Translations under genes and position numbers: made by a program
Assembly (NCBI GenBank): GCA_965215755.1
Contig: OZ244119.1
Location: 4,302,117-4,366,116, forward strand
Reading direction: 5' to 3'
DNA: 64,000 bases
Source: Hyphomicrobiaceae bacterium
Lineage (GTDB): Bacteria; Pseudomonadota; Alphaproteobacteria; Rhizobiales; Hyphomicrobiaceae
Notes under the pieces: generated by a model
What the model was told of the DNA's origin: nothing
The model's database searches: none
What the model saw: the letters and a program-made list of their open reading frames with translations, nothing else
Shown here: one piece after another, positions 1-64,000 of the stretch
Layout: each line of letters begins with the position of its first letter
Numbering within the stretch: position 1 is the stretch's first letter

Positions 1-810
1 GCTGGTCATGACGCCCTCCGGCGGATCAATGCGATAAAGCGGCTCTCCGCGTCGGCTGAATACCCAGACCGCACCAAAGCCAACATGGCAAATTGCAAGC
101 CCGCCGCTTGCGAGCATCGCCAGGCCGTCGGGCCCCATGCCCCCCTGCAAATAGAGAAACGTGCCTACTTTGCTCGGCATGTCGTCTCTTGCAAATGGAA
201 CAGTCCAAACAGCATTCAACCTTGTTGCCGCAACGAAAAGCCCGGTTTCATTCGCATTCAAAACAAGGCCGTTGGGTCCTGGTACGTTGCCTAGTAGTTT
301 GTCGTGGCTGCCATTCTCGCGGACGCGGTAAACGGCTCCACTCGGGTCATGCAAACCCGTCTGCCCCATGTCAGTAAAGTAGAGGTCACCTGTCAGAGAA
401 AAGCAGAGGTCATTCGGGCCTTTCAGAGCCTCCATAGCGAGCCGCTCGACGTAAGCCTCGATTGTGCCCCTGGCTAAGTCCGCAACCATTATGCCGCGTC
501 GATTGTCGGCGATGAATGCGCGGCCGTCGCTATGAAATGCCAAACCGTTTGGATTTCCGTCGTACTCTAATGCAACGTCGAACGAGCCGTCGGCTTTGAT
601 GCGCAATATTCGCCCGAACGGAATGTCAACACAATAAAGCGAGCCATCAGGGCCAATGGCTGGCCCTTCCAGAAAGCTGTGGTCTGGAAATGCAGCCCCG
701 AGCGATTTGCGCTGTTTGTCCAACCACTCGCTTGGTCTGCCCGGGAGACGCAAGGTGTCCGGCAGTCGCGCAAAAACTTCCGCTTCTATTATTGTTGGTG
801 GAGGAAACAC
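1..810 (-). CDS. SMP-30/gluconolactonase/LRE-family protein (C-terminus runs off the window edge)
   Basis: This open frame is absent from the supplied track because it has no stop inside the window. My translation from GTG at 810 reads VFPPPTIIEAEVFARLPDTLRLPGRPSEWLDKQ...GPDGSLYCVDIPFGRILRIK...NGLAFHSDGRAFIADNRRG...GPNDLCFSLTGDLYFTDMGQ...PNGLVLNANETGLFVAATR...GPDGLAM. The repeated propeller-blade motifs are typical of SGL lactonases. Confidence 0.7.
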   Translation of the reverse strand, partial: MFPPPTIIEAEVFARLPDTLRLPGRPSEWLDKQRKSLGAAFPDHSFLEGPAIGPDGSLYCVDIPFGRILRIKADGSFDVALEYDGNPNGLAFHSDGRAFIADNRRGIMVADLARGTIEAYVERLAMEALKGPNDLCFSLTGDLYFTDMGQTGLHDPSGAVYRVRENGSHDKLLGNVPGPNGLVLNANETGLFVAATRLNAVWTVPFARDDMPSKVGTFLYLQGGMGPDGLAMLASGGLAICHVGFGAVWVFSRRGEPLYRIDPPEGVMTS

Positions 811-912
811 GTCGTCGGACCCTCTTCGGATAGTCGAGTTTGAGATTCCTTCATGACAGATGATCTCTTCCGTGTGAGGCAGCGTCTTACAATGCCATGC
901 TATCGTAAGGTG

Positions 913-1707
913 TCATGAGCGTTTGCGAACATTCGGTTTACGCCGCTCCTTGAACGATGCGCTCATCTCTTTTGCCTCGTCCGTATCATAGTAGAGCTTG
1001 AGGGCTTCCAACCCCATCAGTGAAATGCCTCGCAGGTTCTCGGTCGCTGCATTGAATGACCGTTTGGCCAGAGCAATCGCCGTCGGACTGCGATCCATGA
1101 TTTCGGAACACCATTGCGCGACCTCTGCATCGAGATCCGCGTCTGGTACAACGGCATTGACCAGACCCATATCCATTGCTTGGCGCGCGGTATATCGACG
1201 GCAGAGGTACCACATCTCGCGCGCTTTCTTTTCACCGATGATATGGGCGAGGTAGGCTGTCCCCCAGCCTGGATCTACAGAACCAACTTTTGGCCCGACC
1301 TGACCGAACTGGGCACTCTCCGCAGCAATCGTCATATCGCACAGCGTTGCCAAGACATTGCCGCCGCCAATCGCGAAGCCACGCACTTTTGCGATGACAG
1401 GTTTCGGGATGTCACGGATGGCGCTATGGATTTCTTCAACCGGAACGCCGATTGTGCCACGCCCCCTTCGCTCCGATTTTGCATCTGAGTTATCCCCGCC
1501 AATACAAAATGCTTTGTCACCGGCCCCGGTCAGAACGACGACGCCAACAGCTTCATCCCAACCGGCCCGCTGGAGGGCGTCGATCAATTCATAATAGGTT
1601 GCCTGTCGGGTCGCGTTCATGCGCTCCGGTCGGTTAATGGTGATCGTCGCGACACCGTCCTTCGTACCGTAGATCAAGTCGTCGTAAGACCCTGAATCCT
1701 TACTCAT
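913..1707 (-). CDS. Crotonase-superfamily enzyme of the MenB/BadI subgroup (enoyl-CoA hydratase/isomerase-like)
   Basis: 264-aa ORF. Motifs VVLTGAGDKAFCIGGD and GPKVGSVDPGWGTAYLAHIIGEKKAREMWYLCRRYTARQAMDMGLVN parallel E. coli MenB (GPKVGSFDGGWG...GQKKAREIWFLCRQY), recalled from memory. A GAGGAGG Shine-Dalgarno lies just upstream of ATG 1707. Confidence 0.85.
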   Translation of the reverse strand: MSKDSGSYDDLIYGTKDGVATITINRPERMNATRQATYYELIDALQRAGWDEAVGVVVLTGAGDKAFCIGGDNSDAKSERRGRGTIGVPVEEIHSAIRDIPKPVIAKVRGFAIGGGNVLATLCDMTIAAESAQFGQVGPKVGSVDPGWGTAYLAHIIGEKKAREMWYLCRRYTARQAMDMGLVNAVVPDADLDAEVAQWCSEIMDRSPTAIALAKRSFNAATENLRGISLMGLEALKLYYDTDEAKEMSASFKERRKPNVRKRS

Positions 1708-1885
1708 CGCGGGCCTCCTCTTCTCGCAATCACCATGGGTGTTTCGTTCCGCTGCTTGCTCTCAGGCGTTGACGTGCACTATTCCAGAAAAGTCATCAGA
1801 CGACCAATGCGATCTGACGCGTCATATAGCTGGCAATCTATGCGATATTCAAAACCAGATGTGCAATTTGCCGAGGAGCCGATCA

Positions 1886-2323
1886 TTGACGACAGTAGAA
1901 ATCTGGACAGGGACCTACGAAGATTTGCCCCTCGGGGCTCGCGAGGAAAGCAGCCAGCTGATCGACGGTGCCGCCATTGATGCATTCGCACATGCTATCA
2001 ACAGCTACAATCCGATTCACATGGATGGCGATTGGGCGCGCGCGAACACGCACTTTCCTGATCGGATTGCCCATGGTGTTATGACCACCGCCCTGATGTC
2101 TCAACCCCTCGTGCAATTTTGTGAGCGCTTCAAAATTCGCACAGCGCTGCTGTCGACCACGTCGAAATACATTCGTCCCGTGGTGGCAGGTGATATGATT
2201 ACGACTTCAATTCATCTTGCCGAGAAGTTCGATGAGCGCAAGCGCATCCGCTTTGATGTTGAAAGCAAGAACCAGCGTGGAGAAACCGTCATGGTTGGCG
2301 AGATGTTGGAGCAAACACTCTAG
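1886..2323 (+). CDS. MaoC-like (R)-specific hydratase, hot-dog fold
   Basis: The track ORF is 1739-2323. The conserved part reads IDAFAHAINSYNPIHMDGDWARANTHFPDRIAHGVMT, the MaoC dehydratase signature region. I prefer the in-frame TTG at 1886, which is preceded by GAGGAG 7 nt upstream (146 aa). ATG 1859 is an alternative. Confidence 0.8.
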   Translation: MTTVEIWTGTYEDLPLGAREESSQLIDGAAIDAFAHAINSYNPIHMDGDWARANTHFPDRIAHGVMTTALMSQPLVQFCERFKIRTALLSTTSKYIRPVVAGDMITTSIHLAEKFDERKRIRFDVESKNQRGETVMVGEMLEQTL

Positions 2324-2447
2324 GGTCCGGCCTGATTATGAAAGGGTGGCACTATCGGCCAGAGGCGGAAAACAGATAATTTGAGATGGCGCAGTTCACG
2401 CGCCGGCAATATTCGGATCAACTGCCACGGCGCTCTCCCGCTATCGA

Positions 2448-2930
2448 CTACGCAGAGATGCGCCGGGCGGGCAGTGCTGATGCCGGTTCACCGTGCTCCC
2501 AGTCGCTGTCAATCCGTGCGCATCGGCGTGCCATTTCAATCAGGCCTTTGCGCAATTCAGGTTCATCGATCTTCGCCATTAAAGCGATCATCTCACCGAC
2601 ATCCTTGGAGACGAGAAGGTCAATCAGATCGTCGGGTAGACTGGGATGCTCTTCGATGTCTTCGAAGAACCAAGAGACAGGCGTACGCAACACGCTTGCA
2701 AACTGGACAAGACGCGAGCTCGGCAACCGGCTTCGTCCACTTTCATACTTATGGATCTGCTGCGATGAAATACAGCAGAGTTCAGCCAACTCCTGTTGCG
2801 ACATCTCGAGCAACTGACGACGCAATCTGATGCGTCGCCCGACGGCTTCATCGATCTCAGATGCTTTTCGCCGCGGAAGGTTTCGCACAAGTTGCTCTTT
2901 AGTTTTTCTCATAGCCTCTGGCGCATACAT
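2448..2930 (-). CDS. XRE (Cro/C1-type) HTH transcriptional regulator, PraR-like architecture
   Basis: The HTH core is VGRRIRLRRQLLEMSQQELAELCCISSQQIHKYESGRSRLPSSRLVQFASVLRTPVSWFFED, followed by a helical C-terminal tail. This layout resembles alphaproteobacterial PraR-type regulators (from memory). The start is uncertain: TTG 2933, ATG 2930 or ATG 2912. Confidence 0.8.
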   Translation of the reverse strand: MYAPEAMRKTKEQLVRNLPRRKASEIDEAVGRRIRLRRQLLEMSQQELAELCCISSQQIHKYESGRSRLPSSRLVQFASVLRTPVSWFFEDIEEHPSLPDDLIDLLVSKDVGEMIALMAKIDEPELRKGLIEMARRCARIDSDWEHGEPASALPARRISA

Positions 2931-3058
2931 CAAGTTGAAGCTGTCATTTTCTCAACCGGAGTATCAACTGTGCACGGGACAAAGGCAAGGTCGGTTTTCT
3001 AATTCATCAATAAGTAGAGAAAACGTTAGGCGCCAACTTCTCAGCACGGGAGCGCGCC

Positions 3059-3841
3059 ATGCCTCAAGATACTCGCATCGATGGTTTCCTCACGAACCTT
3101 GATATTCAACACGGCCCTTTCGACCTCTTCGCAAGGTTTTTTCTAAAAGCCATACACGCTGCACAGCTGCGCGGCGTGACATTGGAATTCGGAACGTTTG
3201 AAGACCTGATGGCCGTCAACCAGGCGAACCTCGATACCTGGTTCCCAATGACCAGCAGCTTCGACCCTTACGTCGGAGGCGCCAATGAGCAGAACGGATT
3301 TGTTCTGCTCGGACGCGATCGTCACGGCGACGTGGTGGTCACGCAGGCCATCCGGCTATTCGACTGGCGTCTAACGACGTTCAAGGAGGAAGGCGAGTCG
3401 TTGCGCTTCCTTTATGACAACCCTGAACAATCAAAACTTCCGAACGAACGTTGCAAGGTGATTGCTCCTGAAGCTGCAGAGCTATCGGGACAGGTTGCGC
3501 TTGCCGGGGGGCTTTGGTTCCGACCGGATTACAGAGGAAACAAGATGTCTGCTGTGATACCGCGTATCGGTCGCGCGTATGCGTTCGCAAAATGGAACTG
3601 TGACTGCCTCTTTGCGATTATCAAGGCCAGCAGTTTGGACAAGAAGTTCGACAAGCGTTCTGGAGTGCAAGACATCGTGCGCAATGCTGTTGTTCTCAGC
3701 AACTCTGCATCCCTGGTCGATGGTGACCTTGAGCTTGCACTGATGCGGATCAAGCCGATGCAGATGGTCGATGATATGGTCGGGTTTTTAATCGATTTCG
3801 ATGCGGAGATCGACACGAGGGTCCATGTACGTCGCGCTTAA
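3059..3841 (+). CDS. Hypothetical protein, 260 aa, possible GNAT-like acyltransferase fold
   Basis: A long ORF divergent from the XRE gene. The only motif-like stretch I see is GGLWFRPDYRGNKMSAVIPRIGRAYAFAKWNCDCLFAI, reminiscent of GNAT motif A. I recognise no family confidently. Confidence 0.5.
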   Translation: MPQDTRIDGFLTNLDIQHGPFDLFARFFLKAIHAAQLRGVTLEFGTFEDLMAVNQANLDTWFPMTSSFDPYVGGANEQNGFVLLGRDRHGDVVVTQAIRLFDWRLTTFKEEGESLRFLYDNPEQSKLPNERCKVIAPEAAELSGQVALAGGLWFRPDYRGNKMSAVIPRIGRAYAFAKWNCDCLFAIIKASSLDKKFDKRSGVQDIVRNAVVLSNSASLVDGDLELALMRIKPMQMVDDMVGFLIDFDAEIDTRVHVRRA

Positions 3842-4645
3842 CATGCTGCTCTCCCCTGTGGGACTAACGATCGGCAGCGTCAAACGCGTGTACTGCGTGC
3901 GCCAGTTCTCTCTGTGGGGTGGCTGGTGCACGATCGCATCGACGTCAAACAATGTCGGGACGTGATCGACAAAGGCTCTGCGCCACTGTTGGGCAACGGA
4001 CTTGGCGTAGCGCACATCAGGCTGGTCTTCGATCCGCAGACCGTGTGCGTTATTCTTCCAAGACTCCCGATAGATGACGATACCTCTTCCGATTTGTGAG
4101 AACACTAATGACGAGGTATCCGGTTTGCGGGCAATCACGCAGTATTTGCCGGCAAACCGGCCCTCAAGAAGCGCGTCTTCCTCTGCATGATCAAAGGTAT
4201 GGCCTCGATCACGCCAACAGGCCCACAACGCACTCAACGGGTGTTGGCCGTCATCAAGCTCGGAGGGATCGCGCGCACGGGCGACAAAATTCTGTGAGAT
4301 GCCATCACTTTGCTCATCAGCGAGGCGGATCAACCGCTGCAGGGCAGCCTCACGACTATTGTGAATCTCATAGTGCCAGCGATGATCGAACCAGCTGACC
4401 GATACACGACGGGCGTTGCTTGGCAAGATCTGACCGGCTGTCAACACAGCCGCCAGCCGGACTTTTGCCGGCACGCACTTTAATGACCAGCTTTCATCTC
4501 GTCCGCTCAAAGCGATAAAGCCGGCGCCCTTAATCAGGAAATCACTTGGTGGTTGACGCCGCATGGCGCCGCCATACCGTTGCCATAGCTGTGGGCAGTC
4601 GACGTCCCAGGACTGACCCTCTTCATCGATAAGTTGTGCTAGCAC
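3788..4645 (-). CDS. Hypothetical protein, 285 aa, C-terminal half PAS_5-like
   Basis: The C-terminal region LWACWRDRGHTFDH...FSQIGRGIVIYRESW...RTQYTRLTLPIVSPTGESSMLSAT resembles the alphaproteobacterial PAS_5 family pattern (Y-x-R-L-x-L-P near the C-terminus), recalled from memory. Its 3-prime end overlaps the convergent CDS 3059-3841 by 54 nt. Confidence 0.5.
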   Translation of the reverse strand: MLAQLIDEEGQSWDVDCPQLWQRYGGAMRRQPPSDFLIKGAGFIALSGRDESWSLKCVPAKVRLAAVLTAGQILPSNARRVSVSWFDHRWHYEIHNSREAALQRLIRLADEQSDGISQNFVARARDPSELDDGQHPLSALWACWRDRGHTFDHAEEDALLEGRFAGKYCVIARKPDTSSLVFSQIGRGIVIYRESWKNNAHGLRIEDQPDVRYAKSVAQQWRRAFVDHVPTLFDVDAIVHQPPHRENWRTQYTRLTLPIVSPTGESSMLSATYMDPRVDLRIEID

Positions 4646-4844
4646 GGCTTCTGATCCAGCCTTTCAATCTGATCACACCTAAAATGACAGGATACACTCA
4701 ATTAGGTCAATACGTGAGCTCCACGCCTGTCACTCTTGACCGGGCCAGAGACGGAGCCCGGCTCTCACCTCCTCATAGCGCCATGCGCCGGATTGGTGGC
4801 GGTCTACCTGGATCGGCCGCTTAGAATTTCTGAACAGATCCCCT

Positions 4845-5456
4845 CTAGGACCCCGCTGGATAGTCCTCAGGGCGCTCCAATACGCGACGACTGGGCGGCA
4901 GCCAATCAAAATATGGTCCGCCCTGCACATCATGTTGCCAGACCAGCCAACAATAAGCCGTCGCTGTCGACCCGGACTTTGTCAGACGTCCTCTGTGCAT
5001 CACAACACGCTCTGTGAATTGCAGTATTCTGGTTGGCGGATGCTTGGAGAAGAGGTTTTGGTACCGTCCCACGCCCTCGAGGAAGGCTGAGCGGACGATC
5101 GCTGCCACGCCAACATTGCTGGTGTGTAAGGCGCGTACGATAAATTGTTCTGCAAGGCGGAACGGCGGATTGAAAATCGTCCAATCGACAGAATCCGGAT
5201 CCGGCCCAAACAGGTAGTCATTCACGGCATAGCCGTAGCCATAGTCATGCACGTCGCTCGCCTCGACGGTCTCGAATGCGTCTTCTAACACCCGAACCAT
5301 ATGGCCGCGATTGGCCGTTGGCTCGCGACACGTCCCGCCCGATAGCTGCAAGTACTCCAACAGCGCCCGCGTCGCCCAAGGAGGGGTCGGAAAATCATCG
5401 AGACTGTCATGAGGTTCGACCCGCTGTTGCATGACTGCTGACGACTTGTTCTGCAT
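4845..5456 (-). CDS. SAM-dependent N6-adenine-type DNA methyltransferase-like protein (NPPF motif), orphan
   Basis: Motifs seen are DFPTPPWATRALLEYL, EPTANRGHM (motif I-like) and WTIFNPPF (motif IV). The track ORF reaches 5519, but ATG 5456 has an AGGAG 5 nt upstream, giving 203 aa. No adjacent endonuclease-like ORF is present. Confidence 0.6.
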   Translation of the reverse strand: MQNKSSAVMQQRVEPHDSLDDFPTPPWATRALLEYLQLSGGTCREPTANRGHMVRVLEDAFETVEASDVHDYGYGYAVNDYLFGPDPDSVDWTIFNPPFRLAEQFIVRALHTSNVGVAAIVRSAFLEGVGRYQNLFSKHPPTRILQFTERVVMHRGRLTKSGSTATAYCWLVWQHDVQGGPYFDWLPPSRRVLERPEDYPAGS

Positions 5457-5781
5457 TGAGGCTCCTATAGCAGCACAATTGAGCATGTGCTCGTTCCAAT
5501 TCGGCGAACACCAGTTCAATGATTCGCGGGCAAGACTGAGGCTCTTCTCTGCCGGATCAGGAATGTGGCTCAGTGGCTCAAGGGGCGGGCGGGCTCAAGA
5601 ATAGATCGGGAATTTATGATCTGCGCTCAATCCGGTCCATATCGCGTTTTCTTGAATGTATAGACTCCTGGCCTTTTTAACTGCACGTTGAAAACGGATG
5701 ATTTCTCACAGCACAAATGCTCGTTCTCTCAGGAATTAGCGCACATCAATTCTGTGGCAAAAAGGTGCGGGGGGCGCCAAA

Positions 5782-6213
5782 ATGGGAGGCTTTCAAGACG
5801 CTGATGGCCTTATGCTTCAGTTTTGCAAAGCTTGGGAGAACGAAGACTTCGACTGCGCGCTGGCTTTGATCCACGAAGACATTCTCTATTCCATGTTTAT
5901 TCCGCAAGATGTTGTGCCATTCGGTGGGGAAACACGGGGGCGGGCGGCAATGGCGGACCGAATGAGAACGATCCTCACTCTCTTCGAAATGGTGCATTTC
6001 CAGCCTATCTTTTTCAAAACAGATGGCCAAGTCGAGCATACACGTGTAAATTATGGCTTCCGTCATCGCAAAACTGGAGAATTAATTTCAGGCGTGATGC
6101 GTCTTGTGGCGACAGTCGAACACGGGCTTATTAGCGACTTAAAAGAATTCCATGACCTAGAAAAAGTGCGCGCATTTATGCGGTTGATTTCGCACACTGC
6201 TGGCGAGAACTGA
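5782..6213 (+). CDS. SnoaL/NTF2-like small protein
   Basis: 143-aa ORF. The N-terminus LMLQFCKAWENEDFDCALALIHEDILYSMF and its overall size fit the alpha+beta cone pattern of SnoaL-like domains. The assignment rests on pattern only. Confidence 0.55.
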   Translation: MGGFQDADGLMLQFCKAWENEDFDCALALIHEDILYSMFIPQDVVPFGGETRGRAAMADRMRTILTLFEMVHFQPIFFKTDGQVEHTRVNYGFRHRKTGELISGVMRLVATVEHGLISDLKEFHDLEKVRAFMRLISHTAGEN

Positions 6214-6487
6214 GTGCCTCATGTAGTGCGTTTGACGTTTGCCCCTCCCGTGCAGCTGAACTGAGAACCAAACTCAGATGCAAGAGCTAAACAGAAACAC
6301 TGTTTTGCGAGTTTCCATTCGGGATCAGGCATTTGAAGCGAAACAAGCGGGAACGGCAATCGAATGACCGAGCCGGAAAACGTGTCTACGACTGAGAACT
6401 CGCTGTGTTGTGAGTGATCGGCACGAGAGGCCCTTCCGTTGTGAAGGAAGAGCCAGCCGGTCAATGGCATAGTAAGGTAGGAGCCTA

Positions 6488-7030
6488 ATGGACATATTTC
6501 GCAATGAGAAGGTTGCACTGTTTATTGATGGTGCCAACCTCTTCAGCATGGCCAAAGCCCTCGAATTCGACATCGACTATAGGCGGCTGTTATCTTTTTT
6601 CCAGAAGCAAGGCAATCTGGTCCGAGCGCTTTACTACACAACTGTTTCCGAAGGTGATGGACCATCCCCGGTGCGGCCGTTGCTCGACTGGCTCGACTAC
6701 AACGGATTTACAACTATCGCCAAGCCCGTTGACTCGCCCTATGAGCACGAGGGGGCTCGGAGGGATCGCGGAAACGTGTATGTCGAGTTTACAATCGATG
6801 CTATGCAGCTCGCACCATCGATAGATCACATCATCATTTTTTCGGGCGATCGGGAATATGCAGCCCTCGTGGTCGCGCTTCGCGAGGCCGGCAAGCGTGT
6901 CAGCGTGGTCTCGACCGTTGAAACCCAGCCCCCAATGGTTTCGGACGATTTGCGCCGCGCTGCAGATCAATTCATAGATCTGGCTGATCTTGAGGCCCGT
7001 ATTTCGCGATCAACGGTCCGCTCCAACTGA
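6488..7030 (+). CDS. NYN-domain (LabA/DUF88, PIN-like) protein
   Basis: Motifs KVALFIDGANLFSMAKALEFDIDYRRLLSFF and HIIIFSGDREYAALVVALREAGKRVSVVS match the NYN/LabA acidic-residue pattern. An AGGAG lies 4 nt upstream of the ATG. Confidence 0.8.
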   Translation: MDIFRNEKVALFIDGANLFSMAKALEFDIDYRRLLSFFQKQGNLVRALYYTTVSEGDGPSPVRPLLDWLDYNGFTTIAKPVDSPYEHEGARRDRGNVYVEFTIDAMQLAPSIDHIIIFSGDREYAALVVALREAGKRVSVVSTVETQPPMVSDDLRRAADQFIDLADLEARISRSTVRSN

Positions 7031-7196
7031 CAATTCGGCACGCTTATCCGGGCTGAACTCAAGATGGATCGGTCGACCCGCTCTTTGCCTAGTATACATT
7101 TCCACCTGGTGGCTTGACGGCTTTGTGAGATGTCCGTGATCGGCTGTTCGCGTACTTTGATCGTGCTTTAAGCAGACAGCTCCTGGATTTTCGAGC

Positions 7197-7595
7197 GTGC
7201 GAACTTTGATGACATTCCTGATGCCGTTGTTGATCAGCTTGTTGCTGGCGACTGGTGTTGGTGCATCGTTAATCGCTAGTGGACTAACGGAACACCCGAC
7301 AGCTGATCAGACCGAAACTTCGGCAACGGAGTTTCGTTCGTGTATTAAGATCAAAGCCCCGGTAAGTGGTCCGAAACAGTGTAATGGCACTACCGGTCAG
7401 ACTGCGGCGGCAAGTCGACACCGCACGATCTCCGAAACAGATGTAATGCTGTCCCGTGCAGGTTGGTATCGTGGTCAGCCGCTGTTTCCGGTAGCAGCCG
7501 CCAATCAAACCGCGATTGTCTATCAAAGCGACCCACCGTCGGGACGGTCACCGTTTTGGCGCATTTTTGCATTTGCCCCACGCCTGAGAAGGTAG
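7197..7595 (+). CDS. Hypothetical exported protein, 132 aa
   Basis: GTG start. The N-terminus is signal-peptide-like (MRTLMTFLMPLLISLLLATGVGASLIA) and there are two Cys (CIKIKAPVSGPKQC). An antisense ORF 7390-7734 competes with it, and coding status is not secure. Confidence 0.35.
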   Translation: MRTLMTFLMPLLISLLLATGVGASLIASGLTEHPTADQTETSATEFRSCIKIKAPVSGPKQCNGTTGQTAAASRHRTISETDVMLSRAGWYRGQPLFPVAAANQTAIVYQSDPPSGRSPFWRIFAFAPRLRR

Positions 7596-7858
7596 CTCCT
7601 CCTTTAAGACGAGCGCGTCTTCCATCGCAAGATGGGCAATGCCGAATACCACGCGACGGTTCTCGATACTTTTTGGGGTGATGATCGCAACGAGTCGAAC
7701 GCATCGCCCGCATGGATCCGGCTAGCCGCAACATGATCGACCCTGGCTCAAGCCTGCGGTCGAGAATGAGCCAGTGGCGGACGCGCGCAAATCAGCAGCC
7801 AACACAATCCGATTTGAGCAGATGGCAGGTCTTAGGCACTGCGTCTGCAGCAGGAGCT

Positions 7859-8377
7859 ATGATGAAACGCAAAGGCAAGAAACAAAGACATCCGGAGAAA
7901 AGAAAAAAGCGTTCCAGCCACGCTGGCAACATGGACACAGCCAGTGCAGCGACAAGCCTCGATCGGCGCAACGTCTTGCGTAAAGTTCGCAATTGGGGTC
8001 TGGCGGGGGCACTGGCGATTGGTGCGGGCTGGTATCTCGTTGGCGAAACAACAGCGATGCTCGCAGAGCATGATCTCTCACGTGTCGGTAACGGCCAACC
8101 GGCGGTTGTTCAAATTCACGATCCTCAGTGCCCTCGGTGTCGATCGCTTCAGCAAGAGGCGCGCCAAGCGCTCGAAGAGTTGGATGATCCCAACGTTCAA
8201 TATCTCATCGCCAACATCAAGTCGTCGAGCGGGCGGGAGTTTGCTGCCAAACACCGCGTAAGCCACATCACGCTGGTCTTGTTTGATGGTCAGGGGCGGC
8301 GCCGGGCCGTCCTTCACGGCAACCGAGATCGTCGGGAACTCCTCGATAGTTTCCGTCATCATCTCGGTGGTTCCTGA
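7859..8377 (+). CDS. Membrane-anchored thioredoxin-fold protein (CPRC motif)
   Basis: The track ORF starts at 7712. The ATG pair at 7859/7862 follows an AGGAG. The protein has a very basic N-terminus (KRKGKKQRHPEKRKKR), a Tat-like SLDRRNVLRKV followed by the hydrophobic segment WGLAGALAIGAGWYL, then VVQIHDPQCPRCRSL in a thioredoxin-like context. ATG 7931 is an alternative start. Confidence 0.65.
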   Translation: MMKRKGKKQRHPEKRKKRSSHAGNMDTASAATSLDRRNVLRKVRNWGLAGALAIGAGWYLVGETTAMLAEHDLSRVGNGQPAVVQIHDPQCPRCRSLQQEARQALEELDDPNVQYLIANIKSSSGREFAAKHRVSHITLVLFDGQGRRRAVLHGNRDRRELLDSFRHHLGGS

Positions 8378-8448
8378 TGGATTGATCCCTGCGACACGCA
8401 TTGCCTGGGAACAGGAGACCTACCCATGCTGCTGTTCCCCTTTCTAAG

Positions 8449-9546
8449 TTACCTTGAACGCGACGGCGACTGCCAAAGCCGCCCCATGCGGGCATAGCGG
8501 TAAGCTCTAAGGAACACGTCGCGCATAAAGGTCTGGTCAAATTCCGTTTGTGGAAAGAACCAACGCCGCGGTTGGACGACTGCAAACCTGAAGCTTCCTC
8601 CGGTTTGCCTGGCATGATCAAGCACATCGAATACAGGCCGCAAGAAGATGTCGTCGGACGTAAACGCCTCGATACTTCTGGTGCGTCGCTTTCCGGAGTA
8701 ACGTGCGACCTCATCGTCGAATAGCACAGAGTTATGCACCACGTACCAATTCGCAATACTGCCACTTAGGTTCGGCTGAAAAAGCAACGGTTGTCCGGCC
8801 CCTGGGACCCGGAAGGTATGGTTCCTCTGGCTGTATCGCCCTGCTTTGATTGGGGTTCCAGGCACCGGGACACTCGTCGTCAAATCGACGGAAGCCGAGA
8901 TGATGCCTTGTATCTGTCGCAGTGCATCAGGGTGCCTACTGGCCGCGATCTGACCAATATCCCAGACGGTCTGGGGCCGAACTGCAGAGCCCTTGAGAGA
9001 GATGAGCAGCCTTCGTCCGTTGCGATGTCCCTGGCGGATCTGTTCAAGCGCGCTTTGATCCAAGTGTTCAAGTGCAACGCGCACCAACTCAGTCCAACTA
9101 TCGGATTTACAATTGTACGTATCCGCTATGGCCTGGTCACCGGCTGCCCCAATGAATGCAAATGGCGCGATCACAGCGCTCGGCCCGACTGCAGTGACCA
9201 GATCAAACTTTGGGCGATTGCCTGTTTCGCCCCAACCAACAAGCAGCCCTGCGGAATAGGCCGTCCTCTGGCTACCATAGGACAGGAGTAGTGCAGCAGG
9301 CCGGCGCTGGCTATTAACTGCTGTCTGACGCGCTTTGAATTGCTCCGCATTCTCTTGAACATGGGTAATCTCGACCAGCGTCTTAGGATCGGGTTGCTGC
9401 CAGCAGCGCAGCATTGCATGGGCTTGCTTTGGAGCTGCCGCCACAGCAAGCATCGCGAGGCCAACGGTTATCGCGATGACCGCACCACAATCATAGGTAA
9501 AACGAACGACCAAACCCGTTCCCCTCCCAAATGTCGTTGCCCTCAA
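8449..9546 (-). CDS. Patatin-like (PNPLA) family protein with degenerate catalytic motifs
   Basis: TTG start with an N-terminal hydrophobic anchor. The region LLLSYGSQRTAYSAGLLVGWGETGNRPKFDLVTAVGPSAVIAPFAFIG aligns by eye with bacterial patatin-like LSGGGANGAFGAG...WxExGxRPxFDxVTGVSTGALIAPFAFLG. However, GGG is replaced by YGS and GVSTG by AVGPS. Confidence 0.55.
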   Translation of the reverse strand: MRATTFGRGTGLVVRFTYDCGAVIAITVGLAMLAVAAAPKQAHAMLRCWQQPDPKTLVEITHVQENAEQFKARQTAVNSQRRPAALLLSYGSQRTAYSAGLLVGWGETGNRPKFDLVTAVGPSAVIAPFAFIGAAGDQAIADTYNCKSDSWTELVRVALEHLDQSALEQIRQGHRNGRRLLISLKGSAVRPQTVWDIGQIAASRHPDALRQIQGIISASVDLTTSVPVPGTPIKAGRYSQRNHTFRVPGAGQPLLFQPNLSGSIANWYVVHNSVLFDDEVARYSGKRRTRSIEAFTSDDIFLRPVFDVLDHARQTGGSFRFAVVQPRRWFFPQTEFDQTFMRDVFLRAYRYARMGRLWQSPSRSR

Positions 9547-9740
9547 GGATCGGCCTGTATCTTGGCTCTCGATTTGATCTCACGCAGCTATGGCTGAGAT
9601 ATGGCCCGTCGCGAACTGGTTGGTGGTCGGAGTCTCCTCTGCGAACGGACTGCCATTCTCCACAATGATTCATGCTTGCCCGTCTTCTTTGCGGTTCGTC
9701 CTCACGGGCGATCCACATCAGCCTCGGGCACCACGCAAAA

Positions 9741-11144
9741 TCAGCGCGCCGGCACTCCACCCTCGCCGAGGTCCCAATAGAGGCCTGCCATGATCTCTAA
9801 AGCGCTACGGGAGACCGGCATCAGGATGTGCTCGTCCGGCGCATGTTGCGAACATCCAGCGTAGGAGTGCGGAATCCATATTGCTGGAATCCCGAGCAGG
9901 TCGGTGAACAGGTCGTTGCAGATCGAGCCACCCGTTTGCGGGATGATGGCTAAAGGTGCATTGGTTGAGCGCGTTATCGAAGCTCTGACCCACTCAGCCC
10001 AAGGATGGTCAGGCTCCGTCCGACTCGCGTCGAAACCGGCTGCATTCGCAGGTGGCGGAGGCTCGACAGTCACCCGTTCAATGCCCTCCTCCTGCAAATG
10101 CCTGCGCAATGCTGGAATGATATCGTCTTTGTCTGTGCCGGCAATGTAACGCAACTGACAGTGCGCGCGAGCCCAAGGCGCAATAGCATTGACCGGGTTT
10201 TCGGGATTGCCTGACTTCATTGCGAGAACCGCGAACGAGTTCCAGGCATAGACATTTTCTGCCGTGGACAAGCCTGGCTCACCCCAATCCGGATCGATTT
10301 CCGGACCATCGGAACCACCATCCAACTCCACGTCCGACAAGACCGCTTTCGTCGCAACTGTCATTTCCGGAGGACGCCATTCCTTGACCCGTATCTGACC
10401 GGTACGGCTCACAATCGTTGAGATGGCATGTGCAAGGATCGCAGCAGGATCTGCCAGTGCCCCACCCCAATTGCCTGAATGATGTCCTCCATCACGGAGA
10501 TCGCAGATCAAGTCAAAATTGAGAGCTCCACGTGCGCCAAGGGACATCGTTGGTCGATCCATTTGGACGCGGGGACCGTCGGAACCAATGAATACATCTG
10601 CTGAGAATGCTCCCTTGTTGGCCGCTATGATCTCATGAACGCCAGCCGAGCCATTCTCTTCACCCATCTCAATCATGACCTTGGCATTGAAGCCGAGGCT
10701 GCCGCGCTCATCAATGACCGCCTTCATTGCAGCCATATTGATTGTGTGTTGCCCCTTATTGTCTGCTGTGCCGCGGCCATAGAGCCGCTCACCGTCGCGC
10801 TGCGTTGTCCACGGCCCGGCCCCCTTGGTCCATTGCTCATCCAGTCCACGAATGACATCACCATGGCCATAGCCGAGCACGGTTGGCTGGGCAGTGTCTT
10901 CCAACCGCGTCGCAAGAAGTACCGGCCCTGCACCAGTGACCGGGTTATCGAACTTCTGACAGATAAAGCCCATCGCTTCGAATGCTGGGATCATCTCTTC
11001 ATCGAGATAGCGCGTCAGATGCGGCAAGCCTTCTGAAACCTGGCTCTGCGTCGGGATCGCCACACGCCGGGCCAAGTCTGTTTCAAACTGCCCGCTGTCG
11101 AGATATGTCGTCGCCCTCGATATGGCGCCTGTGCGGCTGGCCAT
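9741..11144 (-). CDS. M20-family metallopeptidase (dipeptidase-like)
   Basis: Motifs are GYGHGDV, YGRGTADNKGQ and MIEMGEENGS (metal ligands and the catalytic Glu pair of M20). The track ORF extends to 11237. ATG 11144 (MASRTGAISR...) has an AAGGAG upstream. Confidence 0.85.
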   Translation of the reverse strand: MASRTGAISRATTYLDSGQFETDLARRVAIPTQSQVSEGLPHLTRYLDEEMIPAFEAMGFICQKFDNPVTGAGPVLLATRLEDTAQPTVLGYGHGDVIRGLDEQWTKGAGPWTTQRDGERLYGRGTADNKGQHTINMAAMKAVIDERGSLGFNAKVMIEMGEENGSAGVHEIIAANKGAFSADVFIGSDGPRVQMDRPTMSLGARGALNFDLICDLRDGGHHSGNWGGALADPAAILAHAISTIVSRTGQIRVKEWRPPEMTVATKAVLSDVELDGGSDGPEIDPDWGEPGLSTAENVYAWNSFAVLAMKSGNPENPVNAIAPWARAHCQLRYIAGTDKDDIIPALRRHLQEEGIERVTVEPPPPANAAGFDASRTEPDHPWAEWVRASITRSTNAPLAIIPQTGGSICNDLFTDLLGIPAIWIPHSYAGCSQHAPDEHILMPVSRSALEIMAGLYWDLGEGGVPAR

Positions 11145-11255
11145 GATACTTAGTCTCCTTCGTCGTCCATCCGTGGCATTGATCGGCTTGAGTGTCAGGT
11201 TGAAGCAGTTATAGCTCGTTCCAGGTTCGCCGACCAATTTGGAGACTGATTAGTC

Positions 11256-12011
11256 ATGAGTGATCTCGAACTGCTGGTTGATCTGCATCGCGGCGGCAAA
11301 CGCCAGGGCCCAGGACAAGCTGAGGACACCCGCCTTGCCATTACGCTCTCGGGATTGCGCAGCGAAAAGAGTTTGAGCATTGCCGATCTTGGTTGTGGCA
11401 CGGGTGCCTCGACGATCGTGTTAGCGCAAGAGCTTGATGCCACGCTGATCGCAGTTGATCTATTTGATGACTTTCTCAAGGTGCTACGCGACGACGCCAG
11501 GCAGCTTGGCTTGGACGACCGCATCTCAACCGATCCCTCGTCGATGGAAACTCTTCCATTTGACAGTGCTAGCCTCGATGCGATCTGGTCGGAAGGCGCA
11601 ATTTACAATATTGGGTTCAACAACGGCATTCAGAGCTTCCATCGGTTTCTGAAACCCGGCGGCATACTTGCCGTTTCAGAACTCACTTGGCTGACGGATC
11701 AACGGCCGGCTGAGCTTGAGGCGCACTGGGCACAAGAGTATCCTGAGGTTGCGACCGCGTCCACGAAGATGGCGCAGCTCGAAGCGGCGGGATATACGCC
11801 GATCGGCTATTTTGCTCTCTCCCCTAAAAGTTGGTTGGATCACTACTACCGGCCGCTGCAGGCTCGATTCCCCGACTTCCTTGCCCGCAATAACAACAGC
11901 GCGACAGCTCAGGCCATCGTCGCCTCAGAAGAGTATGAGATTGCGCTCTACGAGCGTCACGTCGATTTCATCAGCTATGGTTATTACATCGCCCGTAAGA
12001 CCGACAATTGA
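11256..12011 (+). CDS. Class I SAM-dependent methyltransferase
   Basis: Motif I is IADLGCGTGASTIVLA, with an acidic residue after beta-2 (IAVDLF) and GGILAVSE (post-II). 251 aa. Confidence 0.8.
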   Translation: MSDLELLVDLHRGGKRQGPGQAEDTRLAITLSGLRSEKSLSIADLGCGTGASTIVLAQELDATLIAVDLFDDFLKVLRDDARQLGLDDRISTDPSSMETLPFDSASLDAIWSEGAIYNIGFNNGIQSFHRFLKPGGILAVSELTWLTDQRPAELEAHWAQEYPEVATASTKMAQLEAAGYTPIGYFALSPKSWLDHYYRPLQARFPDFLARNNNSATAQAIVASEEYEIALYERHVDFISYGYYIARKTDN

Positions 12012-12235
12012 TACTTGGTGACCGGGCTGAGCGTCCTATTCTCCGGCAATGCAAACTGGAACACAGCGCGGCTCAGCCCTGCGTCGACGATAATCCGCGC
12101 GTAAACCTAAACCCTTCATGTGGCTGGAATGTCGATTGGCCGCGTTGTGGCTTTCTCACTTGCAGCTAGAAGTTGCCGCGAACCGCGCACGTACTGATTC
12201 CACGATTTGAACGTTCGATACTTACGGAGACCTCG

Positions 12236-14404
12236 ATGACGCAACGTGTCCAGATCGGCAACATCGCCGTAGCACCAGAGCTTCATGCTTTTATCAACGA
12301 TGAAGCTTTGCCTGGAACGGGCATTGCGGCTGACACGTTCTGGTCGGCGCTGGACAACATGGTTCACGCCTTCGGCCAACGTAATCGTGACCTGTTGGCC
12401 GTCCGCGAGCAGCTTCAGTCGCGAATTGATGCATGGCACCGCGAACGACGCGCTCTACCTCACGATCAAGTCGTTTATGAAGCCTTCTTGACTGAGATTG
12501 GTTACCTAGTTCCCGAAGGGCCGGACTTCCAGGTGACGACCGCCAACGTGGACCTAGAAATTGCCGCTGTGGCCGGACCGCAGCTCGTCGTCCCCGTCTC
12601 CAATGCACGCTATGCGATTAACGCCGCGAATGCGCGTTGGGGCAGCCTTTATGATGCTTACTACGGCACTGATGCGCTTGGTGATCTGCCGTCTGGTTCC
12701 GGTTTCGACAGCGCGCGCGGTTCCCGCGTTGTTGCTGCTGGCCGTGCATTCCTGGATGCTCATGTTCCACTTGCCGGCAAGAGTTATGTTGATGTCACGT
12801 CTTTGAATTGCGCCAGTGAGGAATTGGTAGCAAAACTGAGTGATGGCTCGCAAGTTGGATTGACCGACCCATCACAATTTCAGGGCTTTGGGGGCAGCGC
12901 GGATGAACCGCACAGCATCCTACTGCGCAACAACGGATTGCATGTCGAAATCAAAATTGATCGATCGCAAGCAATTGGCAAAACAGACGCTGCTGGAATT
13001 TCAGACATCATCCTCGAGGCGGCACTCACGACTATCTGCGATCTGGAAGACTCGATTGCAGCTGTCGATGCAAAAGACAAAGTGGCTGCTTACAGGAATT
13101 GGCTCGGCCTCATGAAAGGCGACATTGTCGAGGAGTTTCAAAAAGGCGGGCAGACCGTTCGCCGTGCGCTGGAAGCCGATCGTCGATTTACAGCCCCGGA
13201 TGGTTCGCAGCTGAGCCTGCCTGGCCGTTCGCTGCTTCTCGTGCGCAACGTTGGACATCTGATGGCGAGCGACGCCGTGCTCGACAGGAATGGCGACCCT
13301 GCCATGGAAGGTTTGTTGGATGGTTTGATTTCTGCAACGATCGCACTCCATGACCTGCGCCGTGACAGTGGGCACGTGAACTCACGCGCGGGATCGATCT
13401 ACATCGTCAAGCCGAAGATGCACGGCCCTGCCGAAGTCGCCTTCAGTAATGATCTGTTTGATGCCATCGAAGATGCACTTGGTCTGCGACGGAATACGAT
13501 CAAGATGGGCATCATGGATGAGGAACGTCGGACCAGCGCGAACCTCAAAGAATGCATCCGCGCTGCCAAGGACAGGGTGTTCTTTATCAATACCGGCTTC
13601 CTCGACCGAACCGGCGATGAGATGCATACCTCTATGGAGGCCGGTCCTATGATCCCAAAGGCCGATATGAAGGCTACTGCCTGGATCAAGGCCTATGAGG
13701 ACCGCAATGTTGACATTGGCCTAGCCTGCGGACTGCCGGGACACGCCCAGATCGGCAAGGGTATGTGGGCCATGCCGGACTTGATGGCGCAGATGGTCGA
13801 ACAAAAAATCGGACACCCAATGGCCGGTGCGGATACTGCCTGGGTGCCATCGCCGACAGCTGCCACACTACATGCAATGCACTATCACAAGGTCAATGTT
13901 CGTGAGCGCCAAGCTGAGCTGCGCGAAAGACCTATGGCCAGCCTCACTGATATTCTTACGATCCCGCTCGCAGCAGGCGTCAACTGGTCAGAAGATGTCG
14001 TCCGCCGCGAGCTTGAGAATAATGCGCAAGGCATTCTTGGATATGTTGTCCGTTGGATCGATCAGGGGGTTGGTTGTTCCAAGGTTCCGGACATTCATGA
14101 CATCGGGCTCATGGAAGACCGGGCAACACTGCGCATCTCGGCACAACATATGGCAAACTGGCTGCATCATGGGGTTTGCACGCATGAGCAGGTGATGGAT
14201 ACGATGAAGCGTATGGCGGAAGTCGTTGATCGTCAGAACGCCGGAGACGCAACCTACACGCCGATGGCTCCTCACTTCGAAACCAGCGTCGCCTTCGCTG
14301 CTGCCTGCGATCTCGTGTTCAAAGGCGCGCAACAGCCGAGCGGTTATACTGAGCCGGTTCTGCATGCGCGTCGTGCCGAGGCCAAGGCGGCTCTGGCTGC
14401 CTAG
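12236..14404 (+). CDS. glcB: Malate synthase G
   Basis: 722 aa from ATG 12236 ([30 protein letters not shown]). Family-typical blocks are [40 protein letters not shown] and [12 protein letters not shown]. The track ORF begins 63 nt earlier at 12173. Confidence 0.95.
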
Positions 14405-14422
14405 GCCATCACCTCTGTCCTA

Positions 14423-16024
14423 TCAAGACGTTGGTGGCGTGGGTGCTCCGTATCCGCCGCCGCCGCCGGTTCGAACGGCCAGCAAATCACCCTTGGTGAG
14501 CTTGAAGCTCGTCTTGGGCGGCAAGCGGATTTCCTCATCACCGCGATAGACAACATATTCGGCAGACTGCCCCGGCCCGCCGTCAAACAAACCCTCGGCC
14601 TGTGTTTGGAACCGGTCGCTATATGTGGCGAACTGAACGTCATTGTCGAGAATACGATAGCAGCGCTCCAGGCCTAAGCCGCCGCGATGACGCCCAGCCC
14701 CTCCGGATCCTTCCCGCAGACTGTAGGTTTCGAGGCGCGCAAAGGGATAGTCCATCTCCAGCGCTTCGATCGGAATATTGGCACAATTTGAGAGCGGGCA
14801 ATCAACGCCATCGCAACCATCGTTGGACTTGCCTGCCCCATACCCACCGCCCAGGATTTCGAGATAAATATTGTATCCGTCCTGACCGAGATGACTGAGA
14901 CAAATGGATGTCGTTGTATCAAAGCCTTCAGCAATGACCTCGTCGGGGGCAACCTGAGCCAACGCCTTCATTACTGCATTGAAGACGCGGTTCGATGGCA
15001 GCAATCGTGCGCGCACTGGCGCAGGCGGATTGGGATTGAGGATCGTGCCACGGGGCGCATCGACCGTGATCACCCGTGTGACACCGTCGTTGAATGGAAT
15101 ATCCGGGTCGGTCAATACCGACTTCACGCAGGCGACGGCAGAGGCCACTGTTGATGCGAATGGATTATTCATAAACGACGGGACTTGATCGTCTGTGCCG
15201 TCGAATGTTACCGCAATGCGCTCATCACCAACGTGGATCTGCGTGCGAATAACGATCGGTTGATCGTCGATGCCGTCATCATCGATTTTGGCTTCGGCAT
15301 CATAGGTACCATTGGGTAGGTCGCGCACTGCAGCCTTGACCCGTCGCTCCGTGTAGTCGAGCATCTCGCGCATGGCCGCATCGAAGGCTTCGGCGCCGTA
15401 TTTCGCAGCGAGCGCTCGCATACGTTTTGCACCAATAGCGTTGGCAGCGAATTGAGCGTAGAGATCGCCTATTGTTGCGCCAGGCATGCGGACGTTGGCG
15501 CCGATGAACCGTTCCAACGGGCCACCATTCCAATCTCGATCGATATTGTATTTCGTTGGCGGAAAGATCAGGCCTTCCTGATGGACATCACCGGCTGCGG
15601 GGTTCATGCCCGGTGCACCGCCGCCAAGGTCGATGTGATGGACGACCGATGCACTGAACCCGATCAACTCATCATCAAGGAACACTGGCGAAAACAGGAA
15701 GATGTCGGGCACATGCTGCCCGCCATTATACGGATCGTTGTTGATGAAGAAGTCACCGTCAACGAGGGTATCCGCCGGGAAGAGTTCCAAGCATGGTGCC
15801 AGAGTTTGGGAAATGGAGCCTAGCTGGATTGCTATCAGTTCGGATTGTGCAATCACCTCGCCATGGCGGTTCACAATGGCAGCAGAACAATCTTGCGCTT
15901 CACGAACGATTGGCGAGTGAGCAGAACGGATCAGCTTCGTTCCCATCTCATGCGTTGCCGCGACCAAGGCACGATTGATAATCGCATGATCAACCTGCGT
16001 CAGGCGGGGATTCGACGATGTCAT
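14423..16024 (-). CDS. Hydantoinase B/oxoprolinase-family subunit (HyuB-type), pair 1
   Basis: Motifs are PIVREAQDCSAAI, NNDPYNGGQHVPD, REGSGGAGRHRGGLG and RTGGGGGYG. ATG 16024 lies 1 nt after the TAA of the upstream HyuA gene. Confidence 0.9.
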   Translation of the reverse strand: MTSSNPRLTQVDHAIINRALVAATHEMGTKLIRSAHSPIVREAQDCSAAIVNRHGEVIAQSELIAIQLGSISQTLAPCLELFPADTLVDGDFFINNDPYNGGQHVPDIFLFSPVFLDDELIGFSASVVHHIDLGGGAPGMNPAAGDVHQEGLIFPPTKYNIDRDWNGGPLERFIGANVRMPGATIGDLYAQFAANAIGAKRMRALAAKYGAEAFDAAMREMLDYTERRVKAAVRDLPNGTYDAEAKIDDDGIDDQPIVIRTQIHVGDERIAVTFDGTDDQVPSFMNNPFASTVASAVACVKSVLTDPDIPFNDGVTRVITVDAPRGTILNPNPPAPVRARLLPSNRVFNAVMKALAQVAPDEVIAEGFDTTTSICLSHLGQDGYNIYLEILGGGYGAGKSNDGCDGVDCPLSNCANIPIEALEMDYPFARLETYSLREGSGGAGRHRGGLGLERCYRILDNDVQFATYSDRFQTQAEGLFDGGPGQSAEYVVYRGDEEIRLPPKTSFKLTKGDLLAVRTGGGGGYGAPTPPTS

Positions 16025-16025
16025 G

Positions 16026-18122
16026 TTATGTCCTTTTGCGCGTCGCAATCAGGTTACCAACGGAATCACATCGGACCCGCCAGCCGGCAGGGATGTAGAG
16101 TGTTGAGGTGCCGTCTTCGACCAGCAGCGTCCCTTCGAGGTCGGCATCTGCTATCGCCGTTCTTGAGACGACACGACAAGAGACATGTTCGCCATTCTCA
16201 ACAATGTCTATGGTGCGCTCTGGTGCCTGTTGCGACTGGCCGTCTGTCGCGGCGCCGTGCGGCTTGGAACGACCTGGAAACGCGCCTGTCGCTGCATGCG
16301 CGCCCACTCGGAAGGAAACAATCTCTGCCGGTTTATCCGGCGGTTTGGAGAACTCGAACACGCGATGATGAACCGACCGGAAAGCCTCCTGAAGGTAGGC
16401 AAAGTCCAGGGCATGCAGATCAGTGTTAATCGGGACGGATAGCTCGAATGCCTGACCGACATAGCGCATTTCAACAGTGTATTCGAATCTCGTTGCTGCA
16501 TCGACGCCGGCTTCTTTGAGATGCACAGAAGCATCATTGGCCAAACCGGAAAGGATGTCTTTGACAACAGCGACAGCATCAGGATCGAGCCGTGTTCGCT
16601 TGGTGTGGGACCGGTAATGGACATGATCAGCCATCAAGAGGCCGGCGGCAGAGAGAACCCCGGCATTCGTTGGCACCATTAACGTGTCAATTTCCAATTC
16701 TTCTGCAATGCGTGCCGCATGCAAGGGGCCAGCGCCACCGAACGGCACCAAAACAAAATCGCGTGGATCAAGGCCCTGTTCAGTTGATACTTGCTCAATT
16801 GCGCGAACAATATTGTTCTCCGCAATACGAATGGTGCTGTCGGCTGCCTCTTCAACGGACAGACTGAAGTGTTCAGCCAAATCACCGAAGGAACTGAGCG
16901 CTGCAGCCTGGTCAAGCTCCATCGCCCCACCCAAAAATGACCCGGCTTGAAGCGTGCCGCGAACGAGGTGGGCGTCCGTGACTGTTGGTTCGCTGCCGCC
17001 ACGACCATAGCAGGCTGGCCCTGGTGAGGCGCCAGCTGAGTGAGGGCCGACACGTAGCAAACCACCATCATCAGCCCAGGCAATTGAGCCGCCACCGGCG
17101 CCGACCGTCGCGATATCAATCACAGGCGTACGCACCGGCAGGCCATCGATGACTGTTTGTGGTGCGAGCTGCGGTTGGCTGCCAGCGATCAATGCAACGT
17201 CTGTGCTCGTGCCTCCCATGTCGAAGGTGATGATGTTCTCGATGCCTGAGTTAGCAGCCGAGCCCACAGCACCAACGACGCCTGCAGCAGGACCGGAGAA
17301 TAGAGCTGCAATCGCATTCTGTGTCATGGCAGCAGCTGGCATACGCCCGCCGTTGGACTGCATAATACTGAAGCGGCCATCAAAGTCGCCATCCTGCAGC
17401 TTTGCTACAAGGCGATCCAAGTAGCCCGATATCACCGGTTGCACATATGCAGCAAGCGTGGTCGTGGTTGCCCGCTCGTACTCGCGAAACTCCGGAGAGA
17501 CATCACTCGAACATGTCACTGGCAACTGCGGAGCAACGCGCTTGATGATGTCGGCGATGGACTTTTCGTGGGCTGGGTTGGCATAGCTGTGCAATAGGCA
17601 AATTGCGACTGCGTCATAGTTTTGTTGGCCGAGGATTTGCTTAATCGTTTCAGCCGCGTTCTGCTCATCAAGAGGGAGAACAATCGAGCCATCAGGCGCT
17701 AATCTCTCGGTGATTTCAAAGACGTCCTCACGCTCAACAACAGGAGCGGGTTTTTGATAATGCAGATCATAAATCGCGCGTCTATCCTGTCTCTGGAGAC
17801 CAAATAAATCGCGAGTTCCTTGGGTTACAAATGCCGCAATCCGTCCACCCTTACGCTCCAGCACGGCATTCGTCGCAACGGTAGAGCCGTGCACGAGTTC
17901 AGCAATGGATCCAAGCTTCAATCCTGCCGCCTCGATCGCGTTGAGCGCTCCAACATCAGGTTGCAGTGGTGTACTGGGAACCTTCGCTATTTCGATGGCT
18001 CCGTCGCGTACCATCACCAGATCCGTAAAGGTGCCGCCAACTTCTACACCGACGCGGATATCCTGACCTGCCAATTTCGCTGCCCCATTCGCAATTGCAT
18101 GCACTGAACCGACCAACCTCAA
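16026..18122 (-). CDS. Hydantoinase A/oxoprolinase-family subunit (HyuA-type), pair 1
   Basis: Motifs are RVGVEVGGTFTDLV, ITFDMGGTSTDV and TVGAGGGSIAW (ASKHA-type ATPase motifs of HyuA). The start is uncertain: TTG 18122, or TTG near 18074. Confidence 0.9.
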   Translation of the reverse strand: MRLVGSVHAIANGAAKLAGQDIRVGVEVGGTFTDLVMVRDGAIEIAKVPSTPLQPDVGALNAIEAAGLKLGSIAELVHGSTVATNAVLERKGGRIAAFVTQGTRDLFGLQRQDRRAIYDLHYQKPAPVVEREDVFEITERLAPDGSIVLPLDEQNAAETIKQILGQQNYDAVAICLLHSYANPAHEKSIADIIKRVAPQLPVTCSSDVSPEFREYERATTTTLAAYVQPVISGYLDRLVAKLQDGDFDGRFSIMQSNGGRMPAAAMTQNAIAALFSGPAAGVVGAVGSAANSGIENIITFDMGGTSTDVALIAGSQPQLAPQTVIDGLPVRTPVIDIATVGAGGGSIAWADDGGLLRVGPHSAGASPGPACYGRGGSEPTVTDAHLVRGTLQAGSFLGGAMELDQAAALSSFGDLAEHFSLSVEEAADSTIRIAENNIVRAIEQVSTEQGLDPRDFVLVPFGGAGPLHAARIAEELEIDTLMVPTNAGVLSAAGLLMADHVHYRSHTKRTRLDPDAVAVVKDILSGLANDASVHLKEAGVDAATRFEYTVEMRYVGQAFELSVPINTDLHALDFAYLQEAFRSVHHRVFEFSKPPDKPAEIVSFRVGAHAATGAFPGRSKPHGAATDGQSQQAPERTIDIVENGEHVSCRVVSRTAIADADLEGTLLVEDGTSTLYIPAGWRVRCDSVGNLIATRKRT

Positions 18123-18260
18123 TTATAGCAGTCGATTGGCGTTGCTGTCTCAACCTCGTTCCTCATTTGATCAGAGATCACAAGTCTGGAGGTCTTGATC
18201 TGTTTCAACCTGCGAATTGTTGTAAACTGAGCTATCGGCAAGCACGTAAAGGCTTATACA

Positions 18261-19703
18261 ATGTCATCGCAGGAACTCGCATATACGCCAGCCAGAGAGT
18301 TGGCCCGGAAAATCCGTGACAAGGCCGTGTCTCCTGTCGAGGTCGTTGCGTCAGTTCTTGAGCGGGCGGAGCGATCGCAGCCGGTCTTAAATGCATTTAT
18401 CACCATCTGCGCTGAAGCAGCGTTGGAAGGCGCCCGTGCTGCTGAGGCAGCGGTTATGGATGGCAAGACACTTGGTCCGCTGCACGGCGTTCCGGTCACA
18501 GTAAAGGATTTGGTCAACACGGCCGGTGTCAAAACGACATTTGGATCCTACGTCTTTGAAAATAACGTACCGACTGCCGACGCCATAGCTGTTGCCCGGC
18601 TAAAGGCTGCTGGTGCGATCTTGATTGGCAAAACGACAACACCTGAATTCGGTCACAAGCCATTGACTGAGGCACCTCTTTTCGGATGGACTTGCAATGC
18701 CTGGAGCCGGGATCATACATCTGGCGGGTCATCCGGCGGGGCTGCTGCGGCAACGGCAGCCGGTATTGCACCGCTTGCAATTTCCACCGATGGCGGCGGT
18801 TCGACCCGCATTCCGGCAGCATGCAACGGCGTCGTAGGCTTTAAAAAGTCGCTAGGGTTGGTACCGCATGAGACGGCACCGGATGCCTATGGCAACACAT
18901 CCTACATCGACCCCACATCACGGACCGTGGGCGACTGTGCCCTGATGCTGGAAGTTATGGCCGGCACTGACAAGAGTGACCCGCACTCGTATTTTTTGCC
19001 GTCGACGGGCTTTGTTGATACCGTCGATCAGGCAAAGGACCTTAACGGCATACGGATGTCGTGGCGTCCTCATCTTGGGAACACGCTGGTAGATGATGAG
19101 GTCCTCGCCACCTGCCAAGATGCTGCACATAGTTTCGCGGCCCATGGTGCAACGCTCGCCGAAATGGCGGACGACTTCGCACCTACAGAACCCATTTTCC
19201 AGGTTCTCTGGTCATCGCTCCTCAATGCCCGCTACCGCAAGTTTGTCCCGGAATTCGGAGACCGCATGAGCGAAACACTTCTGCAGCAAATGGATCAGGG
19301 GCAAGCTGCTTCAGGTGAAGACGTCATCAATTGCATCTTTACGCGAACAGAAATCTACCGTCAGGTCCAGAATTGGTTCGAGGACACCGACATCCTGATT
19401 ACGCCAACGTTGGCGCGTCCGGCTCTCGCGATTGATCACGACTTTTTTGGTGACGTGATCATCAACAACAAGCCCGCCGGGACTGTGCGGCAATCCTGGT
19501 ATCCATATACCCATCCCTTCAACCTGAGCGGCAATCCGGCGATCACACTCCCTGCTGGGTTCAGCTCGGATGGCTTGCCGATTGCCATCCAATTGGTTGG
19601 GCGGCGCGGCGAGGACGCCCTATTACTGCGCGCTGCAGCCTTGTTCGAACAAGCCCATCCTTGGGCCGATCGCCGCCCCAAAATTCCCGAGATCGATGGA
19701 TAA
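18261..19703 (+). CDS. Amidase-signature (AS) family amidase, copy 1
   Basis: Contains GVPVTVKDL (catalytic Lys context) and the GGSSGGAAAATAAG signature. 480 aa. Confidence 0.9.
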   Translation: MSSQELAYTPARELARKIRDKAVSPVEVVASVLERAERSQPVLNAFITICAEAALEGARAAEAAVMDGKTLGPLHGVPVTVKDLVNTAGVKTTFGSYVFENNVPTADAIAVARLKAAGAILIGKTTTPEFGHKPLTEAPLFGWTCNAWSRDHTSGGSSGGAAAATAAGIAPLAISTDGGGSTRIPAACNGVVGFKKSLGLVPHETAPDAYGNTSYIDPTSRTVGDCALMLEVMAGTDKSDPHSYFLPSTGFVDTVDQAKDLNGIRMSWRPHLGNTLVDDEVLATCQDAAHSFAAHGATLAEMADDFAPTEPIFQVLWSSLLNARYRKFVPEFGDRMSETLLQQMDQGQAASGEDVINCIFTRTEIYRQVQNWFEDTDILITPTLARPALAIDHDFFGDVIINNKPAGTVRQSWYPYTHPFNLSGNPAITLPAGFSSDGLPIAIQLVGRRGEDALLLRAAALFEQAHPWADRRPKIPEIDG

Positions 19704-19755
19704 CCTCGAAAGATCAGATTGCACATGCCCCGGTCATGGGAGACTTCACTGCTGA

Positions 19756-20772
19756 ATGCTTGAAACCACCGAGACCATGGTTGCAAATCCCTTCGAAAAC
19801 CTCCAGCTCCCCGAATTTAAGGGCCGGGCACCGTGGTGGGGTGGCGACCTGCAGACAATGCGCAACCAATTGGTGCCAGAGCACAAGCCACTCGGAGGCG
19901 CGTCACGACGCTTGGAGTTTGCTCTTCCTCACGCCCCCGGTGATCGCATGTCCGGAATGCTCGATACACCAGATCGAATGGCCGATGGCCCATTGCTGCT
20001 ACTGATCCACGGCTTGACGGGGTGCGAAGATAGCGCATACGTGCGCGAGTCCGCCCGGTTTCATTTGTCGAACGGTCGACGTGTTCTCCGGCTCAATCTG
20101 AGAGGGGCCGGTCCATCGCGTTCGACCTGCACCGGCTACTACTACGCGGGCTGCACCGAGGACATACGCGCTGCGACGGAAGGCATTCCAGCCGACATCA
20201 AGGCCAACGGTATCATTGCGATTGGGTTCTCGCTTGGCGGCAACATCCTTTTGAACAGCCTGGCTCAAAGCTGGGCCAGTGATACCTTTGTTGCAGCCAG
20301 CACAGTTTGTGCTCCAATCCGCCCCGCGTTGGCAGCTCAACGCATTATGGCACCGAGGAACTGGATTTATCATCGATTTCTACTGCAACGCATGAAGCAG
20401 GACACCCTGTCGCCCCATGCTTCGCTCAGTGATGACGAGCGATCAGCCATAAGTTCGTCGCGTTCGATCTATGAGTTCGACGACAAATATACCGCTCCGC
20501 ACAACGGCTACGTGGATGCCGATGACTACTACGCCCGCACAGCTGGCGCTCAAGTTGTTGCTAAGCTTGACGTCCCGACACTCCTCATCCATGCGGAAAA
20601 TGATCCATGGATACCTGTCGGCCCTTATCGTGAGCTTGCACGTGAAGAACTGCTGAATGCGAAAGTCATTATCGCGCCCGGCGGCGGACATGTCGGCTTT
20701 CACGTCCAAGGCAATCAAGGTACATGGCACGACATGGTGATCGACTCATTCGTCGTACGCTACTTCGCCTGA
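19756..20772 (+). CDS. Alpha/beta-hydrolase, YheT-like
   Basis: The nucleophile elbow is GFSLGGN. The N-terminal WWGGDLQTMRN and C-terminal GGGHVGF resemble the COG0429/YheT pattern. 338 aa. Confidence 0.8.
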   Translation: MLETTETMVANPFENLQLPEFKGRAPWWGGDLQTMRNQLVPEHKPLGGASRRLEFALPHAPGDRMSGMLDTPDRMADGPLLLLIHGLTGCEDSAYVRESARFHLSNGRRVLRLNLRGAGPSRSTCTGYYYAGCTEDIRAATEGIPADIKANGIIAIGFSLGGNILLNSLAQSWASDTFVAASTVCAPIRPALAAQRIMAPRNWIYHRFLLQRMKQDTLSPHASLSDDERSAISSSRSIYEFDDKYTAPHNGYVDADDYYARTAGAQVVAKLDVPTLLIHAENDPWIPVGPYRELAREELLNAKVIIAPGGGHVGFHVQGNQGTWHDMVIDSFVVRYFA

Positions 20773-20923
20773 GTCGTAGCTCAGTGCTGACGTCCGGGAG
20801 GCAGCAACCAGGCGTGTCGCGGCAGCCGTCGTGCTTGTGGGGTTAAAAATTCAGAAATGACTATTCCCAATGCAGCATACGGATTCAAGCCCGAGTGGCG
20901 CTGTGGCTTAACAGGACCTTCTT

Positions 20924-21775
20924 CTAGACCGGTCGGTCGCCTTCAATCGTCACGCGATGCATATGGCGTCGCTGACCTTGGTAGTCGTTGAGAGCCAGAT
21001 GTTGGGTCGCGCGATTGTCCCAAAGAGCGAGAGTTCCGGGTTCCCAACGCAACCGGCATTGGTACTCGGGCCGCACGATCTGGTCGCTGAGAAAATTGAT
21101 TAAGGGATCACTCTCTTCTGACGTCATATCTTTGAAGCGTAATGTATGTGCGCGACTGACATAGAGAGCTTTACGCCCCGTCTCGGGATGCGTTCTTACA
21201 ATCGGGTGCTCAGATTCGTAAGTGTCACTTTGGACCACAGCCTTACCCATGTCGCCCAATTTGCTGAGCTGACTGGTGCGTCCGCCTGGATAGAGTTTGT
21301 CGGAATTGAATATGCCAACCATGCCATCAAGCATTCCCTTCATACCCTCGGAGAGATTCTCATAGGCAAGGCACGCATTGGCAAACATCGTGTCGCCACC
21401 AGCCGGCGGAACTTCTAAGGCGTAGAGAACCGTTCCAAGGTCCGGGCACTCTTTATAGGAGGTGTCTGAGTGCCATCCGCCGCCGAAGTTGGTCTTGTCG
21501 TTTTCGGTCTTGATCAACTCGTTGACTTCAGGTGCTTCCTCAAGCCCCTTCAGGAAAGGGTAGATTGCGGGCTTTCCAAATTGCCGGGCCACATCAACCT
21601 GCTGGCGAGGCGTGATTGACTGATTTCGGAAATAGATCATCAGATGATCAAGAAAGGCTTTGTGAACATCGGCGCGCTGCTGATTGGTCAAAGGCTTGGC
21701 CCAGTCCACGCCAATGACTTCTGCTCCCATGGAGCCGGAAAGTGGTTTGACTTCGATGGTCTCGTATTGCGCCAT
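20924..21775 (-). CDS. TauD/TfdA-family Fe(II)/2-oxoglutarate dioxygenase
   Basis: Contains the WHSDTSY (HxD) facial triad, a distal His in the RATQHLALNDY region, and RRHMHRVTI. ATG 21775 gives 283 aa, the typical TauD length. The track ORF extends to 21859. Confidence 0.85.
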   Translation of the reverse strand: MAQYETIEVKPLSGSMGAEVIGVDWAKPLTNQQRADVHKAFLDHLMIYFRNQSITPRQQVDVARQFGKPAIYPFLKGLEEAPEVNELIKTENDKTNFGGGWHSDTSYKECPDLGTVLYALEVPPAGGDTMFANACLAYENLSEGMKGMLDGMVGIFNSDKLYPGGRTSQLSKLGDMGKAVVQSDTYESEHPIVRTHPETGRKALYVSRAHTLRFKDMTSEESDPLINFLSDQIVRPEYQCRLRWEPGTLALWDNRATQHLALNDYQGQRRHMHRVTIEGDRPV

Positions 21776-21983
21776 GTCACATCTTCCAATGAGAATATCT
21801 TGCACGGAGTGGTCGTCCGTGAGCCGGTCCATTCCGGCTGATTTTCGACGATGAAGCAAGATGCAGGATTACAAAATCACACAGATAGTCTCCTACAAAT
21901 AATCAACGATGAGATGGATGTTATTCCGACATGGCGCGCCATAGCATGAAGGTGGCAGTCTCAACTGGCTCTCAGCTCTGGTG

Positions 21984-22044
21984 TTCAGGCTCCGACATAT
22001 GAATTCCTGCTCCGGTTTTCTTAATTCATATGTCGGAGCCTGAA
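21984..22044. repeat. Perfect 22-bp inverted repeat with 17-nt spacer in a divergent promoter region
   Basis: TTCAGGCTCCGACATATGAATT (21984-22005) is the exact reverse complement of AATTCATATGTCGGAGCCTGAA (22023-22044). It lies between the TauD-like start (21775, minus) and the GMC oxidoreductase start (22113, plus). Confidence 0.9.
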
Positions 22045-22112
22045 GCAACACGAACGAAACAACGATCTGGTGCAGCATTACCATTGGTTGGCCATCCCGC
22101 GAGGCGATCCGC

Positions 22113-23756
22113 ATGGATACATTTGACTACATCATCATTGGAGCCGGATCAGCAGGATCTGTTTTGGCGAACCGTCTCAGTGAAGACGGCGATGTCAGTG
22201 TATGCGTGCTCGAGGCAGGTCCGCCAGACACCAATCCGATGATCCACATTCCTGCTGGTTTTATGAAGACGTTCTACGATCGCTCGATCAATTGGTGTTA
22301 TGAGCAAGAACCTGGCCCCTACACGCAAGGTCGGCGCATTTATTCACCCCGCGGCAAGACCCTTGGCGGTTCAAGTTCGATCAACGGCCACATCATTAAT
22401 CGTGGCCAGGCTGAAGACTTCAATCAATGGGCCCAAATGGGCAATTCCGGATGGTCCTATGCCGACATTCTACCCTACTTCAAACGCATGGAGCGCCGCA
22501 TTGGTCCTGCAGATGAGGACTACCGGGGCCGCGATGGCTTTCTTCCGGTCACAGATGCTGAGGTCCGGCACCCATTGGCTGACGCCTTCATCCAGGGCGC
22601 AGTTGAGTACGGTATTCCGATCAATCCTGACTACAACGCAGGCACCCAGGAGGGCATTAACTACGCCCAGCGCGCCATACTTAATGGTCGCCGGATGAGC
22701 GCGGCGCGGGCGTTTCTACGACCCGCGATGCCACGGTCCAATCTAGAAGTTCGCACCGAAGCCCACGTTACAAGATTGGAGTTGGATGGGAAGCGGGCAA
22801 CCGGCGTCCATTATCGCAAAGGCGGCTCCAACGGAGCAACTCAGCTCATACGCGCACGGCGGGAGGTCATCTTATCGGGTGGTGCCTATAACTCGCCACA
22901 GCTCCTTCTGCTTTCCGGGATTGGACCGAAGACTGAACTGGACCGCAACGGCATTCCAGTCGTGCATCACCTTGAAGGCGTGGGTGAAGGCCTTCAAGAT
23001 CATTACACCTCGCGTACGGTTGTGCGGGTCAAGAACGCGAGCACGATGAACGAGAGAGTACGTGGCTTTGCTCTTGCCAGTGAAGCCGTGAAATATGCGT
23101 TCGCCCGCAAAGGCATCTTGGCCATGACGCCGACCCTTGTCTATTGCTTCTGGCATTCGGGCGTAACGGCTGAACGATCAGACGTTCAATTGACGTTTAC
23201 ACCTGCGAGTTACATGGACGGCGTCAAAGGCAAACTGGAAGGCGAACCCGGCATGACGGTGCCTTCATGGCAGCAGCGTCCGGAGAGCCGTGGTTATCTG
23301 CGTCTGCGATCAGCAGATCCCTTTGAAGCACCACTGATCCAGACCAATTATCTGGCAGAAGAGATCGACCGGCGGGTATTTGTTGCGGGCATGCGGTTGG
23401 CGCGTGCCCTGCTGAAGTCAAACCCTTTGGCACCCTATTACGGTTACGAGTGCTATCCGGGGCCGGATGTCCAAACTGATGACGAGTTTCTTGATGCTGG
23501 GACGCGACGCGGTCAAACGACGTTCCATCCAGGCTGCACCTGCCGCATGGGGCCTGCCAACAACAAGCTGTCCGTCGTCGATCATGAACTTCGCGTCCAT
23601 GGCATCGCGAACCTGCGCGTGGTTGATGCGTCTGTGATGCCGAAGATGATCTCTGCGAACCTCAATGCCTCGACCTTGATGATTGCAGAAAAGGCCTCCG
23701 ACATGATCAAAGGCCGCTCCACTTTGGAGCCAGCGCAAGCCCACGCCGCTGAGTGA
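22113..23756 (+). CDS. GMC-family FAD oxidoreductase (choline/alcohol dehydrogenase-like)
   Basis: The N-terminal FDYIIIGAGSAGSVLANRLSED is an ADP-binding fold, and GGSSSINGHI is GMC signature-like. The C-terminal HPGCTCRMG region carries the active-site His. 547 aa. Confidence 0.9.
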   Translation: MDTFDYIIIGAGSAGSVLANRLSEDGDVSVCVLEAGPPDTNPMIHIPAGFMKTFYDRSINWCYEQEPGPYTQGRRIYSPRGKTLGGSSSINGHIINRGQAEDFNQWAQMGNSGWSYADILPYFKRMERRIGPADEDYRGRDGFLPVTDAEVRHPLADAFIQGAVEYGIPINPDYNAGTQEGINYAQRAILNGRRMSAARAFLRPAMPRSNLEVRTEAHVTRLELDGKRATGVHYRKGGSNGATQLIRARREVILSGGAYNSPQLLLLSGIGPKTELDRNGIPVVHHLEGVGEGLQDHYTSRTVVRVKNASTMNERVRGFALASEAVKYAFARKGILAMTPTLVYCFWHSGVTAERSDVQLTFTPASYMDGVKGKLEGEPGMTVPSWQQRPESRGYLRLRSADPFEAPLIQTNYLAEEIDRRVFVAGMRLARALLKSNPLAPYYGYECYPGPDVQTDDEFLDAGTRRGQTTFHPGCTCRMGPANNKLSVVDHELRVHGIANLRVVDASVMPKMISANLNASTLMIAEKASDMIKGRSTLEPAQAHAAE

Positions 23757-23774
23757 TCTGGCCAAGGGTTTGCG

Positions 23775-25103
23775 CTACTGACGTGCAATCGCTCTGGCTT
23801 TGGCGAGAACCCGGTCGATCGCGGTCCGCGTGCTGGCTACGATCCAATCATCATCAAATAGCTGTTCTTGGGCATTCGACAGCTCCGGCGCCAATTCGCC
23901 GAGCACATCACGAAGATGACGCTGTTCACCTAGCGCGCGCTGGCAGGCGTCCTTTAAAAGCGTTTGCGCGTCTTGACGGGGCATATGCTGAGCCAGCATG
24001 AATGACGCTGCCTCCGCGTACGGCAATCCCAATGAGGTGTCGATGTTGTCCCGCATCCGTGAGACCTTCACCTCCATTGAGGCCAACAGACTTTCTGCGG
24101 TCCGCAAGCTGGCGCCGCAAGCAATCACGATCTGTGGCAGTGACATCCACTCAAGGGCCCAGCCAGGCCCGCCGCGCTCATGTTCCTGGATGGCTGCCTG
24201 ATGAACCGCGGCGATATTCGAGGCGTTGAAACGCGCGAGCGTCACGAGCACTTCAGCAGAGACCGGATTTGCCTTGTTAGGCATGGTCGAGGAACCACCG
24301 GCCCCTCTGATCACAATCTCACCCACCTCGCTGGAGGCGAGATTGGCGCAGTCGGCCCCGACCTTTCCGAGAGATCCCGTGATGTTTGCGCAGAACCCGG
24401 CCAATTCGACGATACGATCACGCTGGGTATGCCAGACCGTATCAGGGCGACCGAGCGAGAGTTCCTTTGCAAGTTGATCTGCTACGGCATCGGCCTTGTC
24501 GCCTAAAACAGAAAGCGTACCGACGGCACCTGCGAAAGAGAGGATTTCCACCCGCGAGCGCATTTCCCGTAGCCGCTCGACATGGCGCAGCAGTGCTGAC
24601 AGCCATGCGGCGACCTTGCCCCCAAACGTCATGGGCGCTGCCTGCATGTTGCGCGTCCGCCCAACCATGACCGTGGTGCGGTGAGCCTCCGTCATCTCGA
24701 CCAACTGCGAAATGAGGGTTTGCAAGCGTTCGTCGATGAGATCCAGCGCTTGCTTCACTCTGAGCACAAGGCTCGTATCCGTCACGTCCTGAGATGTTGC
24801 GCCCCAATGGGCATAGGGCCCTGCTTCCGTGCCGCTTGCCTCGCGCAGACGGCGGACAAGTTCGGGAATGGGCACACTATCGCGCGCTGTAGCGGCTTTC
24901 AGATCCATAGGGTCAATGGTTAGATTAGAGGCCGCATCAGATATGCGCTCTGCTGCTTCTGGCGGGATCACACCGTGTACAGCTTGTGCCCGTGCCAACG
25001 CACCTTCAAATACGAGCATTTGGCGAATGTTGCAGGCGTCTGAGAACAGCTCCTCCATCAGTGCATCACCCAGTAGATCAGAGTGCATTGGGGACAAGGT
25101 CAT
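23775..25103 (-). CDS. Fumarate-lyase superfamily enzyme, 3-carboxy-cis,cis-muconate cycloisomerase (PcaB)-like
   Basis: Contains the superfamily signature GGSSTMPNKANP, plus HWGATSQDVTDT and WHTQRDR blocks typical of the PcaB/adenylosuccinate-lyase branch. No other pca genes are nearby. Confidence 0.75.
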   Translation of the reverse strand: MTLSPMHSDLLGDALMEELFSDACNIRQMLVFEGALARAQAVHGVIPPEAAERISDAASNLTIDPMDLKAATARDSVPIPELVRRLREASGTEAGPYAHWGATSQDVTDTSLVLRVKQALDLIDERLQTLISQLVEMTEAHRTTVMVGRTRNMQAAPMTFGGKVAAWLSALLRHVERLREMRSRVEILSFAGAVGTLSVLGDKADAVADQLAKELSLGRPDTVWHTQRDRIVELAGFCANITGSLGKVGADCANLASSEVGEIVIRGAGGSSTMPNKANPVSAEVLVTLARFNASNIAAVHQAAIQEHERGGPGWALEWMSLPQIVIACGASLRTAESLLASMEVKVSRMRDNIDTSLGLPYAEAASFMLAQHMPRQDAQTLLKDACQRALGEQRHLRDVLGELAPELSNAQEQLFDDDWIVASTRTAIDRVLAKARAIARQ

Positions 25104-25268
25104 CGAGCCTCCGGAGAGTTGTATCTTCTGCTGCCCACGCTAGCACTGCTTCGCCCATCCCTGAGCTGTCGTGCTAACGCAAGCCGAGTTTAAGTTTCCA
25201 TGACACTTGGCGAATGGCGACCTCCCATGTCAAGCTATCGCCAACAATGCAGGGAGGCATATTGGATC

Positions 25269-26024
25269 ATGTCGATAGCAACTCACTGGATCATGAGATT
25301 TGTTGCGGCTCTGCTACTCATCATATCAGCGGCCAGCAGTGTCTACGCGAAGGCGCGCGTCGATGTTGAGCTGGTCTTGCTCGCAGATGCTTCCAACTCG
25401 ATCGACAATGCCGAGATCAAATTTCAGCGCCAGGGTTACGCAACCGCCATTACGCATCCTGATGTCATTGGCGCGATCCAAAAGGGTGATCTTGGCCGCA
25501 TTGCCGTAACCTTCATTGAATGGGCTGACGCCAACCACCAGGAAACCGTTGTACCCTGGATGGTCATAAAGGATAAGCAGAGTGCGGAGGCGTTTGCCCG
25601 AGCTTTGTTCGCAATGGAGCGGCGTGCATACGGTAGCAATGCCATTGGCGCTGCCTTGGCCGCGGCACACCGTCAAATCTCCCAGAACAAATTTGAGGGT
25701 CTTCGCAAAGTCATCGACTTCTCGGGAGACAGCGCCAACAATTGGAATGGCATACCAATCGCGGAGGCACGCAATCGCGCATTGCAAGCTGGCATTATCA
25801 TCAATGGCCTCGCGATCCTTTGCCGCCTAGAGAATTGCGGCGGACGGCCGATCAATTACAATCTTGAGCAAGCCTTTGCCAAACAGATCATCGGCGGTCC
25901 AGGCAGTTTCGTAGTGACAGTGGATAGTCCGGAGCGCTTTACCCAAGCCGTCCGGAGCAAGCTCATTCTGGAACTAGCGTCGTTACCCTTGGGCCTTTCG
26001 TCCAGAAAGGTCATTCGTCGTTAG
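25269..26024 (+). CDS. DUF1194 (vWA-like) exported protein
   Basis: VELVLLADASNSIDNAEIKFQRQGYATAI...GRIAVTFIEWADANHQETVVPW...VIDFSGDSANNWNGIPIAEARNRALQAGIIINGLAI matches the DUF1194 pattern I recall. The signal-like N-terminus follows ATG 25269. The track ORF starts at 25200. Confidence 0.7.
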   Translation: MSIATHWIMRFVAALLLIISAASSVYAKARVDVELVLLADASNSIDNAEIKFQRQGYATAITHPDVIGAIQKGDLGRIAVTFIEWADANHQETVVPWMVIKDKQSAEAFARALFAMERRAYGSNAIGAALAAAHRQISQNKFEGLRKVIDFSGDSANNWNGIPIAEARNRALQAGIIINGLAILCRLENCGGRPINYNLEQAFAKQIIGGPGSFVVTVDSPERFTQAVRSKLILELASLPLGLSSRKVIRR

Positions 26025-26070
26025 TGTCTGGTTCGTGTTTGACGCTTTGAAACAAACAATTATCCGCGCG

Positions 26071-26094
26071 TGACCAGTTCGGAATAACTGGTCA
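26071..26094. promoter_or_regulatory. 9-bp perfect inverted repeat (candidate operator) upstream of the MATE gene
   Basis: TGACCAGTT-cggaat-AACTGGTCA lies 71 nt upstream of ATG 26165. No U-tract follows it, so it is not a typical intrinsic terminator. Confidence 0.3.
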
Positions 26095-26164
26095 TTGACC
26101 ACCCAGCAGCTTCCGTGCACAGCTGGACGTTTGGGGTAATGCTGAACCGTCTGGCACATCGAAC

Positions 26165-27571
26165 ATGCAAGAAACACATAGTCCTGTGCCGGCATCCCGG
26201 GCGCCAAAGTCCCAAGACGTGCCGCACTTCCAAGAGACTGGGATCTTGCTGCGCATCGCCGGTCCGCTGGTCGCCGCCTATCTTGCTGAATACTCTATGG
26301 TGCTCACGACAAAGGCACTTGTCGGACAACTCGGCTTCAGAGAGTTAGCGGCTGTAGGACTCGCTGGAGATTTGGCATCCCAGATTCAGATTGTCCTGGT
26401 CGGCACTCTCTCTGTCGTGGGTGTTCTCGTGTCACAAGCTAACGGTGCTGAGGATAAGCATGGCGCGGGTCAGGCTGCTCGCCACGGGATATTTGTCGCC
26501 ATCCTATTGGCGCTGCCGGCTATGGTTCTTGTTTGGCATCTTGATAGCGTCTTGGCGTTGGCTGGCTTTGAACCTGATCTAATCCGACGTATGGCACCGT
26601 ACCTGCATCCCGTATCCTTTTCCTTGTTGCCAATGCTGTGCTTCTTCGTCTTGCGCATGTTTGTTGCGGCTCTCGCCAAGACTGCCGCGGTGATGTGGAT
26701 CACGATTGCCGCTGTCATTCTCAACTACTTTCTCTGCCAGGGACTGATACATGGTCATTATGGCCTGCCAAAACTTGGCATCGCCGGGGCGGGATGGGCA
26801 AAGACAGTTGTTGCGGTTTTCATGGTCACGTCTCTGCTGGCCTACATCTACGTGACACCATTTCTGCGCGGCTACGGTTTTTTCAAAGGCCGGTTCAAAA
26901 TCGACTCCGGCCTTTGCCGCGAGATCCTGTTGCTTGGGTTTCCTGTCGCCGGGATTGTTTTGCTGGAGGCAGGACTATTTACTGCCGTGTCGTTATTCTC
27001 AGGGCTCCTCGGCTCTGTGGAGCTGGCTACATATCAAGTGATCATTGCCTGGGTTGCGATCGCGTTCAAATCTGCCCAGGGGCTGGCGGAAGCTGGAATG
27101 GTGCGTGTTGCCTACGCCGCCGGCCGCCATAATGTTGCGCAGGCTCGCCGTTCAGGTCTGCTGACCATGTTGATTGGGGTGATTTGGCTCGTCTGCCTGG
27201 CCGTGGTGCCTCTCTCTTTCCCAGAGATGCTTGTCCAACTGTTTCTTGATCGCAGTGATCCGGGCTTTGCTCCAGTTCTTGCACTTGCCAGCAAGGTTCT
27301 CATACTGGCGGCCTTCTTCCAGATTTTTGATGGCCTGCAGGTGATCGCTTCATTGATGTTGCGCGGCCTCAAAGACACATTGGTCCCGCTCTGGCTAGCC
27401 GCGTTCGGTTATTGGGTGCTGGGTATCGGTGGTGGGTGGTGGCTCGCATTCCGTGGGGAGTTTGGCGCCGAAGGGTTGTGGTGGGGCATGGCGGTCGGGC
27501 TGACTGTCACCGCATGTCTTCTTTCAGTGCGGTTTGTGTATCTCACGCGTCGATCGCTTCAAGCTTCCTGA
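26165..27571 (+). CDS. MATE-family efflux transporter
   Basis: 468 aa with about 12 hydrophobic segments. The N-terminal LLRIAGPLVAAYLAEYSMVLTTKALVGQLG is typical of the NorM/MATE TM1 region. Confidence 0.85.
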   Translation: MQETHSPVPASRAPKSQDVPHFQETGILLRIAGPLVAAYLAEYSMVLTTKALVGQLGFRELAAVGLAGDLASQIQIVLVGTLSVVGVLVSQANGAEDKHGAGQAARHGIFVAILLALPAMVLVWHLDSVLALAGFEPDLIRRMAPYLHPVSFSLLPMLCFFVLRMFVAALAKTAAVMWITIAAVILNYFLCQGLIHGHYGLPKLGIAGAGWAKTVVAVFMVTSLLAYIYVTPFLRGYGFFKGRFKIDSGLCREILLLGFPVAGIVLLEAGLFTAVSLFSGLLGSVELATYQVIIAWVAIAFKSAQGLAEAGMVRVAYAAGRHNVAQARRSGLLTMLIGVIWLVCLAVVPLSFPEMLVQLFLDRSDPGFAPVLALASKVLILAAFFQIFDGLQVIASLMLRGLKDTLVPLWLAAFGYWVLGIGGGWWLAFRGEFGAEGLWWGMAVGLTVTACLLSVRFVYLTRRSLQAS

Positions 27572-29604
27572 CAGAGGCGCAAGGCATCAAGAACGGCAGC
27601 GTGAATGTTGCGACTGGAAAGAGCGTCTCCAATGCGATGCAGTTCGAATGGTCCTTTGGATAAATCCGCGTCTGCCCGCGCTTGCGGCTGGCCGACAACC
27701 CAACGCTTAAGTTCCGTCACGCCGTCATTTGAAGAGTGTTCACGCAGCTCATGATAGATGCCATCGGCCGGGATCGTGCCATAATCGAAAATCACCTGGC
27801 CAGCAGATAGCTCAGTGACTTCTCCGGTCAGTTCATTTTGTAGCACTGCGGATAACTGATTGCCGTCTCGACGAACTTCCTTCAACTGTTCTTCAAAGCG
27901 GACCGGCATCTTGTGCTCATGGACCCAGCGCCGCCAGATGACGCGCTCCGCGTAAGCCTGTTCGGTAGCGAGGCTTTCATCAATCGTTGCGAATTGAACG
28001 CTCGCATTCCTATTCTGGCAGTATTGAGCCGCTGTTAGCGCCGCGTGCCGCCCGGTACCGTCAACTACAATGACATCCTCGCCCGGCGGAACGCTTCCGC
28101 TGAGCACATCCCAAGCGCTTGTCACGTGCTCTGCTCCCGGCAACCAATCAAGATTGGGCGTACCGCCTGTCGCAATGATCACCATGTCTGGCTTTTCACC
28201 TACAACATCGTCAGTTTCGGCGAAGTGGTTCAGACGCAGCGAAACACCGAGACGTTCCAATTCCGATACGCGCCAGTCTATGATTGCAACGATATCTCTG
28301 CGCCAGTCGGCCTCTGCTGCTAGCAAGACTTGCCCGCCGGCACGTGGTGCTGCTTCGAATACAACGACCTCGTGACCGCGCTCGCCGCACACACGTGCTG
28401 CCTCCAGGCCAGCTGGTCCGGCGCCGACAACGATGACCTTTCGCTTTGTTGCTGCTGGCTCAATCACTTGTCGCAATATGTTTTCGTGCCCCGTTGCCGG
28501 GTTATGGAGGCAGGCAGGTCGTAACTCACTCATACAATGCGTGAAACCTACACATGGCCTGACCCGCTCTTCTTCACCGGCTGCAATCTTCTCGACGAGA
28601 TGTGGATCAGCGATCTGGGCGCGCGTCATCCCGACGAGATCGATTAAACCTTCGCGGACCGCATGGCGGGCGGTGGAAATATCGGTGATGCGGGCTGCAT
28701 GAAAGACTGGTAGATCAATCTGCTCTTTGAAGGCTGCTGCTTTCTCAAGCCATGGGCCGATTGGTGAAGCCATGCCCGGCATGTTGTCCATCGCCAGACC
28801 AATCTGCGTGTCCATCCGGCCATAGACCGCGTTAAAGAAGTCGAGCATGCCGGTCGCCTGAAAGATCTTTGCGATCTTGACGCAGTCGTCAAAACCCAGT
28901 CCGGCATCATGTCCTTCATCAACGATGAACCGGAAGCCAACCAGAAAATCATCGCCGACAGCTTTCCGAATGGCTTCGTAGACCTCGAGGCCGAAGCGGC
29001 AGCGGTTTTCGAGGCTCCCACCATACGCATCGGTTCGCCGATTGGTTGCAGGCGATAGAAACTGACCGATAAGATGCGCGCCAGACAGAGTTTCGATCCC
29101 ATCCAAGCCGCCATCCTGGCAACGCTTAGCCGCTGCAGCGAATGCTGCAATGACCCGTTTGATGTCAGCATGATCGATCTCTTTGGGAATACTGCGATGC
29201 AGCGTTTCGCGTATGACGGACGGCGCGATGGTTGGCAACATCGCCCCTTTGTTGCTCTCCCCACGGCGCCCGAGATGCGTGATTTGGCACATTAAGGCGG
29301 CACCCTGATCGTGCACGCGCTTCGACAGCTTCTCCAGATGAGGAATAACCTCGTCGACACCAACATTGAGCTGCTGAAAGACGGATGGTGAATCAATGTC
29401 GACATTTGACGATCCGCCAAACATTGTCAGACCGATGCCGCCTCGCGCTTTTTCTTCCTGGTAAGCTTGGTAGCGCTCCTTCGGCATGCCGCCTTCTTCA
29501 AGTCCACAGGCATGGCTAGTGCTCATAATGCGATTGCGCAGGCGCACGTGCTTGATCTGCAGCGGCTGCAGCAGTGGATCAGTCGATGAGGCTTGGCTCT
29601 TCAT
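27559..29604 (-). CDS. Two-domain flavoprotein: OYE-like FMN domain plus FAD/NAD(P)-binding domain (TMADH / N-methylproline demethylase StcD / FadH family)
   Basis: 681 aa. The N-terminal LRNRIMSTSHACGL...RGGIGLTMFGG is an OYE-like barrel with a Cys at the TMADH-like flavinylation position. VIVVGAGPAGLEAA is a Rossmann motif. The 3-prime end overlaps the MATE gene by 13 nt (convergent). Confidence 0.85.
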   Translation of the reverse strand: MKSQASSTDPLLQPLQIKHVRLRNRIMSTSHACGLEEGGMPKERYQAYQEEKARGGIGLTMFGGSSNVDIDSPSVFQQLNVGVDEVIPHLEKLSKRVHDQGAALMCQITHLGRRGESNKGAMLPTIAPSVIRETLHRSIPKEIDHADIKRVIAAFAAAAKRCQDGGLDGIETLSGAHLIGQFLSPATNRRTDAYGGSLENRCRFGLEVYEAIRKAVGDDFLVGFRFIVDEGHDAGLGFDDCVKIAKIFQATGMLDFFNAVYGRMDTQIGLAMDNMPGMASPIGPWLEKAAAFKEQIDLPVFHAARITDISTARHAVREGLIDLVGMTRAQIADPHLVEKIAAGEEERVRPCVGFTHCMSELRPACLHNPATGHENILRQVIEPAATKRKVIVVGAGPAGLEAARVCGERGHEVVVFEAAPRAGGQVLLAAEADWRRDIVAIIDWRVSELERLGVSLRLNHFAETDDVVGEKPDMVIIATGGTPNLDWLPGAEHVTSAWDVLSGSVPPGEDVIVVDGTGRHAALTAAQYCQNRNASVQFATIDESLATEQAYAERVIWRRWVHEHKMPVRFEEQLKEVRRDGNQLSAVLQNELTGEVTELSAGQVIFDYGTIPADGIYHELREHSSNDGVTELKRWVVGQPQARADADLSKGPFELHRIGDALSSRNIHAAVLDALRLCQEA

Positions 29605-29702
29605 TGCGTGCCCTTCTTTGAATTTTTTGTTTAGGCTGTCGTCTGATCTTGGCTTTTCGCCACGGCAACTTGCAGGCGCCCAGACTTGTCATCTGACAAC
29701 CA

Positions 29703-31742
29703 TCAAACCAATGGTCGACCAGGGCCAATCCGACGAACTTCCAGCATTGCGTTGGTCTCCGCGCGCAGCATGGCAATACCAGCGTTATCAATTGGCACAG
29801 TCCCAGCAGCGACGTCATCCTTCACGTCCAACCAGGCGCGTAAGGGAGCTGCCTTGCCGGAATCGATTTCGACCAAGTCGCCAGATTGGGCTGCGATTTT
29901 TTTCGCATCATTTGTGTTGAGGCGGCAGGTACGATGCTTGCTCACCGTGGTGTGACGGTAACTGTCGGGTTCTGCAGCGCTTCGCAGTCGTAGTATTTCG
30001 GAGGCACGTTGTTGCCTCAACTCGCTCGTCGCTTGGCGATCAACATCGCCGGCATCGTCGATGACCACACCGTAGACGTGCGTGAGTGCACTCTCTGAGA
30101 TGTAACCTAGTCGGAAATCTTCAGCGACGGACATCGCCGGGCGATCAAGCGGATTGCCGTAGCCACCTCCACCGGCAGAGCGCAGGACAACACGCTCACC
30201 TTCTTCCACGATGTGGCCACCAACCTTACCAGGTGTTGCAAATGGCTCTTCCGTGTTGTCTGTCGTCACCACCCAGGACCCGAGTGGTTTGCCGCTGTGG
30301 CCACCGAGCACACCGAACGCCGGGACAATAGCGCCATCTGACAACAAGGAGTATTTGGCATCGGGAGCAGTCAGCCTGATGCGCCTTCGCATTGCGAGTC
30401 CACCACGAGATCGACCCGCCCCGCCGGAGTCAGTATCAAGCTCTGAGGCTTCGACGAGGAGCGGAAAACGAGACTCAATCACTTCAGATGGTTGCACCGT
30501 AACCAAGTCTCCCCAGTCGAACGGTGCCATTGCACTCGGGCCATCTGCCTCGGCGAATCCTCCGTTGCCGCCACCAGACCACTCATAGTGAACCCACTCG
30601 CGACCAGCACGTGTGTCGTAACCACCTAACAGATTGTGGAATGAACTGCGACAGAGATCACCCGCCACCTTGTCGGGAACGACCTGGCTTAGAGCGCCGA
30701 CCATAGTCGCAATCACGCGCTTTCTAATCTCTCCATGGGAGCCCGCCGGTGCAGGTCTCGTCACGTTCACAATGGTGCCTTCCGGAGCAATGACCTCAAT
30801 TGGCCGGAAAGAGCCCTGGTTAAGTGGGGCATCGGGATCGAAGATCGACTTCACAGCAATAAAGACCGACGCGGCCGTGACAGCCAGCGTCGAGTTGACC
30901 GGCACCGGCACTTGCGGCGAGGCACCCGTAAAATCGGCTGTGAGCGTATCACCAGCAACGGTCAGCTTTAACGGCAGCAGCAAAGGCTCGAAGCCTCCTT
31001 GCGGGTAGGTCTCCAGATAATCTTCGTAGGCGTAGGTTCCATCCGGGAGTGCATTGAGGCATGACCGCATCCGTGCTTCAGCGCGATCTAGATCGAGACG
31101 TACCGCTTCCAGCATTTGGTCGACGCCATAGCGATCACACAACTCACGAATGCGCGTTTCCGCGACATGGCACGCGGCAATGCCGGCATAAAAGTCCCCA
31201 ATGCGTTCATCTGGCACCCGCATGTTGGCGAGCAGCAATTCAAGGGCGGCATCATTCATCTTGCCGCGTTCCATGATCTTGATAGGAGGGATGCGAATGC
31301 CTTCCTGATAGATTTCCGTTGCATTGCCAGACATGCTACCCGGCACCATGCCGCCGACATCGGGCCAGTGTTCGCGGACAGCAGGAAAAAAGATCAGCCG
31401 GTCATTGAGAAAAACCGGACAGATAATGGTGACGTCATTCAGGTGTGTGCCGCCAACATATGGATCGTTGACCAGGATGATGTCACCCGGCGCAAGGTCA
31501 TCACCAAGTTTGGCCATGGCTGACTGCACAGTCCAAGGCATTGGAACAACGTGACTGCCGATGTCCTCGGACTGAGCGACAACCTGACTGTCCGGAGCGA
31601 ATAGTCCGCAAGAAAAGTCCTTCGCTTCATAGATCGCGACTGACTTTGCCGTGCGCATGACCGTCGCGCGCATCTCCCGGACGACCGAGATCAACCCCTG
31701 GGTCAGAACTTCAAGTGTTATCGGATCAACTGTGGCGGTCAT
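29703..31742 (-). CDS. HyuB-type subunit, pair 2, with an extra C-terminal domain of about 100 aa
   Basis: Motifs are VNDPYVGGTHLND, DSGGAGRSRGGL and RSAGGGGYGNP, followed by an additional tail ending ...SGDLVEIDSGKAAPLRAWLDVKDDVAAGTVPIDNAGIAMLRAE... ATG 31742 overlaps the TGA of HyuA (ATGA). Confidence 0.9.
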   Translation of the reverse strand: MTATVDPITLEVLTQGLISVVREMRATVMRTAKSVAIYEAKDFSCGLFAPDSQVVAQSEDIGSHVVPMPWTVQSAMAKLGDDLAPGDIILVNDPYVGGTHLNDVTIICPVFLNDRLIFFPAVREHWPDVGGMVPGSMSGNATEIYQEGIRIPPIKIMERGKMNDAALELLLANMRVPDERIGDFYAGIAACHVAETRIRELCDRYGVDQMLEAVRLDLDRAEARMRSCLNALPDGTYAYEDYLETYPQGGFEPLLLPLKLTVAGDTLTADFTGASPQVPVPVNSTLAVTAASVFIAVKSIFDPDAPLNQGSFRPIEVIAPEGTIVNVTRPAPAGSHGEIRKRVIATMVGALSQVVPDKVAGDLCRSSFHNLLGGYDTRAGREWVHYEWSGGGNGGFAEADGPSAMAPFDWGDLVTVQPSEVIESRFPLLVEASELDTDSGGAGRSRGGLAMRRRIRLTAPDAKYSLLSDGAIVPAFGVLGGHSGKPLGSWVVTTDNTEEPFATPGKVGGHIVEEGERVVLRSAGGGGYGNPLDRPAMSVAEDFRLGYISESALTHVYGVVIDDAGDVDRQATSELRQQRASEILRLRSAAEPDSYRHTTVSKHRTCRLNTNDAKKIAAQSGDLVEIDSGKAAPLRAWLDVKDDVAAGTVPIDNAGIAMLRAETNAMLEVRRIGPGRPLV

Positions 31743-33760
31743 GAAATGCGCTCCAGAATAAGGCAACCCAGTTCATCCGGGCGGGCTGACCAGCCAGGTG
31801 GGATGATTGTTGCCGTGCTTGGCTCTTCGATGATCGCAGGACCATTCACAGACGAACCCAACGACAATGCCTTGCGATTGTGCAGCGGTGTATTCAGCTG
31901 GGCACCCGCAAAAACGCAGGCCCGCTCAGACGTCTGGCTCGGTCCACCATCGCGATCCGCTCCTGCCGAACCCACAAGCTCGGGCTTCTCCGAAACGCCC
32001 CAGGCAGCCAAACGATAACTCACAATTTCACTGCCGCCATCGGGGGCAGAGCCGTAACGAGCAGCATAGACTTCACGAAACGCTTGATCGATTGGTTTTG
32101 GGTCGGGGTTATCGAGATTGACCGGCACACTTAATTCAAATGCCTGACCGATATATCGCATATCGAGGCTCCCCTCGAGACGGGTTGCACTCGCGGCAAA
32201 GCCGGCCTCCGCAAGTTCTGATAACCCTGCCTGTGTCAGTTCCGTCAGAACCTGCTTGATGTCGCCCGCCGAGGTCGTTTCCGTCTGGGAAACTTTTGTA
32301 CGGACGAAGTCCCGTCGGACGTCTGCGACCAACAGACCAAAGGCGGAGAAGTTTGCCGGCATGGGCGGGATTAATACGGTCGACATGCCAAGCTCTTCTG
32401 CAATCGCAGTGGCATGCAAGGGACCGGCACCGCCATACGCCATCAAGACAAAGTCGCGGGGATCGAGACCGCGCATCACTGAGATTTCCTTGATCGCAGC
32501 CGTCATATTGACGACGGCAATGCGAATAACCCCTTCGGCCATGGTGTGGCGCTGTAGCTTGACTTCGCCGGCGAGCCGGTCGATCGACTCAGCGGCCAAT
32601 TGCTCGTTCAGTTCCAAACCACCGCCAGCGGATGACTTGGACGCCAGTCGACCAAGAACAAGGTTTGCATCAGTTACCGTTGGTTCTTCACCGCCGCGTC
32701 CATAACAAGCAGGACCGGGAACGGCGCCGGCCGAGCGCGGCCCAACACGCAGGATCTGACCGTTGTCATAGGATGCAATGCTCCCTCCGCCTGCGCCGAC
32801 CGTGTTGATATCGACTTGCTGCACCTTGACTGGAAACGCGCCCAACTTGCCTGTGTTGGTCATTGTGAATGCCCCATCACGCAACAGACAGACGTCGGTC
32901 GACGTCCCGCCCATATCGCACGTGATGAGGTTTGGGTACCCTGCAGCCTTACCGATGAATTGAGCTGCGATAACACCAGCAGCAGGTCCGGACAACATCG
33001 ACAGCACAGGCAGTCGTTCAATCTGGTGATCCGGCAACGTTCCGCCGCTTGACGTCATGATGGCAACGTCGGATCGGCATCCGACATCGCGCAGCCGTTC
33101 CCGGAGACTGGCGAGGTAGCGACGCATGCGCGGGGCCACATAGGCACTCAGAGCGGTGGTTGAAAATCTCTCGTGTTCACGATACTCCGGCAACACGTCC
33201 GAGGATGTTGTGACGGTGACATTGGGCAGTGCTGCTTTCAGAATCTCAGCGCTGCGCTGCTCGTGGTCAGAGTTCGCATAGGAATGTAGATAACAGACAG
33301 CTATGGACTCACAGCCATTGTCCGCGAGTATTGTCGCGGCTGACTGCACCATCGCTTCATCCAAAGCGGTGACGACGTTGCCGCTGACATCGAGACGCTC
33401 TCGAATTTGATAACATCGATCTCGAGGAACGATTGGTTCCGGTGCAGTGGCCTTAATGTTGTACATCAATGTCCGGTTGCCGCGTCCTGTGATCAGGATA
33501 TCACGATGGCCTTCGGTTACGAGCACTGCAATGTCAGCACCGGATCGTTCGAGCGCGGTATTCGTTGCCACCGTCGAACCATGTGCCACACGTTCCAGGG
33601 TTGATGGATCAATGCCGAGCGACTTGATGCCATCAATGATGCCGCGCGATTGGTCATCTGGTGTCGATGGAACTTTGCCAAGCGATATTGTCTTGCTCGC
33701 AGGGTCGTAGATGACGAGGTCTGTAAACGTCCCCCCAACGTCAATACCTAACCACAACAA
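31739..33760 (-). CDS. HyuA-type subunit, pair 2
   Basis: Motifs are MLWLGIDVGGTFTDLV, ITCDMGGTSTDV and TVGAGGGSIA. 673 aa. Confidence 0.9.
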   Translation of the reverse strand: MLWLGIDVGGTFTDLVIYDPASKTISLGKVPSTPDDQSRGIIDGIKSLGIDPSTLERVAHGSTVATNTALERSGADIAVLVTEGHRDILITGRGNRTLMYNIKATAPEPIVPRDRCYQIRERLDVSGNVVTALDEAMVQSAATILADNGCESIAVCYLHSYANSDHEQRSAEILKAALPNVTVTTSSDVLPEYREHERFSTTALSAYVAPRMRRYLASLRERLRDVGCRSDVAIMTSSGGTLPDHQIERLPVLSMLSGPAAGVIAAQFIGKAAGYPNLITCDMGGTSTDVCLLRDGAFTMTNTGKLGAFPVKVQQVDINTVGAGGGSIASYDNGQILRVGPRSAGAVPGPACYGRGGEEPTVTDANLVLGRLASKSSAGGGLELNEQLAAESIDRLAGEVKLQRHTMAEGVIRIAVVNMTAAIKEISVMRGLDPRDFVLMAYGGAGPLHATAIAEELGMSTVLIPPMPANFSAFGLLVADVRRDFVRTKVSQTETTSAGDIKQVLTELTQAGLSELAEAGFAASATRLEGSLDMRYIGQAFELSVPVNLDNPDPKPIDQAFREVYAARYGSAPDGGSEIVSYRLAAWGVSEKPELVGSAGADRDGGPSQTSERACVFAGAQLNTPLHNRKALSLGSSVNGPAIIEEPSTATIIPPGWSARPDELGCLILERIS

Positions 33761-33809
33761 TTCTCTGGTCCTCTCACATACGGAAACCCTTAGCGCTCAA
33801 GCTCAACGC

Positions 33810-35336
33810 TCAGACCGGCGCGATTTTCTCAAGCGGAACGGAACGTCCTTCAGGCAAATTGGCCTTGAGCTCTGCCACAAGTTCATCACGCACTGGCTGG
33901 TGTTTCGGGTCACTCCACATATTCCGCCACTGATGCGGATCATCTTTCAGATTGTAGAGTTCACCCTCGCTACCGTCGTACCGGTTAGTCTCACCGTAAG
34001 CAGTGACGAGATAGTCGTCATTCACCATCGTCTCCATGACGATGTCATTGCCATCATAGCTATCGATCCACTCAGTGGTGATGGTGTCACGCATCGCGCA
34101 CTGCTGGGTTGCTGGGAGCACTTGGCCCTGCATCCATGACGGGGTTTCCAGCCCGGCCGCCTGCATGATCGTTGGAGCAATATCGACGTGACCGACAGGC
34201 GCTCTGACTTCGCTGCTCGTAATACTGGCACTTGGAGCGGGCCGCCAGATCAAAGGGACATGCGTCAGGGCATCGACGTGGTAGGGACCCTTGAACAACA
34301 TCCCAAAGTCACCCTGCAGTTCGCCGTGATCCGTGGTGTAGAAGATATCTGTCTCGTCGTCCCACTGGCGCTGCCGCACGAAATCCCAAACCAATCCGAC
34401 GGCATCGTCGATGAGTTCATTCTTAGCATGCACAACAGCATTGACTTCACGGATATGGTCGGCCGTCGTTTCGGCCGGTACGTAATCTGGAGGCACCTCG
34501 AAATTCAGCCGCGCTTCGCCTTTATACCAGGCCAGCCAGTGCCAGGGCTTGGTTCGGAGCACCTCTTCACAGGCCTCCCTACTACCGGGATATCCTGGAG
34601 GTAATGGCAGTTCGCGCCAATCAAACCTAGCCTTTGCTTCATTCGGAACATCCCAGGGATGATGCGGGTCCGGAAAGCTCATCCAGCAGAACCAGTCCTC
34701 ATCGTCATTCCGTTCATTGAGCCACGCAATGGCTCTGTCAGCTGTCCAGTGCGTGTGATAACGCTCAATGTCGATCGGATTGTTTGCGACCTGCGGAGCG
34801 CCGGTGTCACCGCCGCCTAGAGCACTTGGCTGGCCATCGCGCGTATACTCGTGGAAACCGGCGACATCATCTGGATGTGTTTCCGCCAGCCACTTGGGAT
34901 AGTGAAAGAGTGATCGTCCTGCGCGGCCGGTATGACCACTCAGTTCCATGCGATCGAATCCACGATGGGGTCCGAAGCTATCCTGCCCCGCCGCAACATT
35001 CTCGAAATAATCTTTCGTGGCATGCGGTTCGAAATGTGCCTTTCCAATCAGCGCGGTCGCATAACCATTTTTCTTGAGTTCATGGGCAACACTTGGATGG
35101 TCGGCCGGCAACGGGATACCGTTTGACGTAACCCCGTGCATACGCACGTACTGGCCTGTCAGAATGGTACAACGCGCTGGCATACAGACCGCGCACTGAT
35201 TGCGGGCCTGATGGTAATTGATGCCTGTCCGCGCGAGCCGGTCAATGTTCGGGGTTTTGGCGAACTCTCCGCCATTACACCCCAAACCATCGTAACGCTG
35301 CTGATCTGTTGTGATCAGGAGTATCTTGCGTCCCAT
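33810..35336 (-). CDS. Sulfatase (alkaline-phosphatase superfamily, Cys-type)
   Basis: Motifs are LLITTDQQRYD, the formylglycine motif CMPARCTILTG (C-x-P-x-R) and GKAHF. 508 aa with no obvious signal peptide. Confidence 0.85.
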   Translation of the reverse strand: MGRKILLITTDQQRYDGLGCNGGEFAKTPNIDRLARTGINYHQARNQCAVCMPARCTILTGQYVRMHGVTSNGIPLPADHPSVAHELKKNGYATALIGKAHFEPHATKDYFENVAAGQDSFGPHRGFDRMELSGHTGRAGRSLFHYPKWLAETHPDDVAGFHEYTRDGQPSALGGGDTGAPQVANNPIDIERYHTHWTADRAIAWLNERNDDEDWFCWMSFPDPHHPWDVPNEAKARFDWRELPLPPGYPGSREACEEVLRTKPWHWLAWYKGEARLNFEVPPDYVPAETTADHIREVNAVVHAKNELIDDAVGLVWDFVRQRQWDDETDIFYTTDHGELQGDFGMLFKGPYHVDALTHVPLIWRPAPSASITSSEVRAPVGHVDIAPTIMQAAGLETPSWMQGQVLPATQQCAMRDTITTEWIDSYDGNDIVMETMVNDDYLVTAYGETNRYDGSEGELYNLKDDPHQWRNMWSDPKHQPVRDELVAELKANLPEGRSVPLEKIAPV

Positions 35337-35385
35337 TCGCCCTACCTAAATGTCTCGATGATCCAATAGCAGCCCGACCAGCTGA

Positions 35386-36759
35386 TCAGTGCCTTGCAAC
35401 TACCGACCATGTCTCATCAAGTGCCGTTTTCAGGCGCCGCGCCAACTCGCTCAATTCATCGGATGTGATGATCTGTGGCGGTGAAAACGCAATTCGGTTC
35501 CCAACCAGGCGCAGAATGAGACCACTCTTGCGAGCGTTGGCAGCGAGTGTGCCCATGACATCGATCTCAGCTGGAAACATCTCGCGTGTGGCTTTGTCTT
35601 TGACAACTTCCAGCGCACCAATCAGGCCGACACCGCGGAACTCACCAATCAGAGGATGATCCTCGAGAGCTTGCATCTCGGAAATGAAGGTCGGCTCGAT
35701 CTTCTTGATGTGTCCAACAATATCTATTTCGTCGTAGATCTTGAGGGTTTCGAGAGCCACAGCAGTGGTCACGGGATGACCCGCATAGGTATAACCATGC
35801 GCAAGATGACCGACTTTGTCGCTCTGGATCATCAATGCCTGGAAGATGCGTTCATTCATCAGCAAAGCCGAGATGGGTTGCAATCCCGCCGACAGGGCTT
35901 TGGCGCACGAGATCATATCTGGTTCCAGATTGTAGGTTTGTGAGCCCCACATGTTGCCGGTGCGTCCGAAACCGCAGATGACTTCGTCTGCTATAAAAAG
36001 GATGTCGTACTTCTTCAAAACGGCCTGGATTTTCTCAAAATACCCTTCCGGAGGCAGTACTGCGCCGCCAGCCCCCATGACCGGTTCCGCCCAGAAAGCT
36101 GCAACTGTTTCCGGCCCCTCTTCTATGATGAGTTTTTCCAGGGCATCCGCCATACGTGTTGAGAATTCCTGCTCCGTCTCACCGTCCTGTTGGTTGCGAT
36201 AGTAGTTAGGGAATTCCGTATGCCGGAATCGATCAAATGGCAGGCCGCTCTCCTGATGCATGTCAGGCTTGCCGGATATACTGGACGAGGTACAGGTTGA
36301 GCCATGGTATCCCATTTTGCGGCCGATAATCTTGAGACGCTCAGGCTTGCCCATGGCGTGCCAATAGTACCAGACAACCTTCACCGCGGTGTCGTTCGCC
36401 TCGGATCCTGAGCATTGAAAGAAGACCTTCGACATCGGAACGGGTGCGATCTCGAGAAGCTTGGCTGCCAATTCGATCGCCGTTTCATTCGATGCGTCGC
36501 GGTAGATGTGATAGTAGCCAACCTTGCACATCTGGTCGTAGGCGACCTGGGCCAAGCGCTCCACGCCGAAGCCCAGTGACGCGCACCAAAGCCCCGCAGC
36601 TGCTTCGAGATACTCGTTGCCCTCATCATCATAAACAAAAATGCCCTTCCCTCGCGTCATGATGGTTGGGCCATTTTCAACAAAGTGCCGGAGGTTGGAC
36701 TGCGGATGCACCAGGCTGGCCTGATCGAGTGCTCGCAGGCTGTTGGGCAATTGCGACAT
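35386..36759 (-). CDS. Class-III (omega) aminotransferase
   Basis: Contains FIADEVICGFGRTGNMWG and ISCAKALSAG (PLP-Lys context). ATG 36759 (MSQLPNSLRAL...) is preferred. The track ORF starts at 36780. Confidence 0.9.
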   Translation of the reverse strand: MSQLPNSLRALDQASLVHPQSNLRHFVENGPTIMTRGKGIFVYDDEGNEYLEAAAGLWCASLGFGVERLAQVAYDQMCKVGYYHIYRDASNETAIELAAKLLEIAPVPMSKVFFQCSGSEANDTAVKVVWYYWHAMGKPERLKIIGRKMGYHGSTCTSSSISGKPDMHQESGLPFDRFRHTEFPNYYRNQQDGETEQEFSTRMADALEKLIIEEGPETVAAFWAEPVMGAGGAVLPPEGYFEKIQAVLKKYDILFIADEVICGFGRTGNMWGSQTYNLEPDMISCAKALSAGLQPISALLMNERIFQALMIQSDKVGHLAHGYTYAGHPVTTAVALETLKIYDEIDIVGHIKKIEPTFISEMQALEDHPLIGEFRGVGLIGALEVVKDKATREMFPAEIDVMGTLAANARKSGLILRLVGNRIAFSPPQIITSDELSELARRLKTALDETWSVVARH

Positions 36760-36923
36760 GGGACATTCCTTTCGGTGCAATCATCTCGAGTATCGGCGAT
36801 CAGAAAATCACCAAAATCAGGGCGCGGCAATGGCCCATCCCGCACGAGATTTCATGATCCGATCGCTGGTGTGATGGTTTGCAATTGTGCGAGGGTGACG
36901 ATCAGATTAATCCGAGGCGGTTA

Positions 36924-37910
36924 ATGTCAGAAACATACGAAGACGCCATCTTAATTGATGGCTTGGTGATAGCCCGGTTCTCTCGAGCCATATTTGAGGA
37001 CATGCGCAAGGGGGGAATTACGGCCGCCAATTGCACCTGCTGTGTGTGGGATGATTTTCAGTCCACGATGGCGAATATCGCTCGATGGAAGCACTGGTTT
37101 GATGAACACAGCGATCTGATCCTTCAGGTCCATACCGTTGATGATATACGCAGAGCTAAATCAGAGGGACGCGTCGGCGTCATTCTAGGCTGGCAGAACA
37201 CCAGTGGCATCGGAAATGATCTCAGAAATCTCATCCTGTTTCGAGATCTTGGCGTCCGCGTTATGCAGCTGACGTACAACACGCAGAACCTCGTTGGTGC
37301 CGGCTGCTGGGAAAGCCATGACGGCGGGTTGAGTGACTTCGGCCGACATGTCGTCGAGGAAATGAACCGGCTCGGTATTCTGGTTGATCTCTCGCACGTG
37401 GGCCCTAAGACCAGCGATGACGCGATCAAACACTCCAAGGTGCCGGTGGCCTACACGCATTGCTGTCCAATGCTGAAAAAGCATGCACGCAACAAGACGG
37501 ACGATCAGCTCAAGACGATTGCCAATGCTGGCGGATTTGTCGGGTACGCCAGTTACACGCCTTTTCTGCCCAAAGGCGAAGAGAGTACGCTCGACGATTG
37601 TGTTGCCGGCATGGACTATGTGATCAATCTCGTTGGCGAAAAGAACGTCGGGATTGGGACGGACTGGGTTCAGGATCAAGACATTGCATTCTTCAACTAT
37701 TTATCCTCAGACAAAGGCATCGGCCGAGCAACGGCAACACCGCATAAGAGCGTCCCGAAAATGCCGAAGGGTCTGGAAACACTCGGCGACTTTCGCAACT
37801 TCATTCCCGCGATGCAGCGCGCAGGTTGGAGTGAAACAAAGATCCGCGGTGTGCTTGGAGAAAACTGGTTGAGATTTCTTGGAGACGTCTGGGCTTCCAG
37901 GTCGGCATGA
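36924..37910 (+). CDS. M19-family membrane dipeptidase-like protein
   Basis: Contains ILIDGLV, LGILVDLSHVGPKTSDDAI and the VAYTHCCP pattern of renal-dipeptidase homologues. ATG 36924 is preferred over the track start 36879. Confidence 0.85.
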   Translation: MSETYEDAILIDGLVIARFSRAIFEDMRKGGITAANCTCCVWDDFQSTMANIARWKHWFDEHSDLILQVHTVDDIRRAKSEGRVGVILGWQNTSGIGNDLRNLILFRDLGVRVMQLTYNTQNLVGAGCWESHDGGLSDFGRHVVEEMNRLGILVDLSHVGPKTSDDAIKHSKVPVAYTHCCPMLKKHARNKTDDQLKTIANAGGFVGYASYTPFLPKGEESTLDDCVAGMDYVINLVGEKNVGIGTDWVQDQDIAFFNYLSSDKGIGRATATPHKSVPKMPKGLETLGDFRNFIPAMQRAGWSETKIRGVLGENWLRFLGDVWASRSA

Positions 37911-37923
37911 GTGATGGCGTTGC

Positions 37924-38943
37924 GTGCTCCATCGGCTGACGCGGCGAGCATTTTTAATGACCGATGATAGCTTGAGTGACCAGCCATCGCGCCTCGTCCA
38001 AACCGGACCAGCAATCCTTTGCATGTTGGGCAGCGTTCTACTTCTGACATGCAATGATACGATTGTGAAATCACTCAGCAGTCATTATCCAACCGGGCAA
38101 CTGCTATTTCTTCGCGGACTATGCGTCTGGCCATGGATCATTGGACTAGCACTCTGGTACGGTGGTTTGCATACCATCAAAGTCAAAAGCTTCGATGGCC
38201 AGATCTTGCGCAGTTGCTGCGTGATTGCGAGCGCATTCCTCTTCGTTGCGGGATTGCGTGTTCTGCCTCTGGCTGAAACAGTTGCTGCCGCATTCACCGG
38301 TCCGCTTTTTATCACAGCGCTTGCTCCGCTCATGCTCGGTGAGCGTGTAGGCTGGCGGCGATGGCTTGCCGTCTGTGTTGGCTTCGGTGGCGCACTTTTT
38401 ATGATCCGACCTGGCACAGATGCTCTGCAACTAGCGGTCTTGTTTCCACTTGCGTCAGCATTTTGTGCTGGGCTGCGCGATGTCATTACGCGTCGGATTG
38501 CTCAAACCGAATCTCCGGTTGCAGTGCTCGCCGTTGCAACCGCTGCTGTTATGCTGGCAGGTTGCGTGACCTTGCCGTTCGCCTGGGTTGACGTCCAGAT
38601 AGATCACATCTGGCGATTTGCCCTCAGTGGCGCTGTGATTGCGCCGGCGCAACTGCTGATGATCGAAGCCTTTCGGCGTGGCGAGGCCGCCGTTGTTGCC
38701 CCGTTCAAGTACACATCGTTGATCTGGGCGCTAATTATGGGATTCTTGGTGTTTGGCGACTTCCCAGACACATGGACACTGATTGGCGCAGCCATCATTA
38801 TGTCTGCCGGGCTCTACGTGTTGCATCGTGAAACTCTACTCAGGCGCCGCCAAGACCACCAAGAACCTTCTGGTCGCATTCGATCTATATCCAACGGTGA
38901 TCCTCGAGATCGCAAAGCAACCTTCACCAATCTCTCAAACTGA
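37924..38943 (+). CDS. DMT-superfamily (EamA-like) transporter
   Basis: About 10 hydrophobic segments in two EamA-like halves. The start is uncertain: GTG 37924 or ATG 37957. Confidence 0.75.
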   Translation: MLHRLTRRAFLMTDDSLSDQPSRLVQTGPAILCMLGSVLLLTCNDTIVKSLSSHYPTGQLLFLRGLCVWPWIIGLALWYGGLHTIKVKSFDGQILRSCCVIASAFLFVAGLRVLPLAETVAAAFTGPLFITALAPLMLGERVGWRRWLAVCVGFGGALFMIRPGTDALQLAVLFPLASAFCAGLRDVITRRIAQTESPVAVLAVATAAVMLAGCVTLPFAWVDVQIDHIWRFALSGAVIAPAQLLMIEAFRRGEAAVVAPFKYTSLIWALIMGFLVFGDFPDTWTLIGAAIIMSAGLYVLHRETLLRRRQDHQEPSGRIRSISNGDPRDRKATFTNLSN

Positions 38944-38954
38944 AAGGTCAACCC

Positions 38955-40274
38955 GTGACGAAACTCAATGAACTGACTGCCACGGATGCAGCTGCTCAAA
39001 TGGCCTCCGGCGAAATCACAGCCGTTCAGCTTGTCCAGGCCTGTCTTGACCGGATATCAGAGCGTGAAGATGACGTTCAAGCCTGGGTCTATCTCGACCC
39101 GGACCACGCCCTTGCGCAAGCCAGAGCCGCCGATGATGCGCGCAAGAGTGGAATGGGTGTCGGTCCGCTTCACGGTCTACCGGTTGGTATCAAGGATATT
39201 ATCGACACGGCTGACATGCCAACCCAGAACGGATCTCCGATTTTCGCCGGTCGCCGCACTAATCATGATGCTGCCTGTGTCGCCGCTCTACGGGCCGCTG
39301 GTGCAATCATTATGGGCAAGACCGTCACGACAGAGTTAGCCAATCTCAGTCCGAACAAGACTCGCAATCCGCACAATCTTGAGCACACGCCTGGCGGCTC
39401 GTCATCCGGGTCAGGCGCGGGCGTCGCAGATTTTCACATCCCCTTAGCACTCGGTACTCAGACCGGTGGGTCCGTGATACGGCCTGCCTCATTTAATGGC
39501 ATCTACGGGCTTAAACCGACGCTTGGACTGATCCCGCGCGGTGGTGTCTTATTGCAATCGCACATGCTGGACACACTCGGCACATATGGGCGCTCACTCG
39601 ACGATCTCGCGTTGCTGACCGATACGCTTTCCATCTACGATCCTGAGGATGCGCAAAGTCACGCTGGCAGTCGCGGTAGCCTGACCGACATGCTGAATCA
39701 GAAGCCCCCTCACACTCCACGGTTGGCCTTCCTGCGAACCCCTGCCTGGGATCACGCTGAGCCCAATGCCCAGAAGGCAATTGAGGAAGTGGCCGCGTCA
39801 TTGGGTGCTCAATGCACAGCTGAGAACCTTCCCGAACCGTTCGACAACATTATCGATCTACACCTTACGGTTATGGGTGCTGAGGACTTGGCCTATTACG
39901 GACAATATCTTGAAGCGCAACCGGAGCTCTTGAGCGATGTCCTTAAGGAGCGCTTGGAAGCTGCAAAGAGCATTCGTGGTGATGCCTACGTCAAGGCTCT
40001 GGTTGCACGTGAGACCATATACAAGAGCCTCGTCCAATTGCTTGGCGACTATGACGCCGTTCTTTGCCTGCCTTCATGCGGCCCGGCTCCAAAGGGTTTT
40101 GAGACCACGGGAAGCGCAATCTTCAATGGTCTGTGGACATACCTCGGCGTGCCATGTGTTTCACTGCCGAAGCTTACTGTCGACGGAATGCCAATGGGCG
40201 TCCAACTGGTGGGCATGCGCGGTGACGAAGGCCGGTTGCTGCGCACGGCGCGCTGGTTGGATAATCAGTTGTAG
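38955..40274 (+). CDS. Amidase-signature family amidase, copy 2
   Basis: Contains GLPVGIKDII and the GGSSSGSGAGVA signature. GTG start, 11 nt after the DMT stop. Confidence 0.9.
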   Translation: MTKLNELTATDAAAQMASGEITAVQLVQACLDRISEREDDVQAWVYLDPDHALAQARAADDARKSGMGVGPLHGLPVGIKDIIDTADMPTQNGSPIFAGRRTNHDAACVAALRAAGAIIMGKTVTTELANLSPNKTRNPHNLEHTPGGSSSGSGAGVADFHIPLALGTQTGGSVIRPASFNGIYGLKPTLGLIPRGGVLLQSHMLDTLGTYGRSLDDLALLTDTLSIYDPEDAQSHAGSRGSLTDMLNQKPPHTPRLAFLRTPAWDHAEPNAQKAIEEVAASLGAQCTAENLPEPFDNIIDLHLTVMGAEDLAYYGQYLEAQPELLSDVLKERLEAAKSIRGDAYVKALVARETIYKSLVQLLGDYDAVLCLPSCGPAPKGFETTGSAIFNGLWTYLGVPCVSLPKLTVDGMPMGVQLVGMRGDEGRLLRTARWLDNQL

Positions 40275-40464
40275 TGCGGTTCACAGAGGCCCAGCAGTCT
40301 CCTGGCGATGCTGAATGAACTGTAGTGCGTTCAGCATCTGCCGAATGATCTTCTCGCTCAACGCATCGGGTATCGGTGGTTGAAACTGACCGTGGCTTAC
40401 CAATAGAGAGCCTCTGTCTGCAGCTGCCGCCAACAATTACGTTTCAATTCGTGGAGACCACTGA

Positions 40465-40860
40465 ATGCCGGACATCATAGGGACTTGGCATCTAATCCAT
40501 GCTGTGGCTTTTGACACAGACGGCAACTCACTTCCAGCTCCCTATAGCGGTGAGGCTGCCATGGGACGCGTCACGTTCAGTCGCGACGGGCGGATGATGG
40601 CCGTTCTCTGCGATGGGCGCACCGAGCTTCCTCCTGGGGAAGCGCGTGAGTACACCTCCTACTGCGGAAACTACCAATTCGACGGCAAGACACTCGTAAC
40701 CCGTGTCGATGCCGCCTCGGATAAGGATCGCATGGGAACAGATCAAGTCAGAGGCGTCCATTTCGACGGCGAGCGGATGGTTCTTCGGCCACCCACGAAG
40801 GCATACGGTGATACAGTCCAGCAACGCGAATTGACTTGGGAAAAGATCGCGGACGTTTAG
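40465..40860 (+). CDS. Lipocalin-like small protein
   Basis: 131 aa. The N-terminal IIGTWHLI and the later YCGNYQFDGKTLVTRVD fit the bacterial lipocalin-like domain pattern, an assignment from memory. Confidence 0.55.
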   Translation: MPDIIGTWHLIHAVAFDTDGNSLPAPYSGEAAMGRVTFSRDGRMMAVLCDGRTELPPGEAREYTSYCGNYQFDGKTLVTRVDAASDKDRMGTDQVRGVHFDGERMVLRPPTKAYGDTVQQRELTWEKIADV

Positions 40861-40921
40861 CCTTCAGCGTCTTCCCCCAGCTTGCTTGCCGACTCACGGA
40901 TTAGCGAATGTCTGGCCTATG

Positions 40922-42319
40922 CTACGTCACGACGACCGGTTGAAGTTCTTCAAGCATCCAGCGAGCATGTGAGGTCATACGGGCGTCTTCGTGCTGTTGA
41001 CCGATGAGCTGAACCCCGACTGGAAGACCACCGACAGCCAACAGTGGGACGTTGACGACAGGCGCAAACAGCATAGAGCTTGGGTAATTGAACACCGCAT
41101 CACCGGTTGGCCTTGCTGCCATCGGCTTGCCAGGTTTGTCGCCCAACCACTCCGGAGCCGGACCTGGGCAGGACAGCGTCAGCATCGCATCCGCCTTGCG
41201 TGCGATCTGTCTATGGACAGCCTGAGCCTGATCGCGCTCCAGCAGCCGACTACGATAATCCGCGGGCGTCATCGCTTCCGCCCTTTCAAGGATCGCCATG
41301 GCTCTTGCGCTTAGACCACCACCCTTCTCTTCTACGATGTTGCGCTGGTACCAGCGGTTCTCCCACCCCGTGATCTGTGCGCAGATCGCGCTGGCGTTGG
41401 CAATGCTCTGCTCAATCAATTCGACTTCGGGATCATTGTGTCGGTCAAGCAGTTCAATACCCAGCGCTTCAAGCTGCTCTCGAAATGCCGCGAATGCTTT
41501 CCTGCTATCGTCATCCAGTCGTGACCATCCCTCGGTCTCCATGATGATCAATCGTTGCGGCTTGATGGACTGCGGTGTCGACGCTGGTCCGGCTAACGGT
41601 AGACAACCGCGATCGCCACCCGCACGTGTCGCAATCTCGATGGCTGCTTGCCACATATCCTGAACACTGCCGGCATGGATGCCATGGGTGCTCATGCTGG
41701 TGGCCATTCGTTCACCGCGATTGATGCCCCCCTGCGTCGGCTTAAGCGAGACATTGCCACAAAACCCTGACGGCCGGATGATAGATCCGCCCACTTGGCT
41801 GCCAATGGCTGCCGGCATCATGTGTGCCGCAACAGCTGCCGCCGACCCTGATGATGAACCACCTGGTGTTCGCGTGGCGTCAAACGGGTTTGTCGTTGGG
41901 CCCGGATGCGATCCGCCCAGTTCCGCTGTGACCGTTTTCCCGAATATGACGGCACCCGCCTGACGCAGCGCCCATACCGCTGCATTGTCGCGCTTCGGAA
42001 AATTGCCTTTCAATGCCTCACAGTTCATCTCTGTTGGCATTTCTCGGGTCTCGAGGAGGTCCTTGATCCCGATCGGCATCCCGTCAATGGCTGACAAGGG
42101 TTTGCCTGCCTTATAGCGCTCCGTGCTGGCATCGGCCGCAGCGCGGGCCGTTTCCTTATTGAGGTGAGCAAGAGCCTGGACCGTTGCCTCGCAGGCATCG
42201 ACCACGGCAAGACACCGTTCAAGATAGTCACGTGGCGTGTCGTCACCAGAGTGGAAGCTGGCCACTGCATCGTAGAATGTCAGCTGCTTAAATGTTGTCG
42301 GATCATAGTTGCCGGGCAT
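40922..42319 (-). CDS. Amidase-signature family amidase, copy 3
   Basis: Contains GMPIGIKDLL and TPGGSSSGSAAAVAA. ATG 42319 (MPGNYDPTTF...) lies 28 nt after the upstream amidase stop. The track ORF extends to 42439. Confidence 0.9.
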   Translation of the reverse strand: MPGNYDPTTFKQLTFYDAVASFHSGDDTPRDYLERCLAVVDACEATVQALAHLNKETARAAADASTERYKAGKPLSAIDGMPIGIKDLLETREMPTEMNCEALKGNFPKRDNAAVWALRQAGAVIFGKTVTAELGGSHPGPTTNPFDATRTPGGSSSGSAAAVAAHMMPAAIGSQVGGSIIRPSGFCGNVSLKPTQGGINRGERMATSMSTHGIHAGSVQDMWQAAIEIATRAGGDRGCLPLAGPASTPQSIKPQRLIIMETEGWSRLDDDSRKAFAAFREQLEALGIELLDRHNDPEVELIEQSIANASAICAQITGWENRWYQRNIVEEKGGGLSARAMAILERAEAMTPADYRSRLLERDQAQAVHRQIARKADAMLTLSCPGPAPEWLGDKPGKPMAARPTGDAVFNYPSSMLFAPVVNVPLLAVGGLPVGVQLIGQQHEDARMTSHARWMLEELQPVVVT

Positions 42320-42347
42320 GTTTTTTTTCACTCTCAACGATAATGAC

Positions 42348-43709
42348 CTAACCCAGGTCAGGTTTGGCAAATGGACCACGGATGTTTTCGAAGGCCTGCC
42401 CAATTCGCAAGGCCAACGGATCATCAAATCGACGAACAACGATCTGCAGTGCTGTCGGAAGCCCGGAGGACGTCAAATTGATCGGCACTGTCAATGCAGC
42501 CAGTTCCAGATAATTGACGAAGCGCGTCAGGATGGACATCAGCATAACGCTTTCGTCAACCTCAGCGATCGGGATAGCCGGCATCGGAATGGTCGGCAGA
42601 ATGATCGCATCGATATTGTCGATAACGCTCTCGAACTCGCGAATAGCTATTGAGCGTGCGCGGCGGATGCGAACGAGTTCGGCTGCTGTTATGGTCTTCC
42701 CATTGCCAAAGCGAATGCGATTGGGTTGGCCTAATTTTGAATTCGGATCTTCGACCAGGTCAGCATAAGTTGCATACGACTCGGATGATGACACCAGTCC
42801 GCTCAACCTTTGATAGGATGGAAAGTCAAGTGGCAGTTCGGTCTTTGTGATCGTTGCGCCGGCATCCTGCAGATGTTGGACCGCGACCTCGAATGCGTCG
42901 GACATTTCGCTTGTCAGATAAGGCGTATCTCTCAGATCCAAACGTGCAAGGCGCAAACCATCTACTCCACGATGGAGCTGTCGAACCGGGCACGGAAAGT
43001 TATGACCAAGTGTCGTTGGATCGTCATTGTCCGCCCCTTGCATCGCGGCCAACATATGAGCTGCAAGTTCGACGTTAGCGGTGAGTGGACCGACGGTGTC
43101 GAGCGTTTCTGAGAGCGGCGTCACACCGGTCCGGCTCACCAAGCCAATCGAGGACTTATGGCCAACGCAGCCGCATAGCGCTGCGGGAATGCGGACTGAG
43201 CCACCCGTATCCGTTCCAAGGCCGGCGGCAACGAGTCCTGATCCAACAAGAACTCCAGTCCCGCTTGATGAACCGCCTGGAACGCGCGGCGTTGACATGT
43301 CCCACGGATTGACCGGTGTGCCGACCGTCTCGTTTGTGCCCCAGCTACCGATGGCAAACTCGACTGTGTTGGCCTTGGCGACAGGTATGGCGCCTGCCGC
43401 CCGCAGCTTCGTGACGACCGGTGCATCCCTGGCGGCCGCGCCGTTCTGCGCCCGGGTCAATGAGCCCGACTTCGTCGGGACACCGGCGACATCAATGATG
43501 TCTTTCACCACGAACGGCAGGCCATGAAGCGGACCGAGGGTTCCGTTCTGCGCGCCGCGCTGATCGCAATGGTGGGCATCTGCCAGTGCTGCAGCATCAA
43601 GCCTTCCAGCAACAGCATTAAGTTTGTCGCTGTGCCGATCAAGTCCATCCAAGGTTTTGCGCACGTCGGCTTCAGCCTGGCCAATTTCGGGGACGCCTGC
43701 GACTGCCAT
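42348..43709 (-). CDS. Amidase-signature family amidase, copy 4
   Basis: Contains GLPFVVKDII and VPGGSSSGTGVLVGSG. The track ORF (to 44039) overlaps the upstream gene. ATG 43709 (MAVAGVPEIG...) gives 453 aa and a 31-nt spacer. Confidence 0.85.
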   Translation of the reverse strand: MAVAGVPEIGQAEADVRKTLDGLDRHSDKLNAVAGRLDAAALADAHHCDQRGAQNGTLGPLHGLPFVVKDIIDVAGVPTKSGSLTRAQNGAAARDAPVVTKLRAAGAIPVAKANTVEFAIGSWGTNETVGTPVNPWDMSTPRVPGGSSSGTGVLVGSGLVAAGLGTDTGGSVRIPAALCGCVGHKSSIGLVSRTGVTPLSETLDTVGPLTANVELAAHMLAAMQGADNDDPTTLGHNFPCPVRQLHRGVDGLRLARLDLRDTPYLTSEMSDAFEVAVQHLQDAGATITKTELPLDFPSYQRLSGLVSSSESYATYADLVEDPNSKLGQPNRIRFGNGKTITAAELVRIRRARSIAIREFESVIDNIDAIILPTIPMPAIPIAEVDESVMLMSILTRFVNYLELAALTVPINLTSSGLPTALQIVVRRFDDPLALRIGQAFENIRGPFAKPDLG

Positions 43710-43740
43710 TCTTTCGATCCACTCTCGCTCTGGTTCTTGT

Positions 43741-44379
43741 CTAATAGATTGTTTGTTTGAGACGGTCGGGATAATTGCGATCATACTCATCACTATCGAA
43801 GTCTTGGCTGAGCGCCGAGATGATCTTGCCCGTTGACGGGAGTTCCGTCCGTGCAATCTGGCTTTCAACCTGCCAGAGTTTCGAGCGGACCAGAGCCTTC
43901 GGACATTGGAAATAGATCCTATCAACCTTGAACAGGATAACGGTGGCCGGCGCCTTACCCTGCATCTCAAATGACTTGCACAACTCTGGTTCGGTGACGA
44001 TATAGCCTCGACCATTGATGCGGATCGCCTCGCCGACACCGGGAATCAGAAACAACAGAGAGGCGCGCGGATCGCCGACAAGATTGCGCAAGTTGTCTAT
44101 TCGGTTATTGCCACGACGGTCCGGCATGGCGACCGTGTGCTTGTCGAGCACCCGCACAAAACCTGGGGGATCGCCACGCGGTGAGCAATCAAGTCCGTCA
44201 GGCCCAACCGTCGCCAGGACGGCAAATGGCGACTTCTCGATGAACGCCCTATAGTGATCGGAGATGTAGTCGATCTCTTTGACTAACGATGCGGGGCTGG
44301 CCGCACCATAGAGATCTTCCAACTGAGCCAGCGTTGCCACGTGATGGTCATTGTAGGCTCCAAGTTGCGGTGCGCTCAT
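43741..44379 (-). CDS. PPOX-class (pyridoxamine 5-prime-phosphate oxidase-like) FMN-binding protein
   Basis: 212 aa. The blocks FAVLATVGPDGLDCSPRGD and ASLLFLIPGVGEAIRINGRG are typical of the split-barrel PPOX family. An AGGAG lies 6 nt upstream of the ATG. Confidence 0.75.
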   Translation of the reverse strand: MSAPQLGAYNDHHVATLAQLEDLYGAASPASLVKEIDYISDHYRAFIEKSPFAVLATVGPDGLDCSPRGDPPGFVRVLDKHTVAMPDRRGNNRIDNLRNLVGDPRASLLFLIPGVGEAIRINGRGYIVTEPELCKSFEMQGKAPATVILFKVDRIYFQCPKALVRSKLWQVESQIARTELPSTGKIISALSQDFDSDEYDRNYPDRLKQTIY

Positions 44380-44435
44380 TCTTGTCTCCTGCCTTTCGGC
44401 TTGTGTCAGGCCGATTTTAAGATGGTACTATCAGA

Positions 44436-45446
44436 CTACTTATTGCGATCGGGGCCATAGTTCATTTTTCGGAACCAGGTCATGTACTCGACATAGGTAA
44501 TGGGATCATACTTCGGCGGATTGTCTGGTCCTGTGCAGGTTGGCAGACACGACATCTCATAATCTGCCCAGCAATCAAAAAAGAATGGCAAGGCATAACG
44601 TTCTTCGCCGGTTCGGTTCACGACGCGATGCGGTGTGGCCAAAAACCGATCATTGGTCCAACGGCGGAGCATGTCGCCGCCATTGACAAGAAAGGCGCCA
44701 TCGTTACTAGGCGCGTCGATCCACTTGCCACTTGGACCACGGACTGACAGGCCGGGAACCTTATTGGGAGCCAGCAAGGTCATGAAGCTCGTGTCGGTAT
44801 GAGGTGCCAAACCGAACTCGTTGTCCTCGACGACCTTCTGTGGCGGATAGTGAGACATGCGCAGCTTATACATCGGCTTGGCGAATGCTTCGTCGAAATA
44901 ACCGGCTGGCAAATCAAGCGCAAGAGCATAAAGCGGCACCAGCTTTAAAGCCAAGGATTCCAGCTGGTCCATGTATTCCAGGCAGGTTGCTCGAAACCCC
45001 GGCAGATCACCAGGCCATTTGTTAGGTGTTCGAAATGCCTTGCCGGCGAGAACATCCGGATCATTGGCATCGAGGTCTCTGGCGACAAAGAAGGCTTCAT
45101 TCACATTCGGCTTGTTGTTCTGATTGAGCTCGGAGTGGCGGGTGGTACCGCCGCGCATTGGCAAATAACCGATGTTGTATTCATTGAGTTTCAGCTTGAG
45201 CTTGTCGTCGAGCGGTTGTTCGTGAAAGCGCTTGGCAGCTGCAAAGGTATCGTCGATCAATTGCTGCGGTACGCCGTGGTTGGTGATGAAGTAGAAACCA
45301 ATGTTCTCGAAGGCATGGCGCACCGCATCAGCCGCCCTCGCTTGTGCGCCCGGCTCCTCTGCCAGGTAAGGTCCGAGATCTATGACGGGAATTTCATCGG
45401 TGGCGTCTGCACGAATTGGCGCCAGGGAAGGAGCCGGACTTGCCAT
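44436..45446 (-). CDS. Isopenicillin-N-synthase-family 2OG/Fe(II) oxygenase
   Basis: Contains IPVIDLGPY (the N-terminal DIOX_N pattern), the HTDTSFMTLL (HxD) motif, ATPHRVVN (distal His) and RYALPFF. A strong TAGGAGG SD is present. Confidence 0.85.
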   Translation of the reverse strand: MASPAPSLAPIRADATDEIPVIDLGPYLAEEPGAQARAADAVRHAFENIGFYFITNHGVPQQLIDDTFAAAKRFHEQPLDDKLKLKLNEYNIGYLPMRGGTTRHSELNQNNKPNVNEAFFVARDLDANDPDVLAGKAFRTPNKWPGDLPGFRATCLEYMDQLESLALKLVPLYALALDLPAGYFDEAFAKPMYKLRMSHYPPQKVVEDNEFGLAPHTDTSFMTLLAPNKVPGLSVRGPSGKWIDAPSNDGAFLVNGGDMLRRWTNDRFLATPHRVVNRTGEERYALPFFFDCWADYEMSCLPTCTGPDNPPKYDPITYVEYMTWFRKMNYGPDRNK

Positions 45447-45549
45447 GAGTACCTCCTATCATGCTGTTTCTGTCGAAAGCTCTTTCAGGCTTTGCGTTGC
45501 CTGCAAATATGTCGACTCGCGACCAGTCTCTCGCCCCGACACCACCAGC

Positions 45550-46833
45550 CTAACTGACCTCCTGCACCAGCCAGCCTGTCATCACAGCCGCCGCACTTAG
45601 GAAGTCATCAATCTCCATCGCTTCGTGGGGGTTGTGGCTGCCATTCTCATTGCGCACGAACAGCATTGCTGTTGGTACACCGGCCGCCGTAAATGTTGCT
45701 GCATCGTGTGAGGCGGGGCTGGCGAGTGGCATTGTTGGAACACCCAACCGGTCAGCAGCAGCCGTCAATGCCGAATAAACCTCTGGGTTTGATGGTGCCA
45801 CCGGCGCAGAAGCGCGCTGCCCCAGCGCAATCGAGACTCCACGTTTGGCTTCGATGTGCTTGACGCGCTCCAACAACTCGTTTTCAAGTTCGTCGAGATG
45901 CTCTTGATCGTAGGCGCGGACATCCAGGCTCAATGACATTTCGCCCGGAACAATTGTAAGAGCGTGCTCGTCGGGATTGGTGTGAAACCGTCCGATGGTG
46001 AAAGCCATGGGACGGCCTGCAGCATCGTTCTTCTGCCACATCTCATCGAGCGCCAATGCAAAGTCGCTTGCGGCGAGGGCTGCATCCCGACGGAACCTAC
46101 GCGGCAGACCGACATGCGCATATTCACCTTTGATGTGAATGTTAGGATAACGAAAGTTACCCGGTACGCCGGTTCCGATCGCTGCCGGAAAACCTGCTTC
46201 GATCAACTGGGGTGCTTGTTCAATGTGGATCTCAACGAACGCCCGCAGGTCTTTGGCATTCAGCCATGGTACGCCAGCTCGCACCTTGTCAACATCTGCG
46301 CCGCAGTCAGCCATGTGGTCAGCCAGCGCCCGGCCTGTATCAACGCGCGGAGCCTCAAGTGAACCATCGGGCAGCATTCCAAACGCGGTACGACTACCGA
46401 TGTATGAGACTTGAAACCACACACTTTCTTCAGCCCGGATGGCCATTGTCGTGACATCGCACGACGGCACGATGCCGAGTTTCTGCAGCACCCGCTGGGC
46501 AACAAGCCCACCGACGACCCCTGCTGCACCGTCAAAGTTGCCGCCACGCTTAACAGAGTCGAGATGTGATCCCATCATGATCCCGGGAGTGCTTTCCGTC
46601 TGCCCAGGTAGCTTCATGTAAAGATTGGCGCCATGATCGTACTGAAGCTCCAAACCCATCTCGCGTGCACGATCCTCAACGACGCGATAGCCAAATTGTT
46701 CGCCGGGCCCAAACGTATCGCGGGTGACGCCTTCGACGTCCTTACTGCCTTCGCGCAATTCATCGAAGAGGTCAGATACGAATTGCTTCTCTTGCTGGAC
46801 TGCTGAGAGAATGTCGGCAGGCGGTCGCGTCAT
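45550..46833 (-). CDS. M20-family amidohydrolase of the N-carbamoyl-amino-acid / allantoate amidohydrolase type
   Basis: MGSHLDSVKRGGNFDGAAGVV matches the GSHLDT/S-V-x-x-GG-x-FDG motif of carbamoylases. 427 aa. The SD overlaps the stop codon of the upstream asparaginase gene. Confidence 0.85.
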   Translation of the reverse strand: MTRPPADILSAVQQEKQFVSDLFDELREGSKDVEGVTRDTFGPGEQFGYRVVEDRAREMGLELQYDHGANLYMKLPGQTESTPGIMMGSHLDSVKRGGNFDGAAGVVGGLVAQRVLQKLGIVPSCDVTTMAIRAEESVWFQVSYIGSRTAFGMLPDGSLEAPRVDTGRALADHMADCGADVDKVRAGVPWLNAKDLRAFVEIHIEQAPQLIEAGFPAAIGTGVPGNFRYPNIHIKGEYAHVGLPRRFRRDAALAASDFALALDEMWQKNDAAGRPMAFTIGRFHTNPDEHALTIVPGEMSLSLDVRAYDQEHLDELENELLERVKHIEAKRGVSIALGQRASAPVAPSNPEVYSALTAAADRLGVPTMPLASPASHDAATFTAAGVPTAMLFVRNENGSHNPHEAMEIDDFLSAAAVMTGWLVQEVS

Positions 46834-46844
46834 CGGCGTTTCTC

Positions 46845-47849
46845 CTAGTATTCAGCGAAAATGCGGCTTAGTTCATTCACGTCGCTTGTCTTACTCAGGG
46901 CAACCATCAGCAAGATGCGCGCCTTTTGAGGATTGAGCGTATCAGCAGAGACAAAGCCCCGTTCTTTGAGCTTCACTCTGTTTGGCACACGACCTGAGCC
47001 GGCGCGGTTGGATTGCACAACGACAACGCCATCTTTGATGACCTTGTCGAAGGCCTGATCTTGGTGCGGAGTTAAGAGCCCCGGTGCGAAGCCTGCCGAG
47101 ACCAAGCCTTTCGCGCCGGCTGCCACGTATGCCTCAATCGCGACACCGTCGCTGCCGCCATAACAGGGAACAACGTCAACGCGCGGCAGGTCGGTTACAC
47201 CAGACATATCGAATTCGGTATCCGGCATGCGGCGGCGGAGAGGGGCACGATAGTAATGCACACCATCACCATCGACATGACCAAGCACGCCAAAGTCCGG
47301 GCTGCGGAAGGTTTGCATTCTCAATGTCGATGTTTTGGTGACATCACGAGCTGCCTGGATTTCGTCATTGAGCATCAGCAGCGCACCCATCCCACGGGAT
47401 GCAGGGTCGGCGGCGGTCCGTGCGGCGTTCAGCAAGTTAATTGCCGCATCGGTCGAAATCCCCGAAGCGGGACGTTGCGCACCGACGACCACAACCGGTT
47501 GTTCGATCTTCAATGTCAGGTTCAGGAAATAGACCGTTTCCTCGGCTGAGGCCGTTCCATGAGTCACGACAAAGCCGGCCAACGAAGGGTCATCGGCCGC
47601 GGCCTTGGTGATCGTTTTGTTGATCTCCAGCCATTCCTTGGGCCCGATGTGGGTGCTACCGACGGCCTTGAAACGAATAGGCACCGGCTCGACAACTTGT
47701 TTGACCAGGTCAAATTTTTCGATCAGTTGATCGACTTCCAGTTTGGAGCCACTGTCAGGATAGTCGACGAGATCCAATGCATCGCGTCCGATTGATGAGA
47801 TCGTCCCTCCTGTCCCAATGAATGCGACCTTTGGTTTGTTACCTGCCAT
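46845..47849 (-). CDS. Type II (AnsB-like) L-asparaginase/glutaminase homologue, no signal peptide evident
   Basis: Contains VAFIGTGGTISS (Thr nucleophile motif), DVTKTST (Lys) and a C-terminal LNPQKARILLMVAL...IFAEY very like E. coli AnsB. The second signature reads HGTAS instead of HGTDT. ATG 47849 is preceded by a GGAG. Confidence 0.85.
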   Translation of the reverse strand: MAGNKPKVAFIGTGGTISSIGRDALDLVDYPDSGSKLEVDQLIEKFDLVKQVVEPVPIRFKAVGSTHIGPKEWLEINKTITKAAADDPSLAGFVVTHGTASAEETVYFLNLTLKIEQPVVVVGAQRPASGISTDAAINLLNAARTAADPASRGMGALLMLNDEIQAARDVTKTSTLRMQTFRSPDFGVLGHVDGDGVHYYRAPLRRRMPDTEFDMSGVTDLPRVDVVPCYGGSDGVAIEAYVAAGAKGLVSAGFAPGLLTPHQDQAFDKVIKDGVVVVQSNRAGSGRVPNRVKLKERGFVSADTLNPQKARILLMVALSKTSDVNELSRIFAEY

Positions 47850-47888
47850 GTCTCTCACTCCGTGCCTATATTTTGTGTCTTGTTCGGA

Positions 47889-48893
47889 TCAGCGTTGTTC
47901 GACGTCAAACTCTGATACTTCGATTTCTATAGCTTGTAGCAGCGCCTCAACCCAAGACTCACTCAGGTGGCGTCCAATAAAGACGATACGTGTGCGGCGA
48001 TCGTCCGATGGCCACCGGTCCAGCCATGTCGGTGGATGAAAGACATGCTGGACGCCATGGATGACAGCTGGTTGCTCCGGCGTTTCGGAAATCTGCACCA
48101 GCCCCTTCAAGCGGAGCAGGTTCTCACCACAATGATCTGCCAAAGCTTCAAGAAATAGAGTCAGCGCAACGGCCGCGACCGGTCGTGACCGAATGAGGGT
48201 GAATGTCGAGATTGCCCCACTAGTATGTCCGGGAGCCGTTGCTGCAATAGTCGGCAAATCCTCAAAGTTCAGCAGCTTCGCCGCTGGCTCTTTGCCTTCA
48301 TCACTGAACATGACCGTCGGTTGCACATTGCCATGGGAGGCGGTCATGCAGTTCGCATTGGGATTAAGGCTCCTGACAGATGCTACGAGTGCGCCGTGCT
48401 CCTCGCTCAGTAGATCCATCTTCGTCAGGAGTAATTGATCTGCTATCGCTATCTGTCTGGCTGCTTCCGGCTCCCGGGAAATCGTCTGCGCCCCATTGAC
48501 GGAATCGACCACGGTGACAACGCGGTCCAATTGGAAGTTGCAGGCGGCTGTTTCATCGACCATTAAGCCCTGCAGGATCGGGATGGGATCGGCCAGCCCA
48601 CTCGTTTCAATCATAACCCTTTTGAAGGGGGTAATGGCTCCGGTCTGTCGGCGCGTCCAGAGATCGTCCAGGGTCTCGACCAGGTCGCCGCGCATCTTGC
48701 AGCACAGGCACCCCGTCTTTAATGTCACGAGATCTTCGTCGCTCGTCTCGATGAGTTCATGGTCCAGGCCAACTTCACCGAACTCATTGATGATCACCGC
48801 TGTGTCACCGTATTCGGGATCAGCCAGAACCTTCTTAAGGATCGTTGTCTTCCCGCTCCCGAGGTAGCCGGTTATGACCGATACCGGGATCAT
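47889..48893 (-). CDS. COG0523-family (CobW/YjiA-like) metallochaperone GTPase
   Basis: The Walker A is ITGYLGSGKTT, the metal-binding CxCC is GCLCCKM, the motif LLTKMDL is NKxD-like, and a CobW_C-like tail is present. The ATG overlaps the TGA of the upstream 107-aa ORF. Confidence 0.9.
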   Translation of the reverse strand: MIPVSVITGYLGSGKTTILKKVLADPEYGDTAVIINEFGEVGLDHELIETSDEDLVTLKTGCLCCKMRGDLVETLDDLWTRRQTGAITPFKRVMIETSGLADPIPILQGLMVDETAACNFQLDRVVTVVDSVNGAQTISREPEAARQIAIADQLLLTKMDLLSEEHGALVASVRSLNPNANCMTASHGNVQPTVMFSDEGKEPAAKLLNFEDLPTIAATAPGHTSGAISTFTLIRSRPVAAVALTLFLEALADHCGENLLRLKGLVQISETPEQPAVIHGVQHVFHPPTWLDRWPSDDRRTRIVFIGRHLSESWVEALLQAIEIEVSEFDVEQR

Positions 48894-49213
48894 GACGGCA
48901 AGCCTGGCAGCGGAGCGATTGTCAATTGATAGGGTTGATAACCAGGTGCCAGGTTCTGCCGAACGATGCGCAGAACGCCAACGACGGATGCTGCTGTTCG
49001 TTTTCGTCCGCTTGTTTCAACGACCCACCGAAACGGCATGCCTTTCGGTGCGCGGTCTATTGTCAGAACCACGTCACCTTCTGCGCGAATGATGATGTGA
49101 TCGTCAATGCCATCGCGATGCACGCTGTGTGCGCGAGACCACATCGTGAGTGAGGAACCGATAAGCTTCTCCAGTGCATCCACCAACGCATCACTCATTG
49201 TGCCGGGGCTCAT
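48890..49213 (-). CDS. Orphan 107-aa protein, translationally coupled on both sides
   Basis: ATGA overlaps occur at 49210-49213 (with the dihydropyrimidinase stop) and 48890-48893 (with the COG0523 start). I recognise no motif. The protein has no Cys and three His. It is supported as coding mainly by its operon geometry. Confidence 0.5.
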   Translation of the reverse strand: MSPGTMSDALVDALEKLIGSSLTMWSRAHSVHRDGIDDHIIIRAEGDVVLTIDRAPKGMPFRWVVETSGRKRTAASVVGVLRIVRQNLAPGYQPYQLTIAPLPGLPS

Positions 49214-50637
49214 AGTGCTGGACCTGCAATAATATCGGCAGGGATTTTCCGCTTCAGATGTTGACCGTCATTGGTTTCTCCGAAGAATTCCTTGCCGTCC
49301 ACCATGACCTTACCGCGCATAATCGTTGTTTCGGGCCATGCGAAGATATCATGCCCTTCCCAGGGCGTGTAATCGGTTTCATGTAGCTTGGACGCCGTGA
49401 TCTTTCCGCGACGGTTTGGGTCCAGAATTGTTATGTCGGCATCACTGCCGGCCGCAATTGCGCCTTTGCGCGGGTAGAGCCCCATTACCTTTGCTGCGTT
49501 GGTCGAAACCAGATCAACATATTGGCTCAGCGAATACTGTCGGCGATGAACCATTTCGGTGTACATCACTGCCAACCGCGGTTCGACGCCGGAATTCCCT
49601 CCCGTCGTATCATCGATCCGATTGCCGAGAGTTTTTTCTTTCAATGTGCAGCAAAGTTCGTCCGTCGCGACGCAGTTGATATCACCCGTCAATGTTCCGT
49701 CCCACAGCGCTTTTTGATCCTCGGCGGACTTGAGTGAGGGATAGGTGTGATAGATCTGACCGTTCGGCCGCTTATAGTCTTCAGCATTGTAAAGCATGTA
49801 TTGATGTAGGGTCTCTCCGTAGATCGGCATGCCTTTCGCACGTGCTTCAGAGATGGCCTTGACGCCAGTCGCAGCACTCACATGCATCATGTAGAGAGCA
49901 GTCCCTGGCACATTCTCTGCAAGCCTCAGGATTCGACGGAAACTGAGATCTTCCGACAGCGCATTGTGGGCCTCATTCAGATATTCGAATCCAACACGAC
50001 CTTCGCGAATTAACTTATCGTACATGTGCATGACGATGTCGTGGTCTTCGGCATGGATCACACCAAGTCCACCTTCATCGGCAAGCACCTGAAAGGCTTC
50101 CCAGATGTCTCCGAAATCGATCATGCGCCCCGTACGACCGGGGAGAATGTTGGTTGTGAATATCTTCAGTGTCGGATGACCGGCCTGGATGGCCTCGGCG
50201 AGCTGTCCTTTGAAGGTATGCGGTGGCTCACTATGGAGCATGATGTGATAGGCGTAATCGCAATAGCTACGACCTTTGAAGTCCTTATCTCGCGCCTCAA
50301 TGGCTTCAAGTGCCGTGTGCTCTTCGCGCCAATACGCGAAATCAATCAACGTGGTTGTGCCACCGAACAAAGCGGCCTTGCCGACCTGATCGGGACCGGC
50401 CGTGATCATTGTCTCCCCGTCCGGTTTAATCCAGGGATGATGCATGTGGACGTGGGGATCGATACCGCCAGGCATGACAATCTTACCGGAAGCGTCCACG
50501 GTCCGCGTTGCAGCCGTTTCATCGAGAGTGCCCGGAGCGGCGACCGCGGCGATCGTCTCGCCTTTGACCGCAACGTCGAAGTTTCCAACCCCTTGCGGGG
50601 TCACGACCTCGCCACCTCGAATAATCAAATCCAGCAT
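49210..50637 (-). CDS. Dihydropyrimidinase / D-hydantoinase (cyclic amidohydrolase)
   Basis: Contains GGIDPHVHMH (HxH metal ligands), TLKIFTT (carboxylated-Lys context), VIHAEDHD and ATDELCCT-type late motifs. 475 aa. A strong GAGGAGGAGG SD is present. Confidence 0.9.
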   Translation of the reverse strand: MLDLIIRGGEVVTPQGVGNFDVAVKGETIAAVAAPGTLDETAATRTVDASGKIVMPGGIDPHVHMHHPWIKPDGETMITAGPDQVGKAALFGGTTTLIDFAYWREEHTALEAIEARDKDFKGRSYCDYAYHIMLHSEPPHTFKGQLAEAIQAGHPTLKIFTTNILPGRTGRMIDFGDIWEAFQVLADEGGLGVIHAEDHDIVMHMYDKLIREGRVGFEYLNEAHNALSEDLSFRRILRLAENVPGTALYMMHVSAATGVKAISEARAKGMPIYGETLHQYMLYNAEDYKRPNGQIYHTYPSLKSAEDQKALWDGTLTGDINCVATDELCCTLKEKTLGNRIDDTTGGNSGVEPRLAVMYTEMVHRRQYSLSQYVDLVSTNAAKVMGLYPRKGAIAAGSDADITILDPNRRGKITASKLHETDYTPWEGHDIFAWPETTIMRGKVMVDGKEFFGETNDGQHLKRKIPADIIAGPAL

Positions 50638-50813
50638 GATGTCGGCCTCCTCCTCTTAGCATCTAAGCAGATTGCAATGCCTGCCGATACCGCTGGACGA
50701 TCGATTTGCTGATTTCTTGGTCCTCCGGCCGATGCTGGACGCGCGCAAGCGAATTGGGTTCAATACGGTAATCCGTGCAGGATGCACCACTCTCACGTCA
50801 TGGGATAAGGCTT

Positions 50814-51713
50814 ATGGAACGCGCGACAACCAAACTTCGTCACTTACTTGAGACGCACGAGTTCCTCTATTGGCCCTCGCTGTATTATCCTCTTGCCGCC
50901 CGTGCGGCCGAGGACATCGGCATCGAGAGCGCGTACGTCGGTGGCTATGTTACTGGTGGATCGAAAGCTGTCTCGGAGCCGTTGCTGACAATGGACGAGC
51001 AAGTCGGGCTTGCAGGAGAGATTGCACGTTCCGTCCGAATTCCGATCGTCGCTGATGCCGGCGCCGGATTTGGAGAACCGTTGCATTGCATGCGGACCGT
51101 TCGCGAGTTCATTCACGCAGGTGTTGCTGGTATCCATATTGAGGATCAGCTTTATCCCAAGCGTGCGCACTATCATAAGTATGTGGCGCATGCGATTCCC
51201 GCCGAAGATCTGGCGCTTAAAATTCGCTACGCTAGCCGGGAAAGGGCACGAATTGATCCGGACTTCGTGATCATCGTGCGGACAGACACCTGCCGCTTCG
51301 AAGGCCTTGACGAAGCCATCCGCCGCATCAACATGGGCGCTGACGAAGGCGCCGATATGGGTCTGCTGTTCCCGCGCAATCTTGATGACGCCAAGCGTGC
51401 GCCTGCGCTCTCGAAGGTGCCTTTGGTTTATGTTCAGAGCCGGGGCAATCGTGATGGCCGGCCGCTCTTTTCAAACACCGAGCTGAAAGAGATGGGCTAC
51501 AAGGCGTGCATCGATGCTCAACTTTGGATGACGGTCAGTTTTCATCACGCCAGGAATGCGCTGCAGGAAGTTTATCAGACTGGCAGTTACACAGGCATGA
51601 GCGATGACGAGAACATCGCAACACGCCAAGCCATCGAAGATGCTATCGGCCTTGATGCATTCTATGAAATCGAGGAAGAGACTGTCGAAGATAATAAGTG
51701 GGGCAAACGCTAA
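50814..51713 (+). CDS. Isocitrate lyase / PEP mutase superfamily protein (non-canonical active-site loop)
   Basis: Contains IPIVADAGAGFGE and GVAGIHIEDQLYPKRAHYH. The family KRCGH loop lacks its Cys here. ATG 50814 is preferred over the track start 50775. Confidence 0.8.
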   Translation: MERATTKLRHLLETHEFLYWPSLYYPLAARAAEDIGIESAYVGGYVTGGSKAVSEPLLTMDEQVGLAGEIARSVRIPIVADAGAGFGEPLHCMRTVREFIHAGVAGIHIEDQLYPKRAHYHKYVAHAIPAEDLALKIRYASRERARIDPDFVIIVRTDTCRFEGLDEAIRRINMGADEGADMGLLFPRNLDDAKRAPALSKVPLVYVQSRGNRDGRPLFSNTELKEMGYKACIDAQLWMTVSFHHARNALQEVYQTGSYTGMSDDENIATRQAIEDAIGLDAFYEIEEETVEDNKWGKR

Positions 51714-51752
51714 CAGTGTTACTGTTCAGCATGGACAGGAAAGATCACCACC

Positions 51753-53096
51753 GTGACACAGACCAATTCTTCGCGACGCCTGCACCTCGGCGCGTTTATG
51801 CGGCCGATCAGCATTCATACCGGTGCCTGGCGCTATCCCGGTGCATTTCCAGACGCGAATTTCAACTTCCAGCATATTGTTCGCTTCACCAAAAAACTCG
51901 AGCAAGGCAAGTTCGATGCATTCTTCATGGCGGACCATTTGGCACTCCTCAATATGCCGATGGAGGCCTTGAAGCGTAGCGCCACCGTAACATCGTTTGA
52001 GCCCATGACACTGTTGTCTGCACTTGCCGCGGTGACGGACCACATCGGTCTGATTGCGACAGGCTCAACAACCTACGATGCGCCCTATCATGTCGCGCGC
52101 CGATTTGCGTCCCTGGACCACATTAGTGGCGGACGCGCGGCCTGGAATGTTGTGACGACGTCCAATCCAGACGCCTCTATGAATTTTGGTCACAACGAAC
52201 AGATGGAGCATGACGAACGTTATCGCCGTGCGCGCGAGTTCTACGACGTTGTCACCGGCCTTTGGGACAGCTTTGATGACGATGCGTTTCCGCGCGATAT
52301 CGGGTCCGGCGTCTTCACGGACCCAGACAAGTTGCATGTGCTGGACCACAAGGGAGATTACTTTGATGTCCGTGGCCCGTTGAACATCGCAAGACCGGTG
52401 CAAGGATGGCCGGTGATCGTGCAGGCCGGCGCTTCCGAAGCCGGGCGGCAGTTGGCAGCCGAGACAGCCGAAGCCATCTTTGCGTCTGTTCGCACTTTGC
52501 AGGATGGACAGGCATTCTATTCGGACATCAAGAGCCGGATGCAGAAGATCGGCCGTAACCCAGACCATATGAAAGTGCTGCCCGGCTGCCTCGTAGTTGT
52601 CGGCGACACCGATGAAGAGGCGCGACAGAAGCGGCTCCTTCTGGATAGCAAGGTGCACTACGAGAGCGCCATCGCCTCACTCTCGATTGCGCTCGGTGTC
52701 GACGCGTCAGAGTTTGATCCCGATGGACCACTTCCGAGCAATATCCCGCAGACCAACACGAGCCACAGCGGTCGGGAGCGTGCTATGAAGCTGGCTGCAG
52801 AAGAAGGCCTGACTGTGCGCCAGCTTGCACAACGATTTGGCGGCTATTCCGGCCTTGCCCTTGTTGGCACACCACAGACCATTGCTGATCAGATGGAAGA
52901 ATGGCTAATGGAGCGTGGATGCGATGGCTTTAACGTCATGTTTCCCTATCTGCCGATGGGACTAGATGATTTCGTGGATCGCGTTGTTCCGGAGCTGCAG
53001 CGGCGGGGAATCTTCCGGACGGAATACGAAGGTTCAACATTGCGGGAGAATTTGGGACTTCCGCGTCCTCCTAGTCGCTATGCTGGAAAGACATGA
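51753..53096 (+). CDS. LLM-class flavin-dependent monooxygenase (NtaA/SnaA/DszA family)
   Basis: 447 aa. The N-terminal LHLGAFMRPISIHTGAWRYPGAFPDANFNFQHIVRFTKKLEQGKFDAFFMADHLA is characteristic of this family. GTG start. Confidence 0.9.
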   Translation: MTQTNSSRRLHLGAFMRPISIHTGAWRYPGAFPDANFNFQHIVRFTKKLEQGKFDAFFMADHLALLNMPMEALKRSATVTSFEPMTLLSALAAVTDHIGLIATGSTTYDAPYHVARRFASLDHISGGRAAWNVVTTSNPDASMNFGHNEQMEHDERYRRAREFYDVVTGLWDSFDDDAFPRDIGSGVFTDPDKLHVLDHKGDYFDVRGPLNIARPVQGWPVIVQAGASEAGRQLAAETAEAIFASVRTLQDGQAFYSDIKSRMQKIGRNPDHMKVLPGCLVVVGDTDEEARQKRLLLDSKVHYESAIASLSIALGVDASEFDPDGPLPSNIPQTNTSHSGRERAMKLAAEEGLTVRQLAQRFGGYSGLALVGTPQTIADQMEEWLMERGCDGFNVMFPYLPMGLDDFVDRVVPELQRRGIFRTEYEGSTLRENLGLPRPPSRYAGKT

Positions 53097-53104
53097 GTTG
53101 TGGC

Positions 53105-54100
53105 TCACACCACTTTCACAACCTGCTTTCCATAGTTTCCTCCGCTCAGCATGTTGATCAGCGCTGCAGGGGCAGTCTCAAATCCATGTGAAACCGTTTC
53201 ACGATATTTCAATTTGCCGTCGCGCCACCATTGCTGCAGCTGCTCCAACGCAACGTCGCGGCGGTCCAGGTACGAACCAATTCGAAAACCCTGAATCTTT
53301 ATCGATCTATCGAGAAGCAGATGGACGTTGCGTAGGCCCGCTGGCCTATCAGTATTGTATTGTGAAATCTGACCACAAATCGGGATGCGCGCGCCCTCCT
53401 TCGTCTGGTCCAGCACCGCCTCCAGGATCTCACCGCCGACATTGTCATAATAGATGTCGACGCCGTCTGGTGCGGCTTGGGCCAACGGCTCATCTATCGG
53501 CCCGGCTTTGTAATCAATGCAATCATCAAAGCCGAGGTCATCAATGACATGGCGGCACTTCTCGGCGCCGCCAGCAATTCCGATAACACGGCAGCCACTA
53601 ATCTGAGCGAGTTGGCCAACGGCACTCCCGACGGCACCTGCAGCTGCTGAAACGACGACCGTATCGCCTGATTTCATTCCTGCGATATCGTAGAGCCCGA
53701 CGAACGCTGTTGCACCTGATTGCCCTACGATGCCAAGACTTAAGGAGAGTGGCTGTAGGTCAGGCGCCAGTTTGCGTAAGTGGTCGCCTTTGAGCACGAC
53801 ACGTTCGCGCCAGCCGAATTCGCTTTGTACTGCATCGCCAATTTTGAAGTTCGGATGGCGGCTCTCAAGAACGACACCTGCACCGCGACCAATCATTGTT
53901 GCACCCGGTGTCAGTTGATACTGTGGCCGTGCACCGCCCATAGCGCGGCGCATGTATGGGTCGATGGATAAGACGTGCGTCTCCACAAGGACATCACCAT
54001 CGCCCGGTTCTGGAGTTGCGACGTCAACGACTTCGAAGCAATCCTCGGTTGGTGGGCCTGCAGGCGGCCGCACGAACTCAATCTCTCGATGATTGCCCAT
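53105..54100 (-). CDS. NADP-dependent medium-chain reductase (YncB/CurA / alkenal-reductase-like)
   Basis: The cofactor motif is AAAGAVGSAVGQLAQISGCRVIGIAGGAEK. The protein has no zinc-ligand pattern. 331 aa. Confidence 0.85.
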   Translation of the reverse strand: MGNHREIEFVRPPAGPPTEDCFEVVDVATPEPGDGDVLVETHVLSIDPYMRRAMGGARPQYQLTPGATMIGRGAGVVLESRHPNFKIGDAVQSEFGWRERVVLKGDHLRKLAPDLQPLSLSLGIVGQSGATAFVGLYDIAGMKSGDTVVVSAAAGAVGSAVGQLAQISGCRVIGIAGGAEKCRHVIDDLGFDDCIDYKAGPIDEPLAQAAPDGVDIYYDNVGGEILEAVLDQTKEGARIPICGQISQYNTDRPAGLRNVHLLLDRSIKIQGFRIGSYLDRRDVALEQLQQWWRDGKLKYRETVSHGFETAPAALINMLSGGNYGKQVVKVV

Positions 54101-54241
54101 CTGGCAATCCCCCCAATTTCACAGCTGATAACTGATGGCATGCCGCTTGTTTCAATGGCATCGGACTGCCCTTATAGGATCCGAGATGTATTAGGACCGT
54201 ATAACCGCCGTCTACGCAATAGTGCGCAATCGGATTTGGGG

Positions 54242-55390
54242 ATGAGCATGAGTGCACCACTCGAAGGCATTACCGTACTGGAAATGGGATCAAGTCTGGC
54301 GGGGCCCTACGGTGCGCGGTTGTTGGCCGACTTCGGTGCCCGGGTGATCAAGGTCGAGGCTCCGGGGGGCGGGGATGCTGCGCGCAGTTGGGGCAAGGAA
54401 ACACTCGCCGGCACCAGTGCAACTTACCAGGCTTTGAATTTCGGCAAACGCTCGATTGTCGTGGATTTCAAGAACGATGTGGACGTGGGTGTCCTCAAGA
54501 AGTTCATCGCGGCGGAAGCCGATGTCGTCCTGCAAAACCTTCGCCCCGGGATCGCCGATGAACTTGGGCTTGGTCCAACTGACGTGACACAACTCAATTC
54601 GCGGATCATCTATTGCAACATCTCCGCATTCGGGCGGTCTGGTCCCTATGCTCAGATGCCGGGCTATGACCCGCTCATTCAGGCATTTTGTGGCATCGTC
54701 GATCTCACGGGGCCGGCGGACGGCAAGCCCGCACGTGTCGGCGTTCCGATCATTGATCTCGGGACAGGACTCTGGGCCGCCCTCGGCGTCATGGCAGCGC
54801 TTCAGGCCAGGGCGCGAACCGGCAAGGGCAGCATCGTGGATGCGGCGATGGCAGATACGGCGATGGCCTATCAGACCGTATCACAAGCAACCATCGAAGC
54901 CGGCGGGCCGGTACCGAAACGCTCGGGCCTCACCGGTCCACTTTTGGTTCCGAACACGGGTTATCAAACCTCTGACGGGCTGCTCATCGTCACGGTCGGT
55001 ACAGACCGACAGTTCGAGAAGCTTTGTGATGTGATTGGTAAGCCCGAGCTAGCACATGACGAACGGTTTCGAACGAACATCGCTCGTATGGAACATGAGG
55101 GTGTCTTGCGGGAGGAGTTGGAAGCAGTCTTCCGCAATGGAACAAGAGCCCACTGGAGCAAATTGCTGAACTCGGCCAACGTGCCCAACGCGCCCATCCA
55201 GAACGCCACTGAAGTTCTTGGACACGAGCATACCCAAGCCGCCGGGATAGTGAAGCCCGCCCCGGACGGCTCATTCGGACTAGTGGCGAATGCTCTCAAA
55301 CTCGACGGTCAACGTCCTGGTTTTGAGAGCCTTGCACCGGAACTCGGAGAGGCAACAGACGACGTACTCGCCAAGTATCGAGACGGCTGA
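54242..55390 (+). CDS. Family III (CaiB/BaiF) CoA-transferase
   Basis: LEGITVLEMGSSLAGPYGARLLADFGARVIKVE is the family-typical N-terminus, and GYDPLIQAFCGI carries the catalytic Asp context. The track ORF starts at 53975 but overlaps the reductase gene. ATG 54242 gives 382 aa. Confidence 0.85.
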   Translation: MSMSAPLEGITVLEMGSSLAGPYGARLLADFGARVIKVEAPGGGDAARSWGKETLAGTSATYQALNFGKRSIVVDFKNDVDVGVLKKFIAAEADVVLQNLRPGIADELGLGPTDVTQLNSRIIYCNISAFGRSGPYAQMPGYDPLIQAFCGIVDLTGPADGKPARVGVPIIDLGTGLWAALGVMAALQARARTGKGSIVDAAMADTAMAYQTVSQATIEAGGPVPKRSGLTGPLLVPNTGYQTSDGLLIVTVGTDRQFEKLCDVIGKPELAHDERFRTNIARMEHEGVLREELEAVFRNGTRAHWSKLLNSANVPNAPIQNATEVLGHEHTQAAGIVKPAPDGSFGLVANALKLDGQRPGFESLAPELGEATDDVLAKYRDG

Positions 55391-55750
55391 ATTTTTGGAG
55401 AGAATGGGTGGGGATCGGGCCAGCCCGTTGCAAAGAGCTAGGACCAACAGCTGGCCCGACCGTCAGCTCGCGGGGATAAGCCGACAGTCAACAGAGTGGC
55501 CAGCGATGATGCCGAAAATATGTCTCGGCTAAATCGACGAATTCGCTTTGTTTTTTGGGGCCCGATGGCGAAGTTTGACGGCTTTGGGACACGAAACGAT
55601 AAGGAAAAAATGGAATCTCGAGTTGCTTTAGAAGCCCCTTTTCATTTGTTCGTCGTTGGATTTCTCAGCCTGTGATAACCAGACGGACGGGTGCTATTTC
55701 CTTTTGCCCATCAATTGATATGCTCCCCGGAATTCATCAGCGGGGCCTTA

Positions 55751-56947
55751 ATGATCGTTACCTCAAAACTGCTGTCGTTCGGTCTGCTTCTCATTGCTGA
55801 GGTGGCAGCCATGGCACTTTGGTTTGTGTCTGCTGCGGTCTTGCCCGAAATGCTCCGCGAAGTTCAATTGCCCGCGTTTCAGCAGGCAGCACTTACGAGT
55901 GCGGTCCAAGCTGGCTTTGTCATCGGTGCACTTATCTCCGCATTCACGGGTATTTCCGATCGATTTGATCCCCGACGCGTTTTCACCATATCGGCACTTC
56001 TAGCAGCCTTGTCCAGCTACGCTCTATTGCTCGTCGGACCGGATACAATTGCTGCAATTGGTCTTCGATTTATAACCGGTGCGATGTTGGCCGGCGTCTA
56101 CCCCGTCGGCATGAAAGTCGCATCTGGCTGGGGTCTCAAAGATCGTGGCCTATTGATTGGTGCTGTTGTCGGCGCGCTAACTCTTGGCTCGGCTGCGCCG
56201 CATTTGATTGCACTTAACGGCGGCGCTGATTGGCGCCAGACCGTGGCCGTGGTTTCGATCTCCGCTGCCCTATGCGGCCTCCTGGTCCTCTTCATTTCGC
56301 TCGGTCCTTACCACGCAACCGCCAGCAAGTTTAACATCAGCGTCCTCGCATCCGCATGGACCAACCCCCGTGTCCGACTGGCCTACGCCGGCTACCTCGG
56401 GCATATGTGGGAGCTTTATGTCATGTGGGCGTGGATCGGTGTTGCAACCGCAGCCTCCTATTCAGCCAGCATGTCGGAGCAGGCCGCCAATGACTTTGCA
56501 AAGCTAACAGCTTTCTTCGCCATCGCCGGAGGTGGCCTTGCGAGCATCGCCGCCGGTTATGCAGCTGACAGAATTGGCAAAGCCAATATTACAATCATTG
56601 CGATGGTGGTCAGCGGGCTGAGTGCTCTCCTGACAGCGCTTACCTTCGCCGGACCACCATGGATTACATTCTTCGTCGTCCTGGTATGGGGAATCTCGGT
56701 CATTCCGGATTCAGCACAGTTTTCAGCTCTTGTTGCTGACGCCTCTCCGCCTGATCAAGCTGGCAGTTTGCTGACTCTACAGACCTCACTTGGCTTTACC
56801 CTGACTTTCTTCACAGTGCAGCTGACACCGACTGTCGTTGCCTATACGGGATGGCCTACTCTGCTCGCTATCCTGGCGCTAGGGCCTGCGTTCGGTATTT
56901 GGGCTATGTTGCGGCATCGCAAATTGGAGCGAGAGGAGCCCGGATAG
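55751..56947 (+). CDS. MFS transporter
   Basis: About 12 hydrophobic segments, with GISDRFDPRRV in the loop 2-3 motif position. ATG 55751 is preferred. The track start is 55691. Confidence 0.8.
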   Translation: MIVTSKLLSFGLLLIAEVAAMALWFVSAAVLPEMLREVQLPAFQQAALTSAVQAGFVIGALISAFTGISDRFDPRRVFTISALLAALSSYALLLVGPDTIAAIGLRFITGAMLAGVYPVGMKVASGWGLKDRGLLIGAVVGALTLGSAAPHLIALNGGADWRQTVAVVSISAALCGLLVLFISLGPYHATASKFNISVLASAWTNPRVRLAYAGYLGHMWELYVMWAWIGVATAASYSASMSEQAANDFAKLTAFFAIAGGGLASIAAGYAADRIGKANITIIAMVVSGLSALLTALTFAGPPWITFFVVLVWGISVIPDSAQFSALVADASPPDQAGSLLTLQTSLGFTLTFFTVQLTPTVVAYTGWPTLLAILALGPAFGIWAMLRHRKLEREEPG

Positions 56948-57220
56948 TGATTGCTTCCGTTGACCAATCACCCTTTACAGCGCGCTGGCGCAGTGTCGTG
57001 AGACTGACTTACAGGACCTTTTCGAGGACACCACTCCCAGTTACCAGGGCGCACCATTCCAATTGCCTATCCGATACATTGTGCGATCTCAGCCAAACGT
57101 CTGTGCAAGGCTTGACCTCAAGGCGCCGACCGGCAACGTTGGCGACTTAAGATAGCGGGTTCGGTTTATCACCCACAAATCACGCGATGCGGATTTTACG
57201 AAGCGCAAGGAGTGCCGACA

Positions 57221-58498
57221 ATGGATGCACACATCTCACAAGAAGACTGGGTCAGCCGTGCTCACAAGGTTCTGCCTGGCGGAGGCTTTGGCAACTTCGA
57301 CCCGAACTACGTCATTCGCGAAGGGCAAGGGATATATGTCTGGGATGAGAACGGCAAGAAGTACATTGACTATCTAATTGGATCGGGCCCGATGGTGTTG
57401 GGCCACGGCCATCCCGAAGTGCTTGAGGTCGTACAAGAACAAGTGGCCAAAGGCATGACCTTCTTCGCCAACAATGCGCGTGGAATTGAGCTTGCCGAAG
57501 AAATCTGTGAAGCCGTCGCCTGCGCTGACCAGGTCCGTTACGTGAGCACTGGTGGCGAAGCTGACATGTATGCCATTCGCCTAGCCCGCGCCTACACCGG
57601 ACGAGATAAGATTCTCAAGTTCGAGGGCGGCTACCATGGCATGTCAGCAGAATCTCTCATGAGCCTGGCTCCGGACATCCTGCAGAACTTCCCGCTCGCC
57701 GTGCCCGACTCTGCCGGCATTCCCGAAGCGATCCGAGACAATATGTTGATCGCCCCATTTAATGACGCTGATTTCATGCGTCAGCTCATTGCGGAATATG
57801 CTGATCAGATCGCGGCTGTCATTGTTGAACCGTTGCAGCGCCTCATTCCTCCGGTGCCCGGTTTCCTAGAGGCACTGCGCGAAGAAACAGAGAAGCACGG
57901 TATTGTCCTTATTTTCGATGAAGTCGTCACCGGGTTCCGGTTTGCCTACGGCGGTGCGCAAGAAAAGTACGGTGTCGTACCTGATCTCTGCACCATGGGT
58001 AAAATTATCGGAGGCGGTTTTCCGCTGGCGGCGATCGGCGGCAAAGAAGACATCATGGCCCATTTCGATAAGGACAAGGTCGGAAAGGAAGGCTTCACAT
58101 TCCAGGTTGGCACTCTCAGTGGCAATCCTGTTGCAGCCGCTGCCGGCTTGAAGACAATGGAAATCCTACGTCGTCCCGGCCAGTACGAGACATTTCGCTC
58201 CAATGGTCAGTTTATCATTGATGCACTCAAACGGCATTTATCGGCAGCAGGGGTCGATCATCAGGTTGTCGGTGACCCGACATTGTTCGATGTGGTGTTC
58301 TCACCGCAAGCCGTAACAGACTATCGTGGAACAATGCGTGGCAATGCCGACATTGCGAAATCGTTCAACCAGAAGCTCCGCGACGAGGGCATCTTCAAGT
58401 CGGATGGAAAATGGTATCCGTCCATCCCCTTAAACGAAGAAGATCTGCAATTCACTGAGGCCGCTATTGCGACCGCAGCGGCACACGTGGCGAGGTAG
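57221..58498 (+). CDS. Class-III aminotransferase, glutamate-1-semialdehyde-aminomutase-like
   Basis: Contains IFDEVVTGFRFAYGGAQEKYGVVPDLCTMGKIIGGGFPLAAIGG (PLP-Lys in MGK). An AAGGAG lies 8 nt upstream of ATG 57221. The track start GTG 57212 lies inside the SD. Confidence 0.9.
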   Translation: MDAHISQEDWVSRAHKVLPGGGFGNFDPNYVIREGQGIYVWDENGKKYIDYLIGSGPMVLGHGHPEVLEVVQEQVAKGMTFFANNARGIELAEEICEAVACADQVRYVSTGGEADMYAIRLARAYTGRDKILKFEGGYHGMSAESLMSLAPDILQNFPLAVPDSAGIPEAIRDNMLIAPFNDADFMRQLIAEYADQIAAVIVEPLQRLIPPVPGFLEALREETEKHGIVLIFDEVVTGFRFAYGGAQEKYGVVPDLCTMGKIIGGGFPLAAIGGKEDIMAHFDKDKVGKEGFTFQVGTLSGNPVAAAAGLKTMEILRRPGQYETFRSNGQFIIDALKRHLSAAGVDHQVVGDPTLFDVVFSPQAVTDYRGTMRGNADIAKSFNQKLRDEGIFKSDGKWYPSIPLNEEDLQFTEAAIATAAAHVAR

Positions 58499-58632
58499 CG
58501 CCACGCGCAGCCGGAGAGCCTATCGGCACAACTCACAACCCGGTTTATCGAGATCGGTATTCCACCTGACATTTTCCTTCGAGCCGCACTGCAATCGTGA
58601 TGCGGCTCCCTCAATAACTCCAGCTGGGACCA

Positions 58633-60711
58633 ATGACAAAACCCATTCGTGTCGCCGTTGATATCGGCGGCACCTTTACCGATCTGCAGATCCACGACGC
58701 ACGCACAGGCGCGGTCCACGACTTCAAAACCCCCTCGACGCCACACGATCCATCGATCGGATTGATCGAGGGCCTCGGCGGCGCCTGCCAACGCTATGGC
58801 TATCAACTCAGCGACATTGGCCTAATCCTGCATGGGTCGACGATTGCGACCAACGCCGTACTGGAACGGAAGTTGCCCAAGGGGGCGCTGCTGACCACAT
58901 CTGGCTTCCGTGATGTTCTCGAGATCGGCCGCCACATGCGCAAGAATGTCTACGCACTCAAGGCAGAGCCGCGGCCTCTGCTCATCCCGCGGCACTTACG
59001 CTTCGAAGTGCAGGAACGCATGCGTGCCAATGGGGATATTGAGACACCGCTGGATGAGGGCGCACTCGCCGGACTGGTCCCGTTGCTTCGAGAGGCCGGC
59101 ATCGAGGCACTCGCGATTGCTTTCCTACATGCATATCGAAATCCTGAACATGAAAAACTAGCGTATGCAGTCCTTCATCGAGAGATGCCAGAGCTGACGA
59201 TCTCAACTTCGCATGACGTCAGTCCCGAGGTGCGTGAGTTTGAGCGCACATCGACAACAGTTCTTAACGCACTTCTGAAGCCTGTTATTTCGAACTACCT
59301 CAGCTCGGTGACCGACCGGCTCGCCGGGGCTGGCGTCGAGGCCAAGCTCTATCTTGTCCAATCCAATGGCGGTGTCGCGTCACCAGATGAAGCGGCCAAC
59401 CTGCCGGCGAAACTTTTGTTGTCGGGACCTGCTGGCGGTGCCATGGCACTTGGCCAACTTGCAAAGCATCACGGCCTTAGCGAGCTCGTTGGCCTCGACA
59501 TGGGCGGGACAAGTTCAGATGTCTCGGTTGTCACCAGCGGTGTCATTGGTGAAACTCAGGAATCCAGCATTGATGATTTGCCGGTGCGCCTGCCAATGAT
59601 CGATATTCGCACCGTTGGTGCCGGTGGCGGTAGTATTGCGCGCTCTGAAGCGTCGGCGCTCCGGGTGGGACCTCAAAGTGCCGGTGCTTATCCCGGTCCG
59701 GTTTGCTATGATCGCGGCGGTCAAGTGCCGACCGTCACTGATGGCAATGCCATCCTCGGACGGATCAATCCTGAGAGTTTTCTCGGTGGCGGCATGTCAC
59801 TTGACATCGATCGCGCCAAGAGTGCCTGCTCTGAGATCATCGCAGACCCGCTTGGCATGGACCTGGCTATCGCTGCTGAAGGCATAGTTGACGTGGCCAC
59901 AGCGCACATGGCCGGTGCGATCCGGCTCTCACTTTTCGAGAAAGGCGTCGACCCCGTCGATTTCGCACTGGCGCCATTTGGCGGTGCAGCCGGACTTCAC
60001 GCATGTGCGGTCGCGGATGAATTGGGCATCGACCGGATCATCTTTCCAGCTCATGCCTCGACTCTCTCTGCAAGAGGCATGCTTTTCGCAGACCTCCGTC
60101 ATGACCTATCGCGATCAGAACTCGTAATTGCCAACAACGGATCTTTGAACCGATTATCGGTCGTTGCAAGCGCGCTTTGCCATGATGCGCAATCCCTTCT
60201 CGAACGCGATGGCATTGCCGATGCTGCGCAGCAAATTGATATCGCCTGCGACATGCGCTATCGCGGCCAAGCCTACGAGATTACGACACCCTGGTTTAGT
60301 CTCACCGGTGGCGAGAAACGCGGTGCACCTACAGACTTGGCGGAGCTTCTCGGCGCATTTCATACCCTACATGAGCAACGCTTCGCACATAGCGCGCCCG
60401 ATGAGGCTGTTGAAATTGTCACTGTCCGCGCATCAGCTATTGGCAGGCTCGATAAGCCTCAACTGACTGAAATGAGTTCGGACTCCGGCAAGCGGAAGCA
60501 AGAAAGTAAGACGCGGTCCGTTTGGTTGGATGGCCGCAGCGTGCAAGTCGTCTCATTCAAACGCGATGACATTATCAACGGTCCGGGAATTGAAGGACCA
60601 GCAATCATCGAAGAGGATTATACCATTCTGTTGATCAAGGGCGGCTGGCACCTTAAGGCACTCAGCAATGGCGATCTTGATTGTGTTCGTGTCGGGAGAA
60701 CAGGCAATTGA
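58633..60711 (+). CDS. HyuA-type subunit, pair 3
   Basis: Motifs are IRVAVDIGGTFTDLQ, VGLDMGGTSSDV and TVGAGGGSIA. 692 aa. Confidence 0.9.
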   Translation: MTKPIRVAVDIGGTFTDLQIHDARTGAVHDFKTPSTPHDPSIGLIEGLGGACQRYGYQLSDIGLILHGSTIATNAVLERKLPKGALLTTSGFRDVLEIGRHMRKNVYALKAEPRPLLIPRHLRFEVQERMRANGDIETPLDEGALAGLVPLLREAGIEALAIAFLHAYRNPEHEKLAYAVLHREMPELTISTSHDVSPEVREFERTSTTVLNALLKPVISNYLSSVTDRLAGAGVEAKLYLVQSNGGVASPDEAANLPAKLLLSGPAGGAMALGQLAKHHGLSELVGLDMGGTSSDVSVVTSGVIGETQESSIDDLPVRLPMIDIRTVGAGGGSIARSEASALRVGPQSAGAYPGPVCYDRGGQVPTVTDGNAILGRINPESFLGGGMSLDIDRAKSACSEIIADPLGMDLAIAAEGIVDVATAHMAGAIRLSLFEKGVDPVDFALAPFGGAAGLHACAVADELGIDRIIFPAHASTLSARGMLFADLRHDLSRSELVIANNGSLNRLSVVASALCHDAQSLLERDGIADAAQQIDIACDMRYRGQAYEITTPWFSLTGGEKRGAPTDLAELLGAFHTLHEQRFAHSAPDEAVEIVTVRASAIGRLDKPQLTEMSSDSGKRKQESKTRSVWLDGRSVQVVSFKRDDIINGPGIEGPAIIEEDYTILLIKGGWHLKALSNGDLDCVRVGRTGN

Positions 60712-62354
60712 GACAGACCCACCTTGATCCAGCTCGCCTCGAAGTTATCCGCAATGCTCTGATTGCGGGCGCTGAAGAAATGAACCTCTCCATCTGGAGA
60801 ACAGCACGCTCGACGGTGGTCCGCGAGACACTCGACTATTCTACAGCGCTGTTCGACGGAAAGGGGCAGGCCGTCGCGCAATCCACGCGCATTCCCATCC
60901 ATCTCAATAGTATGTCGGTGTGTCTCGATGAGATCATTGCCAACCATATTCCACTCGATGATTGGCAACCGGGCGATGTGATCCTGACCAATGATCCTTA
61001 TTGCGGTGGTCAGCATCTGCCGGACTTCGTAGCCTTCCAACCTATCTTCGCAGACGGCCGGCGCGTGGCGATATCGGCATCGATTGTCCACCACGTTGAT
61101 GTCGGGGGTGGCGCGCCGGGCAGCTACTACGCGGGCGCCCGTGAGGTTTATCAGGAGGGCCTTCGCCTTCCTCCAGTGCGTCTCGTTGAAGGCGGCAAGG
61201 TAAGCCAGACCGTCGTCAGTATCATTCGGCAAAACAGCCGTGAGCCGGATAAGATTGCGGGTGATGTCTACGCGCAAATCGCCTGCCTCAAAGTCGGTGC
61301 AAATGCAATTGACCGCTTGGTCCGACGGTACGGGCCGGCGACCATCGTTGCGGCCATGAATGAGATACTTGATCAATCGGAAGTCGAAATGCGCAGTGCG
61401 ATTGGTCAAATCCCGGATGGCATCTATGCGTTTGAAGATTTTGTTGATGACGACGGGCAAGACGCCGTTGGTTTGCAAATTAATGCCCAAGTGAAAATTG
61501 ACGGTGATCGCTGCGTGGTCGATCTTTCCGGTTCTGCTGATCAGGCTCCCGGTCCGGTGAACTGCACACTCAACATGGCTAAATCCGGAGTTTACTGCGC
61601 ACTTCTTTGCGCCGCTGGTGGTCGTGCGATGGCCAACTCAGGCGCTTATCGGCCCATCGACGTCGTCGCGCGTCCGGGTTCCATTGTGAATTGCCGCCCT
61701 CCTGCGCCGGTTGCCAATCGCATGGCGACGGGGCATCGCATTGTAACCACTGTGCTGGGAGCCATCGCAAAAGCTGCTCCCGATCTCATTCCGGCTGCGT
61801 ACTATGGCGTCTCGTATGTCGCTGCCTTGTCGGCACCTGATCCCATCGTCGACGGTGAACGGCGTGTCTACTTCGAGGTCGAAGTAGGAGGGTGGGGTGC
61901 TCATCCCAGCGGCGACGGTGCCGATGGTTTCTCAGCGGGATTCCACAATCTCGCGAATTCGCCAGTCGAGATGTGCGAAACCCTCTTCCCGATTACGTTC
62001 ACTGAATACGGCTTTATTCCTGACAGCGGCGGCAAAGGGCAATATCGCGGCGGCCTCGGTCTTGCCCGCGAATGGCGCTTAGATGCGGACTGGGGCGTGC
62101 TGTCTGGTAACTTTGAGCGGTTCCGATATCCGCCGTATGGATTGAATGGTGGGGAGCCTGGCTCACTTGGTAGCTTTCAACTTAAGCGCAGTGGCGAGGT
62201 GACCGACCTGCCGTCGAAAATTTCTGGCGTTGATCTCAGGCGCGGCGACACAGTCAGGTTGGAGACGTCAGGTGGCGGTGGCTGGGGTGCTGCTGATGAC
62301 CGGGATCCGGACCTGCATGCTCAGGATGTCAAAGGCGGCTATGTCCGGTCTTAG
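60708..62354 (+). CDS. HyuB-type subunit, pair 3
   Basis: Motifs are TNDPYCGGQHLPD, PDSGGKGQYRGGLG and ETSGGGGWG. The likely TTG start at 60708 overlaps the HyuA TGA (TTGA), with GGGAGAA upstream. The track start is 60681. Confidence 0.9.
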   Translation: MRQTHLDPARLEVIRNALIAGAEEMNLSIWRTARSTVVRETLDYSTALFDGKGQAVAQSTRIPIHLNSMSVCLDEIIANHIPLDDWQPGDVILTNDPYCGGQHLPDFVAFQPIFADGRRVAISASIVHHVDVGGGAPGSYYAGAREVYQEGLRLPPVRLVEGGKVSQTVVSIIRQNSREPDKIAGDVYAQIACLKVGANAIDRLVRRYGPATIVAAMNEILDQSEVEMRSAIGQIPDGIYAFEDFVDDDGQDAVGLQINAQVKIDGDRCVVDLSGSADQAPGPVNCTLNMAKSGVYCALLCAAGGRAMANSGAYRPIDVVARPGSIVNCRPPAPVANRMATGHRIVTTVLGAIAKAAPDLIPAAYYGVSYVAALSAPDPIVDGERRVYFEVEVGGWGAHPSGDGADGFSAGFHNLANSPVEMCETLFPITFTEYGFIPDSGGKGQYRGGLGLAREWRLDADWGVLSGNFERFRYPPYGLNGGEPGSLGSFQLKRSGEVTDLPSKISGVDLRRGDTVRLETSGGGGWGAADDRDPDLHAQDVKGGYVRS

Positions 62355-62377
62355 TCGTGCATGTTTCAGGCAACCGC

Positions 62378-62656
62378 TTAAGAGCGGCGAATGCCGAGAT
62401 GCTCAATTTCTTTGACCAAGTTCCGCGCATAGCGCTCGAGGATCAAGTTCATCGCGTCCGAAAGCTCTTCCCGGAAGATCTTCCCAGCCTCGCCCTTGGC
62501 GGCGATCGAACCCGTCTCCTGCAGATGAACCTGGGAGCGTTCATTTTTGATCGCGGTGAGACCGCCTTCCAGTAACCCATGGACGCTCGCGAGTTCCTCA
62601 GTGTAAGCCGAGGCGAGTTCGTCACGGAGCTCTTGAAACAGCTCTTGCTTGTTCAT
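62378..62656 (-). CDS. Hypothetical small helical protein (92 aa)
   Basis: A GGAGG lies 4 nt upstream of ATG 62656 (MNKQELFQELRDELASAYTEE...). The sequence is charged and helical-looking. I recognise no family. Confidence 0.4.
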   Translation of the reverse strand: MNKQELFQELRDELASAYTEELASVHGLLEGGLTAIKNERSQVHLQETGSIAAKGEAGKIFREELSDAMNLILERYARNLVKEIEHLGIRRS

Positions 62657-63021
62657 CATACCTCCACAGTGACGCGTCCGAGCCATCTGGCCACGGAGGA
62701 ACAATGCTTGCGCTGCTCGTCCTTAGACTCCTGCAGCCAATCCAACTTCACACCTACAAGATTCGCATCGCAGCAACAGCCTGAATGCGCCACACGCCAT
62801 TGTTCCTTGCTTTGCTGAGCTTTCCAGGCCGCATTGGCACAAGCCTCAAAGGCATAGGACTTTCAATGTTCTATTCAAAATGAGTAATTATTACTGCGAT
62901 CCTTTCGTACAACCTTCGAGAGTGAATGTGATCGGTACACTACCTATTTCGAATCATACTAACGCTAACGACTGGACGTTGCATAAGACGAAAAAACTAA
63001 CGCCCACGTTGGTGCTCCCGC

Positions 63022-64000
63022 ATGGCTATTCTAGCGCGAAATTTGTCGCTGTTATTGGCTGCTCTGATGCTTGCTTCAGGCTGGGCGTCAGCAGCTGACC
63101 GTGGACAATCCATCGGCTCGTCCAATGCGATGCAGCTCTACAAGAACTGTGTCCTGCGCAGCTTAATGGCGGCCTGCACCGACCTCATCGAACAGGCAAA
63201 GGCTCCCGGATTTTCCAACGTTTATTCCGTTGCGGCGGCCTACTACAAGCGCGGCACGCTCAAGGCTGAGAAGGACCAGCTGGGCGCTGCGCTCGCGGAT
63301 TACAAAATCGCATCGTCATTGTTTCCATTCCCGCAACTTGATCTTGATGTCGCCCGCCTCAAGAAAAGAATGCAGGCTACTGAGGGTCGACCGTCCTCCG
63401 CCACAGAGAAAAAGAATGACCTACCGGCGGTTGTGCGCAACGCTGTTCCGGACAAGAAATCGGCCGTAGACAACAATCAAGTTAAACAAGCCGAACAACA
63501 AGAAACGACAATCAACAGCAAAGATCAGGACTCCTCCGTTGCAACCGTCCGAGCACCTGATCCTGCGTCGAAAACGCTCTCCGCGGCGCAGGCGACTGCG
63601 ACTTCTCGATCACCATCCCTGCCCCGGGCGAAGCAGGCCAAACCTTCTATATCGCGCGCTCCGAAGTCAGCACGTACCAATGCAATCAATGCCCGCCCGC
63701 CAGATATCACGCAGCAGCGCCCTTCCGAATCACGCGCATCGCAGACGGCGGCCGCCGAGACACCAAAACAGAAAGCAGCACTTGCGGATGCCCGCGCAAG
63801 ACCCGTGGCATCCCCCTCGGGCGTGAACCTGTCCGACATCGATTGGGAAACAGTTACGGCGCGCATCATTCATCGTCATCGCACCAAGGGCGTCGATGAT
63901 GGCGTGCGCGCTCGAGAGCGCCCGGCGGCCCTGAGAGGGACGTGTCTGTCAGTGAAAGGCGCGCATTGTAGTCCAACAGCGAGCGGTACGGCGACAGACA
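63022..64000 (+). CDS. Exported protein with a low-complexity Ala/Pro/Ser/Lys/Gln-rich region (3-prime end beyond window)
   Basis: This frame is not in the track because it has no stop in the window. I translated 326 codons from ATG 63022 without meeting a stop. It opens with a signal peptide (MAILARNLSLLLAALMLASGWASAA), followed by a short TPR-like helical part (AAYYKRGTLKAEKDQLGAALADYKIA) and a long low-complexity tract. Confidence 0.5.
   Translation, partial: MAILARNLSLLLAALMLASGWASAADRGQSIGSSNAMQLYKNCVLRSLMAACTDLIEQAKAPGFSNVYSVAAAYYKRGTLKAEKDQLGAALADYKIASSLFPFPQLDLDVARLKKRMQATEGRPSSATEKKNDLPAVVRNAVPDKKSAVDNNQVKQAEQQETTINSKDQDSSVATVRAPDPASKTLSAAQATATSRSPSLPRAKQAKPSISRAPKSARTNAINARPPDITQQRPSESRASQTAAAETPKQKAALADARARPVASPSGVNLSDIDWETVTARIIHRHRTKGVDDGVRARERPAALRGTCLSVKGAHCSPTASGTATD

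Follow-up and report, generated by a model that had tools for sequence, protein, structure and literature searches.

Gene content and organization of the cluster

The stretch of DNA analyzed here, referred to as the window (64,000 nucleotides), possesses nine co-directional ORFs on the minus strand, running from 50637 to 40922 in the ORF listing (Table 1). Successive genes are separated by spacers of -4, -4, 39, 11, 103, 56, 31 and 28 nt. This arrangement and the family of each of the nine genes had been proposed in a first-pass annotation, and the ORF listing confirmed the former while Pfam and NCBIfam confirmed the latter. The asparaginase-like ORF extends over 46845-47858 and its likely start is the ATG at 47849; the spacer before it is 30 nt if GTG is used and 39 nt otherwise. 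For amidases 1 and 2, internal starts agree with the lengths of the orthologues in the related locus L004. Terminator-like or promoter-like signals are not in excess inside the cluster, and the nine genes probably form a single transcription unit. Genes for dihydropyrimidine dehydrogenase, Rut, allantoicase, hydantoin racemase and NCS1, already reported as missing at first pass, did not turn up in a scan of the window ORFs of 150 aa or more from 8.4 to 62.4 kb.

Table 1. Coordinates of the cluster genes and associated features in the window
Feature	Position	Strand	Basis or remark
Dihydropyrimidinase/hydantoinase-like cyclic amidohydrolase, 475 aa	49210..50637	-	Pfam Amidohydro_1/3; best match D-hydantoinase-like
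Small protein, 107 aa	48890..49213	-	without Pfam or NCBIfam family
COG0523 (G3E) GTPase	47889..48893	-	Pfam cobW and CobW_C
Asparaginase-like (type II fold) amidohydrolase	46845..47849	-	Pfam Asparaginase N and C
M20 hydantoinase/carbamoylase-family amidohydrolase	45550..46833	-	TIGR01879 above cut-off
IPNS-family 2OG/Fe(II) oxygenase	44436..45446	-	DIOX_N and 2OG-FeII_Oxy
PPOX-type FMN flavoprotein, MSMEG_1061 family	43741..44379	-	TIGR04025
Amidase-signature amidase 1	42348..43709	-	Pfam Amidase, 293 bits
Amidase-signature amidase 2	40922..42319	-	Pfam Amidase, 213 bits; nearest solved relative malonamidase E2
Conserved upstream element CAATCTGCTTAGATG	50660..50674	-	upstream-region alignments; candidate -10 region or operator
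Convergent Lipocalin_5 gene	40465..40860	+	Pfam; conserved with cluster
Neighbour set past the divergent intergenic region	50775..62354	seven genes +, oxidoreductase -	Pfam and NCBIfam

Sequence features of the cluster enzymes

Search with the cyclic amidohydrolase gave more than 7,800 matches (7,850) at E<=1e-30, general cyclic-amidohydrolase relatives included; the best 120 of these are 76-100% identical and nearly all 473-478 aa long. Relatives are annotated as dihydropyrimidinase by JGI. The best PDB match is D-hydantoinase 1gkp (239 bits), with which the HxH, K, H, H and D ligands align, and all six metal ligands are retained. The score against TIGR02033 is 335.9, below the equivalog cut-off of 393.25, and the NCBIfam scores of 336 bits for D-hydantoinase and 219 bits for allantoinase are both under cut-off. 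In place of the catalytic Tyr, the protein has an Arg-containing insertion, NILPGRTGRM. The motifs ATDELCC and DTTGGNSGVEPR are kept across relatives of 60-93% identity, and annotated hydA/dht (DHPase) genes from 181 plasmid records are only some 33% identical to the protein. With its low equivalog score and without the catalytic Tyr, the protein belongs, judged from its sequence, to a distinct uncharacterised subfamily and is not a plain dihydropyrimidinase.

The asparaginase-like protein scores 288 against TIGR00520, under the cut-off of 314. In alignment to 1wsa, HGTAS stands in place of HGTDT, T in place of Q59 and a basic residue in place of E283, and HGTA[ST] is kept in each of the 15 linked copies, which go down to 44% identity. 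On this alignment, the protein has lost the residues binding the alpha-amino group and possesses a non-canonical active site. The M20 enzyme exceeds the cut-off of TIGR01879 (242.7 against 204) but stays under that of every equivalog, including allantoate amidohydrolase and ErtE; its best PDB match is the N-carbamoyl-L-amino-acid hydrolase 3n5f. These scores, the missing Tyr and the low identity to DHPases therefore uphold the first-pass view, in which neither the amidohydrolase nor the M20 enzyme is a plain orthologue from the reductive pyrimidine pathway.

The 2OG oxygenase matched best to PDB entry 9ovh (183 bits), and its homologues of 78-80% identity occur in two unrelated contexts (L048 and L049) without other cluster genes. 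The PPOX flavoprotein scores 260 against TIGR04025, over the cut-off of 170, and sequence search of the PDB gave no solved relative for it. For amidase 1, the AtzE, allophanate and GatA-like NCBIfam matches are all below cut-off, and its PDB matches are GatA, amidase, allophanate hydrolase and biuret hydrolase. Amidase 2 matches malonamidase E2 (PDB 1obj) with 153 bits.

The small protein and the COG0523 GTPase

The small-protein gene is tied to both neighbours by 4-nt overlaps. No family of Pfam or NCBIfam matched its product, which has 20 close clusters and, by profile search, 128 clusters at 50% identity. The family possesses the conserved motifs LL..SL..W and G.LR..R. No Cys or His is conserved in the family alignment, so the protein itself probably does not form a metal site. 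The predicted model (pLDDT 84) has an alpha-beta5-alpha topology, for which no fold match was found in the PDB. Natural N-terminal fusions of the small protein to cobW GTPases exist; the fused GTPase parts are 48-49% identical and belong to the same GTPase subfamily, the fusions being independent.

The GTPase carries GSGKT (Walker A), GCLCC (CxCC) and RLKG (RxKG, as defined in PMC13001444) motifs. It falls below the YjiA, CobW and ZigA equivalog cut-offs of NCBIfam and is matched best in the PDB by YjiA (141 bits). The COG0523 gene is adjacent to the amidohydrolase gene in 18 of the 20 informative enzyme-seeded loci, down to 61% enzyme identity; the small protein is present in each inspected locus carrying the COG0523 gene, and all loci seeded with the small protein contain the trio. 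Among 112 neighbouring ORFs, cobW was the most frequent Pfam family (10 members). The trio occurs in two orders, enzyme-small-GTPase and small-GTPase-enzyme, showing that the linkage outlasts rearrangement. The small protein and the GTPase are most likely metallocentre-assembly factors rather than pathway steps, and we propose that the GTPase acts as metal-insertion chaperone of the amidohydrolase, with the small protein as an adaptor or co-chaperone between them. Alternatively, the small protein could belong to the enzyme as a subunit or have a regulatory role, and the linkage of COG0523 with the amidohydrolase could come from co-regulation under metal limitation.

Conservation of the cluster

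Gene order was compared in 27 metagenome loci and about 12 others. All nine genes are present in the same order in L004, L005 and L006, with proteins 57-93% identical, and the first six, the oxygenase again being the sixth in L001, recur in L001 and L010 as far as the contig end. This recurrence makes the nine-gene cluster more than a chance assembly. Conservation of gene order had been set beforehand as a possible point of refutation; it was looked for in relatives and found in Hyphomicrobiaceae, which leaves the first-pass hypothesis unrefuted on this point, and the genes do form a tight and conserved cluster. The M20-oxygenase spacer, 103 nt in the window, is only 25 nt in L004.

More than five cluster genes are kept only in the close relatives of the window (nine in L004-L006, at least six in L001 and L010). 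The trio of amidohydrolase, small protein and COG0523 GTPase is present in nearly all inspected loci with the enzyme, and the trio with the asparaginase-like and M20 genes in many Hyphomicrobiaceae loci. In three more distant loci, the asparaginase-like gene joins the trio without M20. Both of these genes are missing from the trio loci L003, L009, L018 (in part), L022, L025 and L027 and are thus not obligatory partners of the trio. The last four genes are absent from most relatives keeping the first five (L002, L007, L013 and L015). The cluster thus exists and is conserved, but as a nested mosaic and not as a single unit, and its last four genes (2OG oxygenase, PPOX flavoprotein and both amidases) are a lineage-specific add-on.

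Upstream element and neighbouring genes

The element CAATCTGCTTAGATG, some 20-35 nt upstream of the amidohydrolase start codon, is conserved in upstream-region alignments of the window, L001, L004, L002 and L013, and eight loci have one copy each at the same position. Variants are found in L009/L012 and in L015, and it is absent where the amidohydrolase gene is not first in the cluster. No second good match exists within the window, and the element is a candidate -10 region or operator.

The Lipocalin_5 gene is 76% identical and at the same position in L004 and L005. The neighbour set on the other side comprises a PEP-mutase/ICL-family lyase, an NtaA/DmoA-family FMN monooxygenase, an NADPH oxidoreductase (minus strand), a family III CoA-transferase, an MFS transporter, a class III aminotransferase and a caprolactamase-like HyuA/HyuB. 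The genes of this set, 75-93% identical, flank the cluster in L001 and L004 as well, and the PEP-mutase-like gene is found also in L020 (78%) and L028 (60%). Genes that recur in the neighbourhood encode TctC and TRAP carboxylate transporters, an Asp/Glu/hydantoin racemase, the asparaginase-like and M20 enzymes and the PEP-mutase/ICL-family lyase; the transporter of the window is MFS, neither TctC nor TRAP. In L019, the trio is situated beside a canonical hyu set of separate genes (hydantoinase, racemase and D-carbamoylase). The whole window contains three HyuA/HyuB pairs, five amidase-signature proteins, two M20 proteins and one M19 protein, and this richness in amide hydrolases makes the five hydrolases of the cluster less striking.

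Possible function of the cluster

We give about an even chance to the explanation that the cluster is a composite nitrogen-scavenging operon, in which a three-gene core encodes a novel amidohydrolase subfamily with its own metallocentre-assembly pair, and the other genes deamidate a cyclic ureide or imide. The metal would be bound by the GTPase at the CxCC site, and the small protein would dock to or regulate the GTPase, coupling it to the apo-amidohydrolase. GTP hydrolysis through the GTPase's own RxKG finger would then release the metal into the Lys-bridged site (Lys carbamylation presumed), a delivery which would parallel UreG and urease or Nha3 and Fe-nitrile hydratase. Trio linkage, 4-nt overlaps, fusions, intact GTPase motifs and the six retained metal ligands point to such metal insertion. 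The mature amidohydrolase would open a carboxylate-bearing cyclic ureide or imide of C4-dicarboxylate type, candidate substrates being hydantoin-5-acetate or -acetamide, a dihydroorotate-like ring or a substituted succinimide. This substrate class is suggested by the Arg-bearing loop in place of Tyr, the recurrent carboxylate transporter, racemase and lyase neighbours, the hyu set of L019, the changes in the asparaginase-like protein and the likeness of amidase 2 to malonamidase E2. The asparaginase-like enzyme would hydrolyse the carboxamide of an N-blocked or de-amino product, and the M20 enzyme would take off the carbamoyl group. In the lineage of the window, the add-on block, with one malonamidase-like amidase, may widen the substrate range or handle half-amides. 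The trio offers a rare and testable enzyme-chaperone pair around an unstudied ring-opening amidohydrolase.

In the first-pass annotation, all nine genes were taken as one undescribed pathway, in which five C-N hydrolases, the oxygenase and the flavoprotein act in series and strip all nitrogen from one multi-amide or ureido heterocycle. We regard this as unlikely. The nine-gene order and tight spacing kept in L004-L006, the six or more genes in L001, the short M20-oxygenase spacer of L004 and the lack of excess internal terminators are consistent with it, and no cluster enzyme reaches a characterised equivalog; its remark that the cluster does not map to a described pathway holds, as none was found in the literature searched. 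However, this conservation only loosely supports one novel nine-step pathway, being nested, with the last four genes absent from most relatives that have the first five. Oxygenase homologues of 78-80% identity also occur elsewhere without any other cluster gene, two of the nine genes belong to non-catalytic families, and the surrounding 60 kb is crowded with unrelated amide hydrolases.

An alternative purine/allantoin route, with the amidohydrolase as allantoinase, M20 as allantoate amidohydrolase, the asparaginase-like enzyme in ureidoglycine/ureidoglycolate deamidation and the amidases finishing, is quite improbable. Allantoate amidohydrolase subfamilies are among the best NCBIfam matches of M20 (318 bits), its PDB matches include AllC and ureidoglycolate hydrolase, and three of the scanned neighbouring ORFs are molybdopterin (xanthine-dehydrogenase-type) proteins. 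The route also fits the gene neighbourhoods of Barba et al. 2013 (PMC4016543), who described asparaginase-like genes beside allantoinase and, in marine bacteria, asparaginase together with HyuC-like genes, and suggested a role in the deamination of ureidoglycine. Against it, the amidohydrolase scores far higher as D-hydantoinase than as allantoinase, and uricase, HIU hydrolase, OHCU decarboxylase and ureidoglycolate lyase were not found among the scanned window ORFs. An anionic ring substrate suits the carboxylate transporters and the Arg-rich loop better than neutral allantoin.

Equally doubtful is a back-up module for metal limitation, in which COG0523 and a zinc-enzyme paralogue are switched on when zinc is scarce, as in Zur regulons, and the other genes are passengers. 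The CxCC motif of the GTPase agrees with this, and COG0523 genes are found beside zinc-enzyme paralogues including a dihydroorotase paralogue (Haas et al. 2009, PMC2770081). However, the Zur-linked PyrC paralogue of that study is without zinc ligands while all six are kept here. The scanned window genes include no zinc transporter, no Zur gene and no ribosomal-protein paralogue, CAATCTGCTTAGATG shows by eye no recognisable Fur-family palindrome, and what recurs in the neighbourhood is catabolic enzymes and carboxylate transporters. An ordinary hydantoin/dihydropyrimidine utilisation cluster of Hyu/Pyd functional orthologues, with the remaining genes elsewhere in the genome, would explain the best family and PDB matches (D-hydantoinase and N-carbamoyl-L-amino-acid hydrolase) and the JGI label, but is very improbable given the scores under equivalog cut-offs, the absent catalytic Tyr and differing family-specific loops, the low identity to plasmid hydA/dht and the separate canonical set beside the trio in L019.

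Comparison with known systems

In hyu clusters and the reductive pyrimidine pathway (DHPase and beta-ureidopropionase), as here, a DHPase-fold amidohydrolase is encoded with an M20 enzyme, for ring opening followed by decarbamoylation. The window enzyme differs in its sub-equivalog score, its Arg-bearing insertion without the catalytic Tyr and its DELCC motif, and racemase, NCS1 permease and dihydropyrimidine dehydrogenase are not found among the scanned window ORFs. Linkage of COG0523 and a small protein was not reported for such clusters in the literature searched. The Zur-regulated COG0523 clusters, found in zinc-uptake context (Haas et al. 2009, PMC2770081), likewise have COG0523 beside a protein from the dihydroorotase/cyclic amidohydrolase superfamily. 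The window enzyme keeps its ligands and its context is catabolic.

Degradation of cyclic imides, described in Blastobacter, proceeds by an imidase and then a half-amidase. The cluster resembles this route and malonamidase E2 in that DHPase-type ring opening would give a dicarboxylate half-amide for a second amidase to hydrolyse, amidase 2 being nearest to malonamidase E2; from its residues, the asparaginase-like enzyme also appears suited to an asparagine analogue that lacks the free amino group. The likeness to imidase is one of pathway logic, and the cluster keeps, in addition, an M20 carbamoylase-family enzyme needless for imides.

Fe-type nitrile hydratase has a COG0523 activator (Nha3/P47K), while the Co-type has a small activator protein. 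Nha3 is among the studied COG0523 proteins (PMC13001444). Common to both systems is a COG0523 GTPase or small dedicated protein in the operon of its one client hydrolytic metalloenzyme, beside amidases; the client fold and metal site differ, and the window has both GTPase and small protein, sometimes fused in relatives.

Urease possesses a Lys-bridged binuclear metal site and is co-encoded with the G3E GTPase UreG and accessory proteins; the Lys is carbamylated in urease and in hydantoinases. UreG and COG0523 are related within the G3E family (Haas et al. 2009, PMC2770081). In the window, the GTPase belongs to COG0523 and is not UreG, and its single small partner is unlike UreE, UreF and UreD by Pfam and unlike any solved fold. 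Both systems nevertheless encode an amidohydrolase-superfamily enzyme with a conserved bridging Lys, which for the window enzyme is a likeness of conservation, together with a G3E GTPase and a small protein.

Organisation of the gene cluster

Mechanical ORF listing placed nine ORFs on the minus strand from 50637 to 40922, encoding an amidohydrolase, a small protein, a COG0523 GTPase, an asparaginase-like protein, an M20 enzyme, an oxygenase, a PPOX flavoprotein and two amidases. Both amidase ORFs ran further upstream in these calls. Starts at 43709 and 42319 give proteins of 453 and 465 aa, and the orthologues called in L004, one of the loci carrying homologous genes (L001-L049), are 456 and 465 aa long. 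For the asparaginase-like gene, the most likely start is the ATG at 47849; the resulting length, 334 aa, is that of its L004 counterpart. With these starts, the spacers listed in the first-pass annotation (-4, -4, 39, 11, 103, 56, 31 and 28 nt) were reproduced, and its family calls all agreed with Pfam and NCBIfam. The second gene, encoding the small protein, has no family in Pfam or NCBIfam.

The cut-off of a function-specific (equivalog) NCBIfam model was reached by none of the proteins scored. Three broad subfamily models were passed, two inside the cluster and one, TIGR03860 (NtaA/DmoA-family monooxygenase), by the gene adjoining it. The M20 enzyme passed TIGR01879 (hydantoinase/carbamoylase family, 242.7 against 204) and stayed below the cut-off of every equivalog model (AllC, ErtE and allantoate amidohydrolases), and the PPOX flavoprotein passed TIGR04025 (MSMEG_1061-type, 260 against 170). 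The amidases matched PF01425 at 293 and 213 bits, show the GGSSSG signature in both translations and reached no equivalog; the closest solved relative of the second is malonamidase E2, a dicarboxylate half-amide hydrolase. Assignments to ergothioneine (ErtD/ErtE), AtzE and allophanate functions were dropped, as their scores were far under the cut-off. A split of the cluster by internal terminators or promoters was also dropped, as their counts equalled the shuffled expectation, and the 103-nt spacer between the M20 and oxygenase genes contains no hairpin with a T-run.

Coordinates of the features described in the window and in homologous loci
Feature	Position in window	Strand	Position in other loci
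Amidohydrolase gene	49210-50637	-	
Small-protein gene	48890-49213	-	
COG0523 GTPase gene	47889-48893	-	
Asparaginase-fold HGTA[ST] subfamily	46845-47849	-	L023 2783-3793; L026 10560-11567; L028 10489-11469
M20 genes (two)	9741; 45550-46833		
Amidase-signature genes (five in window, four named)	18261; 38955; 40922; 42348		
Element CAATCTGCTTAGATG	50660-50674	-	L002 8539-8551; L003 8537-8549; L004 8543-8555; L013 8525-8537
ATDELCC motif of the amidohydrolase	~49600-49620	-	
HyuA/HyuB (caprolactamase/oxoprolinase-like) pairs (three)	14423-18122; 29703-33760; 58633-62354		
M19 dipeptidase	36879		
CoA-transferase, mechanical ORF	53975-55390	+	
Oxidoreductase convergent to CoA-transferase	53105-54100	-	
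Region of strong negative AT skew	26001-28000		
Canonical hydantoin-utilisation set			L019 12909-19623
cobW-like gene and cobN near the trio			L035 3-7909

Nested conservation of the cluster

The small protein (107 aa) has only 20 close clusters among 5.8 billion proteins. The contigs of these clusters and eight loci from species-representative genomes all belong to Hyphomicrobiaceae or alphaproteobacterial MAGs. On the basis of tblastn of the window proteins against the small-protein-seeded loci, three layers were defined. The first, formed by the amidohydrolase, the small protein and the COG0523 GTPase (the trio), is present in every such locus. In the second, the asparaginase-like and M20 genes are placed after the trio in L001, L002, L004-L006, L013 and L015 and before it in L007 and L008, whereas L003 and L009 lack both; on the short contig L011 the asparaginase-like gene follows the trio and the contig then ends. 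The third, comprising the oxygenase, PPOX and both amidase genes with a convergent lipocalin-like gene, was found in L004, L005 and L006 only. In L001 and L010 the oxygenase (81% identical) is the sixth gene, immediately before the contig end. Genes past the divergent intergenic region, such as the PEP-mutase-like lyase, are kept alongside the cluster in L001 and L004.

Oxygenase homologues with 78-80% identity occur in quite different contexts. One adjoins a 2-hydroxyacid dehydrogenase (L048) in a genome whose five-gene cluster, the trio with the asparaginase-like and M20 genes, has no oxygenase, and another is accompanied by an oligopeptide ABC transporter, an M20 protein, a gamma-glutamyltranspeptidase and an amidase (L049). 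Together with the nested layers, these contexts indicate that the order of the nine genes, though real, is of recent origin, an assembly of modules. As for the nine-gene operon claimed earlier, and the single nine-step pathway which was considered for it, the order does recur in relatives, but the full set is confined to those three loci and its modules are nested.

The amidohydrolase differs from dihydropyrimidinases and hydantoinases

Conservation and spread are far greater for the amidohydrolase than for its two trio partners: its tblastn identities across relatives are 84-93%, versus 47-62% for the small protein and 51-70% for the GTPase. More than 7,800 database matches were obtained at E<=1e-30, general relatives included; the best 120 of those listed show 76-100% identity, and almost all have 473-478 aa. 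In the plasmid collection no relative exceeds 44% identity, and the best match there, from Arthrobacter and unannotated, has no linked COG0523 gene.

An ordinary hyu/pyd cluster was considered as an explanation. The six binuclear-metal ligands (HxH, bridging Lys, His, His, Asp) align with those of 1gkp and are kept in 14 family members, the Lys being carbamylated in the hydantoinase family. The protein stays under the TIGR02033 equivalog cut-off (335.9 vs 393.25 bits) and scores 330 against 647 for PRK13404, and it is about 33% identical to annotated hydA/dht genes. Tyr155 (1gkp numbering), after the carbamylated Lys, is the catalytic residue of hydantoinases. FLS----YKNF of 1gkp aligns with FTTNILPGRTGRM, and none of the 14 family members has a Tyr in this loop; the alignment of 1gkp and the family shows a four-residue insertion in its place, NILPGRTGRM, in which arginines are conserved. 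Further substrate-loop motifs, YHTYPSLK, ATDELCC and DTTGGNSGVEPR, differ from 1gkp and are invariant in the family. ATDELCC places an adjacent Cys pair right after the metal-binding Asp in 13/14 members, whereas canonical hydantoinases have DHC where the novel family has DELCC. These cysteines might be involved in the transfer of metal from the CxCC site of the GTPase.

The TIGR02033 score and the loss of the catalytic Tyr indicate that this is not a plain dihydropyrimidinase, and the 'dihydropyrimidinase' annotation of its relatives is probably wrong. The absence of dihydropyrimidine dehydrogenase, NCS1 permease and hydantoin racemase, claimed in the first-pass annotation, was confirmed among ORFs of at least 150 aa from 8.4 to 62.4 kb of the window; a racemase is present only in some distant loci.

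In L019, the novel trio directly adjoins a canonical hydantoin-utilisation set, in which a second hydantoinase (31% identical) is encoded together with an Asp/Glu/hydantoin racemase, a carbamoylase of CN_hydrolase type and an amino-acid ABC transporter. Such pairing of the trio with canonical hydantoinase, racemase and D-carbamoylase fits a related but distinct chemistry.

Linkage of the trio and features of the GTPase

About 40 loci were inspected. The small-protein-seeded ones are biased towards the trio, and linkage was counted in the enzyme-seeded loci alone (L018, L019 and 27 metagenome loci, analysed by tblastn and iterative HMM search). A COG0523 gene adjoins the enzyme in 18 of the 20 loci with informative flanks, the exceptions being L030/L037 and L032, and all 18 COG0523-linked loci carry a small-protein homologue. 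cobW was the most frequent Pfam family in 112 neighbouring ORFs. The order enzyme-small protein-GTPase was found in loci with at least 71% enzyme identity and in L031/L034, and the second arrangement, small protein-GTPase-enzyme, in loci with 61-65% enzyme identity.

The GTPase contains cobW (PF02492, 155 bits) and CobW_C (PF07683, 79 bits) domains, and its translation shows the motifs GYLGSGKTT (Walker A), GCLCC (CxCC) and LRLKGL (RxKG arginine finger). RxKG is an invariant motif of the C-terminal domain of COG0523 (PMC13001444). The protein is not orthologous to YjiA, CobW or ZigA (186 < 361, 132 < 332 and 116 < 600 bits). Nothing relevant on linkage of COG0523 or cobW with hydantoinase or dihydropyrimidinase was found in the literature searched, which did not extend to the 2021 COG0523 network review, so an earlier mention is possible. 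Haas et al. 2009 (PMC2770081) make no mention of such a link. In L035, the region a few kb upstream of the trio contains a cobW-like gene and cobN (cobalt chelatase); this genome therefore has a second, distinct COG0523 beside cobalamin genes, possibly a hint at the metal.

The small protein

With a profile of the small protein, 128 clusters (50% identity) were recovered from 1.84 billion representatives, and nearly all have about 100 aa. A role as enzyme subunit or regulator was considered. Four profile matches (P0171, 481 aa; P0240, 449 aa; P0206; P0211) are fusions that join the small protein to the N-terminus of a cobW GTPase. Two full-length fusions, P0171 and P0240, were checked, and their GTPase parts share 48-49% identity with the window GTPase, the level of linked GTPases in the second arrangement. 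The linkers of the two fusions have about 35 and 87 residues, and this difference argues for independent fusion events. The structure, predicted with confidence (pLDDT 84), consists of a helix, five strands and a helix, and no fold match was found in the PDB at E<=0.001. Trp and Arg residues are conserved, with no conserved Cys or His. The possibility that the small protein supplies a missing arginine finger was ruled out because the GTPase carries its own RxKG.

The asparaginase-like enzyme

The asparaginase-like protein falls under the cut-off of TIGR00520 (type II, AnsB; 288.1 < 314.3 bits). Its nucleophilic TGGT motif and Lys are retained, HGTDT is changed to HGTAS and GSQ to GST, and a basic residue occupies the position of Glu283 of E. 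coli AnsB. Gln59, Asp90 and Glu283 of AnsB hold the alpha-amino group of the substrate, and their joint loss suggests a substrate without free amine. HGTA[ST], in which the Asp of the Thr-Lys-Asp triad is replaced by Ala, was present in 15/15 linked homologues, down to 44% identity, and in the loci inspected this subfamily always lies near the novel amidohydrolase. It is probably not an L-asparaginase and forms a distinct, unstudied subfamily with an altered triad.

Upstream element

The 15-nt element CAATCTGCTTAGATG, with inverted half-sites ATCT/AGAT, is situated about 20-35 nt 5' of the amidohydrolase start codon. It is conserved in at least 10 loci with differing upstream genes, in all of which the amidohydrolase comes first, and is absent where the gene is cluster-internal. 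It may represent a -10 region plus operator. A sigma-54 promoter before the first gene was dropped, the GG...GC spacing in GGCAGGCATTGCA being two bases short. As for a riboswitch or leader RNA, no Rfam family reached the gathering threshold across the window, the leader giving only noise. No transcription regulator was detected among the window genes scanned.

Other features of the window

Between 9741 and 62354, genes for amide- and lactam-cleaving enzymes are unusually dense, and two class III aminotransferases adjoin the Hyu pairs. The mechanical ORF of a CoA-transferase extends over the end of an oxidoreductase gene convergent to it; the real start of the CoA-transferase is probably near 54242, because its Pfam match begins at residue 96. 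The AT skew (-0.22) coincides with a MatE transporter gene and probably reflects codon and amino-acid composition only.

Proposed function

All functional statements are drawn from sequence and gene context. The simplest explanation for the linkage of the trio, and the most likely one, is that two of its proteins are dedicated to assembly of the enzyme. Metal would be brought to the Lys-bridged binuclear site of the amidohydrolase by the GTPase, with the small protein acting as the link between these two. Ring opening by the amidohydrolase would then be followed by amide and carbamoyl hydrolysis.

Recurrent neighbours of the enzyme include TctC and TRAP carboxylate transporters, Asp/Glu/hydantoin racemase, asparaginase-like and M20 enzymes and a PEP-mutase/ICL-family lyase. 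In L028 the genes for the small protein, GTPase, enzyme, asparaginase-like protein, racemase and TctC are consecutive; an FAD protein in the opposite orientation and a PEP-mutase-like lyase come next. These neighbours, the Arg-bearing loop and an asparaginase-like enzyme that apparently does not recognise a free amine suggest a ring of aspartate or succinate type that is anionic and chiral, for example hydantoin-5-acetate or its amide, a dihydroorotate-like compound or a substituted succinimide. Carboxymethylhydantoinase and ureidosuccinase, for which no gene assignment was found in the literature searched, are only candidates for activities of the cluster. This pathway part is rated below the assembly part.

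A variant of the allantoin route has some support in the literature, as Barba et al. 2013 (PMC4016543) described asparaginase-like genes adjoining allantoinase and HyuC-like genes. A Zur-controlled back-up under zinc limitation is weakened, since the metal ligands are intact here and the context is catabolic, whereas the Zur-linked PyrC paralogue of Haas et al. 2009 (PMC2770081) lacks the ligands. The window genes scanned include neither a zur gene nor one for zinc uptake.

A broader proposal is regarded as possible and more doubtful than probable: the trio would be an unrecognised, widespread GTP-dependent metallocentre-assembly system with an obligate adaptor. The enzyme would account for an orphan ring-opening activity that lacks a gene, for instance carboxymethylhydantoinase (EC 3.5.2.4) or a carboxy-imide hydrolase, and would supply a non-canonical asparaginase. 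If true, this would be the first genetically obvious client-adaptor-chaperone set for bacterial COG0523.

Insertion of metals into enzymes is the presumed role of bacterial COG0523 GTPases, whose clients are mostly unknown. The locus offers a client readable from genomes, its linkage spanning both gene orders and enzyme identities as low as 61%, and the set of enzyme, GTPase and small protein makes the client question directly testable. With a third partner that is sometimes fused to the GTPase, co-expression, metal analysis and structure determination of the complex become straightforward. The amidohydrolase family is large and its relatives are routinely labelled 'dihydropyrimidinase'; identifying its substrate would extend the known ways in which Hyphomicrobiaceae and other bacteria of soil and water scavenge organic nitrogen.

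The finding falls among known kinds, namely COG0523 chaperone-client pairs and hydantoinase-type catabolic clusters. The trio resembles urease with UreG and nitrile hydratase with Nha3 in logic, not in sequence. If it is a metallocentre-assembly system, it would parallel the urease system, with COG0523 as its basis and an adaptor protein as an obligate part.

What the first reader, a model, noticed from the sequence alone, without database searches (positions are those of the whole stretch)
48890..49213. Orphan 107-aa ORF doubly translationally coupled between a binuclear-metal amidohydrolase and a COG0523 GTPase
Seen: the ORF's ATG overlaps the TGA of the dihydropyrimidinase (ATGA, 49210-49213), and its TGA overlaps the ATG of the COG0523 gene (ATGA, 48890-48893). 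The translation (MSPGTMSDALVDALEKLIGSSLTMWSRAHSVHRDGIDDHIIIRAEGDVVLTIDRAPKGMPFRWVVETSGRKRTAASVVGVLRIVRQNL...) carries no motif I recognise and no Cys.

Inference: double coupling argues for stoichiometric co-synthesis with both neighbours. That is what one expects of an adaptor or assembly factor bridging a metallochaperone and its client. It is loosely analogous to the small activator proteins encoded next to nitrile hydratases.
Basis: partly seen in the sequence, partly recalled or inferred. Interest (0 to 1): 0.62.

Follow-up and report, generated by a model that had tools for sequence, protein, structure and literature searches.

The report
New small partner of metallochaperone GTPase
The 107-residue ORF is a real, conserved protein of an undescribed family, always wedged between a hydantoinase-type metal enzyme and a metal-inserting GTPase and sometimes fused to that GTPase, so it most likely docks the GTPase onto the enzyme it loads with metal.

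Summary
A 107-aa ORF (48890-49213, minus strand) shares ATGA with the stop of a 475-aa hydantoinase-like amidohydrolase and with the start of a COG0523 GTPase.

It is a real gene, not a chance ORF. Relatives fall into at least 65 clusters at 50% identity. Its C-terminal half is conserved, and the pairs not saturated at silent sites give dN/dS 0.18-0.26. AlphaFold2 predicts a confident fold (pLDDT 84.6).

It matches no Pfam or NCBIfam family and no PDB structure.

In 22 distinct lineages the three genes lie together in 20. The overlap with the GTPase start is kept in 19 of 19 unfused neighbours, and the overlap with the amidohydrolase stop in 16 of 21. Three lineages chosen through the amidohydrolase alone all carry it.

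Five full-length proteins in two clades have this domain fused, through a long linker, to the N-terminus of the COG0523 GTPase. Where an inserted gene separates the GTPase, the small gene stays with the amidohydrolase.

The family is basic and has no conserved Cys, His, Asp or Glu, so it is unlikely to bind metal.

Best reading: it is a client-docking adaptor of a dedicated metal-centre assembly module, working much like the urease UreD/UreF-UreG system. This rests on comparative genomics only; nothing biochemical has been tested.

The parts
49210..50637 (-). 475-aa cyclic amidohydrolase of the hydantoinase/dihydropyrimidinase type, the proposed client
   Evidence: It hits Pfam Amidohydro_1 and Amidohydro_3. 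TIGR02033 scores 336 bits, below the 393 cut-off. Its best PDB relative is Thermus D-hydantoinase 1gkp (E 8.5e-70), and the HxH, carbamyl-Lys (LKIF), H, H and D ligand positions all align. It is 66-96% identical in the first 21 related loci.
48890..49213 (-). 107-aa small protein (P0001), founding example here of an undescribed ~100-aa family; proposed adaptor
   Evidence: No Pfam or NCBIfam match for it or for 58 relatives. It has 20 and 65 homologue clusters in two searches. The AF2 model has pLDDT 84.6, with a helix, five strands and a helix. No PDB or BFVD fold match. Fusions to COG0523 exist.
47889..48893 (-). 334-aa COG0523 G3E GTPase (metallochaperone type)
   Evidence: It hits Pfam cobW (2e-45) and CobW_C (3e-22). 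The sequence shows Walker A GYLGSGKTT, CxCC as GCLCCK, and RxKG as LRLKG. It scores below the cut-offs for CobW, ZigA and YjiA-type equivalogs.
49210..49213 (-). ATGA overlap: amidohydrolase stop / small-gene start
   Evidence: An RTGA overlap is kept in 16 of 21 lineages.
48890..48893 (-). ATGA overlap: small-gene stop / COG0523 start
   Evidence: An RTGA overlap is kept in 19 of 19 unfused adjacent lineages.
44436..47858 (-). Variable downstream cargo of the same operon: asparaginase-like (46845-47858), M20 carbamoylase-type hydrolase (45550-46833), 2OG-Fe(II) oxygenase (44436-45446)
   Evidence: These genes are present in some related loci and replaced by others elsewhere, so they are not part of the conserved three-gene core.

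Best explanation
The small protein is the third component of a conserved three-gene module: a hydantoinase-type amidohydrolase, the ~100-aa protein, and a COG0523 GTPase.

It most likely acts as a client-specific docking or co-chaperone subunit. It would bind the COG0523 GTPase stably, which is why some lineages fuse it to the GTPase N-terminus. It would also bind the apo-amidohydrolase, which is why the gene stays with that enzyme when the module is split. This would position the metal-carrying CxCC site of the GTPase for GTP-dependent loading of the carbamyl-lysine binuclear metal centre.

It carries no metal itself. Functionally it would resemble UreD/UreF in urease maturation, or the N-terminal client-docking segment of eukaryotic ZNG1.

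Shown: it is a real conserved gene, the synteny and couplings are conserved, fusions exist, no metal ligands are conserved, and the fold is new. Inferred: binding to either partner, the direction of metal transfer, the identity of the metal, and the need for GTP.
For: 1. It is a real protein.
- 20 homologues at 48-95% identity and 65 clusters at 50% identity.
- A conserved motif set: L17, S21, W25, P60-F-R-W63, R70, R72, S76, L81, R82, R85.
- dN/dS is 0.26 (L002 vs L005) and 0.18 (L007 vs L008). The C-terminal half has mean pN 0.31, against 0.54 for the N-terminal half.
- The AF2 model has pLDDT 84.6 and pTM 0.74.

2. Linkage.
- The three genes lie together in 20 of 22 distinct lineages.
- Three of three lineages sampled through the amidohydrolase alone contain a family member (HMM E 1e-34 to 1e-39) overlapping the enzyme's stop codon.
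- Genes outside the three vary from locus to locus.

3. Association with the GTPase.
- Five full-length proteins (P0063, P0089, P0092, P0132, P0206), plus the fragment P0073, carry the domain N-terminal to COG0523 behind a 30-50-aa linker. They fall into two clades 40-63% identical to each other (family HMM E 1e-15 to 1e-26).
- In L004 the fused gene still follows the amidohydrolase.

4. Association with the enzyme.
- In L024 an MFS gene is inserted between the small gene and cobW, and the small gene keeps its GTGA overlap with the amidohydrolase.
- In L013 it follows the amidohydrolase with no adjacent cobW.

5. It is not a metal carrier. No Cys, His, Asp or Glu is conserved; the family is 0.6% Cys and 1.5% His. 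Its median pI is 10.2, against acidic partners at pI 5.5 and 4.8.

6. Its rate of change fits an accessory factor rather than a core subunit. It is 34-63% identical across loci where the enzyme is 66-96% and the GTPase 48-86% identical.
Against: - No binding, expression or activity data exist. No identifiable RNA run holds the locus.
- The AF2 model of the natural fusion gives a confident N-domain but a disordered linker. The tool returns no coordinates or PAE, so no interface could be read.
- L016/L017 show the small gene and the GTPase with no amidohydrolase in the 386 nt available upstream. The enzyme is therefore not always adjacent.
- Canonical hydantoinases are not known to need any accessory protein (my own knowledge), so a need for assisted metallation is itself an inference.
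- dN/dS against the closest relative is 0.52, but from only 10 substitutions.
Confidence: 0.55

Rival explanations
1. It is a permanent small structural or regulatory subunit of the amidohydrolase, comparable to the small gamma and beta subunits of urease. It would be needed for stability, oligomerisation or substrate access, and would have no role in metal delivery.
For: It directly follows the enzyme gene and overlaps it in 16 of 21 lineages. It stays with the enzyme in L024 and L013 when the GTPase is not adjacent. It is a basic protein next to an acidic enzyme.
Against: It evolves far faster than the enzyme: 34-63% against 66-96% identity. It is fused to the GTPase in two clades, and no fusion to the amidohydrolase appeared among the 65 clusters of the exhaustive search. 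L016/L017 carry it with the GTPase and no adjacent enzyme.
Confidence: 0.17
2. It regulates the GTPase cycle only, as a GAP, GEF, GDI or dimerisation factor for the COG0523 protein, and does not contact the client. Its invariant arginines could reach the nucleotide.
For: Fusions to the GTPase. The overlap with the GTPase start is kept in 19 of 19 unfused neighbours. Six nearly invariant Arg residues.
Against: COG0523 C-terminal domains carry their own RxKG arginine finger ('self-gapping'; PMC13001444), and the window's GTPase has it as LRLKG. Most COG0523 proteins are encoded without this small gene: 7444 close hits to the GTPase part against 65 small-protein clusters. The small gene is found only beside this one amidohydrolase subfamily, which argues for client specificity.
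Confidence: 0.15
3. The product does not matter. The ORF would be a translated spacer whose only role is to pass ribosomes from the amidohydrolase gene to the GTPase gene, or it would be a mis-called ORF.
For: Both junctions are 4-nt overlaps. The N-terminal half evolves quickly, with mean pN 0.54.
Against: The amino-acid motifs are strongly conserved and indels stay in frame across 59 sequences. The predicted fold is confident. The domain is maintained inside fusion proteins. dN/dS is 0.18-0.26 in the unsaturated pairs.
Confidence: 0.03

Closest known systems
Urease maturation system: UreG (a G3E GTPase) with the accessory proteins UreD(H)/UreF and UreE
   Same: The client belongs to the amidohydrolase superfamily and has a binuclear metal centre bridged by a carbamylated lysine. 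A G3E P-loop GTPase is encoded beside it, and non-catalytic accessory proteins without metal sites (UreD/UreF) dock the GTPase on the apo-enzyme (my own knowledge and PMC9164220). The ligand set HxH, Kcx, H, H, D is present in the window's enzyme.
   Different: The GTPase here is a COG0523 protein, not UreG. The small protein is about 100 aa and has no sequence or fold similarity to UreD, UreE or UreF. There is one accessory protein rather than three. The metal is unknown.
   Same: A COG0523 GTPase is encoded beside one dedicated metalloenzyme client. It is one of the two bacterial COG0523 proteins with a known client, the other being CobW (PMC11672702). P14K-type activators are small proteins encoded beside their enzyme.
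   Different: Nha3 binds the alpha subunit directly, and no third protein is described. P14K-type activators resemble the nitrile hydratase beta subunit and work without a GTPase. P0001 and its relatives match no Pfam family, including the nitrile hydratase families.
Eukaryotic ZNG1 (COG0523) with its N-terminal client-docking segment for METAP1
   Same: In both, an element at the N-terminus of a COG0523 GTPase is the candidate specificity or docking element. That is the position the small domain occupies in the fused forms. The ZNG1 side rests on my own knowledge.
   Different: The ZNG1 element is a short linear motif, not a folded 100-aa domain. The client is a different enzyme class, and there is no homology.
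Haas et al. 2009 COG0523 subgroup 7, which co-localises with a 'cyclic imide hydrolase', amidases and polyamine transporters
   Same: A COG0523 gene lies in a cyclic-amide catabolic cluster (PMC2770081 supplement).
   Different: It is a different cluster. Neither P0001 nor a close homologue of the enzyme or the GTPase occurs in the plasmid collection (P0001 has no hit; the best identities are 44% and 47%). I checked whole-collection identities only and did not confirm that the plasmid of the listed R. leguminosarum member is in that collection. No small partner is described there.

Membership tests
COG0523 G3E GTPase (the downstream neighbour, P0003) | cobW nucleotide-binding domain plus CobW_C domain | tested here: met
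   PF02492 at 2e-45 and PF07683 at 3.3e-22.
COG0523 G3E GTPase (the downstream neighbour, P0003) | Walker A motif, CxCC metal motif and the RxKG arginine finger of the C-terminal domain | tested here: met
   GYLGSGKTT, GCLCCK and LRLKG were read in the translation. Motif definitions come from PMC9164220 and PMC13001444.
Named COG0523 subfamilies (CobW, ZigA, YjiA-type) | Score above the NCBIfam equivalog cut-off | tested here: not met
   PRK11537 scores 186 against a cut-off of 361, CobW 132 against 332, and ZigA 116 against 600.
Cyclic amidohydrolase, hydantoinase/dihydropyrimidinase type (the upstream neighbour, P0002) | Ligands of the binuclear centre: HxH, carbamylated Lys, His, His, Asp | tested here: met
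   In the alignment to 1gkp, DPHVHMH, LKIF, HAED, MHVS and ATDE align with the template's ligand positions. Assigning these motifs as the metal ligands rests on my own knowledge of the family.
D-hydantoinase/dihydropyrimidinase equivalog (TIGR02033) | Score above the curated cut-off | tested here: not met
   336 bits against a cut-off of 393, and about 33% identity to annotated hydA genes. It is a distinct subfamily whose substrate is unknown.
Nitrile hydratase activator P14K / NHase beta-like (for the small protein) | Sequence similarity to the nitrile hydratase beta family | tested here: not met
   No Pfam match at E <= 1 for P0001. Across 59 members at E <= 0.1 only nine unrelated families are hit, each by a single member.
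Urease accessory proteins UreD/UreE/UreF (for the small protein) | Sequence or fold similarity | tested here: not met
   No Pfam or NCBIfam hit. Foldseek against the PDB gives best E 0.35 and TM <= 0.43, with no urease accessory protein among the 50 best matches listed. A profile search of PDB sequences gives 0 hits.
T3SS-chaperone / YbjN-like peptide-binding chaperones (TY-Chap; for the small protein) | Profile match and fold match | tested here: not met
   One of 59 members hits PF22552 at E 0.084, which is chance level. I recognised no T3SS chaperone among the 50 best Foldseek matches listed. The helix, five-strand, helix order is only loosely reminiscent.
The new ~100-aa family itself | Motifs LLxxSLxxW, RAPxxxPFRW and GRxRxAxSxxGxLRxxR, and a position between this amidohydrolase subfamily and a COG0523 gene | tested here: met
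   Alignments A1 and A2. The window ORF scores 1.3e-37 against the family HMM, which was built from A2 with P0001 as one of its rows. Synteny.

The most novel reading that the evidence does not exclude
A non-urease member of the amidohydrolase superfamily has its own GTP-driven assembly line for its carbamyl-lysine binuclear metal centre. That assembly line would be built from a COG0523 GTPase and a previously unrecognised ~100-aa adaptor with a new fold. This would give the COG0523 field a third bacterial client with a defined docking factor, and would show that assisted metallation of binuclear amidohydrolases is not peculiar to urease.
Probability: 0.35. Interest if true: 0.8.

Novelty: new variant of a known kind. 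Interest (0 to 1): 0.62.

Why it matters
COG0523 GTPases occur in all kingdoms, but among bacterial members a client is known only for CobW and Nha3 (PMC11672702). How any COG0523 protein recognises its client is largely unknown.

This module offers an obvious client gene, a dedicated GTPase and a candidate recognition subunit, all translationally coupled and in some lineages fused. That makes a compact three-protein system that can be expressed in E. coli and tested directly.

The module is abundant in environmental Alphaproteobacteria. More than 120 clusters of the enzyme are at least 76% identical to the window's.

The parallel with urease maturation, which has the same superfamily and the same carbamyl-lysine binuclear centre, raises a further possibility: GTP-dependent centre assembly may be more widespread among amidohydrolases than thought.

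It also gives a name and a testable role to a protein family that databases now list as hypothetical.

Tried and rejected
- **Family libraries.** Pfam and NCBIfam searches of P0001 and of 59 family members gave no consistent hit.
- **PDB sequences.** A profile search gave 0 hits.
- **Fold searches.** Foldseek of the AF2 model against the PDB (best E 0.35) and BFVD (best E 5.7e-3, all uncharacterised) gave no usable fold assignment.
- **Fusion model.** Foldseek of the fusion model recovered only YjiA and HypB for the GTPase part.
- **Domain interface.** AF2 of the natural fusion P0063 was meant to reveal the interface. The tool returns no coordinates or PAE, and the linker is disordered, so nothing could be concluded.
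- **P0082.** This 814-aa repeat protein from the representative search is a false positive; it does not match the family HMM.
- **P0093.** It looks like a frameshifted read-through rather than a true fusion, so it was not counted.
- **Plasmid collection.** It holds no homologue of the small protein. The best amidohydrolase hit (44%, Arthrobacter) is split into two frames and has no partner genes.
- **Collection scans.** The scans with A1 used one narrow peptide pattern and returned only 6 and 4 loci.
- **Expression.** The RNA-labelled runs of the organism hold none of the locus, and the runs that do hold it are of unknown kind.
- **Promoter and terminator scan.** Nothing above the shuffled background.
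- **GAP idea.** The small protein's arginines acting as a GAP finger was considered and down-weighted, because the COG0523 C-terminal domain has its own RxKG finger.
- **Whole-genome search.** The window holds a single copy.
Full report
**1. The observation**

On the minus strand, a 107-codon ORF runs from 49213 to 48890. Its ATG shares ATGA with the stop of the upstream 475-aa gene (49210-50637). Its TGA shares ATGA with the start of the downstream 334-aa gene (47889-48893). The product has no Cys and three His.

- The upstream product is a cyclic amidohydrolase. It hits Amidohydro_1 and Amidohydro_3, and TIGR02033 scores 336 bits against a 393 cut-off. Its best solved relative is Thermus D-hydantoinase 1gkp (E 8.5e-70). 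The HxH, carbamyl-lysine, His, His and Asp positions are all aligned.
- The downstream product is a COG0523 G3E GTPase. It has the cobW and CobW_C domains, Walker A GYLGSGKTT, CxCC as GCLCCK, and the C-terminal RxKG motif as LRLKG.

Further downstream, in the same orientation, lie an asparaginase-like gene, an M20 carbamoylase-type hydrolase and a 2OG-Fe(II) oxygenase.

**2. Is it a gene?**

Yes.
- A word-indexed search found 20 homologues of 85-111 aa at 48-95% identity.
- An exhaustive phmmer search of 1.84 billion representative proteins found 65 clusters (E <= 1e-3), nearly all about 100 aa.
- A 59-sequence alignment shows a variable N-terminal half and a strongly conserved C-terminal half. 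L17 and W25 are invariant. S21, P60-F61-R62-W63, R70, R72, S76, L81, R82 and R85 are nearly invariant.
- Pairs not saturated at silent sites give dN/dS of 0.26 (L002 vs L005) and 0.18 (L007 vs L008). The mean non-synonymous difference is 0.31 in the C-terminal half and 0.54 in the N-terminal half.
- Against the closest relative (L022) the ratio is 0.52, but from only ten substitutions. The same comparison gives 0.025 for the amidohydrolase and 0.28 for the GTPase.
- AlphaFold2 with the 21-sequence alignment gives mean pLDDT 84.6 and pTM 0.74. The order is helix (3-24), five strands, helix (77-88), then a conserved but unstructured tail.

In L022 the start codon is GTG within GTGA, and the internal Met6 of the window protein is Arg. 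The overlapped start is therefore the functional one. The window and L022 carry a five-codon insertion after it, relative to most orthologues.

**3. What family?**

None that is described.
- Neither P0001 nor any of 58 relatives gives a consistent Pfam or NCBIfam hit.
- A family profile finds nothing among PDB sequences.
- Foldseek finds no significant structural neighbour in the PDB (best E 0.35, TM <= 0.43) or BFVD.
- The only names attached by sources are 'hypothetical protein'.

**4. Context in relatives**

I collected loci in three ways: by exact-protein look-up, by two collection scans, and, as an unbiased control, through three amidohydrolase homologues chosen without regard to what follows them. 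The control lineages were P0231, P0293 and P0284. This gave 22 distinct lineages, counting the window.

- The order amidohydrolase, small gene, COG0523 is complete in 20 of 22.
- All three control lineages have a family member (HMM E 1e-34 to 1e-39) overlapping the amidohydrolase stop.
- The overlap between the small gene's stop and the GTPase start (RTGA) is present in 19 of 19 lineages where the two are adjacent and separate.
- The overlap between the amidohydrolase stop and the small gene's start is present in 16 of 21. Three others have 9-10-nt gaps, L004 has 23 nt, and L010 has a degraded N-terminus.
- Genes outside the three differ from locus to locus. They include asparaginase plus M20 hydrolase, MmgE/PrpD, PhyH, CoA-transferase, and a second amidohydrolase with an Asp/Glu racemase and a CN-hydrolase.

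The conserved unit is therefore the three genes, not the pathway.

Named relatives are mostly Hyphomicrobiaceae and other Alphaproteobacteria MAGs.

Relative to the window, the first 21 loci give 66-96% identity for the enzyme, 48-86% for the GTPase and 34-63% for the small protein.

**5. Informative exceptions**

a) *Fusions.* P0063 (481 aa, locus L004) has the small domain at residues 5-96, a linker of about 40 aa, then a complete COG0523. The gene directly follows the amidohydrolase.
- P0089, and the fragment P0073, belong to the same clade.
- P0092, P0132 and P0206 form a second, more divergent clade with different linkers.
- All match the family HMM at E 1e-15 to 1e-26.
- P0093 looks like a frameshifted read-through and was not counted.
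- No fusion to the amidohydrolase appeared among the 65 clusters.

b) *Splits.*
- In L024 an MFS transporter gene on the opposite strand sits between the small gene and cobW. The small gene keeps its overlap with the amidohydrolase.
- In L013 the small gene follows the amidohydrolase and the next gene is convergent and unrelated.
- In L016/L017 the small gene, cobW and an asparaginase-like gene are present, with no amidohydrolase in the 386 nt available upstream.

Taken together, the small gene is tied to both neighbours. It is fused only to the GTPase, and it is retained by the enzyme when the GTPase gene moves.

**6. Mechanism**

The family has no conserved Cys, His, Asp or Glu. Its composition is 0.6% Cys, 1.5% His and 11.7% Arg, with a median pI of 10.2. 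The two partners are acidic, at pI 5.5 and 4.8. It is therefore unlikely to carry metal.

The most economical reading is a docking or co-chaperone subunit that links the COG0523 GTPase to the apo-amidohydrolase. Candidate contact surfaces, by inference only, are the exposed PFRW loop, the Arg-rich second helix, and the conserved tail that is disordered in isolation.

The COG0523 C-terminal domain has its own arginine finger (RxKG, 'self-gapping'; PMC13001444), and the window's GTPase has it. A pure GAP role for the small protein is therefore less necessary.

The closest functional parallel is urease. Urease belongs to the same superfamily and has the same carbamyl-lysine-bridged binuclear centre. 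It uses a G3E GTPase (UreG) and metal-free adaptor proteins (UreD/UreF) (my own knowledge and PMC9164220). There is no homology between the small protein and those adaptors.

I put this reading at 0.55. The rivals are a permanent small subunit of the enzyme (0.17), a GTPase-cycle regulator without client contact (0.15), and a mere translated spacer (0.03). The remaining 0.10 is left for roles not considered here.

**7. What is known**

Reviews state that bacterial COG0523 clients are established only for CobW and Nha3 (PMC11672702), and that most COG0523 clusters are uncharacterised (PMC9164220).

Full-text searches for COG0523 together with hydantoinase or dihydropyrimidinase found no paper.

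Haas et al. 2009 list a subgroup 7 next to a 'cyclic imide hydrolase'. This is a different cluster. Neither the small protein nor close homologues of the enzyme or GTPase occur in the plasmid collection, though I did not confirm that the collection holds the listed R. leguminosarum plasmid.

Earlier notes of this scan report the same three genes in other genomes, and one follow-up reached the same reading. These are AI notes and not independent evidence. I had found the fusions and the synteny before reading them.

**8. Limits**

- There is no expression or protein evidence. RNA-labelled runs of the organism hold none of the locus, and the runs that hold it are of unknown kind.
- The AF2 model of the fusion has a confident N-domain (pLDDT about 90-95), a disordered linker (residues 92-125) and pTM 0.69. 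It could not be inspected for a domain interface.

**9. Verdict**

The small protein founds an undescribed family with no detectable fold relative, inside a widespread, compact and testable module of enzyme, adaptor and metallochaperone. I class it as a new variant of a known kind (G3E-GTPase metallocentre assembly with an accessory adaptor), with interest 0.62.

Noticed in passing
window 49196-49213 (minus strand); L022 8971-8990; L013 2509-2530: The window and its closest relative carry a five-codon insertion (S-P-G-T-M/R) right after the overlapped start, relative to most orthologues, which begin M-S-D. L013 shows a similar short tandem duplication (GTGAGCCCCGATGTTGTGAGC) at the same junction. 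The junction seems prone to small duplications that keep the RTGA overlap.
   Followed up: partly
L024 6425-9236: An MFS transporter gene on the opposite strand is inserted between the small gene and cobW. The small gene now ends ...ATGTGAGATCCCGCGG, which looks like a remnant of the usual ATGATCCCGG junction with cobW.
   Followed up: partly
L010 5923-6237: The N-terminal part of the small ORF is degraded here: there is no start at the usual place, and a 51-nt gap follows the amidohydrolase. The C-terminal half and the overlap with cobW are intact. This could be a frameshift, an assembly error or a decaying copy.
   Followed up: no
window 49210-50637: This amidohydrolase subfamily is unusually conserved. 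More than 120 clusters are at least 76% identical, nearly all exactly 474-476 aa, yet only about 33% identical to annotated hydA. It reads TDELCC after the Asp ligand, where 1gkp reads TDHCPF. The substrate is unknown.
   Followed up: partly
L025 7909-11411: In this lineage the three genes are followed by a second amidohydrolase, an Asp/Glu (hydantoin-type) racemase and a CN-hydrolase (carbamoylase-type). That is a classical hydantoin-utilisation gene set, and it supports a cyclic ureide or hydantoin substrate for the module's enzyme.
   Followed up: no
L023 (Arthrobacter sp. StoSoilB13 plasmid NZ_AP024649.1, 928501-929920): The only plasmid homologue above 40% identity (44%) is split over two reading frames and has neither the small gene nor cobW beside it. 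The record is essentially unannotated.
   Followed up: partly
window 49030-49618, run X25: A 589-nt contig of a run of unknown kind (fragmented contigs, uneven depth) spans the junction between the amidohydrolase and the small gene. If that run is RNA it would show co-transcription, but its kind could not be established.
   Followed up: no
PMC2770081 supplement; earlier scan note e1-3106376: Other COG0523 subgroups also sit beside cyclic-amide hydrolases of a different fold (cyclic imide hydrolase, PuuE-like). The layout of client, small coupled ORF and COG0523 may recur with unrelated small proteins.
   Followed up: no
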